DNA of 64,000 nt from a bacterium HR28 (GCA_002898255.1 BEIE01000006.1:49251-113250); one strand, 5' to 3'. Shown: positions 1 through 64,000, counted from the stretch's first letter. The notes: generated from the letters alone by a model not told the origin. Made by a program: numbers and translations.

Positions 1-472
1 ATGCGGTGAAGCCATAGCCAAGGGTCTCGAGGGCGGCGAAACCCATGCCACTGGCAAGGCCGAAGAGGAGTCCGGCTATCTCCGAGCGGTACCGCCAGCG
101 TAGGAAAAAGAGAAGCGGAACCAACAGTTTAGCTGACTCCTCGATCACACCCACGGCCAGGAGTGGCAGAAAGCCAAGGGCTCGGTAGGTATCGTATTCG
201 AGCGTGCCAGCAACAATAACGCCAAGCGCACCGCCCCACAGGAAGTTCCAAACGACGACGCTCGGGGGAATCGTCTCGGGAAGTGGGTGCTCATAGACCC
301 AGAGAACCAGGACGACCGGGACGAGGAAAGCACCAAGGACCAACAGTGCTGGAATGAAGTTGGGGTTCTGCGTCGTCTGCAAGACGCGATTTAGTACGTA
401 AAAGAGCACGATCCCGCCGATCAGGATCTGGAACCAGCTGCGACCGGCGACTCCGGAGGCTCTTCGTATCAC
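1..472 (-). CDS. PrsW-family intramembrane protease, C-terminal part cut off by the window edge
   Basis: My own minus-strand translation reads VIRRASGVAGRSWFQILIGGIVLFYVL...LAVGVIEESAKLLVPLLFFLRW...GLASGMGFAALETLGYGF. This is a multi-TM protein with E-E-x-x-K and G-x-x-F-A-x-x-E motifs as I recall for PrsW. It is absent from the ORF track because it runs off the window. The GTG start at 470-472 is tentative. Confidence 0.55.
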   Translation of the reverse strand, partial: MIRRASGVAGRSWFQILIGGIVLFYVLNRVLQTTQNPNFIPALLVLGAFLVPVVLVLWVYEHPLPETIPPSVVVWNFLWGGALGVIVAGTLEYDTYRALGFLPLLAVGVIEESAKLLVPLLFFLRWRYRSEIAGLLFGLASGMGFAALETLGYGFTA

Positions 473-790
473 GTTTCCAAGCTCCTGTGGTGGAGCATGC
501 GGTTGCACTGCGTTATCGTGCCACAGCAGCCAGGGACTGATCCTCGTTGATGTCGTACGACAATCTGTGGCTCAGTAGGAGCGCCTCGTGTGCTGCCACC
601 GCTCGTGGTGACGACGCACCAGGAAACATGGGCAATCCGGAAGTTCATGGGATACGGGACGCGCTGTTGGATTGATGAAAGCGGGCATTCATGCGCTCGT
701 GGGCTTGGAAGATGACGGTGGGTCAGGCGTATCCACCGGAGTTGGGGACCTAGGCGCCGTGTGATCCTGTGGAGCGTGTGGGTAAGTGGC

Positions 791-1231
791 TCAGCGACCG
801 CGCTGGAGCAGGCTTGCGATGGTGCGTTCGACATCGGGTGGGAGCTGGAGCGCGAAACCCTCGGCGGTCAGGAGGTGCCGGTTCTCCGTATGTCCGCTCG
901 CCACCGGCACGAGCTGCCCCGCCTCCATTCGCCAAAGGATAAAGCCCGCCTCGAGCTTGCCATGATAGGGCCGGATTTCGAGGACGTAGCCGTTCCCTTC
1001 CAGGGTGACTGGCTGAAAGCGGTGCTTCTTGAGTGTCTGGAGCAAGCGGTCAGCCAAGGTCGCCACCGGATCCTCTCCCTCCATCTCCCAGCAGCATACG
1101 CCGGAGGATCGGGAACGGCAAGCCGGCTGCCGGTCAGCCCAGGGGATAGCGTCTTGTGGGAGATGCTCAGTATCCCATTTAGTCTCGGATTGTCCCGACC
1201 AAGCATCCTGATCTCTCAGCCGATCGGGCAT
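791..1231 (-). CDS. hypothetical protein
   Basis: C-terminal 146 aa of the 231-aa ORF 791..1486, taken from the internal ATG (MPDRLRDQDAW...). That part has protein-like composition (LADRLLQTLKKHRFQPVTLEGNGYVLEIRPYHGKLEAGFILWRMEAG). The upstream part is low-complexity Arg/Ser/Pro. No family recognised. Confidence 0.4.
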   Translation of the reverse strand: MPDRLRDQDAWSGQSETKWDTEHLPQDAIPWADRQPACRSRSSGVCCWEMEGEDPVATLADRLLQTLKKHRFQPVTLEGNGYVLEIRPYHGKLEAGFILWRMEAGQLVPVASGHTENRHLLTAEGFALQLPPDVERTIASLLQRGR

Positions 1232-1656
1232 GGTACCGCCTGATCTCGGCGATGTGGCAGCCATCTTCTCGTGCTGCTGCCTTGGTCGACTGCTACAGCG
1301 GAGCAACCGGCAAGGCTCCAGTGCAGCGAGATCCTGTGCGATCGGTTCGGCCCAACCAACTGGGTGCCGATATGGCGCCAGGCGTGGCGTGGCCTCTGCG
1401 CGGACTCCACCCGCGCCGAAGCGAGTACAGTGGCCCCGAATCACCGCCCCCTTTTGGCCGCTCTGTGAAGAGCTGGCGGTGGTCACGACGAATAAGACAG
1501 AACAGAGATGTACGGCATGTTGAGCCTGGGCAGTTGGGAGAAGGCTGGCTCGGCGCGGTCTCTCCCGCGCCGAGCCAGCGGGTTTGACGAGGCAGTACGA
1601 TAACGAGGAACAAGCTGTTGCCGGTTTTCGGCAAGAGGGGCCAAGGGCGTGCCGCC

Positions 1657-3198
1657 TCAGCGGTCCCTCGCTTCACGCTGTTCCATGCGCAGGCGCTCCT
1701 CCTCCGATTCCAGCTCGATGTACTGGTGCTTGAGCTCCTTCTCCGCCTCCAGGATCAGCGCGACTTCTTCCTCTGGAGCCTGCGCGACCAGACGGTGGCG
1801 AGAGTAGAAGGCGAAGTAGAGGATCGCGATCACCAGGAAGAAGGCGACTCCCAAGACACCAGGACGGTAGTCCTGAATGGAGAAGGTTGCAAGCAGGGAA
1901 ATGATCGCCAGGGCCGCGCCAATCGCCGCACCAGGGATCCCGAAGGGGCTCTGATAGGGGCGTGGGAGTTCCGGACGAGCGATCTTGAGGCGGATGTAGG
2001 CAAGCATCACCGCCGCATAGGAGATCACGGCGCCGAAGACGGCCATGTTCAAGAGTGCCGCACCGACGATGCCGGTGCCGAAGCGATCAATGATCAAGGC
2101 GCAGAGCAGCCCAATAATGGCACCAGCGACGAGGGCGCGGTGGGGTGTGTGAGTCTTGCGCCCGGTGACGGAAAGGAAGCGCGGGTAGTAGCCAGCGCGC
2201 GAGAGCGCAAAGATGACGCGGCCGTAGGCGTAGATGATCGTATGGAAGCTGGCAATTAGCCCAGTCAAGGCGATGAGTGTGAGGACAGCGGTGGTCGCAC
2301 CGCTTCCAAAGACAGCGACGAAGCCGTCGGCGAGCGGCGCTCCCGAGACACCGATTTGGGCGGCGCCACCATTCACGCCCGAGTTGAAGATCAAGGTGAA
2401 CACCGAGAGGGCGAGCAATGTGAAGATGCCGGTGATCAGACCGCGTGGCATGTCCCGCACAACGTCATGGGTTTCCTCGGCAGCGAGCGGGAGCTCCTCA
2501 ATCGCCAGATAGAACCAGATGGCAAAGGGGATAGCGGCGAAAATGCCGTAGAAGCCCTTGGGGAGGAATGTGGAGCTGCCAGCGCGGTTCGGATCGGGCT
2601 CAATGTTGAAGACCAGATCCCAGCTGAAGGCGCCGGAGGCGACCGCGCCGATGTAGAAGATCAGCAGCACGAGCATGGCCAGGATGGTCACGACTAAACC
2701 GACCCGGAGTGTGATCTCCACTCCAGCGATATTGATGCCCACGAAGATGGCGTAAAAGACGAGCCACCAGACCCAGACTGGAACCGAAGGAAAGAGTGTA
2801 TTCATGTAGCCGCCAATGCCGACCACGATGACTGCCGGGGTGATGACATACTCGATTGTGTCGGTAACGCCCACCAAGTATCCACCCCAGGGGCCGAAAG
2901 CACTGCGGGTGAAGGAATAGAAGCCGCCGGCATGGGGCAGTGCCGTACTGAGCTCGGCGATGCTATAGACCATGCAGAGGTACATGATCGCCATCAACAC
3001 CGTTGCGATCAGGAGCCCACCGAAGCCGCCGGCGTCCAGCCCAAAGTTCCAACCGAAGAAGTCACCGGAGATCACTGCGCCGACGCCAAGGGCCCAGAGC
3101 AGTACCCAGTTCGCGTGTCGACGCAGCTTGCGTTGTTCAAGGTATTCCTGCCCGACCTTCTCGTAGCGCACACCGCCGCGTTCCAAACTCTCTCCCAT
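1657..3198 (-). CDS. APC-superfamily amino-acid/ethanolamine permease
   Basis: 513-aa ORF with about 12 hydrophobic segments. The N-terminus LRRHANWVLLWALGVGAVISGDFFGWNFGL...GGFYSFTRSAFGPWGGYLVG matches my recollection of ethanolamine permeases (Eat family). Confidence 0.8.
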   Translation of the reverse strand: MGESLERGGVRYEKVGQEYLEQRKLRRHANWVLLWALGVGAVISGDFFGWNFGLDAGGFGGLLIATVLMAIMYLCMVYSIAELSTALPHAGGFYSFTRSAFGPWGGYLVGVTDTIEYVITPAVIVVGIGGYMNTLFPSVPVWVWWLVFYAIFVGINIAGVEITLRVGLVVTILAMLVLLIFYIGAVASGAFSWDLVFNIEPDPNRAGSSTFLPKGFYGIFAAIPFAIWFYLAIEELPLAAEETHDVVRDMPRGLITGIFTLLALSVFTLIFNSGVNGGAAQIGVSGAPLADGFVAVFGSGATTAVLTLIALTGLIASFHTIIYAYGRVIFALSRAGYYPRFLSVTGRKTHTPHRALVAGAIIGLLCALIIDRFGTGIVGAALLNMAVFGAVISYAAVMLAYIRLKIARPELPRPYQSPFGIPGAAIGAALAIISLLATFSIQDYRPGVLGVAFFLVIAILYFAFYSRHRLVAQAPEEEVALILEAEKELKHQYIELESEEERLRMEQREARDR

Positions 3199-3228
3199 GG
3201 TTCCCCTCCTCTCAAAAGGTTTGCAGCT

Positions 3229-4011
3229 TCAGTCCTCCGGTGTGATGTAGGCAGCAGTAATACCGCCGTCTACCAGGAAGGCGGTTGCCGTCACGTAGGA
3301 CGACTCGTCTGAGGCAAGGAACAGCGCGGCCTGGGCGATCTCCCGAGCTTGGGCAAAGCGACCCATCGGGATGTGCACCAGCCGGCGTTGCCGCTTGGCT
3401 GGGTCGGCCAGAATCGATCGCAGAAGTGGGGTGTCGACTGGCCCAGGGCAGAGGGCGTTGGCCCGGATGTTCTTCCGGGCGAACTCGATGGCGATTTCGC
3501 GCGTCATGGCTAGTACGCCCCCCTTGCTCGCTGTATAGGCGATCTGGGGGACAGCGGCTCCCATGATGGCGACGAAACTCGCGGTATTGATGATCGAGCC
3601 GCCACCGGCGCGCAGCATGGCTGGGATAGCGTACTTACAGCCGAGGAAGACGCCCTTGAGATTGACTGCCATGACGCGGTCCCAGACCTCTTCGGGCGTG
3701 TCGACCACAGAGCCATCCTCGTCGGGAAAGATCCCGGCGTTGTTGAACATGACGTCGAGCTTACCGTAGGTCTCCTCGGCCGTGCGCACCAAGGCTTCGA
3801 CTTCGGCTGCCTTCGTGACGTCGGTGCGGACGAACAGCGCCTCGCCCCCTGCCTCCCGGATCAGGCGGACCGTCTCTTCACCACCCGCCACATTGATGTC
3901 GGCGACCACAACCTTCGCCCCTTCCTGGGCGAAGAGGAGTGCCGACTCACGACCGATTCCGGAACCCGCTCCAGTGATGATGCAGACTTTGCCCGCCAGT
4001 CGCGTGCCCAT
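3229..4011 (-). CDS. short-chain dehydrogenase/reductase (SDR)
   Basis: Starts at the internal ATG at 4009-4011 (MGTRLAGKVCIITGAGSGIGRE...). Has the TGxxxGIG cofactor motif, NNAG, and the catalytic Y-x-x-x-K (YTASKGGV). The upstream part of the 348-aa ORF overlaps the neighbouring gene and is Ser/Thr/Arg-rich noise. Stop codon is TGA. Confidence 0.9.
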   Translation of the reverse strand: MGTRLAGKVCIITGAGSGIGRESALLFAQEGAKVVVADINVAGGEETVRLIREAGGEALFVRTDVTKAAEVEALVRTAEETYGKLDVMFNNAGIFPDEDGSVVDTPEEVWDRVMAVNLKGVFLGCKYAIPAMLRAGGGSIINTASFVAIMGAAVPQIAYTASKGGVLAMTREIAIEFARKNIRANALCPGPVDTPLLRSILADPAKRQRRLVHIPMGRFAQAREIAQAALFLASDESSYVTATAFLVDGGITAAYITPED

Positions 4012-4024
4012 CGTCTTCCCTCCC

Positions 4025-5410
4025 TCAGCCACGCTCGAAGTAGCGGTACAACTCCCAGTCGGTGACCACCGCGTCGAACGCCTCTTGCTCGACCCGAGCC
4101 ATGTTGACGTAGTGGTCGACGACGAGATCACCAAAGACCTGGCGAGCGAACGCCGAGCGGTCGAATTCCACCATTGCCTCGGCGAGCGTTCGTGGCACAC
4201 GGACGACGTCGCGGGCTTCGTACGCATTGCCGCGGTACTCTGGCGGAAGTGGGAGCTCGCGCTCGATGCCGTCAAGCGCCGCGGCGATCATGGCGGCGTA
4301 CGCAAGGTATGGGTTCGCGTCGGCGCCCGGGATGCGGCTCTCGATGCGCAACGACTGGCCGTGTCCAACAATGCGGAAGCCGCAGGTGCGGTTGTCGCGT
4401 CCCCACACGACGTTTACCGGTGCCCAGCTCGCAACAGCGTAGCGCTTATAGGAGTTGACGTTCGAGGCGACGAACAGCGAGAGCTCCCGCGCGTGCGCAA
4501 TCAGGCCAGCCAGGGCGTGCTGCATAAGACGGCTCATGTGGTACGGCTGGCCATCTGGGTCGTAGAAGAGGTTCCGCTCTCCGGCAGAGTCCCAGATGCT
4601 CAGGTGGATGTGGGAACTGGAACCCGTCCAGGTATGGTGCGGCTTGGCCATGAAGGTGACGGAGAGGCCGTTGAGGTAGGCGATCTCTTTGACTCCGTGC
4701 TTGAAGAGGACGGCGCGATCCGCTGATTCGAGGGCATCAGCATAATGGATGTTGATCTCGTGCTGGCCGGCAGCGGCCTCCCCCTTAGAGAACTCGATCG
4801 GGATTCCGGCAGCAGTCATCAGGTTGCGGATCTGCCGGTAGATCGGTTCAGCTTTGGTGCCTTGGAAGAGGTGGTAGTCCTCGTTGTACCAGCCGAAGGG
4901 ACGCAGACCGCGGTACCCCTTCTCGTGGGCCTCGTCATAGGAGTCTTTGAGGAGATAGAACTCGAGCTCACTCGCCATCATGACGCGGAAGCCCATGGCA
5001 CTAGCCCGCGAGACCTGCTGGCGCAAAATCGTGCGCGGGGCAACCGGGATGAGTTCGCCGGTCTCCTCGTCGACCGCATCGGCTAGGACGAGCGCTGTCC
5101 CTTCCAGCCAGGGGATACGCCGCAGCGTGGCAAAGTCGGGACGGGCGACCCAGTCGCCGTAACCGGTCTCCCAGTTCATGAGGCGGTAACCGCCGGGAGT
5201 GGTCATCTCCATGTCGGTTCCGAGGAGATACGTGCAGAAGTGGGTACCGTGCTCACGAACGTGGTCGAGGAAGAAGTCGGCCCGCACGCGCTTCCCCATG
5301 AGGCGCCCCTGCATGTCGCAGATGGCGTTAATGACGGTGTCGATCTCACCGGACTCAACAAGTTGTGTGAGTTCGGCGAGGCTCAAAAGACCGCTGGTGT
5401 GGCTACTCAT
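4025..5410 (-). CDS. glutamine synthetase family protein (gamma-glutamyl-amine ligase-like, GlnA3/GlnA4/PuuA type)
   Basis: GS catalytic-domain hallmarks are present (FGWYNEDYHLF, EFSKGEAAAGQHEINI, GSSSHIHLSIWD, NSYKRY, RIESRIPGADANPYLA). The start is taken at MSSHTSG (ATG 5408-5410); the ORF-track start at 5497 is also possible. Confidence 0.85.
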   Translation of the reverse strand: MSSHTSGLLSLAELTQLVESGEIDTVINAICDMQGRLMGKRVRADFFLDHVREHGTHFCTYLLGTDMEMTTPGGYRLMNWETGYGDWVARPDFATLRRIPWLEGTALVLADAVDEETGELIPVAPRTILRQQVSRASAMGFRVMMASELEFYLLKDSYDEAHEKGYRGLRPFGWYNEDYHLFQGTKAEPIYRQIRNLMTAAGIPIEFSKGEAAAGQHEINIHYADALESADRAVLFKHGVKEIAYLNGLSVTFMAKPHHTWTGSSSHIHLSIWDSAGERNLFYDPDGQPYHMSRLMQHALAGLIAHARELSLFVASNVNSYKRYAVASWAPVNVVWGRDNRTCGFRIVGHGQSLRIESRIPGADANPYLAYAAMIAAALDGIERELPLPPEYRGNAYEARDVVRVPRTLAEAMVEFDRSAFARQVFGDLVVDHYVNMARVEQEAFDAVVTDWELYRYFERG

Positions 5411-6582
5411 CGTCCCGCTCGCTCCTTCCTGGTTCTTCGCAGCCAGAACCGGAAATGCGAGCGGCGAGGTGGCGGCCGGGATTTCCCGACCGGCCAAGGA
5501 AGGTTGGATCGTCCGGTGAACGGGATGTCGGCCCGGTACACCACGACGAAAATGCTCGACCCTTCCCCAATCAAAAGCTAACCCAATGCACGCAGCGGCC
5601 CGTCCTGCTTGCCCGCGTGCTGGTGAGCGATGGCCTGACCCAAAACTGAAACGAGCCAGACACTGCAGAAGATGCCGTGTCCGGCTTGTGTACCATGCTC
5701 ACGCTGCCAGGAGACACAATAATGGTTCCTGGAGAGGATGTCAAGGGGCATTCATTGCGGGATTCGATCCAGTGTGGAGCGCGAAGACAGTACGGCGGAT
5801 GACACACGGTTTCCAGAAGGGGACGGCTTTTTGCTGGATCGTTTGCGCCGGCGAGTTCCTTACCACTATCTCTGTTCTGCTCATTCGCAGCTCTTCGTGC
5901 CCCCTGGCTTGTCTCCTCACACTGGAACAACGGTGACGGAGACCGAATTCGAATTCGTGGGACCTGGACGGCTGCTGCTGTGCAGAACCAGCTCACTCTT
6001 GGTGCTACTGCCCGATGCGGGACGGTCGAGCCGAGTTGGCGTAGAGCGCGGATCCTCGCTGCGCCAAGATCGGTCTTGTTGATCCTCCTGCGATACCTTC
6101 GGGAGCAGGCGAGCTGCAGCTTGAGGCACCGCCTTTTACCGACCTGCCAGTGCTCCCGCAATTGCGATCTGGATGTTGGTAACAACTCAACACGCTCTTG
6201 CGGGGGTGCACACCTGGGTTGCGGAGAGGATCGGCATGACGATACCCCGTTCCCCGTGCTGAGCAGACAGAAGACCGGTTTCGAGAGCGGGTCATTCGCT
6301 TGGAGCAAGAGCGCGGAGGCAGTCCAGCATAGCTCGCCGTGACGGCGTTCTGATCGTTTTCAGGATTGCTGGAGCTGCGCCTGAAGCGCTCTGGGAAATA
6401 TTGGCGTGAGTGCTCGCCCTGGTCGTACTCCAGCGCAAGTCAAGCGTTGCTGGCCGGTTGTTCTCCCCTGGCACGTAGCAAATCTGTCAGGGAAGGGTTG
6501 ACAGCCCCTTACTGTAGCACTAGACTGTGCGCAGACGAGAGACGAAGTGTCGGATAGTGTCTGAAATATCGGACATACGGAA

Positions 6583-7419
6583 ATGCCACGACGCGTACCC
6601 GCAGTTGAACGAGCACTAGACATCCTCGAGCTCTTCTTGCGGTCGCCCCAGCCGGAGTCGCTTTCTGTGCCGGAGATTGCGCGAGCGCTGGATTTGCCGC
6701 GCAGTACGGCACATGAGCTCGTTGCCACACTCGTCGCTCGCCGTTACTTGCGGCCGATTGAGGGGAACCCACACCGCTACGCGCTAGATGTCCGTGTCTT
6801 CGAGCTCGGTAATGCCTATGCGGCTGGGCTGGATCTCGCGCGCGAAGGTCAGATCGTGGCGCGTCGGGTGGCGGCGCAATGTGACGAGACGGTGCACATC
6901 GCAGTGCTGGAGGGGACGGACGTCTTCTACATCGCCAAGGTGGACAGTACGAATGCACTGCGCCTTGTCTCAGCGATCGGTCGCAGACTACCGGCACACT
7001 GCACCGCGGTTGGCAAGATGTTGCTCTCCGGCCTGAGTGAAGAGGAGTTTGCCGAGCGGTTTGCCGGTGTGCGGGAGCTCCCGGGCATGACGCGAAACAG
7101 TCTACGTTCGGTGGATGCTCTACGGGCAGAGCTGGCACGGACGCGGGCGCGAGGGATCGCTTGGGACAACTGCGAATCCAACCCTGATGTCCGCTGTGTG
7201 GCGGCGCCGATCTACGACCATCGCGGCCGGATGGTGGCGGCGATGAGTATTTCGTTCCCGGTCGTGCGTGATACGCCGGAGCGTTTCTTGGAGCTTTCAC
7301 GCTTAGTCCGGGAGGGGGCGCAGGAACTCTCGCAGCGGCTTGGGTATCGAGAGGTTCCGCAGGGGACCTGGGAGCCAGAGTTGCCTCCGTGGCACTCGGC
7401 GCTCGTCGCTGACAGCTGA
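6583..7419 (+). CDS. IclR-family transcriptional regulator
   Basis: N-terminal wHTH (VERALDILELF...LSVPEIARALDLPRSTAHELVATL) followed by an IclR effector domain (HIAVLEG..VFYIAKVDS, GKMLLS, CVAAPIYDHRGRMVAAMSIS). Confidence 0.9.
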   Translation: MPRRVPAVERALDILELFLRSPQPESLSVPEIARALDLPRSTAHELVATLVARRYLRPIEGNPHRYALDVRVFELGNAYAAGLDLAREGQIVARRVAAQCDETVHIAVLEGTDVFYIAKVDSTNALRLVSAIGRRLPAHCTAVGKMLLSGLSEEEFAERFAGVRELPGMTRNSLRSVDALRAELARTRARGIAWDNCESNPDVRCVAAPIYDHRGRMVAAMSISFPVVRDTPERFLELSRLVREGAQELSQRLGYREVPQGTWEPELPPWHSALVADS

Positions 7420-7483
7420 GTCGTAGTGGAGGGAGGTGACGTTGGAGATCGGGCATCACGTCATCGGGCGATCTGGTGACTCG

Positions 7484-8629
7484 ATGGGCAAAGTATCGAC
7501 GAGTCGGGAGGAGATGGTCATGGATGAGCGGACGATGCGGAGACTCGTAACGCGGCGGCAGCTGCTGCGTTCGGTATTGGTTGGTGGTGCGGCACTCTCG
7601 CTTCTGAGTGCATGCGGGGGTGGCCAGGCCACGCCGACAGCCGCGCCAGCGGCGAGCCCGACGCCGGCTCGAGCCGCGACACCGACGGTGGCTGCAACGA
7701 CGCCGACGGCTGCTACTGCTGCGACACCGACGACTGCGGCTGCAGCCGGGCCGGTACCGACAGTTGCCCCGGGGACGAAGATCACGGTCGCGATGGTGCC
7801 GAAGCTCGTGCACCCGTTCTTTGAGGATGTTCGGAAGGGTGGCGAGCAGAAGGCCAAGGAACTCGGCGTCGACTTCCAGTGGGTGGCTCCGCAGCAGGCC
7901 GATCCAGCCCAGCAGGTCGCGATGATCGAGGACCTGATCCGCAAGAAGGTGCATGCCATCTCGATCTCGCCGAACGAGCCGAAGTCGGTCGAGCCGGTTA
8001 TCGCCGAGGGGATGAAGCAGGGCATTCTGATGATGACCTTCGACTCGGATTCCCCGAACAGCCAGCGTGTCATGTACATCGGCACTGATAACAAAGCGGC
8101 TGGCCGGACGATGGGCGAGACGATGGCCAAGCTTCTCAACGGAAAAGGGAAGGTCGGGATAATCACCGGCGGGCTTGGTGCGCTTAACCTGAATCAGCGT
8201 ATTGAGGGATTCAAGGAAGGGGTCGGACCGAACATCGAAGTCGTTGACATTCAGGCCACCGACGACGATCTCCAGAAGGGGCTCTCGGTCAGTGAGGCGA
8301 TGCTGCGGGCACATCCGGATCTCAATGGCATCGCCTGTGTGAGCGCAACAGGTGGGCCAACGCTTGCCCAAGTGCTCAAGTCGCCCGAGTTTCAGGATCG
8401 GATCGGGAAGCTGGTCATTGTCGCCTTTGACGATCTGGAGGAGACGAAGCGGGCGATTGACGAAGGAATTATCGCAGCGACGATGGTGCAGCGTCCGGTT
8501 CAGATGGGTGTGTTGACAGTGCAGTGGGCCTATGAGATCTTGACCGGCAAGGCGAAGCCACCGTTCCAGAACATCGACACGGGTGTTACAGTCGTAACGA
8601 AGGAGAATCTGAACAGCTACACGAAGTGA
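7484..8629 (+). CDS. sugar ABC transporter substrate-binding lipoprotein (RbsB/PBP1-like)
   Basis: Tat-like RR signal plus lipobox (MRRLVTRRQLLRSVLVGGAALSLLSAC), a long Ala/Thr/Pro linker, then a periplasmic-binding-protein type I fold (ITVAMVPKLVHPFFEDV...). Start is ambiguous between 7436 and 7508. Confidence 0.85.
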   Translation: MGKVSTSREEMVMDERTMRRLVTRRQLLRSVLVGGAALSLLSACGGGQATPTAAPAASPTPARAATPTVAATTPTAATAATPTTAAAAGPVPTVAPGTKITVAMVPKLVHPFFEDVRKGGEQKAKELGVDFQWVAPQQADPAQQVAMIEDLIRKKVHAISISPNEPKSVEPVIAEGMKQGILMMTFDSDSPNSQRVMYIGTDNKAAGRTMGETMAKLLNGKGKVGIITGGLGALNLNQRIEGFKEGVGPNIEVVDIQATDDDLQKGLSVSEAMLRAHPDLNGIACVSATGGPTLAQVLKSPEFQDRIGKLVIVAFDDLEETKRAIDEGIIAATMVQRPVQMGVLTVQWAYEILTGKAKPPFQNIDTGVTVVTKENLNSYTK

Positions 8630-8637
8630 CCACATGA

Positions 8638-8664
8638 GGGCCAGGGGGCCAATACCCCTGGCCC
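8638..8664 (+). promoter_or_regulatory. intercistronic stem-loop between the binding-protein and ATPase genes
   Basis: Perfect 10-bp stem GGGCCAGGGG / CCCCTGGCCC with a 7-nt loop and no T-tract. This is typical of mRNA-stabilising or attenuating hairpins that follow ABC binding-protein genes. Confidence 0.5.
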
Positions 8665-8684
8665 GCTACTGTTAGGGAGAGGCT

Positions 8685-10190
8685 ATGACCGTTCCAGTAC
8701 TCGAAGCGAGGAACATCAGCAAGCGCTTTCCAGGGGTTGTCGCGCTCGAGCGTGTCTCGCTGAGTGTCTTCCCCGGTGAGGTGCTGGCAGTCGTCGGGGA
8801 GAACGGTGCGGGGAAATCGACACTGATGAAGATCCTCTCAGGAGCGCTCCAACCGGACGAAGGGGAGATTCTCCTCGACGGGCAGGTGGTTCGTTTTACT
8901 GACCCGCGCCACGCATTGGCGCGAGGCATCGGAATTATCTACCAGGAACTGAGTGTCATCGATGCATTGTCGGTGGGGGAGAACGTCTTCCTTGGACGCT
9001 TGCCGGAGCGGCCAGGCCTTCGGGGAAGTGTGGACTGGCCGCGTCTGTGGCGAGATGCCGCAAGGGTTCTCGAGCGGGTTGGTGTTCCGATTGATCCACA
9101 GCGACAAGTCCGCGAGTTGAGCGTGGCCCAGAAGCAACTAGTCGAGATCGCACGAGCGCTTTCGCAAGACGTGCGTGTATTGATCCTCGACGAGCCGACG
9201 AGCTCGCTCTCGCTCCAAGAAACAGAGCGGCTGTTTGAAATTCTACGTGGCTTACGCGCACAGGGTGTCGCAATCATCTACATTTCCCACCGCTTGGAGG
9301 AAATCTTCACCCTCGCCGATCGGGTGACGGTGCTGCGTGACGGCCGGGTAGTGGGGACGCTCCCAATCGGCGAGGCGACGCGTGAGGGACTGATTCGAAT
9401 GATGGTCGGTCGTGATCTCTCGGCCTATTACCGGACTGTCCGCTCGAGCCCCGGTGCCGTGCGATTGGAGGTGCGGGGTCTGTGCCGGACTGGTACGCTG
9501 CAGGATGTGAACTTGACGGTACGGGCTGGTGAAATCGTCGGGCTGGCCGGGCTGGTGGGTGCTGGCCGTACAGAGCTCGCGCGTTGCCTCTTTGGGGTCG
9601 ATCCGATCGACACTGGGGAGATCCGCGTCGACGGGCAGGTGGTGACGATTCGGAATCCCCGAGACGCAGTGCGTCATGGGATCGTGTTAGTGCCCGAGGA
9701 TCGCAAGTTGCAAGGACTCGTGCTGATCCTCTCCGTGCGAGAAAATATCACGCTGCCTGTGCTCGAGCGATTGGCACGGCTCGGTTTTCCCTCGCGGCGA
9801 GCAGAGGAGCAAGTCACGCAGTCGTTCGTGGAGCGTCTCCGGATCCGAACGCCGTCGCTTGAGCAGCGCGTGATGAACCTCAGCGGAGGGAACCAGCAGA
9901 AGGTTGTGTTGGCACGCGCGTTGGCGACCAATCCGAAGGTGTTGATCCTCGACGAGCCGACGCGTGGGATCGACGTGGGGGCGAAAGCGGAGGTTCACGC
10001 ACTCATTGCCGAGCTCGCCGAGGCTGGCATGGGGATTCTGCTGATCTCGTCGGAGCTCCCGGAAGTGCTGACCATGAGCCACCGGATCCTCGTCATGAGT
10101 GGGGGCCGGATCGTCGCCGAGTTCTCGCGCGAGGAGGCAACGGAAGAGCGCGTGTTGGCGGCGGCGACGGGACATCCAGTGGCGGCGTGA
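8685..10190 (+). CDS. sugar ABC transporter ATP-binding protein (duplicated ATPase, RbsA-like)
   Basis: Two ABC cassettes: Walker A GENGAGKST, signature LSVAQKQ, then LSGGNQQK in the second half, and Walker B LILDEPT twice. RBS GGGAGAGG lies upstream. Confidence 0.92.
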   Translation: MTVPVLEARNISKRFPGVVALERVSLSVFPGEVLAVVGENGAGKSTLMKILSGALQPDEGEILLDGQVVRFTDPRHALARGIGIIYQELSVIDALSVGENVFLGRLPERPGLRGSVDWPRLWRDAARVLERVGVPIDPQRQVRELSVAQKQLVEIARALSQDVRVLILDEPTSSLSLQETERLFEILRGLRAQGVAIIYISHRLEEIFTLADRVTVLRDGRVVGTLPIGEATREGLIRMMVGRDLSAYYRTVRSSPGAVRLEVRGLCRTGTLQDVNLTVRAGEIVGLAGLVGAGRTELARCLFGVDPIDTGEIRVDGQVVTIRNPRDAVRHGIVLVPEDRKLQGLVLILSVRENITLPVLERLARLGFPSRRAEEQVTQSFVERLRIRTPSLEQRVMNLSGGNQQKVVLARALATNPKVLILDEPTRGIDVGAKAEVHALIAELAEAGMGILLISSELPEVLTMSHRILVMSGGRIVAEFSREEATEERVLAAATGHPVAA

Positions 10191-10206
10191 GGGAAAGGAG
10201 CGATCC

Positions 10207-11361
10207 GTGCGGATCGTCGATGTAAGGACGTACGTGCTCGGTACTGCCTGGCGTAACTTAACCTTTGTTGAGGTACATACTGACGAGGGAATCACCGGTG
10301 TGGGCGAGGCACGGATGCTGAACCACACTGATGCCCTCCTTGGCTACTTGGCGGAGGCAGTTCCCAACCACGTGTTGGGTCGGGATCCGTTCCGCATCGA
10401 AGATCTAGTGTTCCACATGATGCGGGATGACTACGCGCGTCCTGACTATGTGATGATGTCCGGCATTGCGGCCATTGAGATCGCGTGCTGGGACATCATG
10501 GGGAAGGCGCTGGGCCTGCCGGTCTACCAGCTGCTGGGTGGTGCGGTGCGCGACCGGATCAAGGCGTATGCCAACGGCTGGTACACCGTTGAGCGAACAC
10601 CGGAGGAGTTCGCCGAGGCAGCCCGACGGGTAGTTGAGCGTGGATACCGAGCACTGAAGCTCGATCCGTTCGGCGCGGGATACTACGAACTCGACCTGGA
10701 AGAGAAGCGGCGAGCCGTGGCGCTCGTGGAAGCGGTTCGGGAGGCAGTCGGGCCAGACGTCGAGATTTTGATCGAGATGCATGGGCGTTTCAACCCCGCG
10801 ACTGCCGTCGAGATGGCGCGGCTACTGGAACCATACCGTCCAGGCTGGATCGAGGAACCCGTTCCCCCACACAACCTCGCGGCGCTGAAGAAAGTCGCTG
10901 AGCAGGTCTCAGTCCCGGTAGCGACTGGAGAGCGGATCCACACGCGCTACGACTTCCGCGAGCTTTTCGAGCTCCAAGCAGCAGACATCATCCAGCCGGA
11001 CATCACGCATCTTGGTGGACTGCTAGAGACAAAGAAATTAGCAGCTTGGGCGGACTCGTATTATGTCTTGGTCGCGCCGCACAATGTCTGTGGTCCGGTG
11101 GGAACAGCTGCGAACCTGCACCTGGCGGCGTGCACGACGAATTTCAAGATCCAGGAGCACTTCAATGACTTTGCTGAGGCACACGTGAAAGCAGTCGCAC
11201 CAGGTGTGCCGGAAGTTGTAGACGGATACTTCCCTCTTCCAAAGGGGCCTGGGCTTGGCGTGGAGCTCGACCACTCAATGTTCGAGCAGTACCCGCGCCG
11301 GCGTGTCTTTTTCAACCTCTTCGCCGAAGACTGGCACCGTCGGCAGGCGGAGCGGTCCTGA
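10207..11361 (+). CDS. enolase-superfamily dehydratase (mandelate racemase/muconate lactonising family; sugar-acid dehydratase-like)
   Basis: GTG start after GGAAAGGAG. The sequence VRIVDVRTYVLG...VEVHTDEGITGVGEA...AIEIACWDIMGKALGLPVYQLLGG...LKLDPFG...IEEPVPP...ATGERI matches the D-galactonate/mannonate dehydratase-like subgroup as I recall it. Confidence 0.85.
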   Translation: MRIVDVRTYVLGTAWRNLTFVEVHTDEGITGVGEARMLNHTDALLGYLAEAVPNHVLGRDPFRIEDLVFHMMRDDYARPDYVMMSGIAAIEIACWDIMGKALGLPVYQLLGGAVRDRIKAYANGWYTVERTPEEFAEAARRVVERGYRALKLDPFGAGYYELDLEEKRRAVALVEAVREAVGPDVEILIEMHGRFNPATAVEMARLLEPYRPGWIEEPVPPHNLAALKKVAEQVSVPVATGERIHTRYDFRELFELQAADIIQPDITHLGGLLETKKLAAWADSYYVLVAPHNVCGPVGTAANLHLAACTTNFKIQEHFNDFAEAHVKAVAPGVPEVVDGYFPLPKGPGLGVELDHSMFEQYPRRRVFFNLFAEDWHRRQAERS

Positions 11362-11371
11362 AGGGGGCAGC

Positions 11372-12208
11372 ATGGGCACGCTTGGTCAGATGCTGGGTGA
11401 TCTCGCTGCGCGCGAGCATGCCGTCGGTTTGGTGCGGTTGGGACAGGCGAGCATCGCGCTGGCAGGTGGGGGGCGTATTGTTCTGATCGATCCGTTTCTG
11501 TCGCCACATCCTGATCGGCTGGTACCACCGCCAATAACTCCTGACGAACTCACGATGGTTGATCTTGTGCTCGTGACGCACGAGCACTGGGATCACCTCG
11601 ATGCTGCAGCATGCGTTGGCATCGCCCGGGCTGCACCACAGGCGCTGTTCGCTTGCCCCGAGCCGGTGGTATCGCAGCTCACTGCGGCAGGAATATCGGA
11701 AGAGCGCGTGCGCGGCGTGCGCCCTGGGCGTGCGTATGAGCTGGCCGGCGTGACCGTGTGGCCAGTGGCGGCCAAGCACGGACTCCATACTGCTGATGCC
11801 TACAGCTTTGGCGAGGTGAATGGGGTGCCGCGGTTTCTCGGGTATGTCGTGGAGCTCGGCGGGGTGCGCCTCTATCATGCCGGAGACACGATCGTCTACG
11901 ACGAACTGGGGGAGACGGTCCGGGCACTCGAGCCACAGGTGGCCTTGCTTCCGATCAACGGGCGCGACTGGTACCGGGAGCGGGAGGACATCGTTGGCAA
12001 CCTGGACATACGTGAGGCAGCCCACCTCGCGGTCGAGATAGGTGCGGAGCTCCTTGTGCCCTTGCACTACGACATGTTCGCGGTGAATCTGGCTGATCCA
12101 GGCGCGCTGGTGCGGTATGTGCATGACCGGCAGTTGCCTGTGAACGTCCTGGTCCTTCAAGTAGCACGGCCGGTGCTGCTGCAGCCGGTGCGGACAGTGG
12201 GACGGTGA
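11372..12208 (+). CDS. MBL-fold metallo-hydrolase (UlaG/lactonase-like)
   Basis: Has the HxHxDH motif (VTHEHWDHLD). Starts at ATG 11372 (MGTLGQMLGDL...). The upstream part of the ORF-track call overlaps the previous gene. Confidence 0.8.
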   Translation: MGTLGQMLGDLAAREHAVGLVRLGQASIALAGGGRIVLIDPFLSPHPDRLVPPPITPDELTMVDLVLVTHEHWDHLDAAACVGIARAAPQALFACPEPVVSQLTAAGISEERVRGVRPGRAYELAGVTVWPVAAKHGLHTADAYSFGEVNGVPRFLGYVVELGGVRLYHAGDTIVYDELGETVRALEPQVALLPINGRDWYREREDIVGNLDIREAAHLAVEIGAELLVPLHYDMFAVNLADPGALVRYVHDRQLPVNVLVLQVARPVLLQPVRTVGR

Positions 12209-13278
12209 AAACGATGGATGTGCGATCGCCACAACAGGAAACGGTAACAGCGCAGAGAGGGCGAAGTGAGCCAGAAGCGGCGCCTGTGGGAACAGGTGCG
12301 TTCGCGCGGCGTGCGCTGCAGCGATTGACCGGGCTGCGGGAGTTCAACATTTTGGTCGCGCTGCTTGTCCTCGGCGCCTTTCTCTCTGTGACGACCGACG
12401 CATTCCTGACGACCGGGAACCTGTTCGGAGTTGCACGTGCCTTCTCGCTTACGGCGATCGTCGCCATCGGTCAGACGATGGTCATTTTGACGGGTGGAAT
12501 CGATCTCTCGGTTGGCTCAGTTTTAGCGTTGGCTGGTCTTTCCACAGGGATGCTTCTTGAGCGAGGAGTCCCGTTGCCAGTAGCGATGCTGGCCGGGCTC
12601 GGAGTGGGGGCGCTGGTTGGACTCGTGAACGGTCTTTTGATCACTCGCGTAGGACTTCCGCCGTTTATCGCGACGCTTGGCACGCTGAGCATCGGCCGAG
12701 GGCTGGTATACGTGTTGACGAAGGGATACCCGGTGACTGTTCCCTACGACTACCAAGCGTTCGTCTGGCTGGGGCAGGGATACATCTGGATCATCCCGGT
12801 TCCGGTTGTCATCATGGTGGTTCTGACACTCCTGGGAACGATCTTTCTCGGCTTCACGACGTACGGGCGATACATCTATGCGGTGGGTGGAAATCCGGAG
12901 GCTGCACGACTTGCCGGAATCCCGGTGGAGCGGGTGAAGCTCCTCGTATACGTGTTGTGTTCCACCTTGGCGGCGCTGGCTGGGCTGATCCTTGTTGCTC
13001 GGCTCGTGTCGGCGCAGCCATCAGCCGGACTGGGTTTTGAGCTTCCGGTGATTGCCGCGGCCATCATCGGTGGAACAAGCCTCATGGGAGGTGAGGGAAC
13101 AGTACTCGGTGCGGTGCTTGGGGCGGCGATCATGGGTGTGCTGGAGAACGGGATGGTGCTCTTAGGTGTGAGCACGTACGCGCAGCAGGCGGTGACTGGG
13201 ACAGTGATCGTCCTGGCAGTTGCGCTTGACATCTGGCAGAAGCGGCGACGAGCGCGGGTGCGTCGTGCTCGCGGCTAA
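12205..13278 (+). CDS. sugar ABC transporter permease (RbsC/AraH family)
   Basis: Multi-TM protein with TGGIDLSVGSVLAL and IGGTSLMGGEGTVLGA motifs. Its start overlaps the upstream stop by 4 nt (ATGA-type coupling). Confidence 0.9.
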   Translation: MKTMDVRSPQQETVTAQRGRSEPEAAPVGTGAFARRALQRLTGLREFNILVALLVLGAFLSVTTDAFLTTGNLFGVARAFSLTAIVAIGQTMVILTGGIDLSVGSVLALAGLSTGMLLERGVPLPVAMLAGLGVGALVGLVNGLLITRVGLPPFIATLGTLSIGRGLVYVLTKGYPVTVPYDYQAFVWLGQGYIWIIPVPVVIMVVLTLLGTIFLGFTTYGRYIYAVGGNPEAARLAGIPVERVKLLVYVLCSTLAALAGLILVARLVSAQPSAGLGFELPVIAAAIIGGTSLMGGEGTVLGAVLGAAIMGVLENGMVLLGVSTYAQQAVTGTVIVLAVALDIWQKRRRARVRRARG

Positions 13279-13299
13279 GGCACATGGGGGTGGCGAAGG

Positions 13300-14235
13300 G
13301 TGGAGCGGACGCGAGCGTTCTTGGAGCGGTTAGGACTGCCGCGAGGCGATCTCTACGAGCTTCCAACGAGCACGAAACGGTTTCCAGACGGTGCACAGTA
13401 CCGGGTCGAGATCCCGAGTACGGAGGGGCCGCGCGTACTTGCGGCCGTCATTGAGGAAGCAAGACGGTACGGCATTGTTGTGCATCGCATCTCGCAGGGG
13501 AGTGGCGTCATGCTACTCACTGACGAGGAAATCCGCGAAATGGGGTACCTCGCAGCCGCGGAGGGGATGGAAGTGAGCCTCTTCGCGCGCCCGAGCGCGG
13601 GATGGGACATCGGCGGAATGGCGCGGGCAAGCGCGGGGGCGATGGTGAGCGCCAAGCTGCGCGGCCAAGAGCAGCTCGTGCATTGTCTTGAAGATGTGCG
13701 GCGGGCGGCTGAACTAGGAATTCGCAGTGTACTCCTGGCCGACGAGGGGGCGCTCTGGGTCGCGGGCGAGATGCGACGCGCTGGTGAACTGCCAAGGGAC
13801 ATGCAGTTCAAGGTGAGTGTCCTCATGGGTGCAGCGAACCCCGCCTCGGTAAAGCTGCTCGTGCAGCTCGGAGCCGATACCTACAACGTGGTGACCGACC
13901 TTACGCTGGCGCAGCTCGCAGCGATCCGCGCAGCGGTCGACGTTCCGCTTGATGTGTATGTCGAGGTGCCGGATGACGTAGGCGGCTTCGTGCGGCATTA
14001 CGAGATTGCCGAAATGGTTCGGGTCTGCGCGCCAATCTATCTCAAGTTCGGGCTTCGTAATGCGCCGAACATCTATCCGTCCGGGAGGCATCTTGAGGAG
14101 CTCGCGGTGCAACTCGGTCGGGAGCGGGTGCGGCGAGCTGCAATCGGGCTGATGATGCTTCACCGCTATTATCCGGATGCTGTGGGGTCTCGACCCGGAG
14201 CGCCGGGGCTAGCCATTCCAGTGGTGGAGGCGTAG
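13300..14235 (+). CDS. conserved hypothetical protein, last gene of the sugar-acid cluster
   Basis: 311-aa ORF with good coding character and alternating beta/alpha-like periodicity (possible TIM barrel). I do not recognise the family. Confidence 0.65.
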   Translation: MERTRAFLERLGLPRGDLYELPTSTKRFPDGAQYRVEIPSTEGPRVLAAVIEEARRYGIVVHRISQGSGVMLLTDEEIREMGYLAAAEGMEVSLFARPSAGWDIGGMARASAGAMVSAKLRGQEQLVHCLEDVRRAAELGIRSVLLADEGALWVAGEMRRAGELPRDMQFKVSVLMGAANPASVKLLVQLGADTYNVVTDLTLAQLAAIRAAVDVPLDVYVEVPDDVGGFVRHYEIAEMVRVCAPIYLKFGLRNAPNIYPSGRHLEELAVQLGRERVRRAAIGLMMLHRYYPDAVGSRPGAPGLAIPVVEA

Positions 14236-14372
14236 TGAGGAAGGTGACTCCTGCGACGCACAGCTCACTGAGTCCGGTAGAGCGCGGGCGAAGGGCCTGC
14301 AGGAAACAGTACAAATGTGCTAAAATAGTCCGCTCGAGCGTCGCCGACGCTCTCGAGTAAGGAGGGCGTCCG

Positions 14373-14714
14373 ATGGAATCGGGTGGAGCGGTGCGGACGA
14401 CGGGGCTGAGTGAGCTGATCGCAGCGCTGTGGCGTTGTGGTGTTCCGGTCGTGGGGTGGGCCGAAGTACGTGACGGGATTGTGCTCCTCACTGACGGTGG
14501 GGAGACGGTCCATGTCCCGCGCCTGCGTTTAGGCGAGCGGACCGATGCGGTCGCGTGGAGCTTAGCGGCACAATTGCCGCGGCGTCGGATTCTTGAGACA
14601 CCCTTGAGCCCCGAACATGTGCCGCGTTTCAGCGAGCGCGAGCTGGCCTGGCTGCGCTTCGTCCGCTGGTTGCGCGAACGCGAGCGGAGGGGCCCGTCAT
14701 CGCAAGGGGATTAA
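14373..14714 (+). CDS. hypothetical protein
   Basis: 113-aa ORF with an ATG start preceded by AAGGAGGG. No recognisable family. Confidence 0.35.
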   Translation: MESGGAVRTTGLSELIAALWRCGVPVVGWAEVRDGIVLLTDGGETVHVPRLRLGERTDAVAWSLAAQLPRRRILETPLSPEHVPRFSERELAWLRFVRWLRERERRGPSSQGD

Positions 14715-15103
14715 TGGCAAAAGACTGACGGCGGTGACTGCCTTACAGATCGTAAGGGGCAAGCTCCGCGAGCGTTGCACAGACTTGCTTTCCCCAACAT
14801 GGCCTCGAACTGAGCTGTGGATCGGCCGGTGAGATGCCGAGCTTCTTGTGTTGTGCCTCGGAAAAGGCCATAGACTGTTCTGCGTGTGAGGTGGCGACAG
14901 AACAAGTATTGTTGATGAAGATAGGCCATCTGGAGCGAAGTCGGCCCTCGCGGTTCGGCGTGTGTTGAGACTCGCCCCGGGGCGGACGCGGCCAGCGTTG
15001 GTGGTGCAAGTCGTCGCGCCGACTAGGAGTGCAAAGCAGAAGACAGAAATATGTGGCCGCCCTGGGTGTCCAGGGCGGCCACACGCGACTGGTCTGGTGC
15101 TGG

Positions 15104-16552
15104 TCAAACGAGGCCGCGATCCTTCCACTTCTTAAAGATATCTTGAATCTGACGCTCTGCCTCGGCGAGAGCATCTTGTGGGGACGCTTTGCCCGTGGCG
15201 ACCTTGGTGAACATATCGTTGATGATCCAGCGATCGAAGATTTCTGCCTCGGCGGCGTTCATGTAGCCAGGCCAGCCGACATTCACTGTCCAATCGGGAG
15301 CGGTCGCAAGCACAGCGTACTTGTCTGGCGGATTCGCGTTGGGATCATTCTGGACCTGCTGTTGCCAGTCGGGAACCGCCTTGGGGAAGGAAGGAATATT
15401 GTAGAACTTGGAGGCTTTGAAAGCGTCTTGGTATGCAGCAACCAGATCCTTCAAAAACTGCTTGGCAACATCGACGTTGGGGGAGAATTTCCAGATGACG
15501 AAGCAGTTATACCAGTGTGCGCTACCCTTTCGGTCGCGGGGGCCTGCGGCAGTCTTGGCAATCGCGATTTTTGGTGCAAGGTCAGGGTATGTTGCCTCGG
15601 CAGTGCGCGTGGCGGAAATTGCGTTGAGGATTAGCGCGCCGCGTCCAGAGACAAGGAACCGGTTATTTGAGGCTGCGTCCCACGCCAGCACCTCTTCAGT
15701 TTCGGCCTCTTGGAAAAGCTGCTTGGCGAACTCTAGGGCCTCAAGTGTCTCTGGCTTATTGATGACCACGTTGCCATTCGCATCCTGGATCGACGTGCCA
15801 AAGCCCCACATAATCGTGCGCATCGCCATACCGGTATCGATCTCTGGCGAGAAGCCGATGCCGATCGGGTTCCCCATCTGCTTGAGTTGACGGCCGGCCT
15901 CGAGGATGTCCTGCCACGTGTCAGGCGTCTTCCCAACCTGGTCGAAGAGATCTTTCCGGTAGAGAATCGGGTCAGCAGCCCAGAAGTCCATGAAGCTGTA
16001 CCAGACGTCGGTCTTGGGGTTGTAGCAGGAGCGCTCAAGGAGTGGGTAATAGTCCCCGTATTCCTGCTTCAGCTCTTTGATCAGGTCGTTCAGTGGAACA
16101 ACTTCAGTTTCGTATTGTGAGGGTGGGAACCCGAAGGCGAACAGGTCGTGACCACTTTGTGCTGACACCTCGGCAGCAGCCCGAGCAGGAATGTCGGCGT
16201 AGTTAATATGGTCAGAGACGACTTGAACGTTGTTTTTCGCGCCCCACTCTTGGACCCACTGATCGAACCACTTGTCGTAGTCCGGGACGAAGTGGCTCCA
16301 CTGCAAGATCTTGAGCGTGACCGGTCCGGAGCGCGTCGGTGTCGCTGCAACGGTTGGGGTGGCGCTGGGCGCAGTTGGACTGGCCTGGGCGGCAGCCGTT
16401 GGACTAGCAGCGGGCGCGCGCGTCGGAGTCGCTTGTCCACCAGCTGGGGCTGAGGTCGGCGTTGCTTGGCCGCCAGCACAGCTGGCCAGCAGCCCGGCAG
16501 CAGCCGTGCTGCTCAACAAAACAAGCAGGTGACGGCGGGTGAAGCGACGCAT
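15104..16552 (-). CDS. carbohydrate ABC transporter substrate-binding lipoprotein (family 1, CUT1)
   Basis: Signal plus lipobox (MRRFTRRHLLVLLSSTAAAGLLASC), an Ala/Thr/Pro-rich linker, then a family-1 solute-binding domain. Start taken at ATG 16550-16552. Confidence 0.85.
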   Translation of the reverse strand: MRRFTRRHLLVLLSSTAAAGLLASCAGGQATPTSAPAGGQATPTRAPAASPTAAAQASPTAPSATPTVAATPTRSGPVTLKILQWSHFVPDYDKWFDQWVQEWGAKNNVQVVSDHINYADIPARAAAEVSAQSGHDLFAFGFPPSQYETEVVPLNDLIKELKQEYGDYYPLLERSCYNPKTDVWYSFMDFWAADPILYRKDLFDQVGKTPDTWQDILEAGRQLKQMGNPIGIGFSPEIDTGMAMRTIMWGFGTSIQDANGNVVINKPETLEALEFAKQLFQEAETEEVLAWDAASNNRFLVSGRGALILNAISATRTAEATYPDLAPKIAIAKTAAGPRDRKGSAHWYNCFVIWKFSPNVDVAKQFLKDLVAAYQDAFKASKFYNIPSFPKAVPDWQQQVQNDPNANPPDKYAVLATAPDWTVNVGWPGYMNAAEAEIFDRWIINDMFTKVATGKASPQDALAEAERQIQDIFKKWKDRGLV

Positions 16553-16618
16553 CGCTCGAACCTCCTCACGTAACGACACCGAACCCGATCCCACTGGATA
16601 GCCAAACCTCATCAGACT

Positions 16619-17470
16619 TCATCGCAAGGCACCGGCGGTCAAACCCTCCACAAATCGGTCGAGGAACGCGTTATAGAGCAAGGCGACGGGAAGGCTGACG
16701 ACAAGCGCCGAGGCCATGATGGCACCCCAGAAGAAGACGTCACCACGAATGAGATCGGTCGGTACGCCGACGCTCACCGTCTTCAGATCAGAGATCGAGA
16801 CGAAGGTGAGCGCGTAGATGAATTCGTTGACGGCGAGCGTGAAGGTGAAGATGACAGCGGTCAAGATTCCAGGGACGGCGAGTGGCAGCAGAATGCGCCA
16901 AAAAGCCGTAAAGCGTGTTGCACCGTCAACCAAGGCTGCCTCTTCTAGTTCTTGAGGGAGGGAGCGGAAGAAGCCCATGAGCAGCCAGGAGACGAAGGGA
17001 ACCGCAAGGCTGGGATAGGTGAGGACCAGCGACCACGTATTGTCCTGCAGCCCAATGCTGCTGACGATCTGCGAAAGTGGGAGGAAGAGGAGTGTCGGCG
17101 GGATGAGGTAGGTGAGGAAGACCGCGATCCCCAGGTTCTGCCCCACCCGCCCGCGGAGGCGCGCCAGGGCATAGCCTGCTGGAAGTGCCAGAACAAGGGT
17201 AATCAGAACCGTCGCTAGGCCGACCCATGCCGTATTCACAATCCACCGAGGAAACTTCGTCTCCTTAAACAGGAGGCGAAAGTGCGCGAGCGTCGGTGGC
17301 TCGTTGAAAAGAAAGGGATTGTTCGTCGGATTGTAGAGATCGCTATCGCGCTTGAAAGCAGTGATTGCCATCCACGCAAAGGGGAAGAGCGCTTGCGCTA
17401 GGAAGATTGCCAGAATAGCTACGAGCAAGAGCCGCAGAAATAGCCGCCGGATGTCAGCGGTGGCAGTCAC
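16619..17470 (-). CDS. carbohydrate ABC transporter permease (MalG-like)
   Basis: Six TM segments and an EAA-loop region (EEAALVDGATRFTAFWRILLPL). The GTG start at 17468-17470 overlaps the upstream stop (GTGA). Confidence 0.88.
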   Translation of the reverse strand: MTATADIRRLFLRLLLVAILAIFLAQALFPFAWMAITAFKRDSDLYNPTNNPFLFNEPPTLAHFRLLFKETKFPRWIVNTAWVGLATVLITLVLALPAGYALARLRGRVGQNLGIAVFLTYLIPPTLLFLPLSQIVSSIGLQDNTWSLVLTYPSLAVPFVSWLLMGFFRSLPQELEEAALVDGATRFTAFWRILLPLAVPGILTAVIFTFTLAVNEFIYALTFVSISDLKTVSVGVPTDLIRGDVFFWGAIMASALVVSLPVALLYNAFLDRFVEGLTAGALR

Positions 17471-18387
17471 TCTGTCACCTCCCGATGCGACAACCGCAGG
17501 ACCCACACAGCGACGATGGCGAGAACCGGTAGCATGAAAAGCGCGATCGCTGCGCCTTGTGCGAGATCACCTGCGACGATCCCGACCTGGAAAGCCCAAC
17601 TGGACAGCACATGACTTGTGTTATAAGGGCCACCGCGAGTCAGGATCCACACGACCGCCATATCGGTGAAGGTGAAGAGAGCCGTAAACAAGATCGCCAC
17701 ACCGAGGATCGGCCGAACGAGCGGCAAGGTAATCCGGAAAAGACGTGTGAAAAAGCCTGCGCCATCGACGAGTGCGGCCTCGATGAGTTCTCGTGGTACG
17801 GCACTAGTTCCTGCGAGCGTGATCACTGTCGCGAAGGGGAGGATGCGCCAGACCTGCACGATGATGATCGAGATAATGGCGAGACTCGGAATCCCGAGCC
17901 ACTGGGGAAATTCATAGGGGCCAATAAGATGGAGCTTACGGGCTATCCAGTTAATGACGCTGTACTGCGAGTCAAAGATCCATTTCCACGCGATGGTGCT
18001 CATCACAACCGGGGATGCCCAGGGGAGAAGCAAGAGATAGCGGATGATCGGTTTACCTGGAAACCGTTCTGCTAGCGCGGTGGCGAGAATGGTCGAAAGA
18101 ACGAGAACAGCAATCAACACCACGATCGTGATCAGCACGGTGTTCCTCAGCGCCTGTCGAAAGATCTCATCGGCAAGAATTGCACGAAAATTGGCGAGAC
18201 CAGCGAACGAATAGTCTCGCCGTCCAACAGAGATGTGGCTAAGGCTGTAATAGATCGAAAGAACGAGGGGAAAGCCGATGAGGAGGAAGATATACAGCGT
18301 TGCCGGAAGGAGGAGCCAAAATTCCCAGCGTACACGTCTTACAACACCGCGCCGAGCGGCGACTCGCGGTACAGCAGTCGAGACCAT
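17467..18387 (-). CDS. carbohydrate ABC transporter permease (MalF-like)
   Basis: Multi-TM protein with the EAA loop IEAALVDGAGFFTRLFRITLPL. Confidence 0.88.
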   Translation of the reverse strand: MVSTAVPRVAARRGVVRRVRWEFWLLLPATLYIFLLIGFPLVLSIYYSLSHISVGRRDYSFAGLANFRAILADEIFRQALRNTVLITIVVLIAVLVLSTILATALAERFPGKPIIRYLLLLPWASPVVMSTIAWKWIFDSQYSVINWIARKLHLIGPYEFPQWLGIPSLAIISIIIVQVWRILPFATVITLAGTSAVPRELIEAALVDGAGFFTRLFRITLPLVRPILGVAILFTALFTFTDMAVVWILTRGGPYNTSHVLSSWAFQVGIVAGDLAQGAAIALFMLPVLAIVAVWVLRLSHREVTE

Positions 18388-18856
18388 ACTCTCGTCTCGT
18401 CCCTTCCGTCACGCCGCACGAGATTCGCTACTTCACCTCTCATCGAGTCGTCAGATAAGTCGTCACTAGTCTAGTGAGCGCTGCACGGACTGTCAACCCC
18501 TCTTTCTCGCTTGAGCTGAGAATGGGTCAGTTTTCGGATGCCTGGGCGTGTTTGGTGTCTGCTTGGTCTTCAGGGCTGTGCTTCGCCACGGGGTACAGGT
18601 GATCTCGGACGGATGACGATCTGACCTCGAGTATTCGGTCGCGTATTCCCACTTGAGTACTCTCATGGATCGCACAGAGAAGCGGCGGCAGCATTCCCCA
18701 TTGCGGTCTCTCCTCAAAGTAGCGGTGCAGCGCCTCGAACAAGGACTCAGGAGGAGCAGAAGAGCAGCAGACTCTTGGTGTCATTTACCGACCGCCTGCA
18801 TGTGAAGTCGCGTCGCGTTTGCGGTCGATAAGGGGCTGCAGTGATCCTGCTTGGCG

Positions 18857-20425
18857 TCATTCGAGGGCGATGGACAGCAGCGGAGCAGTTTGATGCCCCC
18901 AAAAGAGCTCAATCTGCAGGTGCGGCCAGCGCTCGGCAATAGCCTGCCGGACGGGCTCGATACGCTTGACGGTCTCCCCGATGACGATGGAGCACAGCTC
19001 GGCGCCCTCGGGATCGAGAGAGGACAGTGCTTGGAGTGCTGCTGCGGAGAGACTGGTCGTACGACCTGCGTCGTGGTCTCCCCCGTCACGACCGGTTGTA
19101 TTCCCCATAATATCGACCGTGCGCAGACGGGCGAGTACGGCCTGAATCTCTGGCAGTGTCTCGTCCAGGTCGCGTTCTGGGTCAAGTAAGGAAAGGGCGA
19201 CGAGCTGCGCCGCAAGTGACCGCACAGGCAATACCGCGAGTCGTGGATGAAGCGTGCGTGCGGCTTGCTGCGCCATCTCCGCGTCGCTGTCACTACCAGG
19301 AAGCACGACGATCTGCTCCACGGGGAGTTCGGCGAGGTGGGTCGTGAGCGAACTCGCTGACAGGGACTTTCGGTTCGTCGCGATGCCGTATGCCCCCAGC
19401 CGATGTGCCAAGGTGACGATCCCAGGAGCGGCTGAGAGGACAACAAGGATCGACTGCCGAGGCTCGGTGAGGGGAACTACCGCAGGCTCGCCACTGAAAC
19501 TGTCGATGATGATTGACCGTATCTGACCAACGCGACGCAGGAGCCCCTGTACCGTGTCCGGCATAGTGGTGTGTAAATGGACACGCAGGAGATCGCCGTC
19601 CCGGATGACCTCAATCGACTCTCCGTAGCGAGCGAGTTCCTGTGCGATCCTTTTGCCCGGAGTGCCATCGCAATACAGGAGCGCGTTCAGGCAATAGCCG
19701 GTTGTCGGCTCATCTCGTCGAGGAACTGGTTCCGATGGGACGGGGAGCGGTCGGAGCTCCGTCTCCTCACCGCAGGCCAATGCCGCCCAGGCGTCGAAGA
19801 TTACCGCGAGACCCTGTGCGCCTGAGTCAACCACACCGCGCTCGCGCAGAACCGTGAGGAGCTCGGGAGTCCGAGCGACCGCTGCGGCGGCGGCCCTCCG
19901 CACGGCCAGGAGCAGGTCCGCGAGTGTGCCCCCTGTCTCAGCGACGCGTACCGCTGTTTCGGCCACGGCACGCAGCACCGTGATCATAGTGCCCTCGACG
20001 GGATGAAGCAGCGCACGACGAGCGAGCGTATCGGCGCGAGTGAGGGCGTCGCTGAAGGCGAAGGCGTCCAGTACTGTACGTTCTCGCGTCGCCTCCGCGA
20101 AGGCGCGGAAAACCTGGCTCAAGATCACACCGGAATTCCCGTGTGCCGCGCGCAGGGCAGCTCGCGCGGCAGCCTCCGTGACTGCTGGCAGCCCTTCACC
20201 TGCCACGTTGCGTGCGGCGCGGAGTGCTGCTCGTGCAGTCAGGAGGAGGTTGGTGCCGGTGTCTCCATCGGCCACTGGAAAGACATTGAGCGCATCGAGG
20301 CTAGCAGCATGCTCGCCGAGGGCTGTAACTGCCGCATCCAGCGCAGCCAGAAAAGCTGCCTCATCCCATACGAGCGCAGGAGCCTGGCTGATCATCGTGG
20401 TTTCAATATGCTCTTGTTCGGACAT
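18857..20425 (-). CDS. fakA: DAK2-domain protein, YloV/FakA-like fatty-acid kinase subunit
   Basis: Dak phosphatase-domain motifs are present (LNVFPVADGDTGTNL, HGNSGVILSQVFRAF). Start is uncertain among 20488, 20425 and 20395. Confidence 0.8.
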   Translation of the reverse strand: MSEQEHIETTMISQAPALVWDEAAFLAALDAAVTALGEHAASLDALNVFPVADGDTGTNLLLTARAALRAARNVAGEGLPAVTEAAARAALRAAHGNSGVILSQVFRAFAEATRERTVLDAFAFSDALTRADTLARRALLHPVEGTMITVLRAVAETAVRVAETGGTLADLLLAVRRAAAAAVARTPELLTVLRERGVVDSGAQGLAVIFDAWAALACGEETELRPLPVPSEPVPRRDEPTTGYCLNALLYCDGTPGKRIAQELARYGESIEVIRDGDLLRVHLHTTMPDTVQGLLRRVGQIRSIIIDSFSGEPAVVPLTEPRQSILVVLSAAPGIVTLAHRLGAYGIATNRKSLSASSLTTHLAELPVEQIVVLPGSDSDAEMAQQAARTLHPRLAVLPVRSLAAQLVALSLLDPERDLDETLPEIQAVLARLRTVDIMGNTTGRDGGDHDAGRTTSLSAAALQALSSLDPEGAELCSIVIGETVKRIEPVRQAIAERWPHLQIELFWGHQTAPLLSIALE

Positions 20426-20541
20426 CGGCCGCTCCTGTTCCTCGAGCGGCTGAGTCAGGGAGAGTTCCTTCACGGCAGTTCCGAGCATTCACCGTGTCTC
20501 CTATACTATACATGTGCGTTCTTCGTAGATGTGGTGCCGAT

Positions 20542-21183
20542 ATGGACACGATTGTCCTGCTGGTCACCGGATTTCTGCTCGGTTCCATTCCGACGGCCCA
20601 GATCGCGGCATATCTCCTCGCAGGAATTGACCTTCGCGAACGTTTTCCGACGATCAGTGGATCGGGGGTGTACTACGCGGTGGCACGATGGGCCATCGTG
20701 CCTGTTGGGCTCGTCGATGTCACGAAGGGTGGACTCGCTGCGTACCTGCCGTACCAGTTTGGAGGAGGAACCGGGATGGCGGTCGCCTGCGGGCTGGCGG
20801 CTGTGATCGGGCACAACTGGTCTCCGTGGCTGGGGTTTCGCGGGGGACGCGGCCTGAGTCCGTTTATGGGGATGCTTCTGGTCGTGTTTCCGGCAGGAGT
20901 GCTTGTCCTCTTGGCAGCGCTTGCGGTTGGACGTCTGGTAGGTCGAACGCCTGTCCTGGCGCTCTTGGGGCTGGCAGTACTTCCTGGAGTCATCATTTTC
21001 AGTGGCGGGTCAGATGCTGCTCTACGCGGCAGCATTGGCATGCTCCTGATCACAGTCCTGAAGCGGCTGGAGGCGAACCGCCGCAGGCTGCCACGAGATC
21101 CAGCGCTCCGCCGCGAGGTGCTTTGGCGGCGCTTCTGGTACGACCGGGACGAGGAACAGTGGCCGCCGGAGGTGGAGGAGTAG
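20542..21183 (+). CDS. plsY: glycerol-3-phosphate acyltransferase PlsY
   Basis: GSIPTAQI..., DVTKGGLAAYL, and GHNWSPWLGFRGGRGLSPFMG motifs on a small polytopic membrane protein. Confidence 0.85.
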   Translation: MDTIVLLVTGFLLGSIPTAQIAAYLLAGIDLRERFPTISGSGVYYAVARWAIVPVGLVDVTKGGLAAYLPYQFGGGTGMAVACGLAAVIGHNWSPWLGFRGGRGLSPFMGMLLVVFPAGVLVLLAALAVGRLVGRTPVLALLGLAVLPGVIIFSGGSDAALRGSIGMLLITVLKRLEANRRRLPRDPALRREVLWRRFWYDRDEEQWPPEVEE

Positions 21184-21189
21184 TGCCGG

Positions 21190-22032
21190 ATGCTCAGCAT
21201 CGTCACCGATAGCGTCGCCTGCTTGCCCGCAGAGCTGGTCGAGCGGTACGGGATCCGAGTCGTTCCAGTACGCATCGTGCGAGGTGAGCGGGTCTACCGG
21301 GATGGGGTCGATGTTTCGGTTGAGGAAGCGTTCGAATGGCTTGCCGCGGGGGAGATTGTCACGACGTCGCAACCGGCGGTCGGTGAGTTCGTGGAGGTCT
21401 ACGAGACACTGAGTCGAACCGTGGAGGGAATTGTCTCGATTCATGTCTCGTCGGGGGTCACCGGCGTGTACCAGGCTGCTGTTGCTGCGGCGGGCATGGT
21501 GACTCGCGTGCCGATCACTGTGATCGACAGTGGTGCAGCGACGATGGCGGAGGGTTTCCTGGTTCTCGAGGCGGCGCGCTGTGCCGAGCGTGGTGCCGAT
21601 CTGCGTTCAGTTGTGCAGCGGGTTGAAGAGCTCCGCCCACGGCTGCGCTTCTTCGCCGTGCTGGAGACGGTGAGTTTTCTAGTGCGTAGCGGACGTGCGC
21701 CCTGGCTTGCCAAGCTCGCAGTCGATCTCTTACAGGTCAAGCCGATCCTCACCCTGCAGGGCGGTAAGATCGTGTCGCTCGAGCGAGTCCGCACTCGGAA
21801 GCGAGCCATTGACGCCATGCTGCGTCGCATGGAGCGCGACGTTGGTGACCGTCCGCTGCACGTCGCGGTGCTGCACGCCGGTACGCCTTCGGAGGCTGAG
21901 GCGTTGGCGCACGAGATCACGCAGCGTTTCCGAACGGTTGAGCAGTATGTGACCTCATTCAGTCCGGCTATGGCCCTGTACACCGGTCCGGGGTTGCTTG
22001 GCCTTGCCTACTATGCGGACGACGCGCCATGA
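21190..22032 (+). CDS. DegV-family fatty-acid-binding protein (FakB-like)
   Basis: MLSIVTDSVACLPAELVERYGIRVVPVRI...TTSQPAVGEF...IVSIHVSSGVTGVYQAA..., which is the typical DegV fold signature. Confidence 0.88.
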   Translation: MLSIVTDSVACLPAELVERYGIRVVPVRIVRGERVYRDGVDVSVEEAFEWLAAGEIVTTSQPAVGEFVEVYETLSRTVEGIVSIHVSSGVTGVYQAAVAAAGMVTRVPITVIDSGAATMAEGFLVLEAARCAERGADLRSVVQRVEELRPRLRFFAVLETVSFLVRSGRAPWLAKLAVDLLQVKPILTLQGGKIVSLERVRTRKRAIDAMLRRMERDVGDRPLHVAVLHAGTPSEAEALAHEITQRFRTVEQYVTSFSPAMALYTGPGLLGLAYYADDAP

Positions 22033-22249
22033 GCGACGCCCGCACCCGCGGCGATGAGGTCATGCTGGACGGACGCAGGTGACCAAGACAATGCCGGAGA
22101 GCGCATGTTGCCACGGAAGTGTTCCGTGGCAACATGCCGCAGAGTGGAGCAGATAAACAGAAAGTTGCCCCTCTTTGGGTTGCCCGGAGAGCCGCGAAGG
22201 CGAAGCACGAGACGGTCCTGCGCATCGGGGTGAAACGGCGTCGGTCACC

Positions 22250-22714
22250 TCATGGCGGCCATGGCGTGTCCGTGCCCGGACCGTAGCTGCTGTAGGTCTG
22301 GTCGATATAGGCGCGGATCTCCTGAAGTGGTCGCCCTTCAGCTGTGAGCCGCATCACGTCACGCGTGATGTCGATGCAGATCGCTCAGCCAAAGGTCATG
22401 CGGCCCAGCACGACCGAGCCGTCAGGACGGAACTCCTCAATTGAACAGTCCAGGACCGAGCGGTGTCCCTGCTCACCACAGCCGCAGTAGCAAGGGAAAT
22501 ACTGGAGGATTTCGGGGTGTGCAGCGGCGTAGCGGTATGCCTCTTGCGCTTCCGGAGAGGCTTGATAGAAGATCGGTGGCCAGCGATCCTGCGAAGGCCA
22601 AGCGACGAGTTCCGAATCACTAGAGGAAGATCCTCGTCCGCACGCAGCGAGGACGGGCAGCGTGGCGAGGCCGATCAGGAAGCGGCGTCGGGTTATGGTC
22701 CGGCGGTTCGTCAT
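22250..22714 (-). CDS. PCYCGC-motif lipoprotein, candidate selenoprotein (in-frame TGA at 22385-22387)
   Basis: Tat/lipobox signal (MTNRRTITRRRFLIGLATLPVLAAC) and the PCYCGCGEQGHRS motif. The track ORF stops at ...GRMTFG-TGA. The same frame continues for 44 codons as AICIDITRDVMRLTAEGRPLQEIRAYIDQTYSSYGPGTDTPWPP-TGA. In homologues as I recall them (...HG.xC.xCL.IA...G.S..EIR..ID..Y) a CxxC sits exactly here, so the TGA aligns with the first Cys. Confidence 0.65.
22352..22370 (-). promoter_or_regulatory. SECIS-like hairpin downstream of the in-frame UGA
   Basis: mRNA sense CAUCACG-CGUGA-CGUGAUG: a 7-bp perfect stem with a 5-nt loop, starting 14 nt after the UGA. Confidence 0.5.
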
Positions 22715-23137
22715 GCGGTGGCCTCCTGCGTAGAACCGACGCAGCAGTCAACTGCGTGCATTGTGCCATCAGGAGCTTGACGAGTGGTATCGGAGTTTTC
22801 CTGACGGGCTGCGTGTTCTCTCTTGTGTGCACGGCGGCGTGCTTGCTGCTGATTCACAATGCGGTACGGAGACACGGTCCAGGGAACCCTGACGAGCGGA
22901 GAGCCATTTCTGATGGAGATGACTGGTTTCGGTTGTAGTGGGTGGTGGACCGAAGGAGGGATAACTCGAACAACTCCAGTGAGAAATGCTGTGGAGCGGT
23001 GTGGAACATTGCGAGCTTCTCGGTGCCTTCCGGGGAGCAGTATGGTGAGCTCACCAGTGTGGCACCGTCGTGTTTTACCACCGTACGAGGTAGGAGATCC
23101 GACTCTTCCAATGGCGGCCACGGCGCACGAGTGCGTG

Positions 23138-23815
23138 TCAGCGGGCCAGATGGCGCCGGAGAAAGGCGAGTGTACGACGCCAGGCATCGATCGCTGCGTC
23201 AGGCCGATAGCTGGCACGCGTGTCATTGAAGAAGGCGTGTGGTGCGCCTGGATAGATATGGAGTTCAAACTCCTTGCCCGCGGCCTCAAGGGCGCGACGG
23301 AGCCGTTCCACCTCACTCGGCGGAATACCCTGATCTGCCTCGCCGTAGAGACCGAGCAGCGGGCAATGCAGTGATCGCACCCGTTCGATCGGATTCGGGT
23401 TACGCCCGTAGAAGACGACGGCAGCTCCGAAGAGATCACTCGCGCAGGCGGCGAGCAAGGAGAGTGCGCCACCCATGCAGAAGCCGACTACGCCGACTGT
23501 GGGGCCGCGGACATCGTCGCGGGCAAGGAGGAACCGGGCTGCCGCAACGATTTCTGCGACTGCGTGGTCGTACTCGAGTTCCATTGCCAGCTTACGCGCC
23601 TCGTCGGGCTCCGTCGCGATCTTGCCATGGTAGAGGTCGGGTGCGAGGGCGACGAAGCCCTCGGCAGCGAACCGGTCAGTGACGTCTTTGATATGGGGCT
23701 CCAGCCCCCACCACTCCTGAATAACGATGACACCTGGCGCGGGAGTTTGTGCCGGAAGCGCAAGGTAGCCGGGCGTCTCGATGCTGTCGCTCGGGAATAC
23801 AATCATCCTGCCCAT
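23138..23815 (-). CDS. dienelactone hydrolase family protein
   Basis: MGRMIVFPSDS...GVIVIQEWWGL...DLYHG... with the nucleophile motif GFCMGG. RBS AGGAGG lies before ATG 23813-23815. Confidence 0.88.
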   Translation of the reverse strand: MGRMIVFPSDSIETPGYLALPAQTPAPGVIVIQEWWGLEPHIKDVTDRFAAEGFVALAPDLYHGKIATEPDEARKLAMELEYDHAVAEIVAAARFLLARDDVRGPTVGVVGFCMGGALSLLAACASDLFGAAVVFYGRNPNPIERVRSLHCPLLGLYGEADQGIPPSEVERLRRALEAAGKEFELHIYPGAPHAFFNDTRASYRPDAAIDAWRRTLAFLRRHLAR

Positions 23816-24386
23816 TGGTCTCCTCCTTTCCCACATTCACCAACTCAACCTCCGCCACGTCAGTGTTCGGGAGATCTCCGGGGGTGACGAACAGTGCAGA
23901 GCGAGTGTAGCGCGCAACTCCCTTGCAGCGGGTAGGATGGGGGGATATAAGTACCTGCCCGATTGCACTAAAGAGACCAGTTGGTGAAGGGACTGCTTTG
24001 CGACCGGAGGCTGGCGTGAGCAATCAGCGATACGTCGAGGAGGGTGTTTTCATCGTACCTGTAAACAAGAGGAAAACGCCGTGGAGTAGTTCATTGGCCG
24101 GCCAAAAAGAAACCCGTCAGATTAGGTTCTTCCGAGGTGGGTGAAATTGCTCCGTTCGGAAGCATATGGCCTTGCCAAGGCATGGGACAGGGCCGAACGG
24201 GTGCTCATGAAGACACTCTTCCCGACTGATGAACCAATGGAGACACAAAGCTTTGACTCAAGTGCGTTGCCGTGCTGGTTCTGAAGGCTTATGCTGCGAT
24301 TGCGGAAGAGTCTCGTAAAGGTGAGGTGAAGATCGTCTACTGAGTAGCTGGAGCGCTCGAGGGGACGAGGGCTTGGAGGGGTGGCC

Positions 24387-25541
24387 ATGAAACGAGTTGT
24401 CATCCTCGGTGGAGGATCAGGTGGGGCAGTTGCGGCTAGTCGGCTTGGCAAATGGGCGCGACCGGGCGAGTTTGAGGTTGTGCTGATCGATCGGAGCGAG
24501 TGGCACGACTTTCGCCCGAGTTATCTTTGGGTGGCAGTAGGGAAGCGGGAGCCAGAAGAAATTCGGCGTCCACTGGCGCTCCTGGAGCAGCGCTACGGGA
24601 CGCGCGTGTTCCGGGCGACCGTGACGGGCATTCGGCCGGAAGCGCAGACGGTTGAGACTGACCAAGGGAACGTTGAGTACGATTACCTGATTGTCGCTTT
24701 GGGGGCGGAGTTAGTGGACACACCGGACGTGGCCGGCTGCGAGGCGCCATGGGAGCTTGCGCCAGCGTTGGAGTTGCGTGAACGGCTCCGTACTTTCGCA
24801 GGTGGGCGAGTGGTTGTGGGTCCGCTTTCTTGGCCATATCGTTGTCCGCCAGCGCCATTCGAAGTCGCGTTTATGTTGAAGTACCTTGCAGAACAGCGGG
24901 GAGTTGCGGAGCGCACACAGATCACAGTGTTCCATCCCTGGAAGGAGCCGATGGAGACATTTGGCCCCCAGATGGTGGAGGGGTTTCGCCGATTCCTCGA
25001 CGACTTTGGGGTGCACTTCGAAGGCGGATTTGTCTGCGTGCGGCATGATCCTGACCGAAAGGTGATTGTTGCGGCTGACGGGAGAGAATTGGAGTATGAC
25101 TTCGCGATCATCGTGCCGCACCATCGGGTGCCCGAGGCGGTAAGGAACTCACCGCTGGCTACAGCGGACGGCTACATGGACGTTGTGCTTCCCTCGATGC
25201 GTTCACCTCGCTACGAAACGGTGTGGGGAATCGGTGATGTGGTGGCGCCAACGATCGGGCTTGGTATGGCCGGTGTCTTTGCGCATTTCCAGGCGGAGCA
25301 CGTGGTGAGTCAGATCATTGATCGGGAGCGCGGTGCGTACCTTGGGGAGTTATACAACATGGTTGGCATCTGCGTAATGGACACAGGGTATATGGGTGCG
25401 GCGGTGTGGTGCAACTTCACCGATAAGCTGTTTGGCCGTGCAGCAGTTCCGGATTGCCGATTACTCGGTGGGATGCGGGCTTTTCGGGCGGTCAAAGTTG
25501 GCTTTGAGCGGTACTGGTTCGCGAACCTCTTTGGTCGATAG
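24387..25541 (+). CDS. FAD-dependent pyridine-nucleotide-disulfide oxidoreductase, sulfide:quinone-oxidoreductase-like
   Basis: Rossmann motif KRVVILGGGSGG, SQR/NDH-2-like length and layout, followed by a DUF1641 gene, which is a common pairing. Confidence 0.75.
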   Translation: MKRVVILGGGSGGAVAASRLGKWARPGEFEVVLIDRSEWHDFRPSYLWVAVGKREPEEIRRPLALLEQRYGTRVFRATVTGIRPEAQTVETDQGNVEYDYLIVALGAELVDTPDVAGCEAPWELAPALELRERLRTFAGGRVVVGPLSWPYRCPPAPFEVAFMLKYLAEQRGVAERTQITVFHPWKEPMETFGPQMVEGFRRFLDDFGVHFEGGFVCVRHDPDRKVIVAADGRELEYDFAIIVPHHRVPEAVRNSPLATADGYMDVVLPSMRSPRYETVWGIGDVVAPTIGLGMAGVFAHFQAEHVVSQIIDRERGAYLGELYNMVGICVMDTGYMGAAVWCNFTDKLFGRAAVPDCRLLGGMRAFRAVKVGFERYWFANLFGR

Positions 25542-25549
25542 GGGGCATC

Positions 25550-26047
25550 ATGAGTGGGCAAGAGATGGCGATGAGTATGCATTTAACTCCGGAGCAGCAG
25601 GAACGGCTGGAGCATCTTCTGGAGCGTGTTGTCGAGCGGGCCGATGCGATCGAGCAACTCCTTGAGACCATCGACCTTTTGGCGGGAAGTGGCCTCCTTG
25701 CGGGTATTCGTGCAGTACTGGAGGAGTTCGATGAGACCTTCAGCGCGATAAATCGCCCGGAGCTGATGGGGATGGTCGCGAACGCCATGATGTTGCTTGG
25801 TCTCCTGAGTCAGCTTCGCTACGAGCCTTTCTTTGACCTCGCGATGCGAGCGCCCGCAGTGATGAACGAGGCATACCCAGCGTTCAAGCAGCGTACGCAG
25901 CGCTTAGGCCTTCGTGAGGCGCTGGAACTCATTCGCAGTCCGGAGATCGCGGCGGCGTTGGAGCTCCTTGTCGCGGTGCTGCGGGCCCAGCGCGGGCGGA
26001 CGACCGAGACTGTAGCACCGCTGCCACGGACGCCGGGACGGTCATAG
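25550..26047 (+). CDS. DUF1641 domain protein
   Basis: Helical protein (LLETIDLLAGSGLLAGIRAVLEEFDETFSAI...MMLLGLLSQL) of the type usually found next to SQR-like flavoproteins. Confidence 0.7.
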   Translation: MSGQEMAMSMHLTPEQQERLEHLLERVVERADAIEQLLETIDLLAGSGLLAGIRAVLEEFDETFSAINRPELMGMVANAMMLLGLLSQLRYEPFFDLAMRAPAVMNEAYPAFKQRTQRLGLREALELIRSPEIAAALELLVAVLRAQRGRTTETVAPLPRTPGRS

Positions 26048-26933
26048 GAGAGGAGCGCGTGGCGAGGTCGTGAGGAGGCAGGCACGTCGCGCACTGAAGG
26101 GTCGCGACAGGATATGCGTGGATCGCAGCGGGTCTGAGTATCAGGAGAGGCCGGGTCAGGACCAAGACACGCTGCCTATCCGTAACCCTTGGAGTGGGTG
26201 GGCGTGCATCGCCGGCACGTGCGTCATCTGGCTGAACCGCGAAGATTACGGCCAGTTTCTGGACCAGCGACAGCCTATCCTCTTGCAGGCCATCAGCACA
26301 GCGCAGACCGAGAGGCTAGGCCTGTGCATCAGGTCGGTGTTCTGCTGCAGCAGCACGCTCTTGGTACCGTAGGCGACGTGGGCGTGCGCGTCACAGTCCC
26401 TCCTTGCGGTAGCCTGGATCAGCCAGCTGGACGATCCGGTTGGCCGGCGTGGATCAGCTTGGAGTCTCAGGTCTTGTCAATGCATCCGGCTGGCTTGTTT
26501 CCTCGACTCAGACGATGGGCATAAACCAAGTGCATGAACAGCTTGTTGCTTTGGGGACTGGTGCCGCGAAGTCGCTGACGCACAGGACGTTACTGGAGCT
26601 GATTCACGCAAAGCGCCTCCGACCCGCGAGACACCTCGAGCACACACCTCACGATCGCAGTGTTCCCGCAGGCCATACAGCCGCCCTGGTCAAACGTGCA
26701 TAACCTAATAGATGCTAAAATCGCTCACGTCTGAAGCCTGTCAAACTGCAGTGAAGCACATGAGAGCAGGGCGAATCAATACGTCGTTTCGGCTAACCTC
26801 TCTCGGATCAGGTCGACGGTTGTCTTTCGCCGGATATCGCTCACCTCCACTGGCCGGAAGTGCGAATTTTCCGGTGAAGGGCGTGAACCTTACGAGCGAT
26901 CGCAAAGCTTCTCTTTGTTGCCGACTCATAGAG

Positions 26934-27488
26934 TCACTCAATGCCGTCCGTCGCCGTGGACAAGGTGGCTCGGGAAGATACGTGCTCGCGCTCGAGCAGT
27001 TCCTCGACGAGTCGACGGACGCGCTCGACGGCCAGATCGACCGCCTGCGCGACGCGTTCAGTGAGGCCAATGCTTGCCTCGTCTACCTCGGCTGGTTCGC
27101 AGCCGAGCAGTCTGACAAATGGTGGTAGGACCCCGAGCGCCCGTGCCAGGACGAAGATTTTCCACGGCTCGGCGTAGTGGGTGTCGGCCAGAAAGGCCCG
27201 CCGCTCAGCGTCGGTCCACTCGTCCAGATTGTCGATCTCTGGCTCGAGGAGATAGAGGGTGCCCGGCTCTCCGCCACGTCGAACGGCATCGATCACAATC
27301 AGTGCCTCGTAGCCATCCAGCAGCTCCTGCACTACGGCGATACCACCAGTGCCAGCATCCATCAGCGTGACACCGCGGGGAGGCACTTGCCACTCAGCCA
27401 TAAGCCGCTGAACGACTGCTACTCCAAAACCGTCATCTTGCCGGATGACTGAACCCATCCCAGCGATAAGCACCCGTTTCGAGCTCAT
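26934..27488 (-). CDS. [NiFe]-hydrogenase maturation endopeptidase (HyaD/HupD family)
   Basis: KRVLIAGMGSVIRQDDGFGVAVVQRL...LMDAGTGG...LIVIDAV: canonical layout with conserved Asp and His metal ligands. Confidence 0.85.
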   Translation of the reverse strand: MSSKRVLIAGMGSVIRQDDGFGVAVVQRLMAEWQVPPRGVTLMDAGTGGIAVVQELLDGYEALIVIDAVRRGGEPGTLYLLEPEIDNLDEWTDAERRAFLADTHYAEPWKIFVLARALGVLPPFVRLLGCEPAEVDEASIGLTERVAQAVDLAVERVRRLVEELLEREHVSSRATLSTATDGIE

Positions 27489-28390
27489 GTGTGCACCACC
27501 CGCCGCGGACGGCCGATGATGATCTGCCCATCTTGCACTGCTACTGGCACGACCTCGAGTGATCGGCCGGCGCGATCAAGTCGCCGACCACTGTGCAGGT
27601 CGAACCGGCACCCGTGCCATGGGCAAGTGATAATGCCTTCCTCCCAAGAGATGTCATGTCCCATGCTCAGCGGTAACGGGGTTCCTGGGCAAGCGTTACG
27701 GTAGGCGTAGATGTCGTCACCGCGTCGGACTAGTAACACGGAAAGGCCGCGGGTGTCGATCCGCAGTATCCCAACCTCCGGCACTGTCTCCAGCGAGGCT
27801 ACTGTCTCCCATTCCAGACCCGGTCGCCCCGCGTCCTGGACAGGTACCGACACGCGTCGACGTCCCGGTGGTGCTGGGCGTGGGGCAGGAGAAACCAACT
27901 CGACCTCGAGCCGCTCAAATTCAGGCATGCCCTCGCGGAGCGCCGTCTCCACCACCTGCCGAAGCGTCTGGCCCACGGCAGGGCAACCCGAACAGGCTCC
28001 GCCGAGTTGGATGCGAACCACACCATTCTGCACGCTGAGTACCCGCAGCTCTCCCCCGTGCGAGGCGATGTACGGCTGCACCTCTGCTAAGATCCTGTTG
28101 ACCCTGGCGCGCTGCCCTGCCTCATCGAGTTCGTAGAGCTCCAACAGTAGGCTGACAGCGGGGTCAGCCAGCGTTTCCTGGAAGGCCTGCGGGGCTGCCC
28201 GGTGGAAATGCTGTACTAGCCGTCCGATGCCCACACGGTGGAGCAAGTCAATCAGTTGGAGAAGCCGTAGCGCCTGATCACGCAGTACCGGATCGGGCGC
28301 CGATTCCAAGCTCTGGACGAGCGCGTCGATCTCGGTGAGCGCCTGTTGGAGTCGCCTCGCGATTGTCTCGTCTCGTGGCGCAGTGGCCAT
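27485..28390 (-). CDS. NifU-C-terminal-like / Rieske-like fusion protein (HhyE-like hydrogenase-associated FeS protein)
   Basis: Central NifU-like segment (VQPYIASHGGELRVLSVQNGVVRIQLGGACSGCPAVGQTL) and a C-terminal Rieske-like segment (CPGTPLPL...CPWHGCRFD). This fusion is known next to group 1h/5 hydrogenases. Confidence 0.75.
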   Translation of the reverse strand: MATAPRDETIARRLQQALTEIDALVQSLESAPDPVLRDQALRLLQLIDLLHRVGIGRLVQHFHRAAPQAFQETLADPAVSLLLELYELDEAGQRARVNRILAEVQPYIASHGGELRVLSVQNGVVRIQLGGACSGCPAVGQTLRQVVETALREGMPEFERLEVELVSPAPRPAPPGRRRVSVPVQDAGRPGLEWETVASLETVPEVGILRIDTRGLSVLLVRRGDDIYAYRNACPGTPLPLSMGHDISWEEGIITCPWHGCRFDLHSGRRLDRAGRSLEVVPVAVQDGQIIIGRPRRVVHT

Positions 28391-28420
28391 CGCTCGTAAC
28401 TTTCCGCTCAGACGCCTAGA

Positions 28421-28792
28421 TCAGGCGCCTGGACGATCGGGATGGCTAGGGCACGGCTCACCGGCGTGGGCCGGGTCGTGGCACCAGCATCCAGGGGCGC
28501 ATTCGCCGTGAGCCGGTCGGGTCAGATCGGCGAAGGCATCGCGGAAGCGCACAGCCCCTTCCCGCCTGCCCTGCTCCGTCAGGCGATACCGGCCGTGCTC
28601 ACAGGTCAGGTCACCGCTCGCGACTAGGCGGTCGAGGTGAACCTGGATCAGGTCGACGTCAGAGACAAGAAAGCGTGCCAACTCCGCAGCGTCGACATCC
28701 TCCGCCAGTCCCTCGCCGCACATCCAGTACATCGCCTCCAAGATCTCATCTCTCCAGAAGAGATTGTCGAGCGCGCTCGATCCGCTCGTCAT
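28421..28792 (-). CDS. hydrogenase-locus conserved hypothetical protein with a Cys/His-rich C-terminus
   Basis: 123-aa ORF ending ...HGECAPGCWCHDPAHAGEPCPSHPDRPGA. Tightly packed between hydrogenase accessory genes. Confidence 0.6.
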   Translation of the reverse strand: MTSGSSALDNLFWRDEILEAMYWMCGEGLAEDVDAAELARFLVSDVDLIQVHLDRLVASGDLTCEHGRYRLTEQGRREGAVRFRDAFADLTRPAHGECAPGCWCHDPAHAGEPCPSHPDRPGA

Positions 28793-28803
28793 CGACCTGA
28801 CTC

Positions 28804-29433
28804 CTACGTCTCCGTCGTGGCTAGCACCTGCTGGATCAGTGCGCGGACGCGCCGCTCTGCCTCATCGAGCGCAGCTTCACCAAGCGCGCTGAAGCCGTCT
28901 CCCCAGGACTGGTCGAACGGTTCAATCTCAACGACTATCACCTCGTCTGGCAGCGCACCAAAATGGTCCAGGATCAACAAGAGATTTTCGAGATCAATGA
29001 CGCCCGTGACAGCCTCACTCACCCGGCTCTGCAGCTCGTCCGGAGTAACCATGGGCGGATTCCAGGGCATCACCATAACGCTTCCGGGCGGGCGCCCCCG
29101 CGGCACCGCACCGACGAAGATGCCTCGCGAGAAGCGCGGCACCGCCTGGAGCTGGAATAGCACATCGATCGGGCTGTAACTCAGGTCAGCGATGACCACG
29201 CCCGCGGGCCACTGGTCGCTCTGCAACCGGGTCACCAGCGCTGGACCGAGCGAGAGGTCGCGCAGGTTGGTATAGCCGATCCCCGCCACAAGTACCCGCT
29301 GTTCCCCAGGGGACCGTTGCTGCTCGGTGACATCGCGCTGGTGCTTCGTCCTCGGCTGTAGACGAGCATGGCTCGGCCACAGCCACCCTGATAGTGGATC
29401 GATGATTCGTTCAACCTGATGATGATCCGTCAT
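28804..29433 (-). CDS. second hydrogenase endopeptidase-like protein (divergent HupD paralogue)
   Basis: RVLVAGIGYTNLRDLSLGPALVTRL...VVIADLSYSPIDVLFQL... resembles HyaD/HupD but carries an N-terminal extension of about 45 aa and divergent ligand positions. Confidence 0.65.
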   Translation of the reverse strand: MTDHHQVERIIDPLSGWLWPSHARLQPRTKHQRDVTEQQRSPGEQRVLVAGIGYTNLRDLSLGPALVTRLQSDQWPAGVVIADLSYSPIDVLFQLQAVPRFSRGIFVGAVPRGRPPGSVMVMPWNPPMVTPDELQSRVSEAVTGVIDLENLLLILDHFGALPDEVIVVEIEPFDQSWGDGFSALGEAALDEAERRVRALIQQVLATTET

Positions 29434-29444
29434 CCGGTCGTCCC

Positions 29445-31316
29445 TTATTCCTCCAGGATACAGGCGCAGGTGTTCACCTCACGCACCACGACCCGCTCGC
29501 CTGCAAAGACGTGCGTCGTGCAGGGCATGCAGGGGTCGAAGCTCCGGATTGCGCGCAGAATGTCGATAGCCTTGAAGTCCTCCGGGCTATTGAACTGCTC
29601 GATGATCGGCGTGTTCAGCACTGCCTCCTCGTACGGTCCCGGGTTTCCCCACGGATCACGCGGGGAGGCATTGATGGTCGACGGGGTGATGATCTGGTAG
29701 TTGGTCAGCACCCCGTTGTCCATCGTCAGGTGATGGGTCAGGTAACCGCGACCGGCACCCCAGAAGCCAACGCCGATCCGGAAGTCACGCGGCACAGTGA
29801 AGTCGCGGCTCACCGCCGTGTTGCCTTGCTTCATCAGCTCGTAGCCGATGAGTAGGTTGTTCAGGGCGACCAGAGCCGTGTACGCTTCGGCATACGCCCG
29901 CGCGCGGTTGCGCTCGATCGCGTTCCAGTCGGCTGGAATGTGCCACTCGAGGGTCATCTCGGGCAGGCGTCCCTTGGGTACCAGCATGCGCAGGCTCTGG
30001 CCAGTGGACTCGATGAAGGGGTTCTCCGGGATCTTCTTGGCCGCTGCCGTCGTCCACATGCGCACGTAGACGCCGGCCTCCATGACCGTGCGGTCCCAGC
30101 GCGGTGTGCAGGCCCAGGTGTACTTCTCCTTCCAGCTTCGGCCGGTCGGCTTGGGGCGAGTCTGCTTGTTCCAGGGATGGTAGGGGCTCAGCGGGTTACC
30201 GACCGGATCAGTCTTCAGCGGGTAGTCGTTCCAGTCATCGTAGTAGGAGTGTTCGACGAACTCTTCCAAACCAGCGTTGAGCAGATGGAGATTCGTCGTG
30301 ACGAGCTCGCCGTCGCGGACAACGCCCGGCGTATTCCATCGGCGCTCGCCCCAGTGGTCGGCGTGTCGGTAGTCGGCATCGTACGCCTCGTGGTGATCCC
30401 AGATTCCCGCATCGATCAGGTTCTTCGGACGGGCGCCGACCTGACGGAAGCGTGGCTCGATCTCGTAGAGGAAGTTGAAGACATCGTCCCACAGCAGCGC
30501 CATCTTCTTGGAGTAGTCAAGCAGGTCAAACAGACGCACCTGGTATTCATTGAGGACTCTCATCGAGATCGTTGTGCTGATCCCACCGGGCACAATTGTC
30601 TGCGGGTGGGGGTACTTGCCCCAAACCAGCACCGTCATCTCGCGTGCCTTGCGCGTCATCTCCAGGGCTTCGAGGTAGAGCGAACCAGTCAACGGGTTCA
30701 GCGCCGTCATGATCTCACCGATCGTCTTGAACCCGTGAACATCCGCGTTCGGGGCCAACGCGGTCTGGGCGCGCTCCCAGATCTCCGGGTTCGTCGCGCG
30801 GATCACCGTTTCGGAGTAGTCTGGTCCGGCGAGCAGGAAGAGGTGCAACGGATGGTCGTAGAGGAACTCAGCTGTCTGCCCCAGGTTGCGCACGACGATC
30901 CCCATCGGGGGCGGCGGTGTTCCGAAAGCCATCTCGATCGCCTCGGCTGAGCAGTTCGCGTGCACACCCCCGCACACGCCGCAAGCCCGGCTGCTGATGA
31001 AGATCGCATCGCGCGGATCGCGTCCCTTGAGGATCACCTCGTAGCCGCGGAATAGTGTCGCCATCGAGTGCGCATCGAGGACTTTGCGGTTCTCCAGATC
31101 CACGACGGCATGGAAAGCGAGTGCCCCCGCCACGCGAGTGACCGGATCGATGCTCACCTCGTGAATGTGGCCGTTGCGACGCAAGAGCTCCTCGATCCGC
31201 TCTTGTTGAGTCGCTACGGTCTTGGTCGAAGTGTAGGCATATGGGTCGCGAATATCGCTTCGCAGGCGGGCCCTGCCTGACTCGTCGAACTCGATCGGCA
31301 GATTCTTGAAGCACAT
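29445..31316 (-). CDS. hhyL: [NiFe]-hydrogenase large subunit, group 1h/5-like
   Basis: N-terminal RACGVCGGVH and C-terminal SFDPCMPCTTH Ni-Fe ligand motifs, followed by a short C-terminal extension. All four ligand Cys are ordinary Cys codons. Confidence 0.92.
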   Translation of the reverse strand: MCFKNLPIEFDESGRARLRSDIRDPYAYTSTKTVATQQERIEELLRRNGHIHEVSIDPVTRVAGALAFHAVVDLENRKVLDAHSMATLFRGYEVILKGRDPRDAIFISSRACGVCGGVHANCSAEAIEMAFGTPPPPMGIVVRNLGQTAEFLYDHPLHLFLLAGPDYSETVIRATNPEIWERAQTALAPNADVHGFKTIGEIMTALNPLTGSLYLEALEMTRKAREMTVLVWGKYPHPQTIVPGGISTTISMRVLNEYQVRLFDLLDYSKKMALLWDDVFNFLYEIEPRFRQVGARPKNLIDAGIWDHHEAYDADYRHADHWGERRWNTPGVVRDGELVTTNLHLLNAGLEEFVEHSYYDDWNDYPLKTDPVGNPLSPYHPWNKQTRPKPTGRSWKEKYTWACTPRWDRTVMEAGVYVRMWTTAAAKKIPENPFIESTGQSLRMLVPKGRLPEMTLEWHIPADWNAIERNRARAYAEAYTALVALNNLLIGYELMKQGNTAVSRDFTVPRDFRIGVGFWGAGRGYLTHHLTMDNGVLTNYQIITPSTINASPRDPWGNPGPYEEAVLNTPIIEQFNSPEDFKAIDILRAIRSFDPCMPCTTHVFAGERVVVREVNTCACILEE

Positions 31317-31333
31317 GGCGGGACCTCCTCGCT

Positions 31334-31633
31334 CTAGGTCCTCTCGGTCGCTCTCCCCGTCGTTAGTCGCGCGAGCTGCTCATCGAGCCGCCGCAGCTCA
31401 TTGGCCAGTACCGTGCCAGAGGCCACTATGGACTCAAGACCACGCTGCAGCGGCGGGAGCTGGGCTTGCAGCAGTGAGGTTTGCCGCTCGATTGCGGCGA
31501 CACCCCAGACAATCTTCGAGGCGGTTCCGTGGATACGCTCAAGCGCCTGCCGTATACGACTCAGCGCGTAGGCCAGCACGACGAGGAAGAGCAGGAAAAG
31601 TGCGCTAGAGAGCAGGGTGAGCAGCAGGACCAT
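31334..31633 (-). CDS. small single-pass membrane protein, paralogue 4 of 4
   Basis: 99 aa: an N-terminal hydrophobic helix (MVLLLTLLSSALFLLFLVVLAYAL), then a helical or coiled-coil-like tail. It lies 17 nt upstream of hhyL. Confidence 0.6.
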   Translation of the reverse strand: MVLLLTLLSSALFLLFLVVLAYALSRIRQALERIHGTASKIVWGVAAIERQTSLLQAQLPPLQRGLESIVASGTVLANELRRLDEQLARLTTGRATERT

Positions 31634-31645
31634 CAGTCAACTCCT

Positions 31646-31936
31646 TCAGCTTACGAGCCCCAAGGAACGAAGCTTCACCCCGAGTGAGGCGGCGATACGC
31701 TCGATCTCGGCGACGGCCACGCCGAGTTGATCAGCCGCTGCAACCACTGCCGGCATCGTGGAAAGCGCATGAGCGTGGCGACCGATTCCTTCGATGGAGA
31801 CAAGTGCCTCACGGGCCAGATGATCGATCACCCGCAAGTGCGCGATGACTCGGAGTACCAAGAGTAGAGCAATGATGGTGGTGATGAGAGCCACCAGGAG
31901 CGCCACGATCCAGACAATAACCGCGAGCACGAGCAT
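31646..31936 (-). CDS. small single-pass membrane protein, paralogue 3 of 4
   Basis: 96 aa with the same architecture (MLVLAVIVWIVALLVALITTIIALLLVLRV...). There is a 12-nt gap to the next gene. Confidence 0.6.
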   Translation of the reverse strand: MLVLAVIVWIVALLVALITTIIALLLVLRVIAHLRVIDHLAREALVSIEGIGRHAHALSTMPAVVAAADQLGVAVAEIERIAASLGVKLRSLGLVS

Positions 31937-31947
31937 TGTTCAACTCC

Positions 31948-32250
31948 TCAGGCAACCTGCGAGCGCTCAACCACCTCAGGCGCACCGACGGGTGCAGCCC
32001 CAAGATGCTCGGCCGTCCGATCGAGTGATTCCGCCACTGCTGTCAGATCTTTGTGGACTCGCTCGAGCTGGACGTTCAGGTCGGTCGTTGCGGTTTCTAC
32101 AGCTCGCATGAGCGTGGCAATCTGAGCAAACGTTCCACCGATTCTGCGGAGGTAAAAGAGAATAGTCAGCAGCGCTACGGTCAGGACCAGCACCAGGACG
32201 ACAGCGTAGACAGCGGTGATCACAGCCAGGACGCGAACGAGCGTTTCCAT
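31948..32250 (-). CDS. small single-pass membrane protein, paralogue 2 of 4
   Basis: 100 aa with the same architecture (VLAVITAVYAVVLVLVLTVALLTILFYLRRI...). There is an 11-nt gap to the next gene. Confidence 0.6.
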   Translation of the reverse strand: METLVRVLAVITAVYAVVLVLVLTVALLTILFYLRRIGGTFAQIATLMRAVETATTDLNVQLERVHKDLTAVAESLDRTAEHLGAAPVGAPEVVERSQVA

Positions 32251-32259
32251 AGTCCCTCC

Positions 32260-32550
32260 TCAGCGCTGCTGTGCCCGCTCCAGCCGCTCGTTGAGCGTGC
32301 GGGCGGCCTCAGCGATCGCGTCGAGCCGGTTGAGAATCCGAGTTGCGACCTGGTTTGTCTGAGCGAGCAGGGGGATGCTTGTCGTGTTCGCTGCAATCCC
32401 CTTACCGGCCTGCCAGATAGCCGCGGCGTGCCGGTCGATCCGCTCGACTGCTCGCCAAATGGCGATGAGCAGGATCGCGACAACGAGTACCACGACCAGC
32501 GCGATCGCCAGGACGAGCCACCAGAAAGCGGTTACGGTCATCTCCGGCAT
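32260..32550 (-). CDS. small single-pass membrane protein, paralogue 1 of 4
   Basis: About 96 aa counted from ATG 32548-32550 (MPEMTVTAFWWLVLAIALVVVLVVAILLIAIWRAV...). The ORF-track start at 32574 is a TTG. Lies immediately downstream of hhyS. Confidence 0.6.
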   Translation of the reverse strand: MPEMTVTAFWWLVLAIALVVVLVVAILLIAIWRAVERIDRHAAAIWQAGKGIAANTTSIPLLAQTNQVATRILNRLDAIAEAARTLNERLERAQQR

Positions 32551-32579
32551 CACGATCCCCTCTCGAGTTACCAAGTGCC

Positions 32580-33806
32580 CTATTCAGGCTTTGCTGATGA
32601 GCCACGCCAGCGCAGCCGGTTGTAGAAAAACTCCACAGTTCGCTCGATGATCGGCACGTCGTACTCAGCGCCCCAACCGCTCGGGATCGCTCGCTGACGG
32701 TCCCAGCGCGTCTCACGGTTGCGGTCGCGCTGGGTGATACGGCGCAGCGGGCGGATGAACGAACCATTGAGTCGTGAGACTGTGCTTGAGAGGGTTGATC
32801 CTGGAGGGGCCTTATAGAACGGCGAGAACTTGTCCGGGAAACCGGGCATGGTGCAGCCGATGCAGGGTCCCCCGACATTCATGCAGCCACCGAGGCCGTT
32901 GATGGCCCCGCGACTGGTGATGTTGCAGTTGACGACTGGTCCCCAACAGCCGATCTCGACCAGGCACTCCGGGTCGCCGTAATGCTCAGCGAAGACACCT
33001 TCCTCGTAGTATCCGGCGCGGGTGCACTGCCGGTGCACCGTCTCGCCGAAGAGCCAGGCTGGACGGCCCAACTCGTCGAACTCTGGCACCGGGCCGAGGC
33101 CTTGCAGGAAGAGGAGCACTGCGGCCACAGTCTCGGTGAAGTTATCGCCCACCGGAGCGCAGCCGGGGATGTTGATGACCGGCAGGCCGAGTGCACTGCG
33201 GTAGTCGCGACCCAGGAAGTCCATCACACTCATCGCTCCGGTGGCGTTGTGGTAGGCGGACGGGATCCCACCCCAGGTCGCGCAGGTACCGATCGCGATA
33301 ACCGCGGCCGCACCGGGTGCCAGCCGCTTCAACCAAACTGCGGATGGTACTTGCTTGAATTGGCCGGTCTGCTCATCGAACTCCTCACCGACAGCCGACC
33401 AGTATCCTTCACCGGCTCGTGTTTCGTCCGGCACCGAGCCCTCGTAGACGATCACATAAGGGGCACCGAGCGTACCCTCGAGCGCCCGCTGCATCGGCTC
33501 GACGAAGGGGTCACCAGACTCCACATTGACCGCTGAGTGATGGAGCAAGATCTGGGGCAGGCCAGGTAACGACCCCATAAGGAGATCTTCGACCCGTGGC
33601 GCTACCGCGCCCAGCACAGAGATGGTGCACCCGTCGCAGCTCATCCCAGCGAGCCAGAAGACGTGGACGTGGGTATACGGGCCAAGCAGGCTGTCGCGTC
33701 CCAGTTGTTCCCGGGCGAGGCGCTGGATCTCCTCGGTCGTCGCCCCGGCGACGTTACCGACCATGCCAAGCTTCGGACGCACCTTCGGCTTCACGTCGAT
33801 GGCCAT
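32580..33806 (-). CDS. hhyS: [NiFe]-hydrogenase small subunit, group 1h/5-like (no Tat signal)
   Basis: FWLAGMSCDGCTIS, GTCATWGGIP, IPGCAP, and a distal cluster region (CWGPVVNCN...GGPCIGCTMPGFPD). The N-terminus lacks an RRxF motif. RBS AAGGAG is present. Confidence 0.92.
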   Translation of the reverse strand: MAIDVKPKVRPKLGMVGNVAGATTEEIQRLAREQLGRDSLLGPYTHVHVFWLAGMSCDGCTISVLGAVAPRVEDLLMGSLPGLPQILLHHSAVNVESGDPFVEPMQRALEGTLGAPYVIVYEGSVPDETRAGEGYWSAVGEEFDEQTGQFKQVPSAVWLKRLAPGAAAVIAIGTCATWGGIPSAYHNATGAMSVMDFLGRDYRSALGLPVINIPGCAPVGDNFTETVAAVLLFLQGLGPVPEFDELGRPAWLFGETVHRQCTRAGYYEEGVFAEHYGDPECLVEIGCWGPVVNCNITSRGAINGLGGCMNVGGPCIGCTMPGFPDKFSPFYKAPPGSTLSSTVSRLNGSFIRPLRRITQRDRNRETRWDRQRAIPSGWGAEYDVPIIERTVEFFYNRLRWRGSSAKPE

Positions 33807-34611
33807 TGTGAGTCTCCTTCTTCAGCAGGGTTCTGCCATTCTCTAGGATGTGCTCTGTCAGTTTTGCGATCGCGCGCACCGCTGGTGCAGTCGGCATGTA
33901 GTCGAGGAGCGCGCGGCCGAGTCGGTCGGCTTCCTGAACCGCCTCGTCGAAGGGGATCGATCCGATCACGCTCACGTCGAGGCGAGCGCAATAGTCGCGG
34001 ATCGCAGCTTCATCCTCTGGTGATCGCACCTTGTTGGCCACGACACCGATGCACCCAATACCGAGCTCGCGGGCGAGGGGCACAATCCGGCCGAGGGTCT
34101 CCAGTGCCCGGAAGTACGGTTCGACTACGACGAGCAGCATATCGACGTGACGCACAGTTCCCCGGCTCAGATGCTCGATCGAAGCCTCCATATCGAGAAT
34201 GGTGACGTCCTCGGGACGGAGCGTGCCGAGTTCGGCTACCACGCCGCGCACGGCGGCGTGCTGCCCACACAGTCAGCCGCGGCCGGCGCCGAGCAGGCCA
34301 GTCATTGCCAAGACGCGGACACCGTCCGGGCCGATCACACCGTAGCGCGTGATAATCTCCTCGAACGGGCAGATCAGATGGAGGGAGGCGTGACCATCAC
34401 TGTCCACTCGTTCCTCGAGGATCTCCTCGCGCGGCACCCGCCGGAGCTGCTCGATCTGCTCCGTGGACAGACCAAGTGCCCGCGCGAGGTTCGGGTTCGG
34501 GTCGTCGTCCAGGGCGTTAACCGAGTACCCGCGCTGTGCGGCCAGCCGAGCCATCGTCGCAGCGAGCGTCGTCTTCCCAGCTCCGCCTTTGCCCGCGACG
34601 GCAATCCGCAT
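33754..34611 (-). CDS. CooC/MinD-type P-loop ATPase (Ni-insertion-factor-like), candidate selenoprotein (in-frame TGA at 34273-34275)
   Basis: ATG 34609-34611 follows GGAGG. MRIAVAGKGGAGKTTLAA (deviant Walker A) ...LLGAGRG-TGA-LCGQHAAVRGVV...ILDMEASIEHLSRGTVRHVDMLLVVVEP... The two track ORFs (34273..34668 and 33754..34251) are in the same frame and together rebuild one CooC-like protein. The TGA aligns with the first Cys of the CooC C-x-C metal motif (I recall GGSQCYCRENSF in C. hydrogenoformans CooC1). The 3' end overlaps hhyS by 53 nt. Confidence 0.65.
34240..34260 (-). promoter_or_regulatory. SECIS-like hairpin downstream of the in-frame UGA
   Basis: mRNA sense CACGCCGC-CGUGC-GCGGCGUG: an 8-bp perfect stem with a 5-nt loop, starting 12 nt after the UGA. 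Confidence 0.5.
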
Positions 34612-34902
34612 GTTGCCTCCTTTTAAAGGTGCCGATCGTTCGACTCCAGCACGGCATTGGGGACTCAAGGGAAATTACTTTCCGGTATGCCGGAGAGGTC
34701 TAGGGTATCGAGACGATCGGCTGGTGTACACGACTTATCGCGTCATCCGGCGTGTGTTCCCATTATAATTCGTCGAGTAGAAAAAGGTCAAGGAGGTCGT
34801 GGGAAACTTCCTATCCCGGAAAAGCTGGCAAAGAGATAACCTCAGAGGATTGAGCGCTAACGAAGAAAGTCATATGTGAATCACAACCTGGGCCGGCGCG
34901 AG

Positions 34903-34918
34903 TATTAGCGAACTAATA
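34903..34918. promoter_or_regulatory. palindrome TATTAG-CGAA-CTAATA in the divergent intergenic region (candidate operator)
   Basis: Perfect 6+6 inverted repeat in the AT-richest part of the 34612-34988 spacer, about 70 nt upstream of the XRE gene start. Confidence 0.3.
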
Positions 34919-34988
34919 TCCCAGCACAGTGCCAAGACGAGCGAAGCGTGGACTGCTGTGGGGCTCTGAAGAACGGAGGAGTGTTGCC

Positions 34989-35303
34989 ATGAGCGCTACT
35001 TCAGGTAGCTCCCAAACCTTCGCCGAGGTGCTCAGGCGGGAGCGGAAACGCCGGGGTTGGACGCAAGCCCAGTTGGCCGAGCGCTTGCAGGTACGCCAGT
35101 CAGCGATCTCTCACTGGGAGAGCGGCCGGGAGCGACCGGCGCTCGAGCATTTGCTTCTACTTCTCCTTCTCTTTCCAGACCTCCTCACGACGCTGACGCT
35201 CGAGGAGCGCCGCCAGCTCTATAACTTGACCCGTGTCCAGCGAACTCTAGCAACCGAATGCTTGTGCTCAGGCTGTCGCTGTGGCGCGAGCACAGCGGCC
35301 TAG
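34989..35303 (+). CDS. XRE-family helix-turn-helix protein
   Basis: FAEVLRRERKRRGWTQAQLAERLQVRQSAISHWESGRERP is a canonical Cro/C1 HTH. Start at ATG 34989. Confidence 0.8.
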   Translation: MSATSGSSQTFAEVLRRERKRRGWTQAQLAERLQVRQSAISHWESGRERPALEHLLLLLLLFPDLLTTLTLEERRQLYNLTRVQRTLATECLCSGCRCGASTAA

Positions 35304-35328
35304 CTTCCAGAGAACGTGGAGGGGATAG

Positions 35329-35355
35329 AGACCGGCCGGTATCCTCATGGCCGGT
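35329..35355. terminator. stem-loop between convergent genes (possible bidirectional terminator)
   Basis: GACCGGCC-(11 nt)-GGCCGGTC, followed by a T-rich stretch (AAATTTCTCTGTT) on the plus strand. Confidence 0.45.
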
Positions 35356-35379
35356 CAGTCAAATTTCTCTGTTCAAGGT

Positions 35380-37179
35380 TTACTCACTGCTGAGCGCAGT
35401 CTTCCTAACCTGTTCGGGGTCGCCCTTCCACCACATCCACGTTCCAGGCTCACCATCGAGGACGATTTCGGCCCCCGGCTCCAGTTCCCCAGCGAGCAAT
35501 GCGCGGGCAATTGGGTCCAGCACTTCACGATCGATGAGTCGCCGGAGTGGGCGCGCACCGAGCTCGCGGTCGTGCCCGGCGCGCGCGAGAGCGCTGCGGG
35601 CGCTTGGGGACAGACGTACCCTGACTCCCCAGAGACTGAGGCGCTGCTGCGCCCGCTCGAGCTGGAGGTCGACGATTTGCTCCATCGCCTCAAGGGAAAG
35701 TGGAGCGAAGAGGACGATATCGTCCAGGCGGTTGAGTAACTCGGGGCGAAAGAGTCGGCGAGCGTAGGAGAGGAACACTTCCGGCGCTCGTTCACCGGCT
35801 CCGATTGCTTCCTGAGATCCGGCGTTGGAAGTAAGCACAATCAGTGTGTTGTGAAAGTCGACCGTACGGCCATATCCGTCGGTGAGGCGGCCGTCCTCGA
35901 GGATCTGGAGCAGAAGGTTCAGTACATCGGGATGTGCTTTCTCGGCTTCGTCGAAGAGGACCACCGAGAAGGGGCGTCGCAAGACCGGATCGGTCAACTG
36001 GCCTGGCAGCCCGAAGCCAACGTATCCAGGTGGAGCACCAATCAAGCGGGCTACGGCGTGCCGCTCCATGTATTCACTCATATCTATGCGGATCAGCGAC
36101 TCTTCGTCGCCGAAGAGAAACTCGGCGAGGGCTCGAGCGAGCTCGGTTTTCCCGACACCGGTTGGACCGATAAAGAGGAACGAGCCGAGCGGACGGCGTG
36201 GGTCACCGAGGCCGGTGCGTGCCCGCCGGAGGGCTCTGGCGACGGCGCGGATCGCTGGTTCCTGGCCGACCACACGCCTGGCAAGAGCACTTTCGATCTC
36301 CAGCCAGTGACGTTCGCCACCGGAGCCGGGGGAGAGCATGTCCAATCCGCTGAGCGGTAACCCTGTGCGCAGCGCAACTGCCTCAAGTAGGCGGTTGCGC
36401 CCCACTACCGTCTCGCCATCGAGGTGTGCCAGCGCGGCTGCATGATCGAGGATCTGGAGGGCGCTGCCGGGTAGCACGTGTGCGCGCAGAAAGCGCTGGG
36501 CCAGTTGAATGGCCAGGCGCAGCGCTTCAGGCGCGAATTCCACTTGATGGTGCGCTTGCAACCGTGGCAGGTGAGCCCGTAACACGGCCTCGCAGGCTGC
36601 CTCGTCCCAGGCTGGCATCTCGATGACCTGGACCAGCATGTCCCAATTAGGAATGGACTGCGTGAGGCGTGCTGCCTGTTCGGGGGTGAGTGGCAGGACG
36701 ATTCCTCCCGCATTCAGGAGTGCGCGAAGGGCGATGTTGCCAGAGGTCGCGTCACTGTTGCTCAGACCGAGCAACTCGGCCCCTTCGAGGACGACGACCA
36801 GGCGGCCAGACCCGGCAGCAATCTCTCGGCTAAGCTGCTCTGCACGTTGCTCGAGTTCGCCACGGTAACGGGCACCGGAGACGAGACGGGCGACATCAAT
36901 CCAGAAGACCTGGTAATTGAGGAGCTCGGCTGGGGCATCACGGTGCGCGATCGCTTGGGCCAGCGCTCGCAGCGCGCTGCGTCTGCCGGAGCCAGGAGGT
37001 CCGACCAACGCGACGTTCCCTTTGAACGTGCTGCGGAGTGCGGCCGTGAGGCGCCTGGTCAGCTCGTGCCGTTGGACGAGAGGTTGTGGCTGAGCGAGCA
37101 ATGCTCTGGTGAGATCGTAGCCGTAACGGGCGAGTTCATTCCAGCGTGCCCAACCAGACCCATTCCCTCTTCGCACCAT
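35380..37179 (-). CDS. Clp/Hsp100-family AAA+ ATPase with a degenerate first nucleotide-binding domain
   Basis: D2 is canonical (FLFIGPTGVGKTELARALA, VVLFDEAEKAHPDV, sensor/arginine GARPLRR). D1 has GPPGSGRRS in place of GxxGxGK[ST] and VVVLEGAE in place of hhhhDE. No ClpN or M-domain is evident. Its ATG abuts the stop of the upstream gene (TGAATG). Confidence 0.85.
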   Translation of the reverse strand: MVRRGNGSGWARWNELARYGYDLTRALLAQPQPLVQRHELTRRLTAALRSTFKGNVALVGPPGSGRRSALRALAQAIAHRDAPAELLNYQVFWIDVARLVSGARYRGELEQRAEQLSREIAAGSGRLVVVLEGAELLGLSNSDATSGNIALRALLNAGGIVLPLTPEQAARLTQSIPNWDMLVQVIEMPAWDEAACEAVLRAHLPRLQAHHQVEFAPEALRLAIQLAQRFLRAHVLPGSALQILDHAAALAHLDGETVVGRNRLLEAVALRTGLPLSGLDMLSPGSGGERHWLEIESALARRVVGQEPAIRAVARALRRARTGLGDPRRPLGSFLFIGPTGVGKTELARALAEFLFGDEESLIRIDMSEYMERHAVARLIGAPPGYVGFGLPGQLTDPVLRRPFSVVLFDEAEKAHPDVLNLLLQILEDGRLTDGYGRTVDFHNTLIVLTSNAGSQEAIGAGERAPEVFLSYARRLFRPELLNRLDDIVLFAPLSLEAMEQIVDLQLERAQQRLSLWGVRVRLSPSARSALARAGHDRELGARPLRRLIDREVLDPIARALLAGELEPGAEIVLDGEPGTWMWWKGDPEQVRKTALSSE

Positions 37180-37602
37180 TCACGGGCCTACCTCGAACTC
37201 GAACCGTGCCTCGGAGCCCTCCGGCATGAGCATGACGATTGCTACCCAGTCACCGGGCATCGGAAATTTGATGACGCCAGTCCACTTCCCTGGGCCCTCG
37301 TAGTGCAAGGCCACTTCTGGATGGCCCATTGGCATCTCGGGCATATCGACGGTGAGGTGCGGCTCGACCTCGGTTGCCTCGACTGGCTTCCCACCTCGCG
37401 TGATCGTCACCATCAGTGACGTCCCTCTACCGCTCTTCGGCGGGTTGGGATCGAGTTGTAAGGTTACCTCGTACTCTCCGATACGCTGCGGCGCGGCCTT
37501 AAACTGCTCAGCCTCCACCCGACAGGCGGCTGTGGACAGGACTACCAGAGTCGGGAACAGCACGCTCCCGACCACCACGGAGACGACCCACCTCGACGTC
37601 AT
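37180..37602 (-). CDS. YtkA/FixH-like domain lipoprotein with a Met/His-rich site
   Basis: Signal plus lipobox (VVLSTAAC), then a beta-sandwich-like domain (YEVTLQLDPNPPKSGRGTSLMVTI...DMPEMPMGHPEV...GKWTGVIKFPMPGDW). Confidence 0.7.
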   Translation of the reverse strand: MTSRWVVSVVVGSVLFPTLVVLSTAACRVEAEQFKAAPQRIGEYEVTLQLDPNPPKSGRGTSLMVTITRGGKPVEATEVEPHLTVDMPEMPMGHPEVALHYEGPGKWTGVIKFPMPGDWVAIVMLMPEGSEARFEFEVGP

Positions 37603-37616
37603 CGCGCTTCCGCCGC

Positions 37617-38033
37617 CTATGGACGGAAGAGACCCATGTCGACGCCAAAGAGAAACAGCACCGGCATCACGATCTGCATCATCACAAAGTAGGTGAGGGC
37701 CGCAGTGAAGAGGCTCACCTTGAACGCTTGCCTCGCCAACCGCTGGGCGACTGCTCCAGGGAGCCCGCTGACCCGCCGCCGCATAAGCAGCCAGGTCATC
37801 CCAAGAGTCAGCACAAGGCCGATGAGGACAAGAATTGGTCGCAAGCCAACCGGCGAGATCTTATCGAGTGCGAAGAGTGCCGCGTTCAAACCGGCTGCCC
37901 AGGTGGCAACTGCCACCAGCCCAACGCTTCAGCAGAGGCTTGCTGTTGTGCCACCAATGAGACCAGCGGCGATAGGGGCACGCCATTCGTCGGCTGCTTC
38001 GGACATAGCCATCGGGCGGGTATCTGCGATCAT
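37617..38033 (-). CDS. MerT/MerF-like membrane protein B, candidate selenoprotein (in-frame TGA at 37929-37931)
   Basis: ATG 38031-38033 follows GGAGGG. MIADTRPMAMSEAADEWRAPIAAGLIGGTTASLC-TGA-SVGLVAVATWAAGLNAALFAL..., continuing in frame into the 99-aa track ORF. The C-U pair sits in the first TM helix, where MerT and MerF carry a vicinal CC (recalled MerF IGTTLVALCCFTPVLVILLG). Confidence 0.6.
37902..37917 (-). promoter_or_regulatory. SECIS-like hairpin downstream of the in-frame UGA
   Basis: mRNA sense GGUGGC-AGUU-GCCACC: a 6-bp perfect stem with a 4-nt loop, starting 11 nt after the UGA. Confidence 0.5.
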
Positions 38034-38042
38034 GCTTCCCTC

Positions 38043-38486
38043 CTATCCCCCCAGTCGCGGGTACTGGAAGCCGATAAGGTTCAGGATGGCCGACACCACG
38101 ACCATGTAGGTCATGTAGCCGGCTAGCGCCCAAGCTGAGAGGCGAAAGAGCGTGCGCCGGAAGACGTCGCGGTACTGTGCTGGAGGTAGCTCGCGGCGGT
38201 ACCCCCGGGTGAGCCAGCGAGCTAGCCCGAGGATGAGTAGGATCGCAAAGAGCGTGGAGAGTAGGGTGATTCCCTGCATGTTAGCCCAGGTGCGCATGAA
38301 GGTGACCGCGCCGACGGCACCGATCAGCGTGGCGACAACTGCCGCCAGCCCGCCACCTCAGCAGACAGCGGCAAGAACGCCACCACCAACAGCGCAGGCC
38401 TTACCTGTGAAGGTAACCTGGGGCTCTTCGAGCGCTTGAGCCTGCGGAGCAGGCATCGGCTGCGCATGCGCCTGCGGTTCAGCCAT
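38043..38486 (-). CDS. MerT/MerF-like membrane protein A, candidate selenoprotein (in-frame TGA at 38358-38360)
   Basis: ATG 38484-38486 follows GGAGG. MAEPQAHAQPMPAPQAQALEEPQVTFTGKACAVGGGVLAAVC-TGA-GGGLAAVVATLIGAVGAVTF, then in frame into the 84-aa track ORF (MRTWANMQGITLL...). Same architecture as protein B. Confidence 0.6.
38330..38347 (-). promoter_or_regulatory. SECIS-like hairpin downstream of the in-frame UGA
   Basis: mRNA sense UGGCGGC-AGUU-GUCGCCA: a 7-bp stem including one G.U pair, which would be a C.A mismatch in the antisense RNA. 4-nt loop, starting 10 nt after the UGA. Confidence 0.5.
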
Positions 38487-39014
38487 AGCCGCTAGCCTCC
38501 TTTCAACTCCGCCGGGTGTTATTATCATGCTAATACTCAAATACCGTTCTGTCAAGGCTAGTCCGACTGAGGCGTGCCCGATTCGTGTCTAAGGTATGTG
38601 AGGGCCGGGATTCCGGGAGGCTGAGGGGGTGCGCCAGTACCTCGATGGTTCTCCTGATCTCAAGAGAACGAGCCGCAGAGTCCTGGTGCGCGTTGGCCGA
38701 ACTCGGTTTGTCCCATTGTGGAGATGAGGCTCGGACGAGGATGCTGACGGCGCATCCTGTTCTACCTCCCTGCACCCGGAGCTACCGAGAGGAAGCACGG
38801 AGTGGCTCCCCTGAACGAGCTGGCTGACCTCTTCTGACTACAGCTGCTGGGGTTGGTCGCACACTCAACGGGATCCTGGCGCGGGTACCCAGAGTGAAGT
38901 CGGAGTAGATCCCCGCGTACCGGCGAGCGGTTAGCGATGCGGATGCGGAAGGCGGCAGCAGGCCTAGGGGCAATGCCGAACCCGATCAATCGTCGAAATG
39001 GTCGTCAAAAAGCG

Positions 39015-39040
39015 ATCGCCCCGGGAGCTCCCGAGGCGAT
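39015..39040. terminator. bidirectional rho-independent-type terminator downstream of tRNA-Lys
   Basis: ATCGCC-CCGGGAGCTCCCGA-GGCGAT palindrome, flanked by AAAAA (39007-39011) and TTTTCTTT (39041-39048). This places a U-tract after the hairpin on either strand. Confidence 0.6.
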
Positions 39041-39059
39041 TTTCTTTGCTCTGTTGCGG

Positions 39060-39132
<73 letters not shown>

Positions 39133-39718
39133 ACGGTCCGCCCACGCAGATGAGTATACGCGCGCGCAGTTCGCTGTGCAAGGGCGGCAGGAGAGGGAGA
39201 AGTCGCCTGCGTTGGGGGATAGCCCCCAGGTTGCACAGGCAGACACCGCAAGGTTGTCCGGCCCCTTGTGCACCGACGACTTGCTGCAAAGCTCGTGGTT
39301 GTTGCGATGACAGTCGTCACTGCAACCGGTGGACAGATTATAGATTCCGGCTTCCTCGTAATGCGGCATCCGATCACGATGCTCGCGGGGAGCTCGCAGC
39401 ACGGTCGGTGTTAGTAAGCAAACGGGCAGCAAACCTGCGGGAAGACTACGTCACTGAGCGGAAGCTTGTGATCGACTGCAGGAACCCCAGGGCAAGGCGT
39501 GCGGTGGCAGGAGGGTGAGAGGGGGACGGCGTTAGAGCGGGGCGACTGCGTATGAGCGACTTCGGCGGGAATACGGTGAGCACGCTGGGCGGCAGCCCGA
39601 CCTAGGGTGATGGGAATGGAGAACGTGGAGCGGCGGATTGGCCAGAGGAACCGGCCAAGCCGGAAGACGTCGCTGAAGCAGACATATCCCAGCACGATGC
39701 AGGGGGACGCTCGCGGGA

Positions 39719-40171
39719 TTAGACGGAACCTCCGGCTGTCGACGCGCGCCCGGAACGCGTTCGCCACAGGAGCCGTGCTCGGTACGCGAGTGAGGAGGTG
39801 AGGAGCACAATGCCGAGCACGCCGAGGAAGGGCTGGATAGGCGCGAACCACTGCAGTGCCCCGCTGCTACCCAGGAGCAGCAAGACCAGCTTATTGCACG
39901 TGGGGCAGCCAACGGCAAAGTAGGTGGCAATGGTGCCAGCGGCGAGCCGGCGTTCCGGAAGTGGGCAGGCGGTGGGCCAGGCGTAGGTGGCAGCCAGCGC
40001 CGCGGCCAGCGCCACTGTGACACCAAAGACAAGATAGTCGACCGTGTCGGGTGGCGTCATCCGCCCGAAGATCGGGTTCGGGACGAGGGCAGTGGGTACA
40101 CCGATGACCAGCACCGTCAAAGCAGCACCGAGGATCGCGTAGAGTACGACGCGTATGACATTTGGCTGCAC
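39719..40171 (-). CDS. polytopic membrane protein with an intramembrane CPxC motif
   Basis: 150-aa ORF with 4 hydrophobic segments and a YFAVGCPTCNKLVLLLLGSSGAL motif. Family not recognised. Confidence 0.6.
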   Translation of the reverse strand: MQPNVIRVVLYAILGAALTVLVIGVPTALVPNPIFGRMTPPDTVDYLVFGVTVALAAALAATYAWPTACPLPERRLAAGTIATYFAVGCPTCNKLVLLLLGSSGALQWFAPIQPFLGVLGIVLLTSSLAYRARLLWRTRSGRASTAGGSV

Positions 40172-40247
40172 TGAGGACTCCTCCCATCAACCCATCGGAG
40201 TGTACCAACCCGGTAGGCGGTGTTCATGATACGCTGCTCTACCGACT

Positions 40248-41588
40248 ATGGTTGGAGGGAGGAGGGCGGTGGCTGTTCGGTGGACGGAGGCGCTAGCTGC
40301 CTTGCGCTTCCGTGACTTCCGCCTGCTCTGGGCCGGGCAATTTGTCTCCATGCTTGGCACGCAGATGCAGACAGTCGCTCTGAGCTGGCTCGTGTATGAG
40401 CTGACTGGCTCGCCGGCGCAGCTGGGTGGCATGGCGCTGGCGCGCGCGATTCCGACGATCAGCCTCTCCCTGTTCGGCGGGACGCTGGCCGACCAAGTGG
40501 ATCGCCGCAGGCTTCTCCTGGTGACACAGACGTTCGCAGCGGCGTTGTTGGCTGGCCTTGCCGTCTGCGTGAGCCTCGGATGGACGGCGTTGCCATTGCT
40601 CTACACCTTTGCGTTCGCCTCTGCAGCCGCAATGGCGTTCGATGCACCCGCCCGGCAGGCGTTGATTCCTGCGTTAGTTCCGCGCGAGCGCTTGGCGAAT
40701 GCCTTGACACTGAACGTGCTCGCCTGGGATGTGGCGGCGGTCGCTGGACCTGCACTTGGTGGCCTCGTGATCGCGCGGCTGGGAGTGTCGGCAGCGTTCT
40801 GGGCCGATGCACTGAGTTATCTTGCGGTGGTGGCTGCCCTGCTGCTGATGCGGCGGGACATTCCGACTCCACAGCCGGAGCGGCGTGGTTGGGAAGCATT
40901 TACCGATGGCCTCGCCTTCGTGCGGCGACGGCCCGTCCTCTGGCAACTCATGCTGCTCGACTTCTTCGCTGTTGTTCTGGCATCTGCGACGGGGCTCCTG
41001 CCAGTTTTTGCCCGAGACGTGCTGGGAGTGGGACCGGAAGGCCTCGGCCTCTTGTTTGCCGCGCCGAGCATCGGTGCCATTGCGGGAGCAGCTCTCTTTG
41101 CGTTCCTCTCGATGCCGAAGCATCCAGGGCGAGTGGTGGTTTGGGTGGTTGTGGGGTACGGCGCGTCCCTTGCCTTCTTCGGAGTGAGCCGCTCGTTCTG
41201 GCTCTCCCTCACGCTGCTCGCTCTCTCTGGTGGGCTCGATGCCGTGAGTATGGCGCTACGGCATACAATGCGACAGCTCGCGACGCCAGATGCCTATCGT
41301 GGGCGGGTCGGTGCACTCGCCTCAGTCTTTGCTGCTGGTGGGCCACGCCTGGGTCAGTTCCAAGCTGGTCTTCTTGCCAGCGTTGTGGGGCCTGCGGGTG
41401 CGATGGTGTTGGGTGGGATTGGGTGTGTCATGGTCGCGCTGGCGACTCGCTGGTGGGCGCTCGACTTGTGGCGATACCGCGGTGAGGAACTCACTGAGGT
41501 GCATCCCGCGAGAACGCACGGTGAACGCGGCAGCGCTCCGACAGGCATGAGATCAGGAACGCTGTCCGATTTGGGAAGAAAGTCCTAG
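40248..41588 (+). CDS. MFS transporter (EntS/MFS_3-like)
   Basis: About 12 TM segments. The N-terminal FRDFRLLWAGQFVSMLGTQMQ is typical of this MFS subgroup. Confidence 0.85.
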   Translation: MVGGRRAVAVRWTEALAALRFRDFRLLWAGQFVSMLGTQMQTVALSWLVYELTGSPAQLGGMALARAIPTISLSLFGGTLADQVDRRRLLLVTQTFAAALLAGLAVCVSLGWTALPLLYTFAFASAAAMAFDAPARQALIPALVPRERLANALTLNVLAWDVAAVAGPALGGLVIARLGVSAAFWADALSYLAVVAALLLMRRDIPTPQPERRGWEAFTDGLAFVRRRPVLWQLMLLDFFAVVLASATGLLPVFARDVLGVGPEGLGLLFAAPSIGAIAGAALFAFLSMPKHPGRVVVWVVVGYGASLAFFGVSRSFWLSLTLLALSGGLDAVSMALRHTMRQLATPDAYRGRVGALASVFAAGGPRLGQFQAGLLASVVGPAGAMVLGGIGCVMVALATRWWALDLWRYRGEELTEVHPARTHGERGSAPTGMRSGTLSDLGRKS

Positions 41589-43948
41589 TGGTGACTGACG
41601 ACCGGCCCAGTAGGATGGAAGTACGCTCGGTGGAGCCGAGATCACGTGCGCCGAGAAATGAGGCGACTAGCGTGGAGAGGTCGAGCGATCTCGATCTGAT
41701 CATCATCGACCAAGATCCAGTGCGACGAGCTGCCGTTGCACGGTTGGCGGAAGCACTTGGGGTCGGCCAAGTGGTGACGCTGGAGGAATGGCCGGAATCG
41801 TTCACCTCGGCACTCGTTGAGAAACCGACCGTCGTTCTGGTTGATGGAGCGCTGCTCAGCCGTCATGCACTCGACCTCCCGACCCAGGCACGGTCCGGGC
41901 TCTTGTTCGTGGCGATGGTGCACGGTGAGTCAGGGACGACGCCGGAGTTTTTGGCTGCTGGCTTTGGTGCAGTTCTGTACGATCCGATCACAGTGGTCGA
42001 CCTGGAGCGAATCGTCGCGTTGGCCAGGTCGGTGCTAGCGCGAGAGCGCGATCGGGAGCGGCGTCAGCTCGTCAAGCTGCATGCGTTGCGGCAGGTGGAA
42101 GCCGACCTCACCTTGCTGGCCGAATTGACACCCGAGTGGTTGATGCAGAGTCTTCGGCTTCTGCAGAGAATTCTCGAGGTTCCGGCGTTGGCGGTGTGGC
42201 GGGTCGACTGGGAGAACGACACGCTTCTCAGTGAGGGGGCCGTCGGCCTCCCAGCGGCGTTTGTGCGTGAGGTCGAGCGGCAGGCGCATGGGCGAGCGGC
42301 GGAGCTCGTGCACCGAGCCCTGGAGTCAGCTGTCCGACCCGTAGATATGCGAGAAGGATCGAACGACGAGCGAGTGGTCACGGCTCCGGAAATCCGCCGC
42401 GAGACCGGGCTAGAGGCAGGGGTAGTAGTGCCGATCCGGCGCGCCGGACGGGTCGTTGCCTTGCTCTCGGTCTATCTTCGGCGGATGGAGGATTTCGACC
42501 GTGCCGATATGCAGTTGTACGACTCGGCAGCCGAGGCGTTGGCAGTGGCCTGGACCGTCGCTGAAACTCGTCGGGAACTCCTCTTGAACCAGCAACTGTA
42601 TCGTGCGCTTGTTGAGGAGCAACCGGTTGGGATTGTTCTGTGCGCAATGGATGGAAGTGTGCGGCTGGCGAACGGTTCGGCGGCTCGGCTTCTTGGCTAT
42701 GAGCGTCCGGAGCGCCTCATTGGTGTGCGACTACCAGAGGTGGTCCGAACTCTTGCTCCACTACCATGGGACGAGTGGTGTCAGCGTCCGGTCGGAGCAC
42801 CATCTGTCGGGGCGGTCATCCCTGTGCTGTCCCTTGACAAGCGGCTCCGGATTATTGAGTTCCACGCGCGGATTGTCGAACTTCCTGGAACCGGTGCACG
42901 GTGGGAGCCGCAGGTACAGCTTGTCCTTCAGGACGTGACGCTGGAACGGCGCCGCCTGATGGAGCTCGAGCTTCTGCACGATTTGACGCGGATGGTCAGT
43001 GAGGATCGCAATCTCGATGCGGCCTTTCAGATAGTGGCTGATCGATTACAACGGGAGTTCGGCTATGGGCTGGTCGGCTTAGCCCTGCTCAGCCCAGATG
43101 GGTCGCGCTTCGTGGGGCGGGCAGTTCGCGTCGAAGGTGGACTGACCTACAACGAATGGCGAGCCGACCGTGGGGTGACCGGTCGAGCGGTGCGGGAAAA
43201 CCGCGCGCAGTTCGTTGTGGATGTGCGCCAGGATCCGGACTACTTCGATCCACAGCCTGATCTCCAAATGGAGAGCGAGGTGGTGGCGGTGCTCCGTCGC
43301 AACGGCGAGCCGATTGGTGTCCTCAACATCGAGAGTAGGAGGGGCCATCGGCTCGACCAGGAGGATCTCCGGCTGGCGCTGAACGTCGCAGTACATCTGG
43401 AGCTCCTGATGCGCCAGGTGGAGCTGACGGAGCAGCTCGAGCGCCAGGCACTGAGTGATCCGCTGACTGGATTGCCGAACCGGCGTGCACTGCTCGAGCA
43501 CCTGCGGCGTGCACTCCGCGACCGCCGGGTGGAGAGCGTAGTGGTGATCCTAATTGATTTTGACGGATTCAAGACGCTCAACGACGAGAAGGGACATCTC
43601 TTTGGAGACTCGATGCTGCAAGCGGTGGCGCAACGCCTCGCGCAGTCGCTGCGCCCCAGTGATCTCGTGGCGCGCTACGGGGGTGACGAGTTCGCGGTGG
43701 TGCTCGCTGACGTGAATCTCCAGGTGGCGGAAGAAGTTGCGGAGCGGCTGCGTCAACGGATCGCAGGTTCCCCGTTCCAGGTTCACGACCAGCTGGTCAA
43801 TCTGACAATTTCGCTGGGCATCGCCGCCTATCCACAGCATGGCGATACGCCAGACATGCTGCTCCGTGCGGCCGACGAAGCGCTGTATGCTGCCAAGCGG
43901 CGCGGCGGGAATGCGGTTGCGCTCGCTGACAAGCATACGGCGCATTAA
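41588..43948 (+). CDS. multidomain signalling protein: receiver-like N-terminus, GAF/PAS/GAF, GGDEF diguanylate cyclase
   Basis: C-terminal DPLTGLPNRRAL...RPSDLVARYGGDEFAVVL has an intact GGDEF motif plus an RxxD I-site. The GTG start overlaps the MFS stop (TAGTG). Confidence 0.85.
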   Translation: MVTDDRPSRMEVRSVEPRSRAPRNEATSVERSSDLDLIIIDQDPVRRAAVARLAEALGVGQVVTLEEWPESFTSALVEKPTVVLVDGALLSRHALDLPTQARSGLLFVAMVHGESGTTPEFLAAGFGAVLYDPITVVDLERIVALARSVLARERDRERRQLVKLHALRQVEADLTLLAELTPEWLMQSLRLLQRILEVPALAVWRVDWENDTLLSEGAVGLPAAFVREVERQAHGRAAELVHRALESAVRPVDMREGSNDERVVTAPEIRRETGLEAGVVVPIRRAGRVVALLSVYLRRMEDFDRADMQLYDSAAEALAVAWTVAETRRELLLNQQLYRALVEEQPVGIVLCAMDGSVRLANGSAARLLGYERPERLIGVRLPEVVRTLAPLPWDEWCQRPVGAPSVGAVIPVLSLDKRLRIIEFHARIVELPGTGARWEPQVQLVLQDVTLERRRLMELELLHDLTRMVSEDRNLDAAFQIVADRLQREFGYGLVGLALLSPDGSRFVGRAVRVEGGLTYNEWRADRGVTGRAVRENRAQFVVDVRQDPDYFDPQPDLQMESEVVAVLRRNGEPIGVLNIESRRGHRLDQEDLRLALNVAVHLELLMRQVELTEQLERQALSDPLTGLPNRRALLEHLRRALRDRRVESVVVILIDFDGFKTLNDEKGHLFGDSMLQAVAQRLAQSLRPSDLVARYGGDEFAVVLADVNLQVAEEVAERLRQRIAGSPFQVHDQLVNLTISLGIAAYPQHGDTPDMLLRAADEALYAAKRRGGNAVALADKHTAH

Positions 43949-43952
43949 TGTG

Positions 43953-45053
43953 TCACGGCAGCTCAAGCAACTCATGGGGAGAGGCGGTAAGTCGCTCTGC
44001 GCCTTCTTCTGTGATGATAACGACGTCTTCAATGCGGAGTCCCCAGCGGTTCGGAAAGTAGACGCCGGGCTCGTCGGTCACGACCATCCCGGGCTGCAGC
44101 ACGTCCCGGTTGCCTTGGACGAGATACGGAGGCTCGTGAACGCTGAGCCCCAGTCCATGCCCAAGGCGGTGAATGAACGCTTCGGCGAGGCCGTGTTGGG
44201 CGAGCACGTCACGGGCGATCTGGTCGATCTCCTCGCAGGGCACGCCAGGACGCATGGCCGCGAAGGCAGCCTGTTGTGCCTCAAGCACGGCCTCGTACGC
44301 GGCTGCGAAATCGGGGTCGCGGAGCGAACCAGCGACCGGCGTCCGCGTCATGTCTGCGTAGTAGCCTTGGTATGGACCTCCAATGTCGATGACCACAGGA
44401 TCACCGGGTTGGACGATGCGATCACTTGTCGAATGGTGCGGCGAGGCGGCGTTCGGGCCGCTGGCAACGATACAGAACTCGACGTGGTCGAGTCCCGCTT
44501 CGAGTAGCAGTTCGGTCAGACGCCAGGCGATCTGCCGTTCTGTTCGCCCAACGAGTTGCTCGCTCGCGCAGAAGCGTGCCCAGGCGGCGTCGACGCGGGC
44601 GACGGCCTCGCGGAGGAGGGCCAGTTCAGCAGGGCTCTTGACGATACGAAGGGTCTGGAGGAGAGGGCTGACACGGACGAAGCGGCGATTCGGCAGCCGC
44701 TCCTGGAGAGGGAGGAGAAATGCGGCCCAAAACTCATCGTTGACGCCGATTGTGTGCGCAGCGAATCGTTCGAGCTGAGACGCGAGAAGTTGAAGAGGAT
44801 CTTCGCCGTCCTTCCAACGCAGTACTGTGCCAACACCCACCTCTGCGAATCGTGGCGCTTCGAGTTCTGGAACGACGAGAACCGGCTCACCGTCGCAGGG
44901 AAGCACGAGCGCGAGCAGTCGCTCACTCGGGCTCGCTGGTTGCCCAGTGAGATACCGGAAGTCAGCGGAGGGACCGATAAGCGCGGCGTCAATGCCATGC
45001 TCAGCAAGGAGCGAGCGTGAGCGGGCGAGCCGGTGCTCAAGTTCAGTGCGCAT
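43953..45053 (-). CDS. M24-family Xaa-Pro aminopeptidase
   Basis: Creatinase-like N-domain plus a pita-bread domain (HRLGHGLGLSVHEPPYL, GVYFPNRWGLRIED). Start taken at ATG 45051-45053. Confidence 0.88.
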   Translation of the reverse strand: MRTELEHRLARSRSLLAEHGIDAALIGPSADFRYLTGQPASPSERLLALVLPCDGEPVLVVPELEAPRFAEVGVGTVLRWKDGEDPLQLLASQLERFAAHTIGVNDEFWAAFLLPLQERLPNRRFVRVSPLLQTLRIVKSPAELALLREAVARVDAAWARFCASEQLVGRTERQIAWRLTELLLEAGLDHVEFCIVASGPNAASPHHSTSDRIVQPGDPVVIDIGGPYQGYYADMTRTPVAGSLRDPDFAAAYEAVLEAQQAAFAAMRPGVPCEEIDQIARDVLAQHGLAEAFIHRLGHGLGLSVHEPPYLVQGNRDVLQPGMVVTDEPGVYFPNRWGLRIEDVVIITEEGAERLTASPHELLELP

Positions 45054-45069
45054 ACATGACCCCCTGCTG

Positions 45070-46215
45070 TCACGATGGGAAACGGTAGATGCGCTGGGCA
45101 TTCCCGTAAAGGAGCAAAGTGGCATCCGTCTCAGCGTCGGCGAGCGTTGAGAGTCCCTCATCGATCAACGCGCCGAAGGCACGGACGATCGCGTGGCGCC
45201 ACATCCGCGCGACGAACCATTGGCGCTCTGGAAGGAACTGGCCACCCGTCGAGGCGAGCAGCTTGGTCGTGGGGACACTCGCGAGGAGTTCGCGCAGCAG
45301 CGCAGGTGCCTCGCTGGGACGGCTCAAGAATGCTGGACCAGGATCAAGGTACAGGTGCGGATAGCGGCGGGCAAGGGCGAGTGCGTGCGGATGCAGGCGA
45401 ACGGCACTCACGAAGACAAGCGGGACGTGCTGATAGCGTGGTTCATCGAGAACGATCTGAAAGAGCGACGGGTCGTCTGCGTGGGGATCTCGGGCTGATC
45501 CCTGAGCCAGGAGAATCTGGAAGGGAATGCTCAGTTCCGCGGCGACCTCGAGCGCGACCCAGAACAGTGCGTAGAGGAGTCTCCGGTGTTGCAGCTGCCT
45601 AAATGAGCCGGCGTCGATCTCGGCGCGGACTTCGTAGAACGAGCGATCCGCGGTGGCGACATCCACCGGCTGGATGGCGAGCGACGTTCGCTGCGGGAAG
45701 TCGCTGACAAAGCCGAGCGCGCCGCGACCGACTGCCTCGGCGAGGGATTGCGCGAAAAGGGTACGGAGTTCGTCCCAGGAGGAGCAGTGCGGGAGGAGCC
45801 GTTCGGCAAGCGGCTCGATCGGAACGAGAGATCCGATTGGGCGTTGGATGATCGCCGCCCACTCGGTAGGAGAGCGGGTCATTTCGTCTTCGGCAACGAT
45901 GGCACAACAGGGGCCAAGGCGCGCGTCATCCGCGAGGAGCCGTTCGTACTCGTCAAGAGAGCGTTCGGCACGGGCGGCAAGGACAGCTTGTTCGGTCGGG
46001 TCGCAACCGAGGAGTTCGGCGAGCCAGCGAAGTGCGAGGCGATAGGGAAGCGTAAAAGGGGCCGAGCGCTGCGCGTCCGGCAGAGCGTCAGGGAGGAAGC
46101 AACGGTGGAAATACCCGGCAGGGATGCGAGGAGCGAGTCGCTGGGGCGGGGTGCAGGAGTGATCGAAGAGAGGTCGATCGGCTAGCCGCTCGTGGAGCCA
46201 ATCGCGTGCGGACAT
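45070..46215 (-). CDS. amidohydrolase-superfamily-like protein, function unknown
   Basis: 381-aa ORF from ATG 46213-46215. The C-terminal ...LLASTGGQFLPERQW...LLLYGNAQRIYRF resembles amidohydrolase-2 family ends. The N-terminal metal motif is atypical (FDHSC). Confidence 0.5.
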   Translation of the reverse strand: MSARDWLHERLADRPLFDHSCTPPQRLAPRIPAGYFHRCFLPDALPDAQRSAPFTLPYRLALRWLAELLGCDPTEQAVLAARAERSLDEYERLLADDARLGPCCAIVAEDEMTRSPTEWAAIIQRPIGSLVPIEPLAERLLPHCSSWDELRTLFAQSLAEAVGRGALGFVSDFPQRTSLAIQPVDVATADRSFYEVRAEIDAGSFRQLQHRRLLYALFWVALEVAAELSIPFQILLAQGSARDPHADDPSLFQIVLDEPRYQHVPLVFVSAVRLHPHALALARRYPHLYLDPGPAFLSRPSEAPALLRELLASVPTTKLLASTGGQFLPERQWFVARMWRHAIVRAFGALIDEGLSTLADAETDATLLLYGNAQRIYRFPS

Positions 46216-46334
46216 ATCCCAGCTCCCTTGCCGTCCCGCGCGCCTAGCTGCGCAGCGTCTTCCGCAAGCAATGTCCGGAGCACAGCAGCATTTCGCCGAC
46301 CTCATGGTACACTGCGGCGTGCTGGAGGTGGTCA

Positions 46335-47573
46335 ATGATCGAGCGCACGGAGGGTCGAGTCCCCCTGGTCGACCGTGACGATTGGCAAGCGCAGCTTGAG
46401 TCGCTCTACGCCATCTCGGTCGAGATTGCCGGGCTGAGAGAACTCAGTGCGGTTATGGACCGGGCGCTCGAGTATTGTTTGGCGCTGACCGCGTCGACCT
46501 TCGGCTTCGTGGGGCTCGTCGACGGGCCCGAGACAATGGATGTGGCCGCAATCCGCGGGTTCGTGCCGGATCGACCAGATTTTTATGAGCGATTTCGGAA
46601 AATTCCGATCCGGCGAACGATCTTCGGCATCGTGATCCTCGAAGGCCGGCCGAATATTTCCAACGACGTGCGGAACGATCCGTTGCATCGTGGTGCACCG
46701 CGCGGTCATCCGCCGGTAGAGACGTTTCTTGGCGTACCGTTGAAGGTGCGGGAGCAGACGATCGGGATGATTGGAGTTGCCAATCGTCCTGGTGGATACG
46801 ATGCGGGGCACGAGCGTCTTTTGAGTACCTTCGCGAATCAAGTGGCGGTTGCGATCGAAAATGCGCGTCTCTACGAGCGGCAACGGCAAATGATCGCGGA
46901 TCTCCAACAGCTGCACGCGCGGCTCGATGCAGCTCGGGTGGAAGCGCTGCTCCATCAGGAGCGCAACCGGATCGCAGCGGAACTGCACGATCGGGTGGCA
47001 CAGATTATGTTCGGAATCGGGATCGAGGCGACCTGGTGTCGAGAGCAGCCGGGTGTGCCAGAGCCTGTGCTACGGAGCCTCGATCGTATCCGCGAACTCG
47101 CGGCCCGCGGAGCGGCCGAAGTGCGCCGGGTGGTGTACGACCTGGCGGAGTTCCCGGAGAGTGGGCGGGAACTGGTCGAAGAACTCCGGCGGCTTGTGGA
47201 GGCGTACCGGAGCGAGGAGTTGCAGGTCGAGTTGGTACTCGAGGGGAAGCCGCGACGTCTCCCCCACGCTCTGGAGGATACGATCCTCCTGATCGCGAGC
47301 GAGGCGCTCACCAATGTCCGGCGTCATTCCGAAGCGGATCTGGCGATCGTGAGCCTGCACTTCACTGACCAAGCTGTGACGCTGGTGGTCCAGGACAACG
47401 GACGAGGCGTACCCCCAACGTTGCTCACCCAATGCGCCAATCAGCTTGGGCATGTGGGGCTACGATCGATGCGACGCCGGGCTGAGTCAGTGGGGGGTGA
47501 GCTGCACCTGCAAAACGGTGAAGACGGTGGTTTTGTGGTCCGGGTCGTGATACCGGCGGAACCACGATGGTAG
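46335..47573 (+). CDS. GAF-domain sensor histidine kinase (HisKA_3/NarX-DesK type)
   Basis: GAF domain, then the H-box RNRIAAELHDRVAQ, then an HATPase_c domain (LTNVRRHS...VQDNGRG...GLRSMRRRAE). Confidence 0.88.
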   Translation: MIERTEGRVPLVDRDDWQAQLESLYAISVEIAGLRELSAVMDRALEYCLALTASTFGFVGLVDGPETMDVAAIRGFVPDRPDFYERFRKIPIRRTIFGIVILEGRPNISNDVRNDPLHRGAPRGHPPVETFLGVPLKVREQTIGMIGVANRPGGYDAGHERLLSTFANQVAVAIENARLYERQRQMIADLQQLHARLDAARVEALLHQERNRIAAELHDRVAQIMFGIGIEATWCREQPGVPEPVLRSLDRIRELAARGAAEVRRVVYDLAEFPESGRELVEELRRLVEAYRSEELQVELVLEGKPRRLPHALEDTILLIASEALTNVRRHSEADLAIVSLHFTDQAVTLVVQDNGRGVPPTLLTQCANQLGHVGLRSMRRRAESVGGELHLQNGEDGGFVVRVVIPAEPRW

Positions 47574-47583
47574 GTGAGCAAAC

Positions 47584-48225
47584 ATGAAGGAGAGACCGCT
47601 CCGCATCGCTATCATTGACGATCACGAGATCGTGCGCAGCGGGGTCAAGCATATCCTTGAAGGAGACCCAGAGTTCGAGGTAGTCGGCGAAGCGGCGGAC
47701 GGGCCGAGCGGCGTGGCGATGGTGGATACACTGCGGCCTGACGTCGTGATCGTCGACGTGCGCTTGCCTTCGATGCAGGGTGATGACGTGTGCCGTCTCA
47801 TTCGAGAACGCGTTCCCGGCGTGCGCATCCTGATCTTGAGCGCCTTTGGTGAGGACGAACTGGTTTACCGGTGTCTGGTGTCAGGGGCCCAAGGGTACGT
47901 TTTGAAGGATATTGTGCACTTTGACTTAAAGGAGAGCTTAAAAGCGGTCGCTCGCGGCGAGGCAGTGCTCGATCCGCGCGTGGCGACGGCCGTCATCGAA
48001 CGGCTACGAAGCCGTGAAACTCCGAGCGAGGTACCCCTCTCGCCACACCAGTTATCGGTGTTGCGGCTGATGGCGCAAGGACTTTCCAACCGCGAGATTG
48101 CTGAACGGTTATTCCTGAGCGAGAACACTGTGAAAGGATACGTCCAAGAGGTGTTGCGCCGCTTGGGAGCTCGGAATCGACTCGAGGCGGTGATGATCGC
48201 AAACCGGCGTGGTTGGTTGAGCTAA
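47584..48225 (+). CDS. NarL/LuxR-family response regulator
   Basis: Receiver domain (IAIIDDHEIV...VIVDVRLPSMQG) plus a LuxR HTH (LSPHQLSVLRLMAQGLSNREIAERLFLSENTVKGYV). Confidence 0.92.
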   Translation: MKERPLRIAIIDDHEIVRSGVKHILEGDPEFEVVGEAADGPSGVAMVDTLRPDVVIVDVRLPSMQGDDVCRLIRERVPGVRILILSAFGEDELVYRCLVSGAQGYVLKDIVHFDLKESLKAVARGEAVLDPRVATAVIERLRSRETPSEVPLSPHQLSVLRLMAQGLSNREIAERLFLSENTVKGYVQEVLRRLGARNRLEAVMIANRRGWLS

Positions 48226-48229
48226 AGGT

Positions 48230-48931
48230 GTGGTGATTGTGCGGATTGGTGCAGTTGTGCTTGCTGGAGGGCGTTCGGAGCGTTTGGGCCGACCGAAGCA
48301 GCTCTTGCCGTGGGATAGCCGGACGCTGATCGAGACGGTCATTGACGAGGTGTGTCGAACGCCGAGCCTGACGGCGGTTGTGGTGGTCCTGCGCCCCGAG
48401 GTTGCGGAGCAATTGGGTGTGCAGCCAGGTGAGTCACTCGGTTGTGCGCGCGTGGCGCTGCCGGAGACCGAGGGTGAGGGGTGCGCTGCATCGTACCGGA
48501 GCGGGTTAACGGCACTGGAGGACTCCAGGCTGGACGGCGTCGTGATTGTGCTAGGGGACCAACCAGGACTTAGGGCAGAGACGATTGAGCGGGTAGTGAA
48601 GGTTTGGTCTGAGTCAGGTGCGCCGCTCGCGGCGACGCGGTACCGGGATGGGGAGGGACATCCGCTCGTCTTTGGGAAGGAGCTGTTCGGGGAACTGGTA
48701 GCCCTCCGCGGGGAGAAGGCGGCGTGGAAACTGGTGGATCGGTACCGAGATCGGGTGCTGTGGGTGGAATTCGACGAGCCAATGCCACGAGACATCGATA
48801 CGGAAGAGGACTATCGAGCCGTACGGGAGGCCTGGGAGGGCCGAGCCCGCACGGAGGGGCATCTCCTTACCCGGTTGCCGGAACGTGAGAAGGGAGGGGT
48901 CGGTGACAGGCGAGAAGGAACCGCGGAGTGA
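48230..48931 (+). CDS. mocA: MobA-like NTP transferase, molybdenum cofactor cytidylyltransferase (MocA-like)
   Basis: GAVVLAGGRSERLGRPKQLLPW... is the nucleotidyltransferase signature. MCD cofactor is required by the coxL-type enzyme encoded 2.4 kb downstream. Confidence 0.75.
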   Translation: MVIVRIGAVVLAGGRSERLGRPKQLLPWDSRTLIETVIDEVCRTPSLTAVVVVLRPEVAEQLGVQPGESLGCARVALPETEGEGCAASYRSGLTALEDSRLDGVVIVLGDQPGLRAETIERVVKVWSESGAPLAATRYRDGEGHPLVFGKELFGELVALRGEKAAWKLVDRYRDRVLWVEFDEPMPRDIDTEEDYRAVREAWEGRARTEGHLLTRLPEREKGGVGDRREGTAE

Positions 48932-50900
48932 TCTGCTCACCATCGATGAACTGGTGACAATGCGACGGCCATCGGACGTGCACATGTCTCCTGATGGGGA
49001 GCTTGTCGCCTACGTGGTGCGGCCAGTGAGTCGAGAGGGAGAGCACTGGGAGAGCAGTATTTGGGTAGTACCGTTCGCTGGTGGCGAGCCACGACAGTTC
49101 ACGAGCGGGTTGTGGCACGACGAGCAACCGCGTTGGTCTCCGGACGGGCGGCTTCTGGCGTTCCTTTCGGACCGTGCCGAGCGTGGGAAGGCGAGTGTCT
49201 ACGTCATGCCACGCGACGGTGGGGAGGCGATTCGCGTTTTTGAGCAATCTGGTGAAATCGCCGAACTTCGCTGGTCGCCTGATGGCCGATATCTGTCCTT
49301 CCTGATGGTGGAACCCGAGACAGAGGAAGAAAAACAGCGTCGAGAGCGACGCGATGATGCGCGGGTCTGGGATACCGATTGGAAATTTCGGCGTCTGTGG
49401 ATCGTGGAACTTGCGACGAGGCAGGCGCGTCTGGTCTCCCCGGAGCGGGTACAGGTGTGGGGGTATGCCTGGGCGCCGGACAGCCGGCGTGTGGCGCTCG
49501 CGATAAGCTGGTCCCCGCGAGTCGATGACCTCTATCGGGAAACCGCGGTCGCCGAGCTGCAAGTGGAGGAGGGCAGCTTTCGGGAGCTGTTCCGGGTGCG
49601 AGGGCTTGCAGAGGATCTCGTATGGTCAGCGGACGGAGAGTGGCTGGCCTATCGGGGACCGGCTGGGCGAGTGGTGCACGGGGAGTATGTGTTTCGGCGC
49701 CGTGTCGATGGAGGAGAGGCGGAGTGCCTCACACCCAGCTATCCGGGAACGGTAGAACATCTGGGAGCCTACCGTGGTGGAGAGCAGCTCGTCATTGTTG
49801 GGTATGAAGGGGTAAACGCGCGGGTTTATCGACTGGGGTGGGACGGAGAGCGGCGGTTGCTGTGTCCGCGAGTTGAGGGTAGCTGGCACGGGCCGGTGAG
49901 CGGGAGTGCGGATGGTGAGCGGTGGGCTGGGGTATGGTCGGACGGGGAGCACGTTCCGGACGTGTGGGGGTGGCGCGCTCCGCACGACATATCCCACAGC
50001 GAACCGGGAAACGGTGCGGAATCGGCAGATCTCCTTCGTCTTACCCAGTTGCACCCTGAGATTGAAGCGAAGCTCTGCCCGGTACGAGCTCTTGAGTGGG
50101 AGAGTGACCCCGGCGTCCAGGTGCAGGGGCTGCTGGTCTTGCCGCGGGGCGAAGGAAAGCCTCCATACCCGCTTGTCGTTCAGATCCACGGTGGCCCAAC
50201 GAGCCTGTGGGCCAACGAATTCGCCGGTTCTTGGCATGACTGGGCCCAGCCACTCGCCTCGCGCGGTTGTGCCGTTCTGCTCCCGAACCCGCGCGGGAGC
50301 ACCGGGCGGGGGACGGAGTGGGTGAATGCGCTCTTCGGTGACGTCGCTGGGGGAGAATTCCGTGATGTTCTCGCTGGGGTGGACTTTCTCGTTGCACAGG
50401 GCCTGGCTGATCCTGAGCGGTTGGGTGTCTCCGGTTGGAGCTGGGGAGGCTACTTGACCGCTTGGACAGTCACACAGACGAATCGCTTTCGGGCCGCATT
50501 TATGGGAGCCGGACTCTGTAATCTGATCAGTGACAATAATCTTGGTGATATTCCTTCTGCCAATCTCTCTTATTTTGCGCATACCCCGTCTGAGGATCCG
50601 GAACCTTACTGGGAACGGTCACCAATCCGGTATGTGGCACGCGTGTCGACGCCGATACTCATCGCGCATGGTGAAGAGGACGAGCGCGTCAGTCCCTGCG
50701 AGAGTATCCAGTTCTATCGAGCTCTGCAGCTGCTCGGGAAGCCGACCACCCTGGTCACCTATCCCCGAGAGAAGCACGGGTTTGAAGAACGGCAGCACCA
50801 GCGCGACCTCTTGATGCGCATTCTCGCCTGGTTCGCAGAGCATCTCGACTTCCCAGCGCCGGAGCGAACTGCCGCGCCGGTGTCCCTTGCGGCGCAGTGA
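48903..50900 (+). CDS. S9-family serine peptidase (prolyl oligopeptidase/acylaminoacyl-peptidase-like)
   Basis: N-terminal beta-propeller repeats (SPDG...) and a C-terminal alpha/beta hydrolase with GVSGWSWGG. The GTG at 48903 follows GGGAGGGG; the ORF-track start at 48885 is also possible. Confidence 0.88.
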   Translation: MTGEKEPRSDLLTIDELVTMRRPSDVHMSPDGELVAYVVRPVSREGEHWESSIWVVPFAGGEPRQFTSGLWHDEQPRWSPDGRLLAFLSDRAERGKASVYVMPRDGGEAIRVFEQSGEIAELRWSPDGRYLSFLMVEPETEEEKQRRERRDDARVWDTDWKFRRLWIVELATRQARLVSPERVQVWGYAWAPDSRRVALAISWSPRVDDLYRETAVAELQVEEGSFRELFRVRGLAEDLVWSADGEWLAYRGPAGRVVHGEYVFRRRVDGGEAECLTPSYPGTVEHLGAYRGGEQLVIVGYEGVNARVYRLGWDGERRLLCPRVEGSWHGPVSGSADGERWAGVWSDGEHVPDVWGWRAPHDISHSEPGNGAESADLLRLTQLHPEIEAKLCPVRALEWESDPGVQVQGLLVLPRGEGKPPYPLVVQIHGGPTSLWANEFAGSWHDWAQPLASRGCAVLLPNPRGSTGRGTEWVNALFGDVAGGEFRDVLAGVDFLVAQGLADPERLGVSGWSWGGYLTAWTVTQTNRFRAAFMGAGLCNLISDNNLGDIPSANLSYFAHTPSEDPEPYWERSPIRYVARVSTPILIAHGEEDERVSPCESIQFYRALQLLGKPTTLVTYPREKHGFEERQHQRDLLMRILAWFAEHLDFPAPERTAAPVSLAAQ

Positions 50901-51337
50901 GCGGACGCTAGGTGCGGCGGGTAGGATCACCGCCTCATTGTGTGATTCTCGCTGTGTTGCGCGCCAGCGCTGGTGACGACCGGTATCGTCAGGCACTGTG
51001 TCGCACGCGGGAAGAGGAAGATTCGACGCGAGACACTGAGAGGGCTAGTACACTTATGCGTCCCCACCCTGCGCCTTGAGACGCTGACCTCCTCCGATCC
51101 GGTGATCTTACCCTCCGAACGGAGGGTGAGAAGACCACTGATCGGACTGTTTCCCACTTGGCGCCTGCCTGTTACACTCCTCTGGTGAGAAGAGGAACCC
51201 AGTAACACAGTTGTGGCCGAGCCCTGAAGGTGACGTGCGCCTCTGGCACGCTGGCCGATCATATGTCGGCCCGGCTGGTGGCTGCGCTCGGGAGCGCGAG
51301 GAAACGGCGATCGATCCGGAACGAAAGGAGCCGAACG

Positions 51338-52213
51338 ATGATTCCGGGGCCATTCCGGTACCGCAGGGTTCGCTCCGTGGACGAGGCTGTTGCACTGCTC
51401 TCCCAACTGGGAACCGACGCGAAGGTTTTGAGTGGGGGGCAGAGTTTGATCCCGATGATGAAGTTTCGGCTTGCTGAGCCGAGCTATCTTATTGACATCA
51501 ATCCGATTCCTGGGCTCGACTTCATTGAGGAGCGCGACGGGATGCTCCGTCTCGGCGCGCTGGTTCGGGAGTCCACGCTTGAGCGCTCGTCGCTCGTGCG
51601 TCAACGCTATCCCATCCTGCATGACACGGCTGAGGTGATCGCGGACCCGCTTGTCCGCAATCTGGCGACAGTCGGCGGTAACTTGGCCCATGGCGATCCA
51701 GCGAATGATCATCCGGCAACGATGCTCGCACTGCGCGCGCAGGTGGTCGCGCGCGGACCGAACGGAGAGCGTGTCATCCCGATCGATGACTTCTTCGTTG
51801 ACACGTTCGTGACAGCGCTGCAACCGGACGAGCTCCTAACGGAGATTCGCATCCCGGCCCCACCGCCGCGATCGGGCGGAGCGTACCTCAAGTTTGAGCG
51901 CAAGGTCGGAGACTATGCGATCGCCGCAGCAGCGGTGTTCCTCGCGCTTGACGAGGCTAGGCGGATCACACAGGCCGGCATCGGGCTCACAAATCTGGCT
52001 TACAAGCCGTTGCGAGCAGTTGATGCAGAGCGTGCGCTGCTTGGCCAGCAACCAAGTGAGGAACTCTTCCGACATGCCGCGGAACTCGCGGCCCAGGCGA
52101 CCGATCCAGTCAGCGACTTGCGCGGGCCAGCGGACTATAAGCGTGCAGTTGCTCGGACGATGACGCTGCGCGCATTGCGCCGGGCTCTGGAACGCGCTCA
52201 GGCGAATGCCTGA
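51338..52213 (+). CDS. coxM: aerobic CO dehydrogenase medium (FAD-binding) subunit
   Basis: ATG 51338 follows AAAGGAG. MIPGPFRYRRVRSVDEAVALL...LSGGQSLIPMMKFR is an FAD_binding_5 domain. Gene order is M-S-L. Confidence 0.9.
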   Translation: MIPGPFRYRRVRSVDEAVALLSQLGTDAKVLSGGQSLIPMMKFRLAEPSYLIDINPIPGLDFIEERDGMLRLGALVRESTLERSSLVRQRYPILHDTAEVIADPLVRNLATVGGNLAHGDPANDHPATMLALRAQVVARGPNGERVIPIDDFFVDTFVTALQPDELLTEIRIPAPPPRSGGAYLKFERKVGDYAIAAAAVFLALDEARRITQAGIGLTNLAYKPLRAVDAERALLGQQPSEELFRHAAELAAQATDPVSDLRGPADYKRAVARTMTLRALRRALERAQANA

Positions 52214-52225
52214 AAGGGGGAAAAG

Positions 52226-52726
52226 GTGGAAACGTTGCCGATCCAGGTAACAGTGAATAGCCGTACCTATACTGCCGAGGTCGAGCCTCGGTTGCTGCTC
52301 GTGCACTTCCTGCGCGACGTGCTGAATCTGACCGGAACGCACATCGGTTGCGATACGACGAGTTGCGGCGCTTGCACGGTGCTCTGGAACGGTCGGCCGG
52401 TAAAGTCTTGCACGGTCTTCGCGGTGCAGGTTGACGGTGGCGAAATCCTCACCGTCGAGGGTTTGGAGCGCGACGGACAGTTGCATCCGGTGCAAGAGGG
52501 CTTCTGGGAAGAGCATGGGCTGCAGTGTGGCTTCTGCACGCCCGGGATGATGATGACCGCTGTCGCACTACTCAACGAGAATCCGGATCCAACGGAAGAA
52601 GAGATCCGCAAGGCCATTTCCGGCAATCTCTGTCGGTGTACCGGGTACGTCAACATCGTCAAAGCCATCCAGTATGCAGCCCGGAAGCTGCGCGAGGGCG
52701 CGACCGTCCATGTGGGAGGAGCGTGA
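52226..52726 (+). CDS. coxS: aerobic CO dehydrogenase small ([2Fe-2S]) subunit
   Basis: Has [11 protein letters not shown] and [11 protein letters not shown] cluster motifs. Confidence 0.92.
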
Positions 52727-52730
52727 AGCA

Positions 52731-55076
52731 ATGACAGCGACAGCAGTTCGTGGGATCGGCGTTCCCGTTAAGCGCAAGGAAGATCCGCGCTTCATCCGGG
52801 GCAAGGGCACCTATGTGGACGATATCAAGCTGCCCGGCATGCTCTTCATGGATATCGTGAGGAGCCCGTACGCGCATGCCCGGATCAAGCGGATCGATGT
52901 CTCCAAAGCGTTAGCGATGCCGGGCGTCATTGACGTGATCACTGGCGAGGAGCTCGCTAAGGCGAACCTCGCTTGGATGCCGACGCTCATGGGTGACCGG
53001 CAAATGGTGCTGCCGACCGACCGGGTCGTGTACTACGCCCAGGAAGTGGCTGCGGTCATCGCGACCGATCGTTATACTGCGGCGGATGCCGTGCTGGCGG
53101 TCGAGGTGGAGTACGAGCCGCTTCCGCCGGTGCTCAACCCATTTGAGGCGTTGAAGCCTGATGCGCCGTTGGTTCGCCCGGATCGCGAGCAGAAGTCGAA
53201 CCATATCTGGCATTGGGAGGCCGGCGACAAAGAGAAGACGGATCGTGTCTTCCAAGAGGCGGAAGTTGTCGTCGCGCAGGATCTGTACATCCCGCGCATC
53301 CATGTGGCCTCCATCGAAACCTGTGGGTGTGTGGCGAACTACGATCCGGCGACCGATAAGTTGACGATCTGGATGACTTCGCAGGCACCGCATGCGCATC
53401 GCACCGTCTTTTCACTCGTCACCGGCATTCCGGAGCACAAGATCCGCATCATCTCGCCGGACATCGGCGGGGGATTCGGTGGGAAAGTGCCGGTCTATCC
53501 AGGGTATGTCATCGCCACTTATGCGACGTTGAAGCACAAGAAGCCAATCAAGTGGATCGAGGATCGCTCAGAAAACCTGCAGGCCGATTCCTTTGCGCGG
53601 GACTACCACATCCACGCCGAGCTCGCTGCGACCCGTGATGGGAAGATCCGTGGGTTGCGTGTCCACGTGGTGGCCGACCACGGCGCGTTCGATGCGGCGG
53701 CGAACCCCTCCCGTTTCCCGGCCGGTCTCTTCAGCGTCTGCACTGGGTCTTACGACATGGAGGCCGCACACATTCAGGTCGACGGGGTGTACACGACCAA
53801 GCCGCCCGGAGGCGTTGCCTACCGCTGCTCGTTCCGCGTGACGGAGGCGGTGCACACGATTGAACGGATGGTCGATATCTTGGCTGATGAGCTTGGCATG
53901 GATCCCGCCGAGATCCGTTTCAAGAACTTCATCCAGCCACACCAGTTCCCGTACAAGTCGCCGACCGGCTGGGAGTACGACAGCGGCAATTATCCGGCTG
54001 CGCTGCAGAAAGCGCTGGATATGATCGGGTACCAGGAGCTCCGGCGGGAACAGGCTGAGCGCCGTGCTCGCGGCGAGCTGATGGGAATCGGGATCTCGAC
54101 CTTTACCGAGATCGTCGGTGCCGGCCCATCGCATACATTCGACATTCTCGGCATCAAGATGTTTGACAGTGCCGAGATCCGGGTGCATCCGACCGGCGCC
54201 GTCATCGTGCGTATCGGTGTCCAGACTCAAGGGCAGGGTCACGAGACGACGTTCGCGCAGATTGTCGCCGAGGAGCTCGGGATTCCGGTTGAGTACATCA
54301 CTGTCGAGCACGGAGACACGGATACGGCGCCCTACGGATTAGGTACCTATGCCAGCCGGAGCACCCCGACGGCCGGTGCAGCGACAGCGGTGGCAGCACG
54401 CAAGATCCGCGAAAAGGCGCGACTCATCGCAGCGCATCTCCTCGAGGTCAGCCCGGATGACCTGGAATGGAAGGACTACGCCTTCCGGGTCAAGGGTGCC
54501 CCCGACCGCTACAAGACAATGCAGGAGATCGCTTTTGCAGCCTATACCAACTTCCCGTTGGGTCTTGAGCCGGGTCTCGAGGCGGAGTGCTACTATGATC
54601 CGCCCAATCTGACGTTCCCCTTTGGTGCCTATGTCTGCGTCGTGGACATTGACCGCGGGACAGGACAAGTCAAGATTCGTGAGTTCCTCGCCGTCGATGA
54701 CTGCGGGACAATCATCAACCCGATGATTGTCGAAGGGCAGATTCATGGTGGGCTGACGATGGGTATGGCGCCAGCGCTCTTCGAGGAGATTGTCTACGAC
54801 GAGAACGGGACGATGCTCACCGGTACCTTTATGGACTACCTCCTGCCGACGGCGGTGGAGACGCCGCACTGGAAGACGGCAAAGACTGTCACGCCCTCAC
54901 CGCATCACCCGTTGGGGGCGAAGGGCGTTGGTGAGAGTCCGACGATTGGCGCGCCGCCGGCCATCGTCAACGCTGTCGTCGATGCACTGAGCCATCTGGG
55001 CGTGCGGCACATCGATATCCCGATCACGCCGGCGAAGGTCTACCGTATCCTCCAGGAAAAGGGCGTGGCGGAGTAA
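52731..55076 (+). CDS. coxL: aerobic CO dehydrogenase large (Mo-Cu) subunit, form I
   Basis: ATG at 52731. The active-site loop VAYRCSFR is present (form-I signature AYxCSFR), in a molybdopterin-binding aldehyde-oxidase/xanthine-dehydrogenase fold. Confidence 0.92.
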   Translation: MTATAVRGIGVPVKRKEDPRFIRGKGTYVDDIKLPGMLFMDIVRSPYAHARIKRIDVSKALAMPGVIDVITGEELAKANLAWMPTLMGDRQMVLPTDRVVYYAQEVAAVIATDRYTAADAVLAVEVEYEPLPPVLNPFEALKPDAPLVRPDREQKSNHIWHWEAGDKEKTDRVFQEAEVVVAQDLYIPRIHVASIETCGCVANYDPATDKLTIWMTSQAPHAHRTVFSLVTGIPEHKIRIISPDIGGGFGGKVPVYPGYVIATYATLKHKKPIKWIEDRSENLQADSFARDYHIHAELAATRDGKIRGLRVHVVADHGAFDAAANPSRFPAGLFSVCTGSYDMEAAHIQVDGVYTTKPPGGVAYRCSFRVTEAVHTIERMVDILADELGMDPAEIRFKNFIQPHQFPYKSPTGWEYDSGNYPAALQKALDMIGYQELRREQAERRARGELMGIGISTFTEIVGAGPSHTFDILGIKMFDSAEIRVHPTGAVIVRIGVQTQGQGHETTFAQIVAEELGIPVEYITVEHGDTDTAPYGLGTYASRSTPTAGAATAVAARKIREKARLIAAHLLEVSPDDLEWKDYAFRVKGAPDRYKTMQEIAFAAYTNFPLGLEPGLEAECYYDPPNLTFPFGAYVCVVDIDRGTGQVKIREFLAVDDCGTIINPMIVEGQIHGGLTMGMAPALFEEIVYDENGTMLTGTFMDYLLPTAVETPHWKTAKTVTPSPHHPLGAKGVGESPTIGAPPAIVNAVVDALSHLGVRHIDIPITPAKVYRILQEKGVAE

Positions 55077-55083
55077 GACCGAA

Positions 55084-55115
55084 GGGAGGGTGCGGGAGAC
55101 CACCCGCACCCTCCC
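55084..55115 (+). terminator. strong stem-loop after coxL (terminator or processing site)
   Basis: Perfect 13-bp stem GGGAGGGTGCGGG / CCCGCACCCTCCC with a 6-nt loop. Only a weak T-tract follows. Confidence 0.5.
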
Positions 55116-55153
55116 GCTGTCCACCTTTGGTGGCGAGCGAGTAGCAGTGTGCG

Positions 55154-56170
55154 ATGACGCGTTCAAGTGGTGACCGGACACAACTGGGGCGCGATCTTTT
55201 CATGCTCGCCGTGGAGCTCCGTGAGCGAGGTATTCCCTTTGTCCTGGCGACCGTCGTGTGGAGTCAAAGCCCGACGTCAGCCAAACCAGGGGCGAAGGGA
55301 ATCGTCACTGCAGACGGTGCACTCTTTGGGTGGGTTGGTGGAAGTTGCGCCCAGCCAGCGGTGATGCGGGAAGCGATTGCTGCGTTGCATGATGGGCAGG
55401 CACGAATCCTCCGCATCGACCCGGCAGGAGCTGAAGGCGCACCAATCCGACCAGGAGTGGTGGTGGCACCGATGACCTGCCACAGCGAAGGGGCTTTGGA
55501 GATTTTCTTGGAGCCGTTTCTTCCTGCGCCGCAACTGTTGATCTACGGCGAGAGTCCCGTCGCTGATGCCCTCCTGCGCCTTGGCAGCGCAATGGGGTAC
55601 TACGTTGTTGCCTTCCGGCCTGGTGCAACAGGTGCCCCGGCGGAGGCCGACGAGTGGGTAGATGGCCTCGACCCCGGCGAGCGACCGCGACGGCGACCAA
55701 GCGTCGCTATCGTCGCCAGCCTGGGAGCCTACGATGAGGATGCTATCGAAGCGGCACTCCGCGCCGGGGTGCCGCTGGTGGAACTTGTCGCCAGTCGGAA
55801 GCGCTTCGCGGCCATCCGCGCAGCACTTGCGTCAACAGTGCCTGACGAGTTGCTCGGGCGAGTGAAGGCACCGGCCGGACTTGACATCGGGGCAACGAGC
55901 CCGGAGGAGATTGCGGTCAGTGTGCTTGCGGAACTTATTGCGCGCAAGCAGGATTGGCGCAGTGCCTGGCGCCCCGAGGGTGCAGTCGCAGCCGTGCCGG
56001 AAGAGGCAGCTGCCGAGGCAATCGATCCGGTGTGCGGGATGACTGTCGATCCGCGTACGACACGTCACGTTGCTGAATATCGCGGCCAGCGCTATTACTT
56101 CTGTTGCCCAGCCTGTCGACGGCTCTTTGAAACGGATCCAGAGTCATATCTTGCGTCGAGACCCCGCTAG
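55154..56170 (+). CDS. XdhC/CoxI-family accessory protein fused to a C-terminal YHS/TRASH metal-binding domain
   Basis: XdhC_CoxI N-domain (FVLATVVWSQSPTSAKPGAKGIV...GGSCAQPAV), a Rossmann-like XdhC_C domain (LLIYGESPVADALL), then DPVCGMTVDPRTTRHVAEYRGQRYYFCCPACRRLFETDPESY. Confidence 0.8.
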   Translation: MTRSSGDRTQLGRDLFMLAVELRERGIPFVLATVVWSQSPTSAKPGAKGIVTADGALFGWVGGSCAQPAVMREAIAALHDGQARILRIDPAGAEGAPIRPGVVVAPMTCHSEGALEIFLEPFLPAPQLLIYGESPVADALLRLGSAMGYYVVAFRPGATGAPAEADEWVDGLDPGERPRRRPSVAIVASLGAYDEDAIEAALRAGVPLVELVASRKRFAAIRAALASTVPDELLGRVKAPAGLDIGATSPEEIAVSVLAELIARKQDWRSAWRPEGAVAAVPEEAAAEAIDPVCGMTVDPRTTRHVAEYRGQRYYFCCPACRRLFETDPESYLASRPR

Positions 56171-56868
56171 TCGGGTCTGATCGCTCAACTCCGGAGACTT
56201 CTCCCTCTCTCCATTCAGTGCACGTGCCGGAGCTCGTACTGCTGGCGGTCGGCGCCAACTGTGAGACGGAGACGTGGGCGGCCGAACGCCGCTGTACTTC
56301 TCTCCGGTGATATGTCCGCAAAACAGACCATGGAGGCGTGAGATGACGCTCATCGCAGCGGTGATCGCTCGGACTCTGCTGCTCGCGGGACGTTGACTGT
56401 GCATAGGCGAGGTGAGGGAGTCACCCTCCCTTGGCAAGAGAGGGAAGAACACCACTGTATCGGAGGGTGAAGAGGGTTGCAGCCCGCTGTGGCTAACGGC
56501 GTGATGGCGCATACCAAGCATGAGGGCGGGGCGGCCTGGTGGGTACCGCCCCGAAGAGAGGGGTAGAGAGGGGGAAACTGGAGGTGCAGAGAGGGTATTC
56601 GTACGCCGACTCGAGAGGAAGGCCGAGCCGGCAATTCAGTGCAGCGCACCGATCACCTCTCGGCATGAAGCCGTTCGTGTCTTGCGCTGCGAACGTCAGT
56701 GTAACGCAACATGGTCGCCGTGTCTGTCGGGAAAACTTAGACATCGACCTCGACAGTTCTGTGGCCGCGAGACTGCCGTGCTGTGACGATCCGGAGTAGA
56801 GTTAGGAGAGACAAGGAGCGGCCTCACGTCGTGAGGGAATCTGCGGGAGCGGTAGAGGGAGAGCGGCG

Positions 56869-59652
56869 ATGGTGACGCGAGGAAACGATCCGTTTGGCGC
56901 GAGGGGCATGCTGGAGACGCCGGAAGGGCGCGTGACCTATTTCCGGCTTGCAGCGGTCGCTGACCAGCTCGCGGTGCCGCTGGAGCAGTTGCCGTTCACC
57001 GTGAAAATTCTCCTGGAGAACGTTCTCCGCTACGCGGGAACGCCTCCATTCACGGAGGACGATGTAGCGCTCGTGGCGAGTTGGCGGCCGGGTGAAAAGG
57101 CGGCCCGAGAATTCCCGTTCCTGCCAGCCCGTGTGCTCCTCCAGGACTTCACTGGTGTGCCAGCGGTCGTTGACCTCGCGGCGATGCGAACCGCCGTTGC
57201 TCGACTCGGTGGCGATCCTGCCCGCATCAACCCACTGGTTCCAGTCGACTTGGTGATCGACCACTCTGTGCAGGTCGATGTCTTTGGGACGACGGTGGCG
57301 TTCCAGCGCAATGTGGAAAAGGAGTACGAGCGGAACCGTGAGCGCTATATGCTCCTGCGCTGGGCGCAGCAGGCATTCCGCAACTTCCGCGTTGTTCCAC
57401 CGGGAACAGGTATTGTGCACCAGGTCAACTTAGAGTACCTGGCGTCGGTCGTCGCGGTGCGGCAGCATGACGGAGAAGCGGTTGCATTCCCAGATACGCT
57501 TGTTGGGACGGATTCCCACACGACGATGATCAATGCGCTCGGGGTGTTGGGCTGGGGCGTCGGTGGGATTGAGGCCGAAGCGGTACTCCTCGGCCAGCCG
57601 ATCTACCTGCTCCTCCCAGAAGTCGTCGGGCTCCGCCTCGTCAATGAGCCGCCGGGTGGGGTGACAGCGACCGACCTCGTGCTCACCATTACGCAGCTTC
57701 TGCGGCAAGTGGGCGTGGTTGGGAAGTTTGTCGAAGTTTTTGGGCCGGGTCTGCGGCACCTGAGCCTCCCGGATCGGGCGACGATCTCCAACATGGCTCC
57801 AGAGATGGGTGCGACGGCGGTCATGTTCCCGATTGACGATGAGACGCTCGGCTACCTGAAGCTCACCGGGCGGAGCGAGGGGCACGTTCGGTTGGTCGAG
57901 GCCTATGCGAAGGAGCAAGGGCTCTTCCGTACTGCAGATGGGCCTGAGCCGGTGTTCGATCAGGTGGTTGAGCTGGATCTCGCGACGTTGGAGCCGAGCC
58001 TCGCTGGACCACGTCGGCCGCAGGACCGTGTCCGGCTCTCCGAGCTCCCAGCAAGTCTCCGGGCGGCCTTCCCGGAACAGTTCTCCCAGTCTCAGACGGA
58101 TCAAGAGCGGTTCGACTGGGAGGGTGGGACGGTGAACGAAGCGGAAGAGCCGAGCGAGCCGGTTGTGCCGGTCGGCCAGCGACGCAAGGTGGTCGATGTC
58201 CATCTGGATGGGCGGCATGTGGAACTCACGCATGGCTCGGTGGTGATCGCGGCGATCACGAGCTGTACCAACACCTCGAATCCCGAAGTGATGCTGGGGG
58301 CCGGCATCCTGGCAAAGAAGGCAGTCGAGCGTGGACTGGATACCAATCCGGCGGTGAAGACAAGCCTCGCACCGGGCTCGGGAGTGGTGACGGCCTATCT
58401 GGAGCGCGCTGGTCTCATGCCCTATCTGGAGGCACTGCGCTTCCACCTGGTCGGGTACGGGTGCACAACCTGTATCGGGAACAGTGGGCCGCTGCCCGAG
58501 CCGATCGCTAAGGCGGTGCAGGAGCATGAACTTGTCGTCGCGGCGGTCTTGAGCGGGAACCGCAACTTCGAGGGACGCATCCACCCACAAGTGCGGGCAG
58601 CCTATCTGGCCTCACCGCCACTGGTCGTCGCCTTCGCCATCGCTGGGCGCGTGGACATCGATCTCACGACTGAGCCGCTCGGCTACGACCCGAACGGGGA
58701 ACCAGTGTATCTCCGCGACGTCTGGCCGACGCCGGAAGAGATCCGCGAGGCGATGGAGAAGGCGATCGGGCCGGAGCTCTTCATTGAGCGGTATCGGGAA
58801 GTGTTCACCGGCGACGAGCGCTGGCGTTCCCTTCCGGTGCCAACTGGGGATCTTTACGAATGGGATCCGAACTCGACCTACATCCAGGAGCCACCTTTCT
58901 TCCAGGATCTTGCCCTTGAGCCACCGCCGCTGCATGACATCGAGCGTGCGCGCGTCTTGGCTTGGCTGGGAGATTCAGTGACCACCGACCACATCTCGCC
59001 GGCTGGTTCGATCCCTGTCAATAGCCCAGCCGGGCAATACCTCATCGCGCGGGGCGTGCAGCCGAAGGACTTCAACAGTTACGGTGCGCGACGCGGGAAC
59101 CACGAGGTGATGGTGCGTGGCACGTTTGCGAATATCCGCTTGCGCAACCGGCTCGCTCAGGGGCGCGAGGGCGGCTGGACGACGCATTTCCCGAGTGGGG
59201 AGTTGGTAACGATTTACGAGGCAGCGGTGCGCTATCAGATGGCAGGGACACCACTCCTCGTCATTGCCGGGAAAGAGTACGGGAGCGGGAGCTCGCGCGA
59301 CTGGGCGGCGAAGGGCCCGATGCTGCTCGGCGTGCGGGCAGTGCTTGCCGAGAGTTTTGAGCGGATCCACCGCAGCAACCTGGTTGGCATGGGCGTCCTG
59401 CCGTTACAGTTCCTGCCGGGCCAGAACGCGGAGTCGCTCGGCCTGAACGGGAGTGAGCGCTTCACTATCACGGGTATTGCGGATGGACTTGAGCCGCGCA
59501 AGCTCCTGACAGTGCGTGCTGAACGCGACGACGGCAAGGTGATCGAGTTCCAGGCGATCGCTCGGCTCGATACCGAGATGGAGATCGAGTACTACCGCCA
59601 CGGAGGGATTCTCACCTACGTGTTGCGACGATTACTCCGCGCTGAGGCCTAG
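56869..59652 (+). CDS. acnA: aconitate hydratase A
   Basis: 927 aa with DSHTTMINALGVLGWGVGGIEAE, ITSCTNTSNP and GCTTCIGNSG cluster-ligand motifs. Confidence 0.95.
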   Translation: MVTRGNDPFGARGMLETPEGRVTYFRLAAVADQLAVPLEQLPFTVKILLENVLRYAGTPPFTEDDVALVASWRPGEKAAREFPFLPARVLLQDFTGVPAVVDLAAMRTAVARLGGDPARINPLVPVDLVIDHSVQVDVFGTTVAFQRNVEKEYERNRERYMLLRWAQQAFRNFRVVPPGTGIVHQVNLEYLASVVAVRQHDGEAVAFPDTLVGTDSHTTMINALGVLGWGVGGIEAEAVLLGQPIYLLLPEVVGLRLVNEPPGGVTATDLVLTITQLLRQVGVVGKFVEVFGPGLRHLSLPDRATISNMAPEMGATAVMFPIDDETLGYLKLTGRSEGHVRLVEAYAKEQGLFRTADGPEPVFDQVVELDLATLEPSLAGPRRPQDRVRLSELPASLRAAFPEQFSQSQTDQERFDWEGGTVNEAEEPSEPVVPVGQRRKVVDVHLDGRHVELTHGSVVIAAITSCTNTSNPEVMLGAGILAKKAVERGLDTNPAVKTSLAPGSGVVTAYLERAGLMPYLEALRFHLVGYGCTTCIGNSGPLPEPIAKAVQEHELVVAAVLSGNRNFEGRIHPQVRAAYLASPPLVVAFAIAGRVDIDLTTEPLGYDPNGEPVYLRDVWPTPEEIREAMEKAIGPELFIERYREVFTGDERWRSLPVPTGDLYEWDPNSTYIQEPPFFQDLALEPPPLHDIERARVLAWLGDSVTTDHISPAGSIPVNSPAGQYLIARGVQPKDFNSYGARRGNHEVMVRGTFANIRLRNRLAQGREGGWTTHFPSGELVTIYEAAVRYQMAGTPLLVIAGKEYGSGSSRDWAAKGPMLLGVRAVLAESFERIHRSNLVGMGVLPLQFLPGQNAESLGLNGSERFTITGIADGLEPRKLLTVRAERDDGKVIEFQAIARLDTEMEIEYYRHGGILTYVLRRLLRAEA

Positions 59653-59700
59653 GACGAGCGCGCAAGACGTCAGCCGGGAGCAGATGGAAGGCACGAGGCG

Positions 59701-62391
59701 ATGCGAGAAGGATCCGCCGTCGTCGAAACGCGGCTTGAGAACGGTTTAACCGTTCTTGTCCAGCCGCTGCGGCACGCGCCGGTCGTCTCGTGCTGGATCT
59801 GGTATCGGGTGGGAAGCCGAAACGAGCCGCCAGGGCTGACTGGGGTCTCGCACTGGGTTGAGCACATGCTCTTCAAGGGGACACCGCGCTTCCCACCTGG
59901 CTCGATCTTCCGCCAGGTGAACCGTTGGGGTGGAACACTCAACGGCTTCACCTGGCTGGACTACACGGCCTACTTTGAGACGCTGCCGACGCCAGGGTGG
60001 GAGCTCGCACTCGAGATCGAAGCTGACCGTATGGTCGCGGCCAGCTTCGATCCGGCAGAAGTGGAACGCGAACGGACGGTCATCCTCTCCGAGCGTGCAG
60101 GCAGCGAGAACCAACCAGGCACGTATCTCCGCGAAGAAGTTGTGGCGGCAGCTTTCCGTGCACATCCGTATGGGCATCCGGTGATCGGCTACCGGGAAGA
60201 CTTGCTCCACATCACCCGTGATGAGCTCTATCAGCACTATCGCACGTTTTATCAGCCGAATAACGCGGTACTCGTTGTCGTCGGTGACGTCGAGCCCGTA
60301 GCTGCGCTCCAAGCGGTCGAGCACCACTTCGGAGGGATACCAGCCGGGACAATGCCGCCGGCGCTGCGGGTGACTGAGCCGGAGCAGTGGGGCGAGCGGC
60401 GGGTGACGGTACGTCGCCCAGCTCCGACAGCGCAGCTGCTTATGGCCTGGCGTGTGCCAGCAGCATCGCATCCCGACATACCGGCGCTGCTCGTGCTCGA
60501 TGCGGTACTTTCGGGTGGGAAGCCAGTCGCCTTCGGCGGTAGTGGGATGGGACGGAGCGCACGCCTTTACCGTGCACTTGTCGCCCCAGGGCTCTGTACT
60601 GCCGCTGTCTCGAGTATGTCGCTCACTCTGGATCCTTTCCTCTTCACGATTTCAGCGACGTTGACCCCACTGGTTGAACCGCGGAACGTCGAGCAGCTCG
60701 TCGATGACGTGGTGCGGCGTATCCGAGAGGATCCAGTCAGTGAGGAGGAGCTCGCCCGCGCGAAGCGCCAGCTTGCTGTCCAGTTCGCTGCGGCAAATGA
60801 GAGCGCGCAGAGCCGCGCGGCACTTCTCGGGTCGCTCGCAGTCGTATGTCCCGAGCGCTCACCAGAACAGCTCTGGCGGGAGATCGAGGCGGTGACGAGC
60901 GACGACCTCCTGCGTGTCGCAAATACATATCTGCGACCGGAGCGCCGCACAGTCGGTTGGCTTGAGCCGAGCCCAGAAGGCGAGGGGAGCCTGGGACAAG
61001 CAAGCGTTGTAGGAGCGCGATTCATTCCGCTGGCAGAGCCAGAGACGGTCGCGCCGCGCTACTGGTTCCGTGAGGTACCTGAAAGTTCCGCAGAACCGGT
61101 CGTGCTTCCACGGGTGCAGCTGGCACCAACTGCCGACTACTTGGCGAATGGGGCGTACTTCGTTGGGCAGGAGGTCTCGGCGAGCCGCCTGGCGGTCGTC
61201 AGCGTCCGAATACCAGCCGGTGCTGCCCGCGATGAGAAACGACCGGGGCTCGCCTATGTGACTGGGCAGCTCTTGTCGCGTGGGACGCGGCGGCGCGACG
61301 AGGCATCACTGAATGAGGAACTGGATCGGCTCGGTGCCACGCTGACAGTCGGGGTCGGTCGGGATGCTGTTGACGTGAGCCTGAGCTGCCTCGTTGAGGC
61401 GCTCGATGCGGCGTTGCCGCTCTTTGCCGAGGTCCTGTTGGAGCCAGCATTCCCGTCCGAGCAGTTGGAGAGCGTTCGACAGCAGGCGCTTACCGCCTTA
61501 CGGCAGGCGGAACAAAGCACGCGTGCGCGAGCCGATGCGCTGTTGCGCGCCTTGATTTACCCACCCGGTCATCCCTATCACCATCGGGTGCTCGGAACGG
61601 AGGAAACGCTGGAGACGCTCTCGTCCGAAGAGGTGCGGGCCTTTCACGAGACGTTCTATCGTCCGGCAGGGGCAGTGGTTGCGGTGGCTGGTGGGGTGGA
61701 TCTCGGCCGGGTGCGGGCGTCGCTTGAGCAGGCCCTCGCGTCTTGGCAGGGAGAGGCACCGCGCCTGGCGATCCCGACCGTGGAGCCGTCGGCACAGGGG
61801 CAGCGCCGCAGTGAGACGCTGCCAGCGAAGCAGCAGGCCGATGTGGCGCTCGGTATCGTCACGGTGCCGCGGCAGCATCCGGACTTTGAGGCACTCCGCC
61901 TTGCCAACGTTGTCTTGGGACGGCTCGGCCTCATGGGCCGGATTGGTGCGCGTGTGCGTGAACGCTCGGGCCTGGCGTACTATGCGGCGAGCACATTGGA
62001 GACGGGTGTGGGACCCGGCTACTGGAGCGCCTACGCAGGAGTTGCGCCGGTTCATGTGGAGCGTGTCATTGCGGAGATTGTGGAAGAGATCGAGCGATTC
62101 CGTGAGGAGGGACCGGAAGCACGAGAGCTTGCCGACGCCAAGACGGCGCTCGCTGGAACGATTGTGCTCGGGCTCGCGACGACTGGCGGAGTGGCTGGAG
62201 CACTGCTTGACCTCGCGTTCTATGGGCTGGGGTTGGACTATTTGGAGCGGTTACCCGACCTCCTTGCTGGTATCGATGAGACAATAGTCCGTGACGCGGC
62301 GCTGCGTTACCTTGATCCGCAGCGTCTGCACATTGTCGTCGTTGGCCCGAGCCAGGAGACAGCGCTCTCGGCCTCAGAACCGCAGCGGTAA
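59701..62391 (+). CDS. M16-family zinc peptidase, fused double unit (pitrilysin/PqqL-like)
   Basis: Inverted zinc motif HxxEH (SHWVEHMLFKG) in the first half. The second half is a non-catalytic M16C repeat. Confidence 0.88.
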   Translation: MREGSAVVETRLENGLTVLVQPLRHAPVVSCWIWYRVGSRNEPPGLTGVSHWVEHMLFKGTPRFPPGSIFRQVNRWGGTLNGFTWLDYTAYFETLPTPGWELALEIEADRMVAASFDPAEVERERTVILSERAGSENQPGTYLREEVVAAAFRAHPYGHPVIGYREDLLHITRDELYQHYRTFYQPNNAVLVVVGDVEPVAALQAVEHHFGGIPAGTMPPALRVTEPEQWGERRVTVRRPAPTAQLLMAWRVPAASHPDIPALLVLDAVLSGGKPVAFGGSGMGRSARLYRALVAPGLCTAAVSSMSLTLDPFLFTISATLTPLVEPRNVEQLVDDVVRRIREDPVSEEELARAKRQLAVQFAAANESAQSRAALLGSLAVVCPERSPEQLWREIEAVTSDDLLRVANTYLRPERRTVGWLEPSPEGEGSLGQASVVGARFIPLAEPETVAPRYWFREVPESSAEPVVLPRVQLAPTADYLANGAYFVGQEVSASRLAVVSVRIPAGAARDEKRPGLAYVTGQLLSRGTRRRDEASLNEELDRLGATLTVGVGRDAVDVSLSCLVEALDAALPLFAEVLLEPAFPSEQLESVRQQALTALRQAEQSTRARADALLRALIYPPGHPYHHRVLGTEETLETLSSEEVRAFHETFYRPAGAVVAVAGGVDLGRVRASLEQALASWQGEAPRLAIPTVEPSAQGQRRSETLPAKQQADVALGIVTVPRQHPDFEALRLANVVLGRLGLMGRIGARVRERSGLAYYAASTLETGVGPGYWSAYAGVAPVHVERVIAEIVEEIERFREEGPEARELADAKTALAGTIVLGLATTGGVAGALLDLAFYGLGLDYLERLPDLLAGIDETIVRDAALRYLDPQRLHIVVVGPSQETALSASEPQR

Positions 62392-62726
62392 TATGCGCGC
62401 TGTGCGGCGGTCAATCCCACCGTTGTAGTGAGAACAGAGGGGCTGCAGTGCTTCTCCGCCCAGGCGGAACGAAAGCTCCTGTGACGCTTGCCCTCCTGGC
62501 GAGGCGATACAGCGGGCGAAGTGGTCTGCAGGTCGACGCCTGGCTTCACGCGGTTCCTTGGAGGTTGCTTGTCCGCCACAGCGGGCAGGGCCGTGCCTGA
62601 TGCGAGGAGAGGATCACAGCGAGAGTGTCATCTGGCTCGGTTCGAGGCTCGACCAATTTCGGCAGATTTGGCAGAATCGGCCCGAGGTGGTGGATCGAGT
62701 TGCGTGGAAAGGGACGGAGCGAGAAG

Positions 62727-63392
62727 ATGAGTCTGATGCCACGCTACACGGTCTTCTGGCTTGCTGCGCTGGACCGCGAGCGTGTCCCGAGTGATGTGGA
62801 AATGGCGATCGCAGAGTTTGTGCAGTTGCTGGAGCGCAGCGAGGGGACGCAGCCCCGCGGGTCATATCTGTCAGTTGGTTTTCGCCCGGATGTCGATCTC
62901 ATTTTGTGGGTCTTAGGGCACGATCCAGCCTACATCCAGGATCTCGCGCTGGCGCTGCGGCGAACAGCGATTGGCCGAGCGTTGCAGCTACGCTACGCCT
63001 ACTTCGGTATGGCAGGGTCCTCGCAGTATGATCCGACCCATGGCCCGGCATTTCTCCGCGGAGTCCCCCCGAAACGGTATCTCAGCGTCTATCCCTTTGT
63101 GAAGACGCCAGAGTGGTATCTCTTGCCGTTTGAGGAGCGACGGCGTCTTATGGCCGAGCATGGGCGGCTCGGTGACGAGTTTCCGAGTGTGCTGACCAAC
63201 ACGGTCAATTCCTTCGGTGTTCAGGATCAGGAGTTCATCGTGGCTCTCGAGGACGATGACGTTGGGACGTTAATCACGATGGTGCAGCGTCTTCGGGCAG
63301 CCGAGGTACGGAAGTACACGCAGCTGGACACCCCGATCTTCCTCGGGCAGCGCTACGAGCCAGCGGAGGCGCTCCGGCGTCTACTCTCTTGA
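62727..63392 (+). CDS. chlorite dismutase-family protein (HemQ/coproheme decarboxylase-like)
   Basis: MSLMPRYTVFW...YLSVYPFVKTPEWYLLPFEERRRLMAEHG...FGVQDQEFIVALEDDD...RLRAAEVRKYT is typical of the Cld/HemQ family. Confidence 0.8.
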   Translation: MSLMPRYTVFWLAALDRERVPSDVEMAIAEFVQLLERSEGTQPRGSYLSVGFRPDVDLILWVLGHDPAYIQDLALALRRTAIGRALQLRYAYFGMAGSSQYDPTHGPAFLRGVPPKRYLSVYPFVKTPEWYLLPFEERRRLMAEHGRLGDEFPSVLTNTVNSFGVQDQEFIVALEDDDVGTLITMVQRLRAAEVRKYTQLDTPIFLGQRYEPAEALRRLLS

Positions 63393-64000
63393 CCTGTAGC
63401 GAGTAAGAGAGCAAAGAGTGCTGCGGCGAGCGTCGCAAGCGCGTTGACGAGGTCGTTGGTCATCCCTGGAAGTCCACTGACCCGTCGGGCGCGGCCGGGG
63501 CAGTCATGCTGTGGAGTTTCGAGGATGCATTGGCAGTGAGAGCAGTGGTAGCGAGCTTGGAGCGTGGCTCCAAGGAGGCTATCGAGGATGGCTCCGAGAC
63601 TCCCGGCAGTGACAACTGGCCAACGTGGGAGGCTGCGGGGGGCGAGGAGGGCGACGAATGTGGCGCCACCGATCATGGCGAGGGACCCGAGAAGGGAGAC
63701 GGCACCGGAGGTGCCAGGTGGGACTGGGCGTCCGGTGCGAAGCGAGCGTGGTGGGCTGGGACTAAGCACACCAAGCTCGGTCGCCCACGTATCGGCCGAA
63801 GCGGCAGCGAGAGCGGCGAGATAGGGCAGCGTGTAGTCGCGGTCACCGGGGCGGAGGAGGTGGAGCACAGCAAGTGCGGCGGCGACGCCACCATTGGCCA
63901 GGACTTGCGTTGCGGTCCGTGGTCGACTCGCCTCGCGACCAAGGACGGCGAGGGCACGCTTGCGTGCCCCACCGAGACGGGTGAGCGCGCTGGCGGCGGC
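63353..64000 (-). CDS. DUF92/TMEM19-family integral membrane protein, N-terminus beyond the window
   Basis: The frame stays open to position 64000 (...QVLANGGVAAALAVLHLLRPGDRDYTLPYLAALAAASADTWATELG...). The 3' end overlaps the convergent Cld-family gene by 40 nt. Confidence 0.7.
   Translation of the reverse strand, partial: AAASALTRLGGARKRALAVLGREASRPRTATQVLANGGVAAALAVLHLLRPGDRDYTLPYLAALAAASADTWATELGVLSPSPPRSLRTGRPVPPGTSGAVSLLGSLAMIGGATFVALLAPRSLPRWPVVTAGSLGAILDSLLGATLQARYHCSHCQCILETPQHDCPGRARRVSGLPGMTNDLVNALATLAAALFALLLATGQESRRRSASAGS

Follow-up and report, generated by a model that had tools for sequence, protein, structure and literature searches.

A rare operon of two putative Cys-Sec membrane proteins, a YtkA-like lipoprotein and an Hsp100-like ATPase beside a group-1h [NiFe]-hydrogenase cluster

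Gene content of the locus

The window analyzed here, a stretch of 64,000 nucleotides from the bacterium HR28 (GCA_002898255.1, BEIE01000006.1:49251-113250), harbors a quartet of tightly packed minus-strand genes that encode two membrane proteins, here named MemA and MemB, a YtkA-like lipoprotein, and an ATPase, here named ClpL. The gaps between successive genes amount to 9, 14 and 0 nt, the last junction reading TGAATG, and the coordinates agree with the four coupled genes described in an earlier note on this DNA. The features of the locus and of its neighborhood are the following:

38527..38555, minus strand: promoter-like site TTGACA-17-TAGCAT, approximately 40 nt upstream of the memA start codon (10 of 12 consensus positions matched; consensus match only)
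38043..38486, minus strand: memA, 147 codons, three-helix membrane protein with the motif K-A-C-x10-C-U-G-G-G (Cys31, Cys42 and predicted Sec43; homologues with CC)
38358..38360, minus strand: in-frame UGA of memA, predicted selenocysteine codon, context ..VLAAVC*GGGLAAVV (kept in relatives)
38331..38346, minus strand: SECIS-like hairpin of memA, GGCGGC-AGUU-GUCGCC (pairing and covariation)
37617..38033, minus strand: memB, 138 codons, paralogue of memA with the motif ..ASLC-U-SVG.. (homologue alignment)
37929..37931, minus strand: in-frame UGA of memB, predicted selenocysteine codon, context ..TASLC*SVGLVAVA (kept in relatives)
37902..37917, minus strand: SECIS-like hairpin of memB, GGUGGC-AGUU-GCCACC (pairing and covariation)
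37180..37602, minus strand: YtkA-family (CtaK-like) lipoprotein with the methionine site DMPxMxM (Pfam YtkA and homologue motif)
35380..37179, minus strand: ClpL, Hsp100/Clp class-I-like ATPase of 599 aa (Pfam domains, Clp alignment and motifs)
33754..34611, minus strand: CooC-like P-loop ATPase with in-frame UGA, GAGRG-U-L-C (relatives with the same TGA, Cys homologues)
26934..33806, minus strand: group-1h [NiFe]-hydrogenase cluster (gene content and large-subunit scores)

Since a strong terminator (39040-39015) follows the tRNA-Lys gene upstream of the operon, the latter probably possesses a separate promoter.

MemA and MemB share 31% identity over 108 aa (E 2e-6) and are paralogues, as had been proposed before. 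MemB contains a conserved FALDxxSPxGxRP loop and a YFVxMQxVxP helix. Among 22 aligned family members C34 is invariant and position 35 is occupied by C or U in 21; CU or CC at the beginning of the first helix is thus nearly invariant. For MemA, AlphaFold gave a low-confidence model (pLDDT 67.5), with values below 50 around the CC motif.

The kinship of these proteins to the mercury transporters MerT and MerF, as suggested in the earlier note, did not withstand profile searches. Solely MemB of the window matches Pfam MerT (PF02411; E 1.2e-3, 19.3 bits at a cut-off of 32.9 bits), and the other 21 family members yielded no match at E ≤ 0.1. The score with NCBIfam MerTP_fusion was 18.9 bits (cut-off 180), hhalign against a MerT alignment gave a probability of 0.3%, tblastn against plasmids with more than 4000 merT genes retrieved no merT match, and MerF was not found by a profile search of the PDB. 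Furthermore, MerT has a second cytoplasmic Cys pair between helices 2 and 3, whereas the Arg-rich loop at this place (RRRVSGLPGAVAQRLARQ and TRGYRRELPPAQYRDVFRR) contains a Cys in none of the 22 aligned members. On the grounds of the sub-threshold Pfam score, the hhalign result, the missing plasmid match and the absent second Cys pair, we regard membership in the MerT/MerF family as unsupported. The likeness of MemA and MemB to MerT, as judged from their sequences, is one of motif and architecture; since sequence similarity is not significant, it is motif, size and the layout of the operon that sustain the analogy to Mer. Like MerT, MerF and MerC, they are small proteins (2-4 helices in this group) whose first helix carries a Cys-Cys or Cys-Sec doublet, and the FALDxxSPxGxRP loop after this helix resembles the LEPYRP loop of MerT. 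An extracytoplasmic metal-binding partner and, in some loci, a divergent MerR-type regulator are further features in common. In contrast to Mer systems, there are two paralogous subunits instead of one, neither MerP nor MerA is encoded in any locus examined, an Hsp100-like ATPase is an obligatory neighbor, and the home of the genes is a hydrogenase cluster and not a mer operon. A small group of MerT-family selenoproteins with a CU pair is already known (NF045683, MerT/CopZ fusion-like, NCBIfam; Haft, preprint 10.1101/2022.07.06.499078), among them a "putative mercuric transport protein" (PMC9312934).

The third protein is a member of Pfam YtkA (PF13115; E 2e-12, 48 bits at a cut-off of 25.9 bits). 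It possesses a signal peptide and a Cys within a variant lipobox (..LSTAAC / STAAC), homologues having the canonical lipoboxes LAAC or LAGC, which agrees with the exported lipoprotein described earlier. Of the soft-metal site DMPEMPMGH read from the same sequence, the part DMPxMxM is conserved across homologues but the His is not. The YtkA/CtaK family has been implicated in copper trafficking. CtaK (YtkA) and the YtkA domain of YcnJ from Bacillus subtilis belong to the same Pfam family, are likewise of the membrane-tethered extracytoplasmic lipoprotein type, and are implicated in copper hand-over to membrane proteins. However, CtaK serves CuA assembly in cytochrome oxidase, whereas the protein described here partners the MemA-MemB-ClpL set and has a conserved site composed of methionines only.

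ClpL exhibits the Pfam domains AAA_2 (5.6e-59), ClpB_D2-small and AAA_lid_9, and its alignment to ClpA and ClpB spans both AAA modules; comparison with ClpB of T. thermophilus gave 83 bits for D1 and 342 bits for D2, as expected of a two-module class I protein. It nevertheless scores far below all NCBIfam equivalog cut-offs, those for ClpB (486 vs 1232 bits) and ClpA (402 vs 993 bits) included. With ClpB, ClpA and ClpC it shares the two AAA+ modules and the D1 pore loop but, unlike these, it is encoded together with membrane proteins. Judged by sequence and motif comparison, ClpL begins at the D1 core without an N-domain, lacks the M-domain coiled coil, and has no conserved ClpP-docking IGF/L loop, an IGA tripeptide at this place not being conserved. 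The claim of a two-ring Clp-like protein therefore stands as far as the modules are concerned, but competent Walker A and B motifs are not present in both rings. In the window, D1 reads GSGRRS (Walker A) and LEGAE (Walker B), with the pore loop ARYRGE kept. Across the copies, Walker A is GSG(R/K)RS with the Lys varying between K and R, its Thr/Ser is replaced by Arg in seven of eight aligned copies (L016 retains GVGKTA), and Walker B is LEG, LED or LDG, the Glu being lost. D2 is canonical (GVGKTE, FDEAEKAH, GAPPGYVGF); its motifs are approximately 50% identical to those of ClpB D2, with Walker A and B, the sensor motifs, the GYVG pore loop and the D2-small domain in common. Because of the degenerate D1 motifs, ClpL has two rings but probably only one motor; threading of a substrate is plausible in view of the canonical D2 and of pore loops preserved in both rings.

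Predicted selenocysteine codons in memA and memB

The UGA codons in memA and memB very likely encode selenocysteine. An in-frame TGA follows the Cys codon in every Thermomicrobiaceae-like relative, and more distant homologues (P0016, P0018-23, P0060-76, L011, L013, L015, L016) have CC at the same columns, in line with the Cys-UGA pair noticed before. The memA UGA is replaced by TGC (Cys) in L014, L011, L013, L015 and L016 and that of memB by TGC in L011 and L013. At least 12 distinct loci preserve the reading frame through the TGA. In the part preceding this codon, changes at the third codon position prevail in MemA (245 vs 99 and 79) as well as in MemB (266 vs 130 and 83), and coding selection is evident on both sides of the conserved UGA.

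A hairpin with a 6-bp stem starts 12 nt 3' of the UGA, its loop being AGUU, or GGUC in L003 and L021. An alignment of 18 sequences has 97.2% of its cells paired, with compensatory exchanges at two base pairs (CG to UA in seven sequences, GC to AU in one). The stem is at once part of the coding region, and shifting the register by -3 gives equally good pairing, without covariation. Neither selA, selB, selC nor selD is located within the 64-kb window, in which tRNA-Lys is the sole tRNA. The genus possesses selA and a Sec-containing formate dehydrogenase (T. roseum DSM 5159; supplement, PMC6776052).

Gene callers in every database split the genes at the TGA, and the databases list every MemB homologue of the Sec clade as a fragment of about 100 aa beginning after it, as if the codons were real stops flanked by separate small genes or pseudogene fragments. 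We consider this extremely improbable in view of the preserved frame, the third-position changes, the unbroken Cys-Cys homologues, the covarying hairpin and the presence of selA and a Sec-containing formate dehydrogenase in the genus. Moreover, a truly decayed copy looks quite unlike: in L001, memA has acquired a stop and a frameshift, the UGA of memB is changed to CGA (Arg), a change found in this locus only, memB is fused with clpL, which is itself in fragments, and ytkA has disappeared.

Conservation of the module and its hydrogenase neighborhood

The module is rare, conserved in other genomes and hitherto undescribed. The order MemA-MemB-YtkA-ClpL is found in the window, L003, L006, L007, L008 and L019-L023, the order YtkA-ClpL-MemA-MemB in L024 and L025. 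L011, L013 and L015 contain MemA-MemB-ClpL without YtkA, as does L016, where clpL is convergent. MemA, MemB and ClpL form the core, and YtkA is accessory. Additional genes vary from locus to locus. Regulators are of the XRE, MerR or PadR type; a divergent MerR-family regulator occurs in L003, L006 and L021 only, and in L003 and L006 it is Cys-rich, of the heavy-metal type (ZntR/CueR/MerR-like) and arranged like merR and merT. In L015, MemB bears a Met/His-rich tail and a CopZ-like HMA protein is encoded downstream, while in L003 and L021 the gene after clpL encodes a Uxx-star glutaredoxin-like protein.

The module is nearly always located inside or adjoining a group-1h [NiFe]-hydrogenase cluster (window, L003/L021, L008, L020, L011, L015, L025 and L026), and none of the loci compared has sufficient flanking sequence but no such cluster nearby. 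In L011, it has hypE/DUF6390 on one side and hypC with three CooC-like genes on the other. The cluster comprises genes for the small subunit, four single-helix coiled-coil paralogues, the large subunit, a 209-aa protease-like protein, a 123-aa Cys/His-rich protein, a NifU-Rieske protein and HycI. With 524 bits against HofG (5AA5) and approximately 175 bits against other groups, the large subunit identifies the enzyme as an air-hydrogen-scavenging group-1h hydrogenase. L001, where the module has decayed, has lost the gene for the CooC-like protein as well as those for the two hydrogenase subunits by deletion. A form-I Mo-Cu CO dehydrogenase, which requires cytoplasmic Cu, is encoded 14 kb from the module in the window, the only locus with cox genes nearby.

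The first gene of the hydrogenase operon encodes a CooC-like ATPase with a UGA where Cys homologues carry CxC, and its sequence makes it a candidate for a third selenoprotein. The in-frame TGA is also present in L003 and L006; L015 has GCIC, L011 GCTC and GCPC. The CxC motif of CooC binds Ni, and the U/CxC described here occupies the corresponding position. Neither Pfam family nor tblastn searches (E. coli queries, flanks of up to 20 kb) gave a match to HypA or HypB in any locus. In T. roseum DSM 5159, to which no module copy was attributable in a scan of species representatives, hypA and hypB lie within the hhy cluster and RNase Y is located beside hhyS. The sole RNA-seq study concerns a strain without the operon.

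The nickel insertion systems HypA/HypB/SlyD for [NiFe]-hydrogenase and CooC/CooT/CooJ for Ni-CO dehydrogenase are likewise encoded inside the maturation cluster of their enzyme and include a P-loop NTPase with a Cys motif, represented here by the CooC-like protein beside the module. However, they have neither membrane Cys/Sec proteins nor an Hsp100 ATPase.

Possible function and metal

The YtkA/CtaK family, the DMPxMxM site, the Met/His-rich tail and HMA protein of L015 and the MerR regulators of L003 and L006 point to a soft metal, and most likely the module is a device handling a thiophilic (sulfur-loving) one. Conservation of the gene set in two orders, the hydrogenase context and the common decay in L001 tie it to the hydrogenase. 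We therefore tentatively propose, with a chance that we put a little short of even, that the operon is a thiophilic-metal trafficking module within the maturation apparatus of the neighboring group-1h hydrogenase.

Gene content, conservation, Sec/Cys exchange, hairpin and genomic context are observed; substrate, direction of transport, MemA-MemB complex and role of the ATPase are what we infer in the following scheme. We assume a hetero-oligomer built from three-helix MemA and MemB subunits, each with its vicinal Cys-Sec (elsewhere Cys-Cys) at the cytoplasmic start of the first membrane helix, and conserved methionines would line the outer face (NMQG in MemA; MQxVxP and xMG in MemB). Extracellular metal might be captured by the Met-site lipoprotein or, in lineages devoid of YtkA, perhaps by a Met/His-rich MemB tail. 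It would cross the membrane by ligand exchange, comparable to the relay from MerP to MerT, reach the Cys-Sec site and be handed over to a cytoplasmic acceptor, for which the U/CxC CooC-like ATPase, the CopZ-like HMA protein and the glutaredoxin-like protein are candidates. The D2 motor of ClpL may pull MemA and MemB by their disordered cytoplasmic N-tails, contact with ClpL being assumed, and so free tightly bound metal; alternatively, metal insertion may be aided by ClpL holding the apo-hydrogenase or unfolding it in part. To our knowledge, no metal importer requires an Hsp100 ATPase, which counts against our proposal.

ClpL could instead be the main actor, an unfoldase serving assembly or quality control of the membrane-associated hydrogenase, with MemA/MemB as anchor or adaptor and the Cys-Sec pair as redox/metal sensor or docking site rather than a transport path. 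ClpL always adjoins MemA-MemB and lacks an adaptor-binding N-domain, four single-helix coiled-coil proteins are encoded in the same cluster, and we know of no cytochrome b anchor in group-1h enzymes. The AAA+ chaperones CoxD and NorQ aid other metal-cofactor insertions. CoxD (Mo-Cu CO dehydrogenase), NorQ/NorD and the Mg and Co chelatases likewise provide an ATP-driven AAA+ partner in the assembly of a metal center, but they are single-ring MoxR-type proteins with VWA partners, whereas ClpL is a double-ring Hsp100-type protein with membrane partners. As this explanation accounts neither for the near-invariant Cys-Sec pair nor for the extracytoplasmic Met-site lipoprotein, the Met/His-rich outer tail and the HMA partner, we regard it as unlikely.

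Concerning the metal to be trafficked to the hydrogenase, we prefer nickel, in which case the module and the CooC-like ATPase would replace HypA/HypB; this is hinted at by the U/CxC at the Ni-binding position together with the missing HypA/HypB matches. Cu(I) is the main alternative. While genomic context argues for nickel, domain content argues for Cu(I), and the Met-only outer sites, YtkA and HMA favor Cu(I) or Ag(I) over Ni(II).

The same copper-type features are consistent with a device of the Mer or Cop type that serves resistance to, or homeostasis of, Cu(I), Ag(I) or Hg(II) and has no role in hydrogenase maturation, the hydrogenase neighborhood being protective or coincidental. Metal would move in either direction between the Met site of YtkA and the cytoplasmic Cys-Sec pair, for sequestration or chaperone hand-off, for instance keeping copper off Fe-S and Ni enzymes. 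The copper family YtkA/CtaK, the conserved DMPxMxM, the HMA protein and tail in L015, the divergent MerR, the known CU MerT-family selenoproteins and the nearby copper-requiring CO dehydrogenase would fit. On the other hand, MerA, CopA or another efflux or reductase partner was seen in no locus, the regulators are inconsistent, and the proximity of cox genes is confined to the window. Adjacency to the hydrogenase survives across distant lineages and through rearrangements, and the module of L001 decayed alongside the loss of hydrogenase genes. Taken together, we judge such a device to be rather unlikely.

A transmembrane thiol/selenol redox relay, comparable to DsbD/CcdA or the GCUG of thioredoxin reductase, in which a cytoplasmic glutaredoxin-like protein sends reducing equivalents outward, appears very unlikely. 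The GCUG of thioredoxin reductase is redox-active, the vicinal Cys-Sec (CUG in MemA) is similar, and the Uxx-star gene after clpL in L003 and L021 could supply the donor. However, an extracytoplasmic Cys acceptor is lacking, the only Cys of YtkA being that of the lipobox, neither MemA nor MemB offers a second Cys at its outer face, and an ATPase partner would be unexpected.

A bolder version of the trafficking proposal is that MemA/MemB, ClpL and the CooC-like U/CxC ATPase constitute a new HypA/HypB-independent supply of nickel (or another thiophilic metal) to hydrogenases of group 1h that oxidize atmospheric H2, with the unfoldase mechanically coupled to the membrane Cys-Sec relay. A metal-loaded helix or tail would be pulled into the cytoplasm, or the apo-enzyme opened for insertion. 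We consider this doubtful; if true, the coupling of an Hsp100 protein to a Cys-Sec relay would represent a new way to move or insert a metal.

Of the overall interpretation given in the earlier note, the conserved gene set, which recurs in other genomes, the Cys-UGA/Cys-Cys exchange, the YtkA and Hsp100 assignments and the soft-metal partners have proven sound, but not the MerT membership. Import of selenium or another chalcogen, also considered there, is unlikely, since in other lineages the core operates with Cys-Cys instead. The dominant context of the module, that of the hydrogenase, had been missed.

The operon and its in-frame UGA codons

The earlier note had described a set of four closely spaced genes on the minus strand, and this observation is confirmed by the coordinates, with intergenic gaps of 9, 14 and 0 nt:

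38043-38486, minus strand: memA, membrane protein of 147 codons when read across a TGA
37617-38033, minus strand: memB, membrane protein of 138 codons when read across a TGA
37180-37602, minus strand: ytkA, YtkA-like lipoprotein (Pfam YtkA match above threshold)
35380-37179, minus strand: clpL, Clp-like ATPase (AAA_2, AAA_lid_9, ClpB_D2-small)

The domain matches also agree with the proposed presence of a YtkA-like lipoprotein and a Clp-like protein with two AAA modules, and the interpretation that the earlier note had placed on the operon is partly supported. MemA and MemB are paralogues (31% identity, E 2e-6). A candidate promoter, judged by sequence resemblance (TTGACA-17-TAGCAT), lies approximately 40 nt 5' of memA, the tRNA-Lys gene further upstream ends in a strong terminator, and a scan of the operon interior for terminators gave none that was convincing. 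The tRNA-Lys was the only Rfam match in the window.

The upstream region (38487-40247) contains this tRNA-Lys (39058-39132) and the gene for a 150-aa membrane protein with the motif GCPTCN (39719-40171), followed by an MFS_3 transporter gene (40248-41588). In L020, a locus that is 98-100% identical to the window, the 9.5 kb upstream of memA contain no match to any of the three. The transporter and the CPTC protein were therefore left out of the module, and the tRNA-Lys possibly lies at the boundary of a rearrangement or insertion. An MFS_3-type gene, divergent from memA, is also found in the compared locus L015.

Both membrane protein genes contain a single in-frame TGA immediately after a cysteine codon (asterisk), namely VLAAVC*GGGLAAVV in memA and TASLC*SVGLVAVA in memB. 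The MemB homologues of the same clade in the databases are all ORFs of about 100 aa that begin just 3' of the TGA, and the MemA homologues are mostly 82-101 aa long, which indicates that gene callers cut every same-clade copy at the same place. In the underlying contigs, the Cys-TGA and the reading frame are kept in all Thermomicrobiaceae-like loci. In distant homologues the ORF is unbroken, and a Cys-Cys pair aligns column for column with the Cys-TGA (SVCCGGG and VGCCS[IV]G), and in L014, a locus from a close relative, MemA carries Cys-Cys and MemB Cys-TGA. Upstream of the TGA, third-position substitutions predominate in MemA (245 versus 99 and 79 at the other codon positions) as well as in MemB (266 versus 130 and 83). 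A 6-bp hairpin with the loop AGUU follows each TGA at a distance of 12 nt and is 97.2% paired among 18 distinct sequences, with compensatory CG-to-UA and GC-to-AU changes and GC-to-GU wobbles; since the stem doubles as coding sequence, the hairpin is supportive evidence rather than proof. TGA also serves as a plain stop codon in the operon, at the end of ytkA. Given the hairpin covariation and the coding selection upstream of the TGAs, a reading as true stops or marks of pseudogenes was rejected. Real decay looks different in L001/L010, a copy at 9552-12190 of contig c_000000160603 (MAG 'uncultured Thermomicrobiaceae'), where memA has an extra stop and a frameshift, ytkA is deleted, clpL is fragmented and memB, with CGA in place of TGA, is joined to clpL by a deletion. 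The genus has the selenocysteine trait, as an RNA-seq supplement on Thermomicrobium roseum DSM 5159 lists selA and a selenocysteine-containing formate dehydrogenase. Thus, the in-frame UGAs of memA and memB are very likely selenocysteine codons, a prediction that exposes a systematic mis-annotation: all database copies of the selenocysteine-bearing clade are truncated and named 'hypothetical protein'.

A third candidate is found in the CooC-like P-loop ATPase, encoded by the first gene of the neighbouring hydrogenase operon:

33754-34611, minus strand: CooC-like P-loop ATPase, in-frame TGA at 34273-34275

The gene is split by this TGA (GAGRG*LCGQ, i.e. GAGRG-U-L-C), which is also present in the loci L003 and L006 and has a hairpin on its 3' side. 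The cysteine homologues from L015 and L011 read GCIC, GCTC or GCPC, so the protein would have UxC in place of CxC and looks like an unannotated UxC selenoprotein. The CxC of CooC is a nickel-binding motif. The module would hold two selenoprotein families that lack annotation, and the CooC-like ATPase would make a third.

Distribution, relation to MerT and features of ClpL

The module family is very rare. Of 185,579 species-representative genomes, two Thermomicrobiaceae MAGs and a contig from a Rubrobacter bin account for the three loci found, and the JGI metagenome collection has ten loci. A profile search of 1.84 billion representatives returned 21 proteins, none of them MerT-like; the profile comprised 98 positions and had lost the N-terminal CC-motif columns, so that this search covered only the part after the motif, with helices 1 to 3. 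The N-terminal 303 aa of ClpL as query gave at least four matches. A 717-kb metagenomic contig is 98-100% identical to the window, and so are UniRef proteins labelled Thermomicrobium roseum that are annotated as truncated hypothetical proteins. A tblastn map over all loci revealed that the neighbourhood recurs in several arrangements:

Gene orders of the module
MemA-MemB-YtkA-ClpL: window, L003, L006, L007, L008, L019-L023
YtkA-ClpL-MemA-MemB, Cys-Sec retained in both membrane proteins: L024, L025
MemA(CC)-MemB(CC)-ClpL without YtkA: L011, L013, L015
MemA-MemB with convergent ClpL: L016

According to these orders, MemA, MemB and ClpL form the core, and YtkA is a clade-specific accessory.

The earlier note had called the membrane proteins MerT/MerF-like, but membership in these families did not hold up in profile searches. 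MemB of the window matched Pfam MerT at E 1.2e-3 with 19 bits (cut-off 32.9), whereas the other 21 aligned members of the MemA/MemB family gave no match, and a profile search of PDB sequences, Pfam and NCBIfam limited the link to this one sub-threshold match. NCBIfam NF045683 (MerT/CopZ-fusion heavy-metal transport selenoprotein) matched neither MemA nor MemB and gave a weak match to the HMA protein. A comparison by hhalign yielded a probability of 0.3% with a thin MerT alignment (three sequences, one without its N-terminus), and MemB had no tblastn match on plasmids that together carry more than 4000 merT genes. By every test run, the family is therefore not MerT as judged from its sequences; membership was dropped and the Mer analogy retained. 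The likeness consists of the size, the vicinal pair at helix 1 and a similar loop after helix 1, and some module loci share a divergent MerR-type regulator; however, the cytoplasmic cysteine pair of MerT is missing. CU-type MerT selenoproteins have been described in the literature, so the Cys-Sec chemistry has a precedent. In L017 (Salinibacter ruber plasmid pSR60), a gene annotated as 'MerT family protein' (1393-2289) begins after its CC motif, and its frame extends upstream through a stop codon (GAAVAA*ACCTIPL). This Mer-type gene may be recoded or have a wrongly annotated start, and its next neighbour carries the annotation 'GDCCVxC domain-containing (seleno)protein'.

The alignment of ClpL with ClpA and ClpB extends over both AAA modules, but its scores stay far short of all equivalog cut-offs, and it lacks the N-domain, the M-domain and a conserved ClpP loop. 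In the first AAA module (D1), the Walker A lysine position is K in some copies and R in others, close relatives included, the Thr/Ser after it is replaced by Arg in seven of eight aligned copies (L016 retains GVGKTA), and the Walker B glutamate is missing. The D1 pore loop reads A(R/K)YRGE in the same proportion of copies and ASVRGQ in L016. The second module (D2) is fully canonical, including GAPPGYVGF. Most copies share the N-terminal motif GW.RW..L.RYG.DLT (GW in six of eight), from which L003 and L016 diverge. From these motifs, ClpL looks like a threading machine with one motor, and a membrane-anchored assembly unfoldase is a rival reading of the module.

Immediately downstream of clpL, L003 (12648-12872) and L021 (12708-12929) encode a 74-aa protein that scores above the cut-off of NCBIfam 'Uxx-star glutaredoxin-like (seleno)protein' and is of the cysteine form (GCTV-stop). 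A related gene is found in L001, between hypE and hypF.

Hydrogenase neighbourhood and proposed function

In essentially every locus with enough flanking sequence, the module lies in or beside a [NiFe]-hydrogenase cluster (window, L003/L021, L008, L020, L011, L015, L025 and L026), a context that the earlier note had missed. By its scores the large subunit belongs to group 1h, with 524 bits against HofG of R. eutropha (5AA5) compared with about 175 bits for other groups. In L011 the module is placed between hypFCDE/DUF6390 and a group of hypC, three CooC-like genes, NifU and HycI. L001, the locus with the decayed module, has kept its hyp genes and shows clean deletions of the CooC-like gene and of the genes for both hydrogenase subunits, a single case of co-loss of module and hydrogenase genes. 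T. roseum DSM 5159 has an hhy cluster without the module, but with hypA and hypB, and RNase Y adjoins hhyS there; no module copy was detected in this strain in the species-representative scan or the supplement.

The enzymes behind the global soil sink for atmospheric H2 are group-1h hydrogenases, whose maturation is only partly known. A conserved accessory module in their clusters would add players to hydrogenase and metal-trafficking biology. Most likely, the module relays a thiophilic metal in a Mer-like manner and in this way helps to mature the neighbouring group-1h hydrogenase. The metal would be passed along the relay by ligand exchange, with the Hsp100-type ATPase as energy-coupled partner. 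By the positive-inside rule, MemA and MemB are predicted to have the N-terminus inside and the C-terminus outside. With this topology, a disordered N-tail of 25-40 residues would precede the CU pair, which would sit where helix 1 begins on the cytoplasmic side. A vicinal Cys-Sec inside the membrane is a rare chemical motif and could serve high-affinity capture of soft metals; a redox relay is a rival reading of the same proteins. The AlphaFold model of MemA has a helix break at the CC motif, but with a pLDDT of 67.5, and below 50 around the motif, it is too uncertain for a fold search. Import of selenium or another chalcogen, which the earlier note had considered, is unlikely, since the Cys-only versions share the same architecture.

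As to the identity of the metal, the context speaks for nickel and the domain content for Cu(I). The clues for nickel are the hydrogenase-maturation context, the CooC-like neighbour with its U/CxC motif and the absence of HypA and HypB, which appear in the Pfam lists of none of the loci and had no match in a weak tblastn search of the loci with approximate E. coli queries. A further clue for nickel is the converse case of T. roseum DSM 5159, with hypA and hypB and no module copy detected. A soft metal such as Cu(I) is suggested by the lipoprotein, as YtkA/CtaK is a copper-trafficking family and its DMPxMxM is conserved, by conserved outer-face methionines of MemA and MemB, and by the Met/His-rich extracytoplasmic tail of MemB and the CopZ-like HMA protein gene 3' of clpL in L015. 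The divergent MerR of L003 and L006 adds a Cys-rich C-terminus, with ZntR, CueR, MerR and CadR about equally similar. These soft-metal clues would also suit a free-standing device for Cu, Ag or Hg homeostasis, a rival to be weighed against the recurrent hydrogenase linkage. Literature searches yielded no described system of MemA-MemB-YtkA-ClpL composition, in line with the earlier note, whose author knew of none that links a MerT-like relay to a Clp-like unfoldase.

Approximately 14 kb from the operon, the plus strand (51230-56170) encodes a form-I Mo-Cu CO dehydrogenase (coxM, coxS, coxL, with the active-site motif AYRCSFR), and 3' of it an XdhC/CoxI protein fused to a YHS domain. The other loci do not conserve this copper-dependent neighbour, which is particular to the present genome arrangement, and a tie to the module was therefore rejected.

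Between the hydrogenase small and large subunit genes, the minus strand (31334-32574) carries four tandem paralogous ORFs of about 100 aa, in each of which a coiled-coil-like segment comes after an N-terminal membrane helix. Runs of small ORFs that are comparable in layout occur in L003 (five, likewise between the subunit genes) and in L015 (four, at another place in the cluster). The tandem ORFs could be membrane tethers for the hydrogenase. A conserved 123-aa protein of the hydrogenase cluster (28421-28792, minus strand), without a family match, has the C-terminal Cys/His-rich stretch HGECAPGCWCHDPAHAGEPCPSHP and is a possible metal-binding accessory factor.
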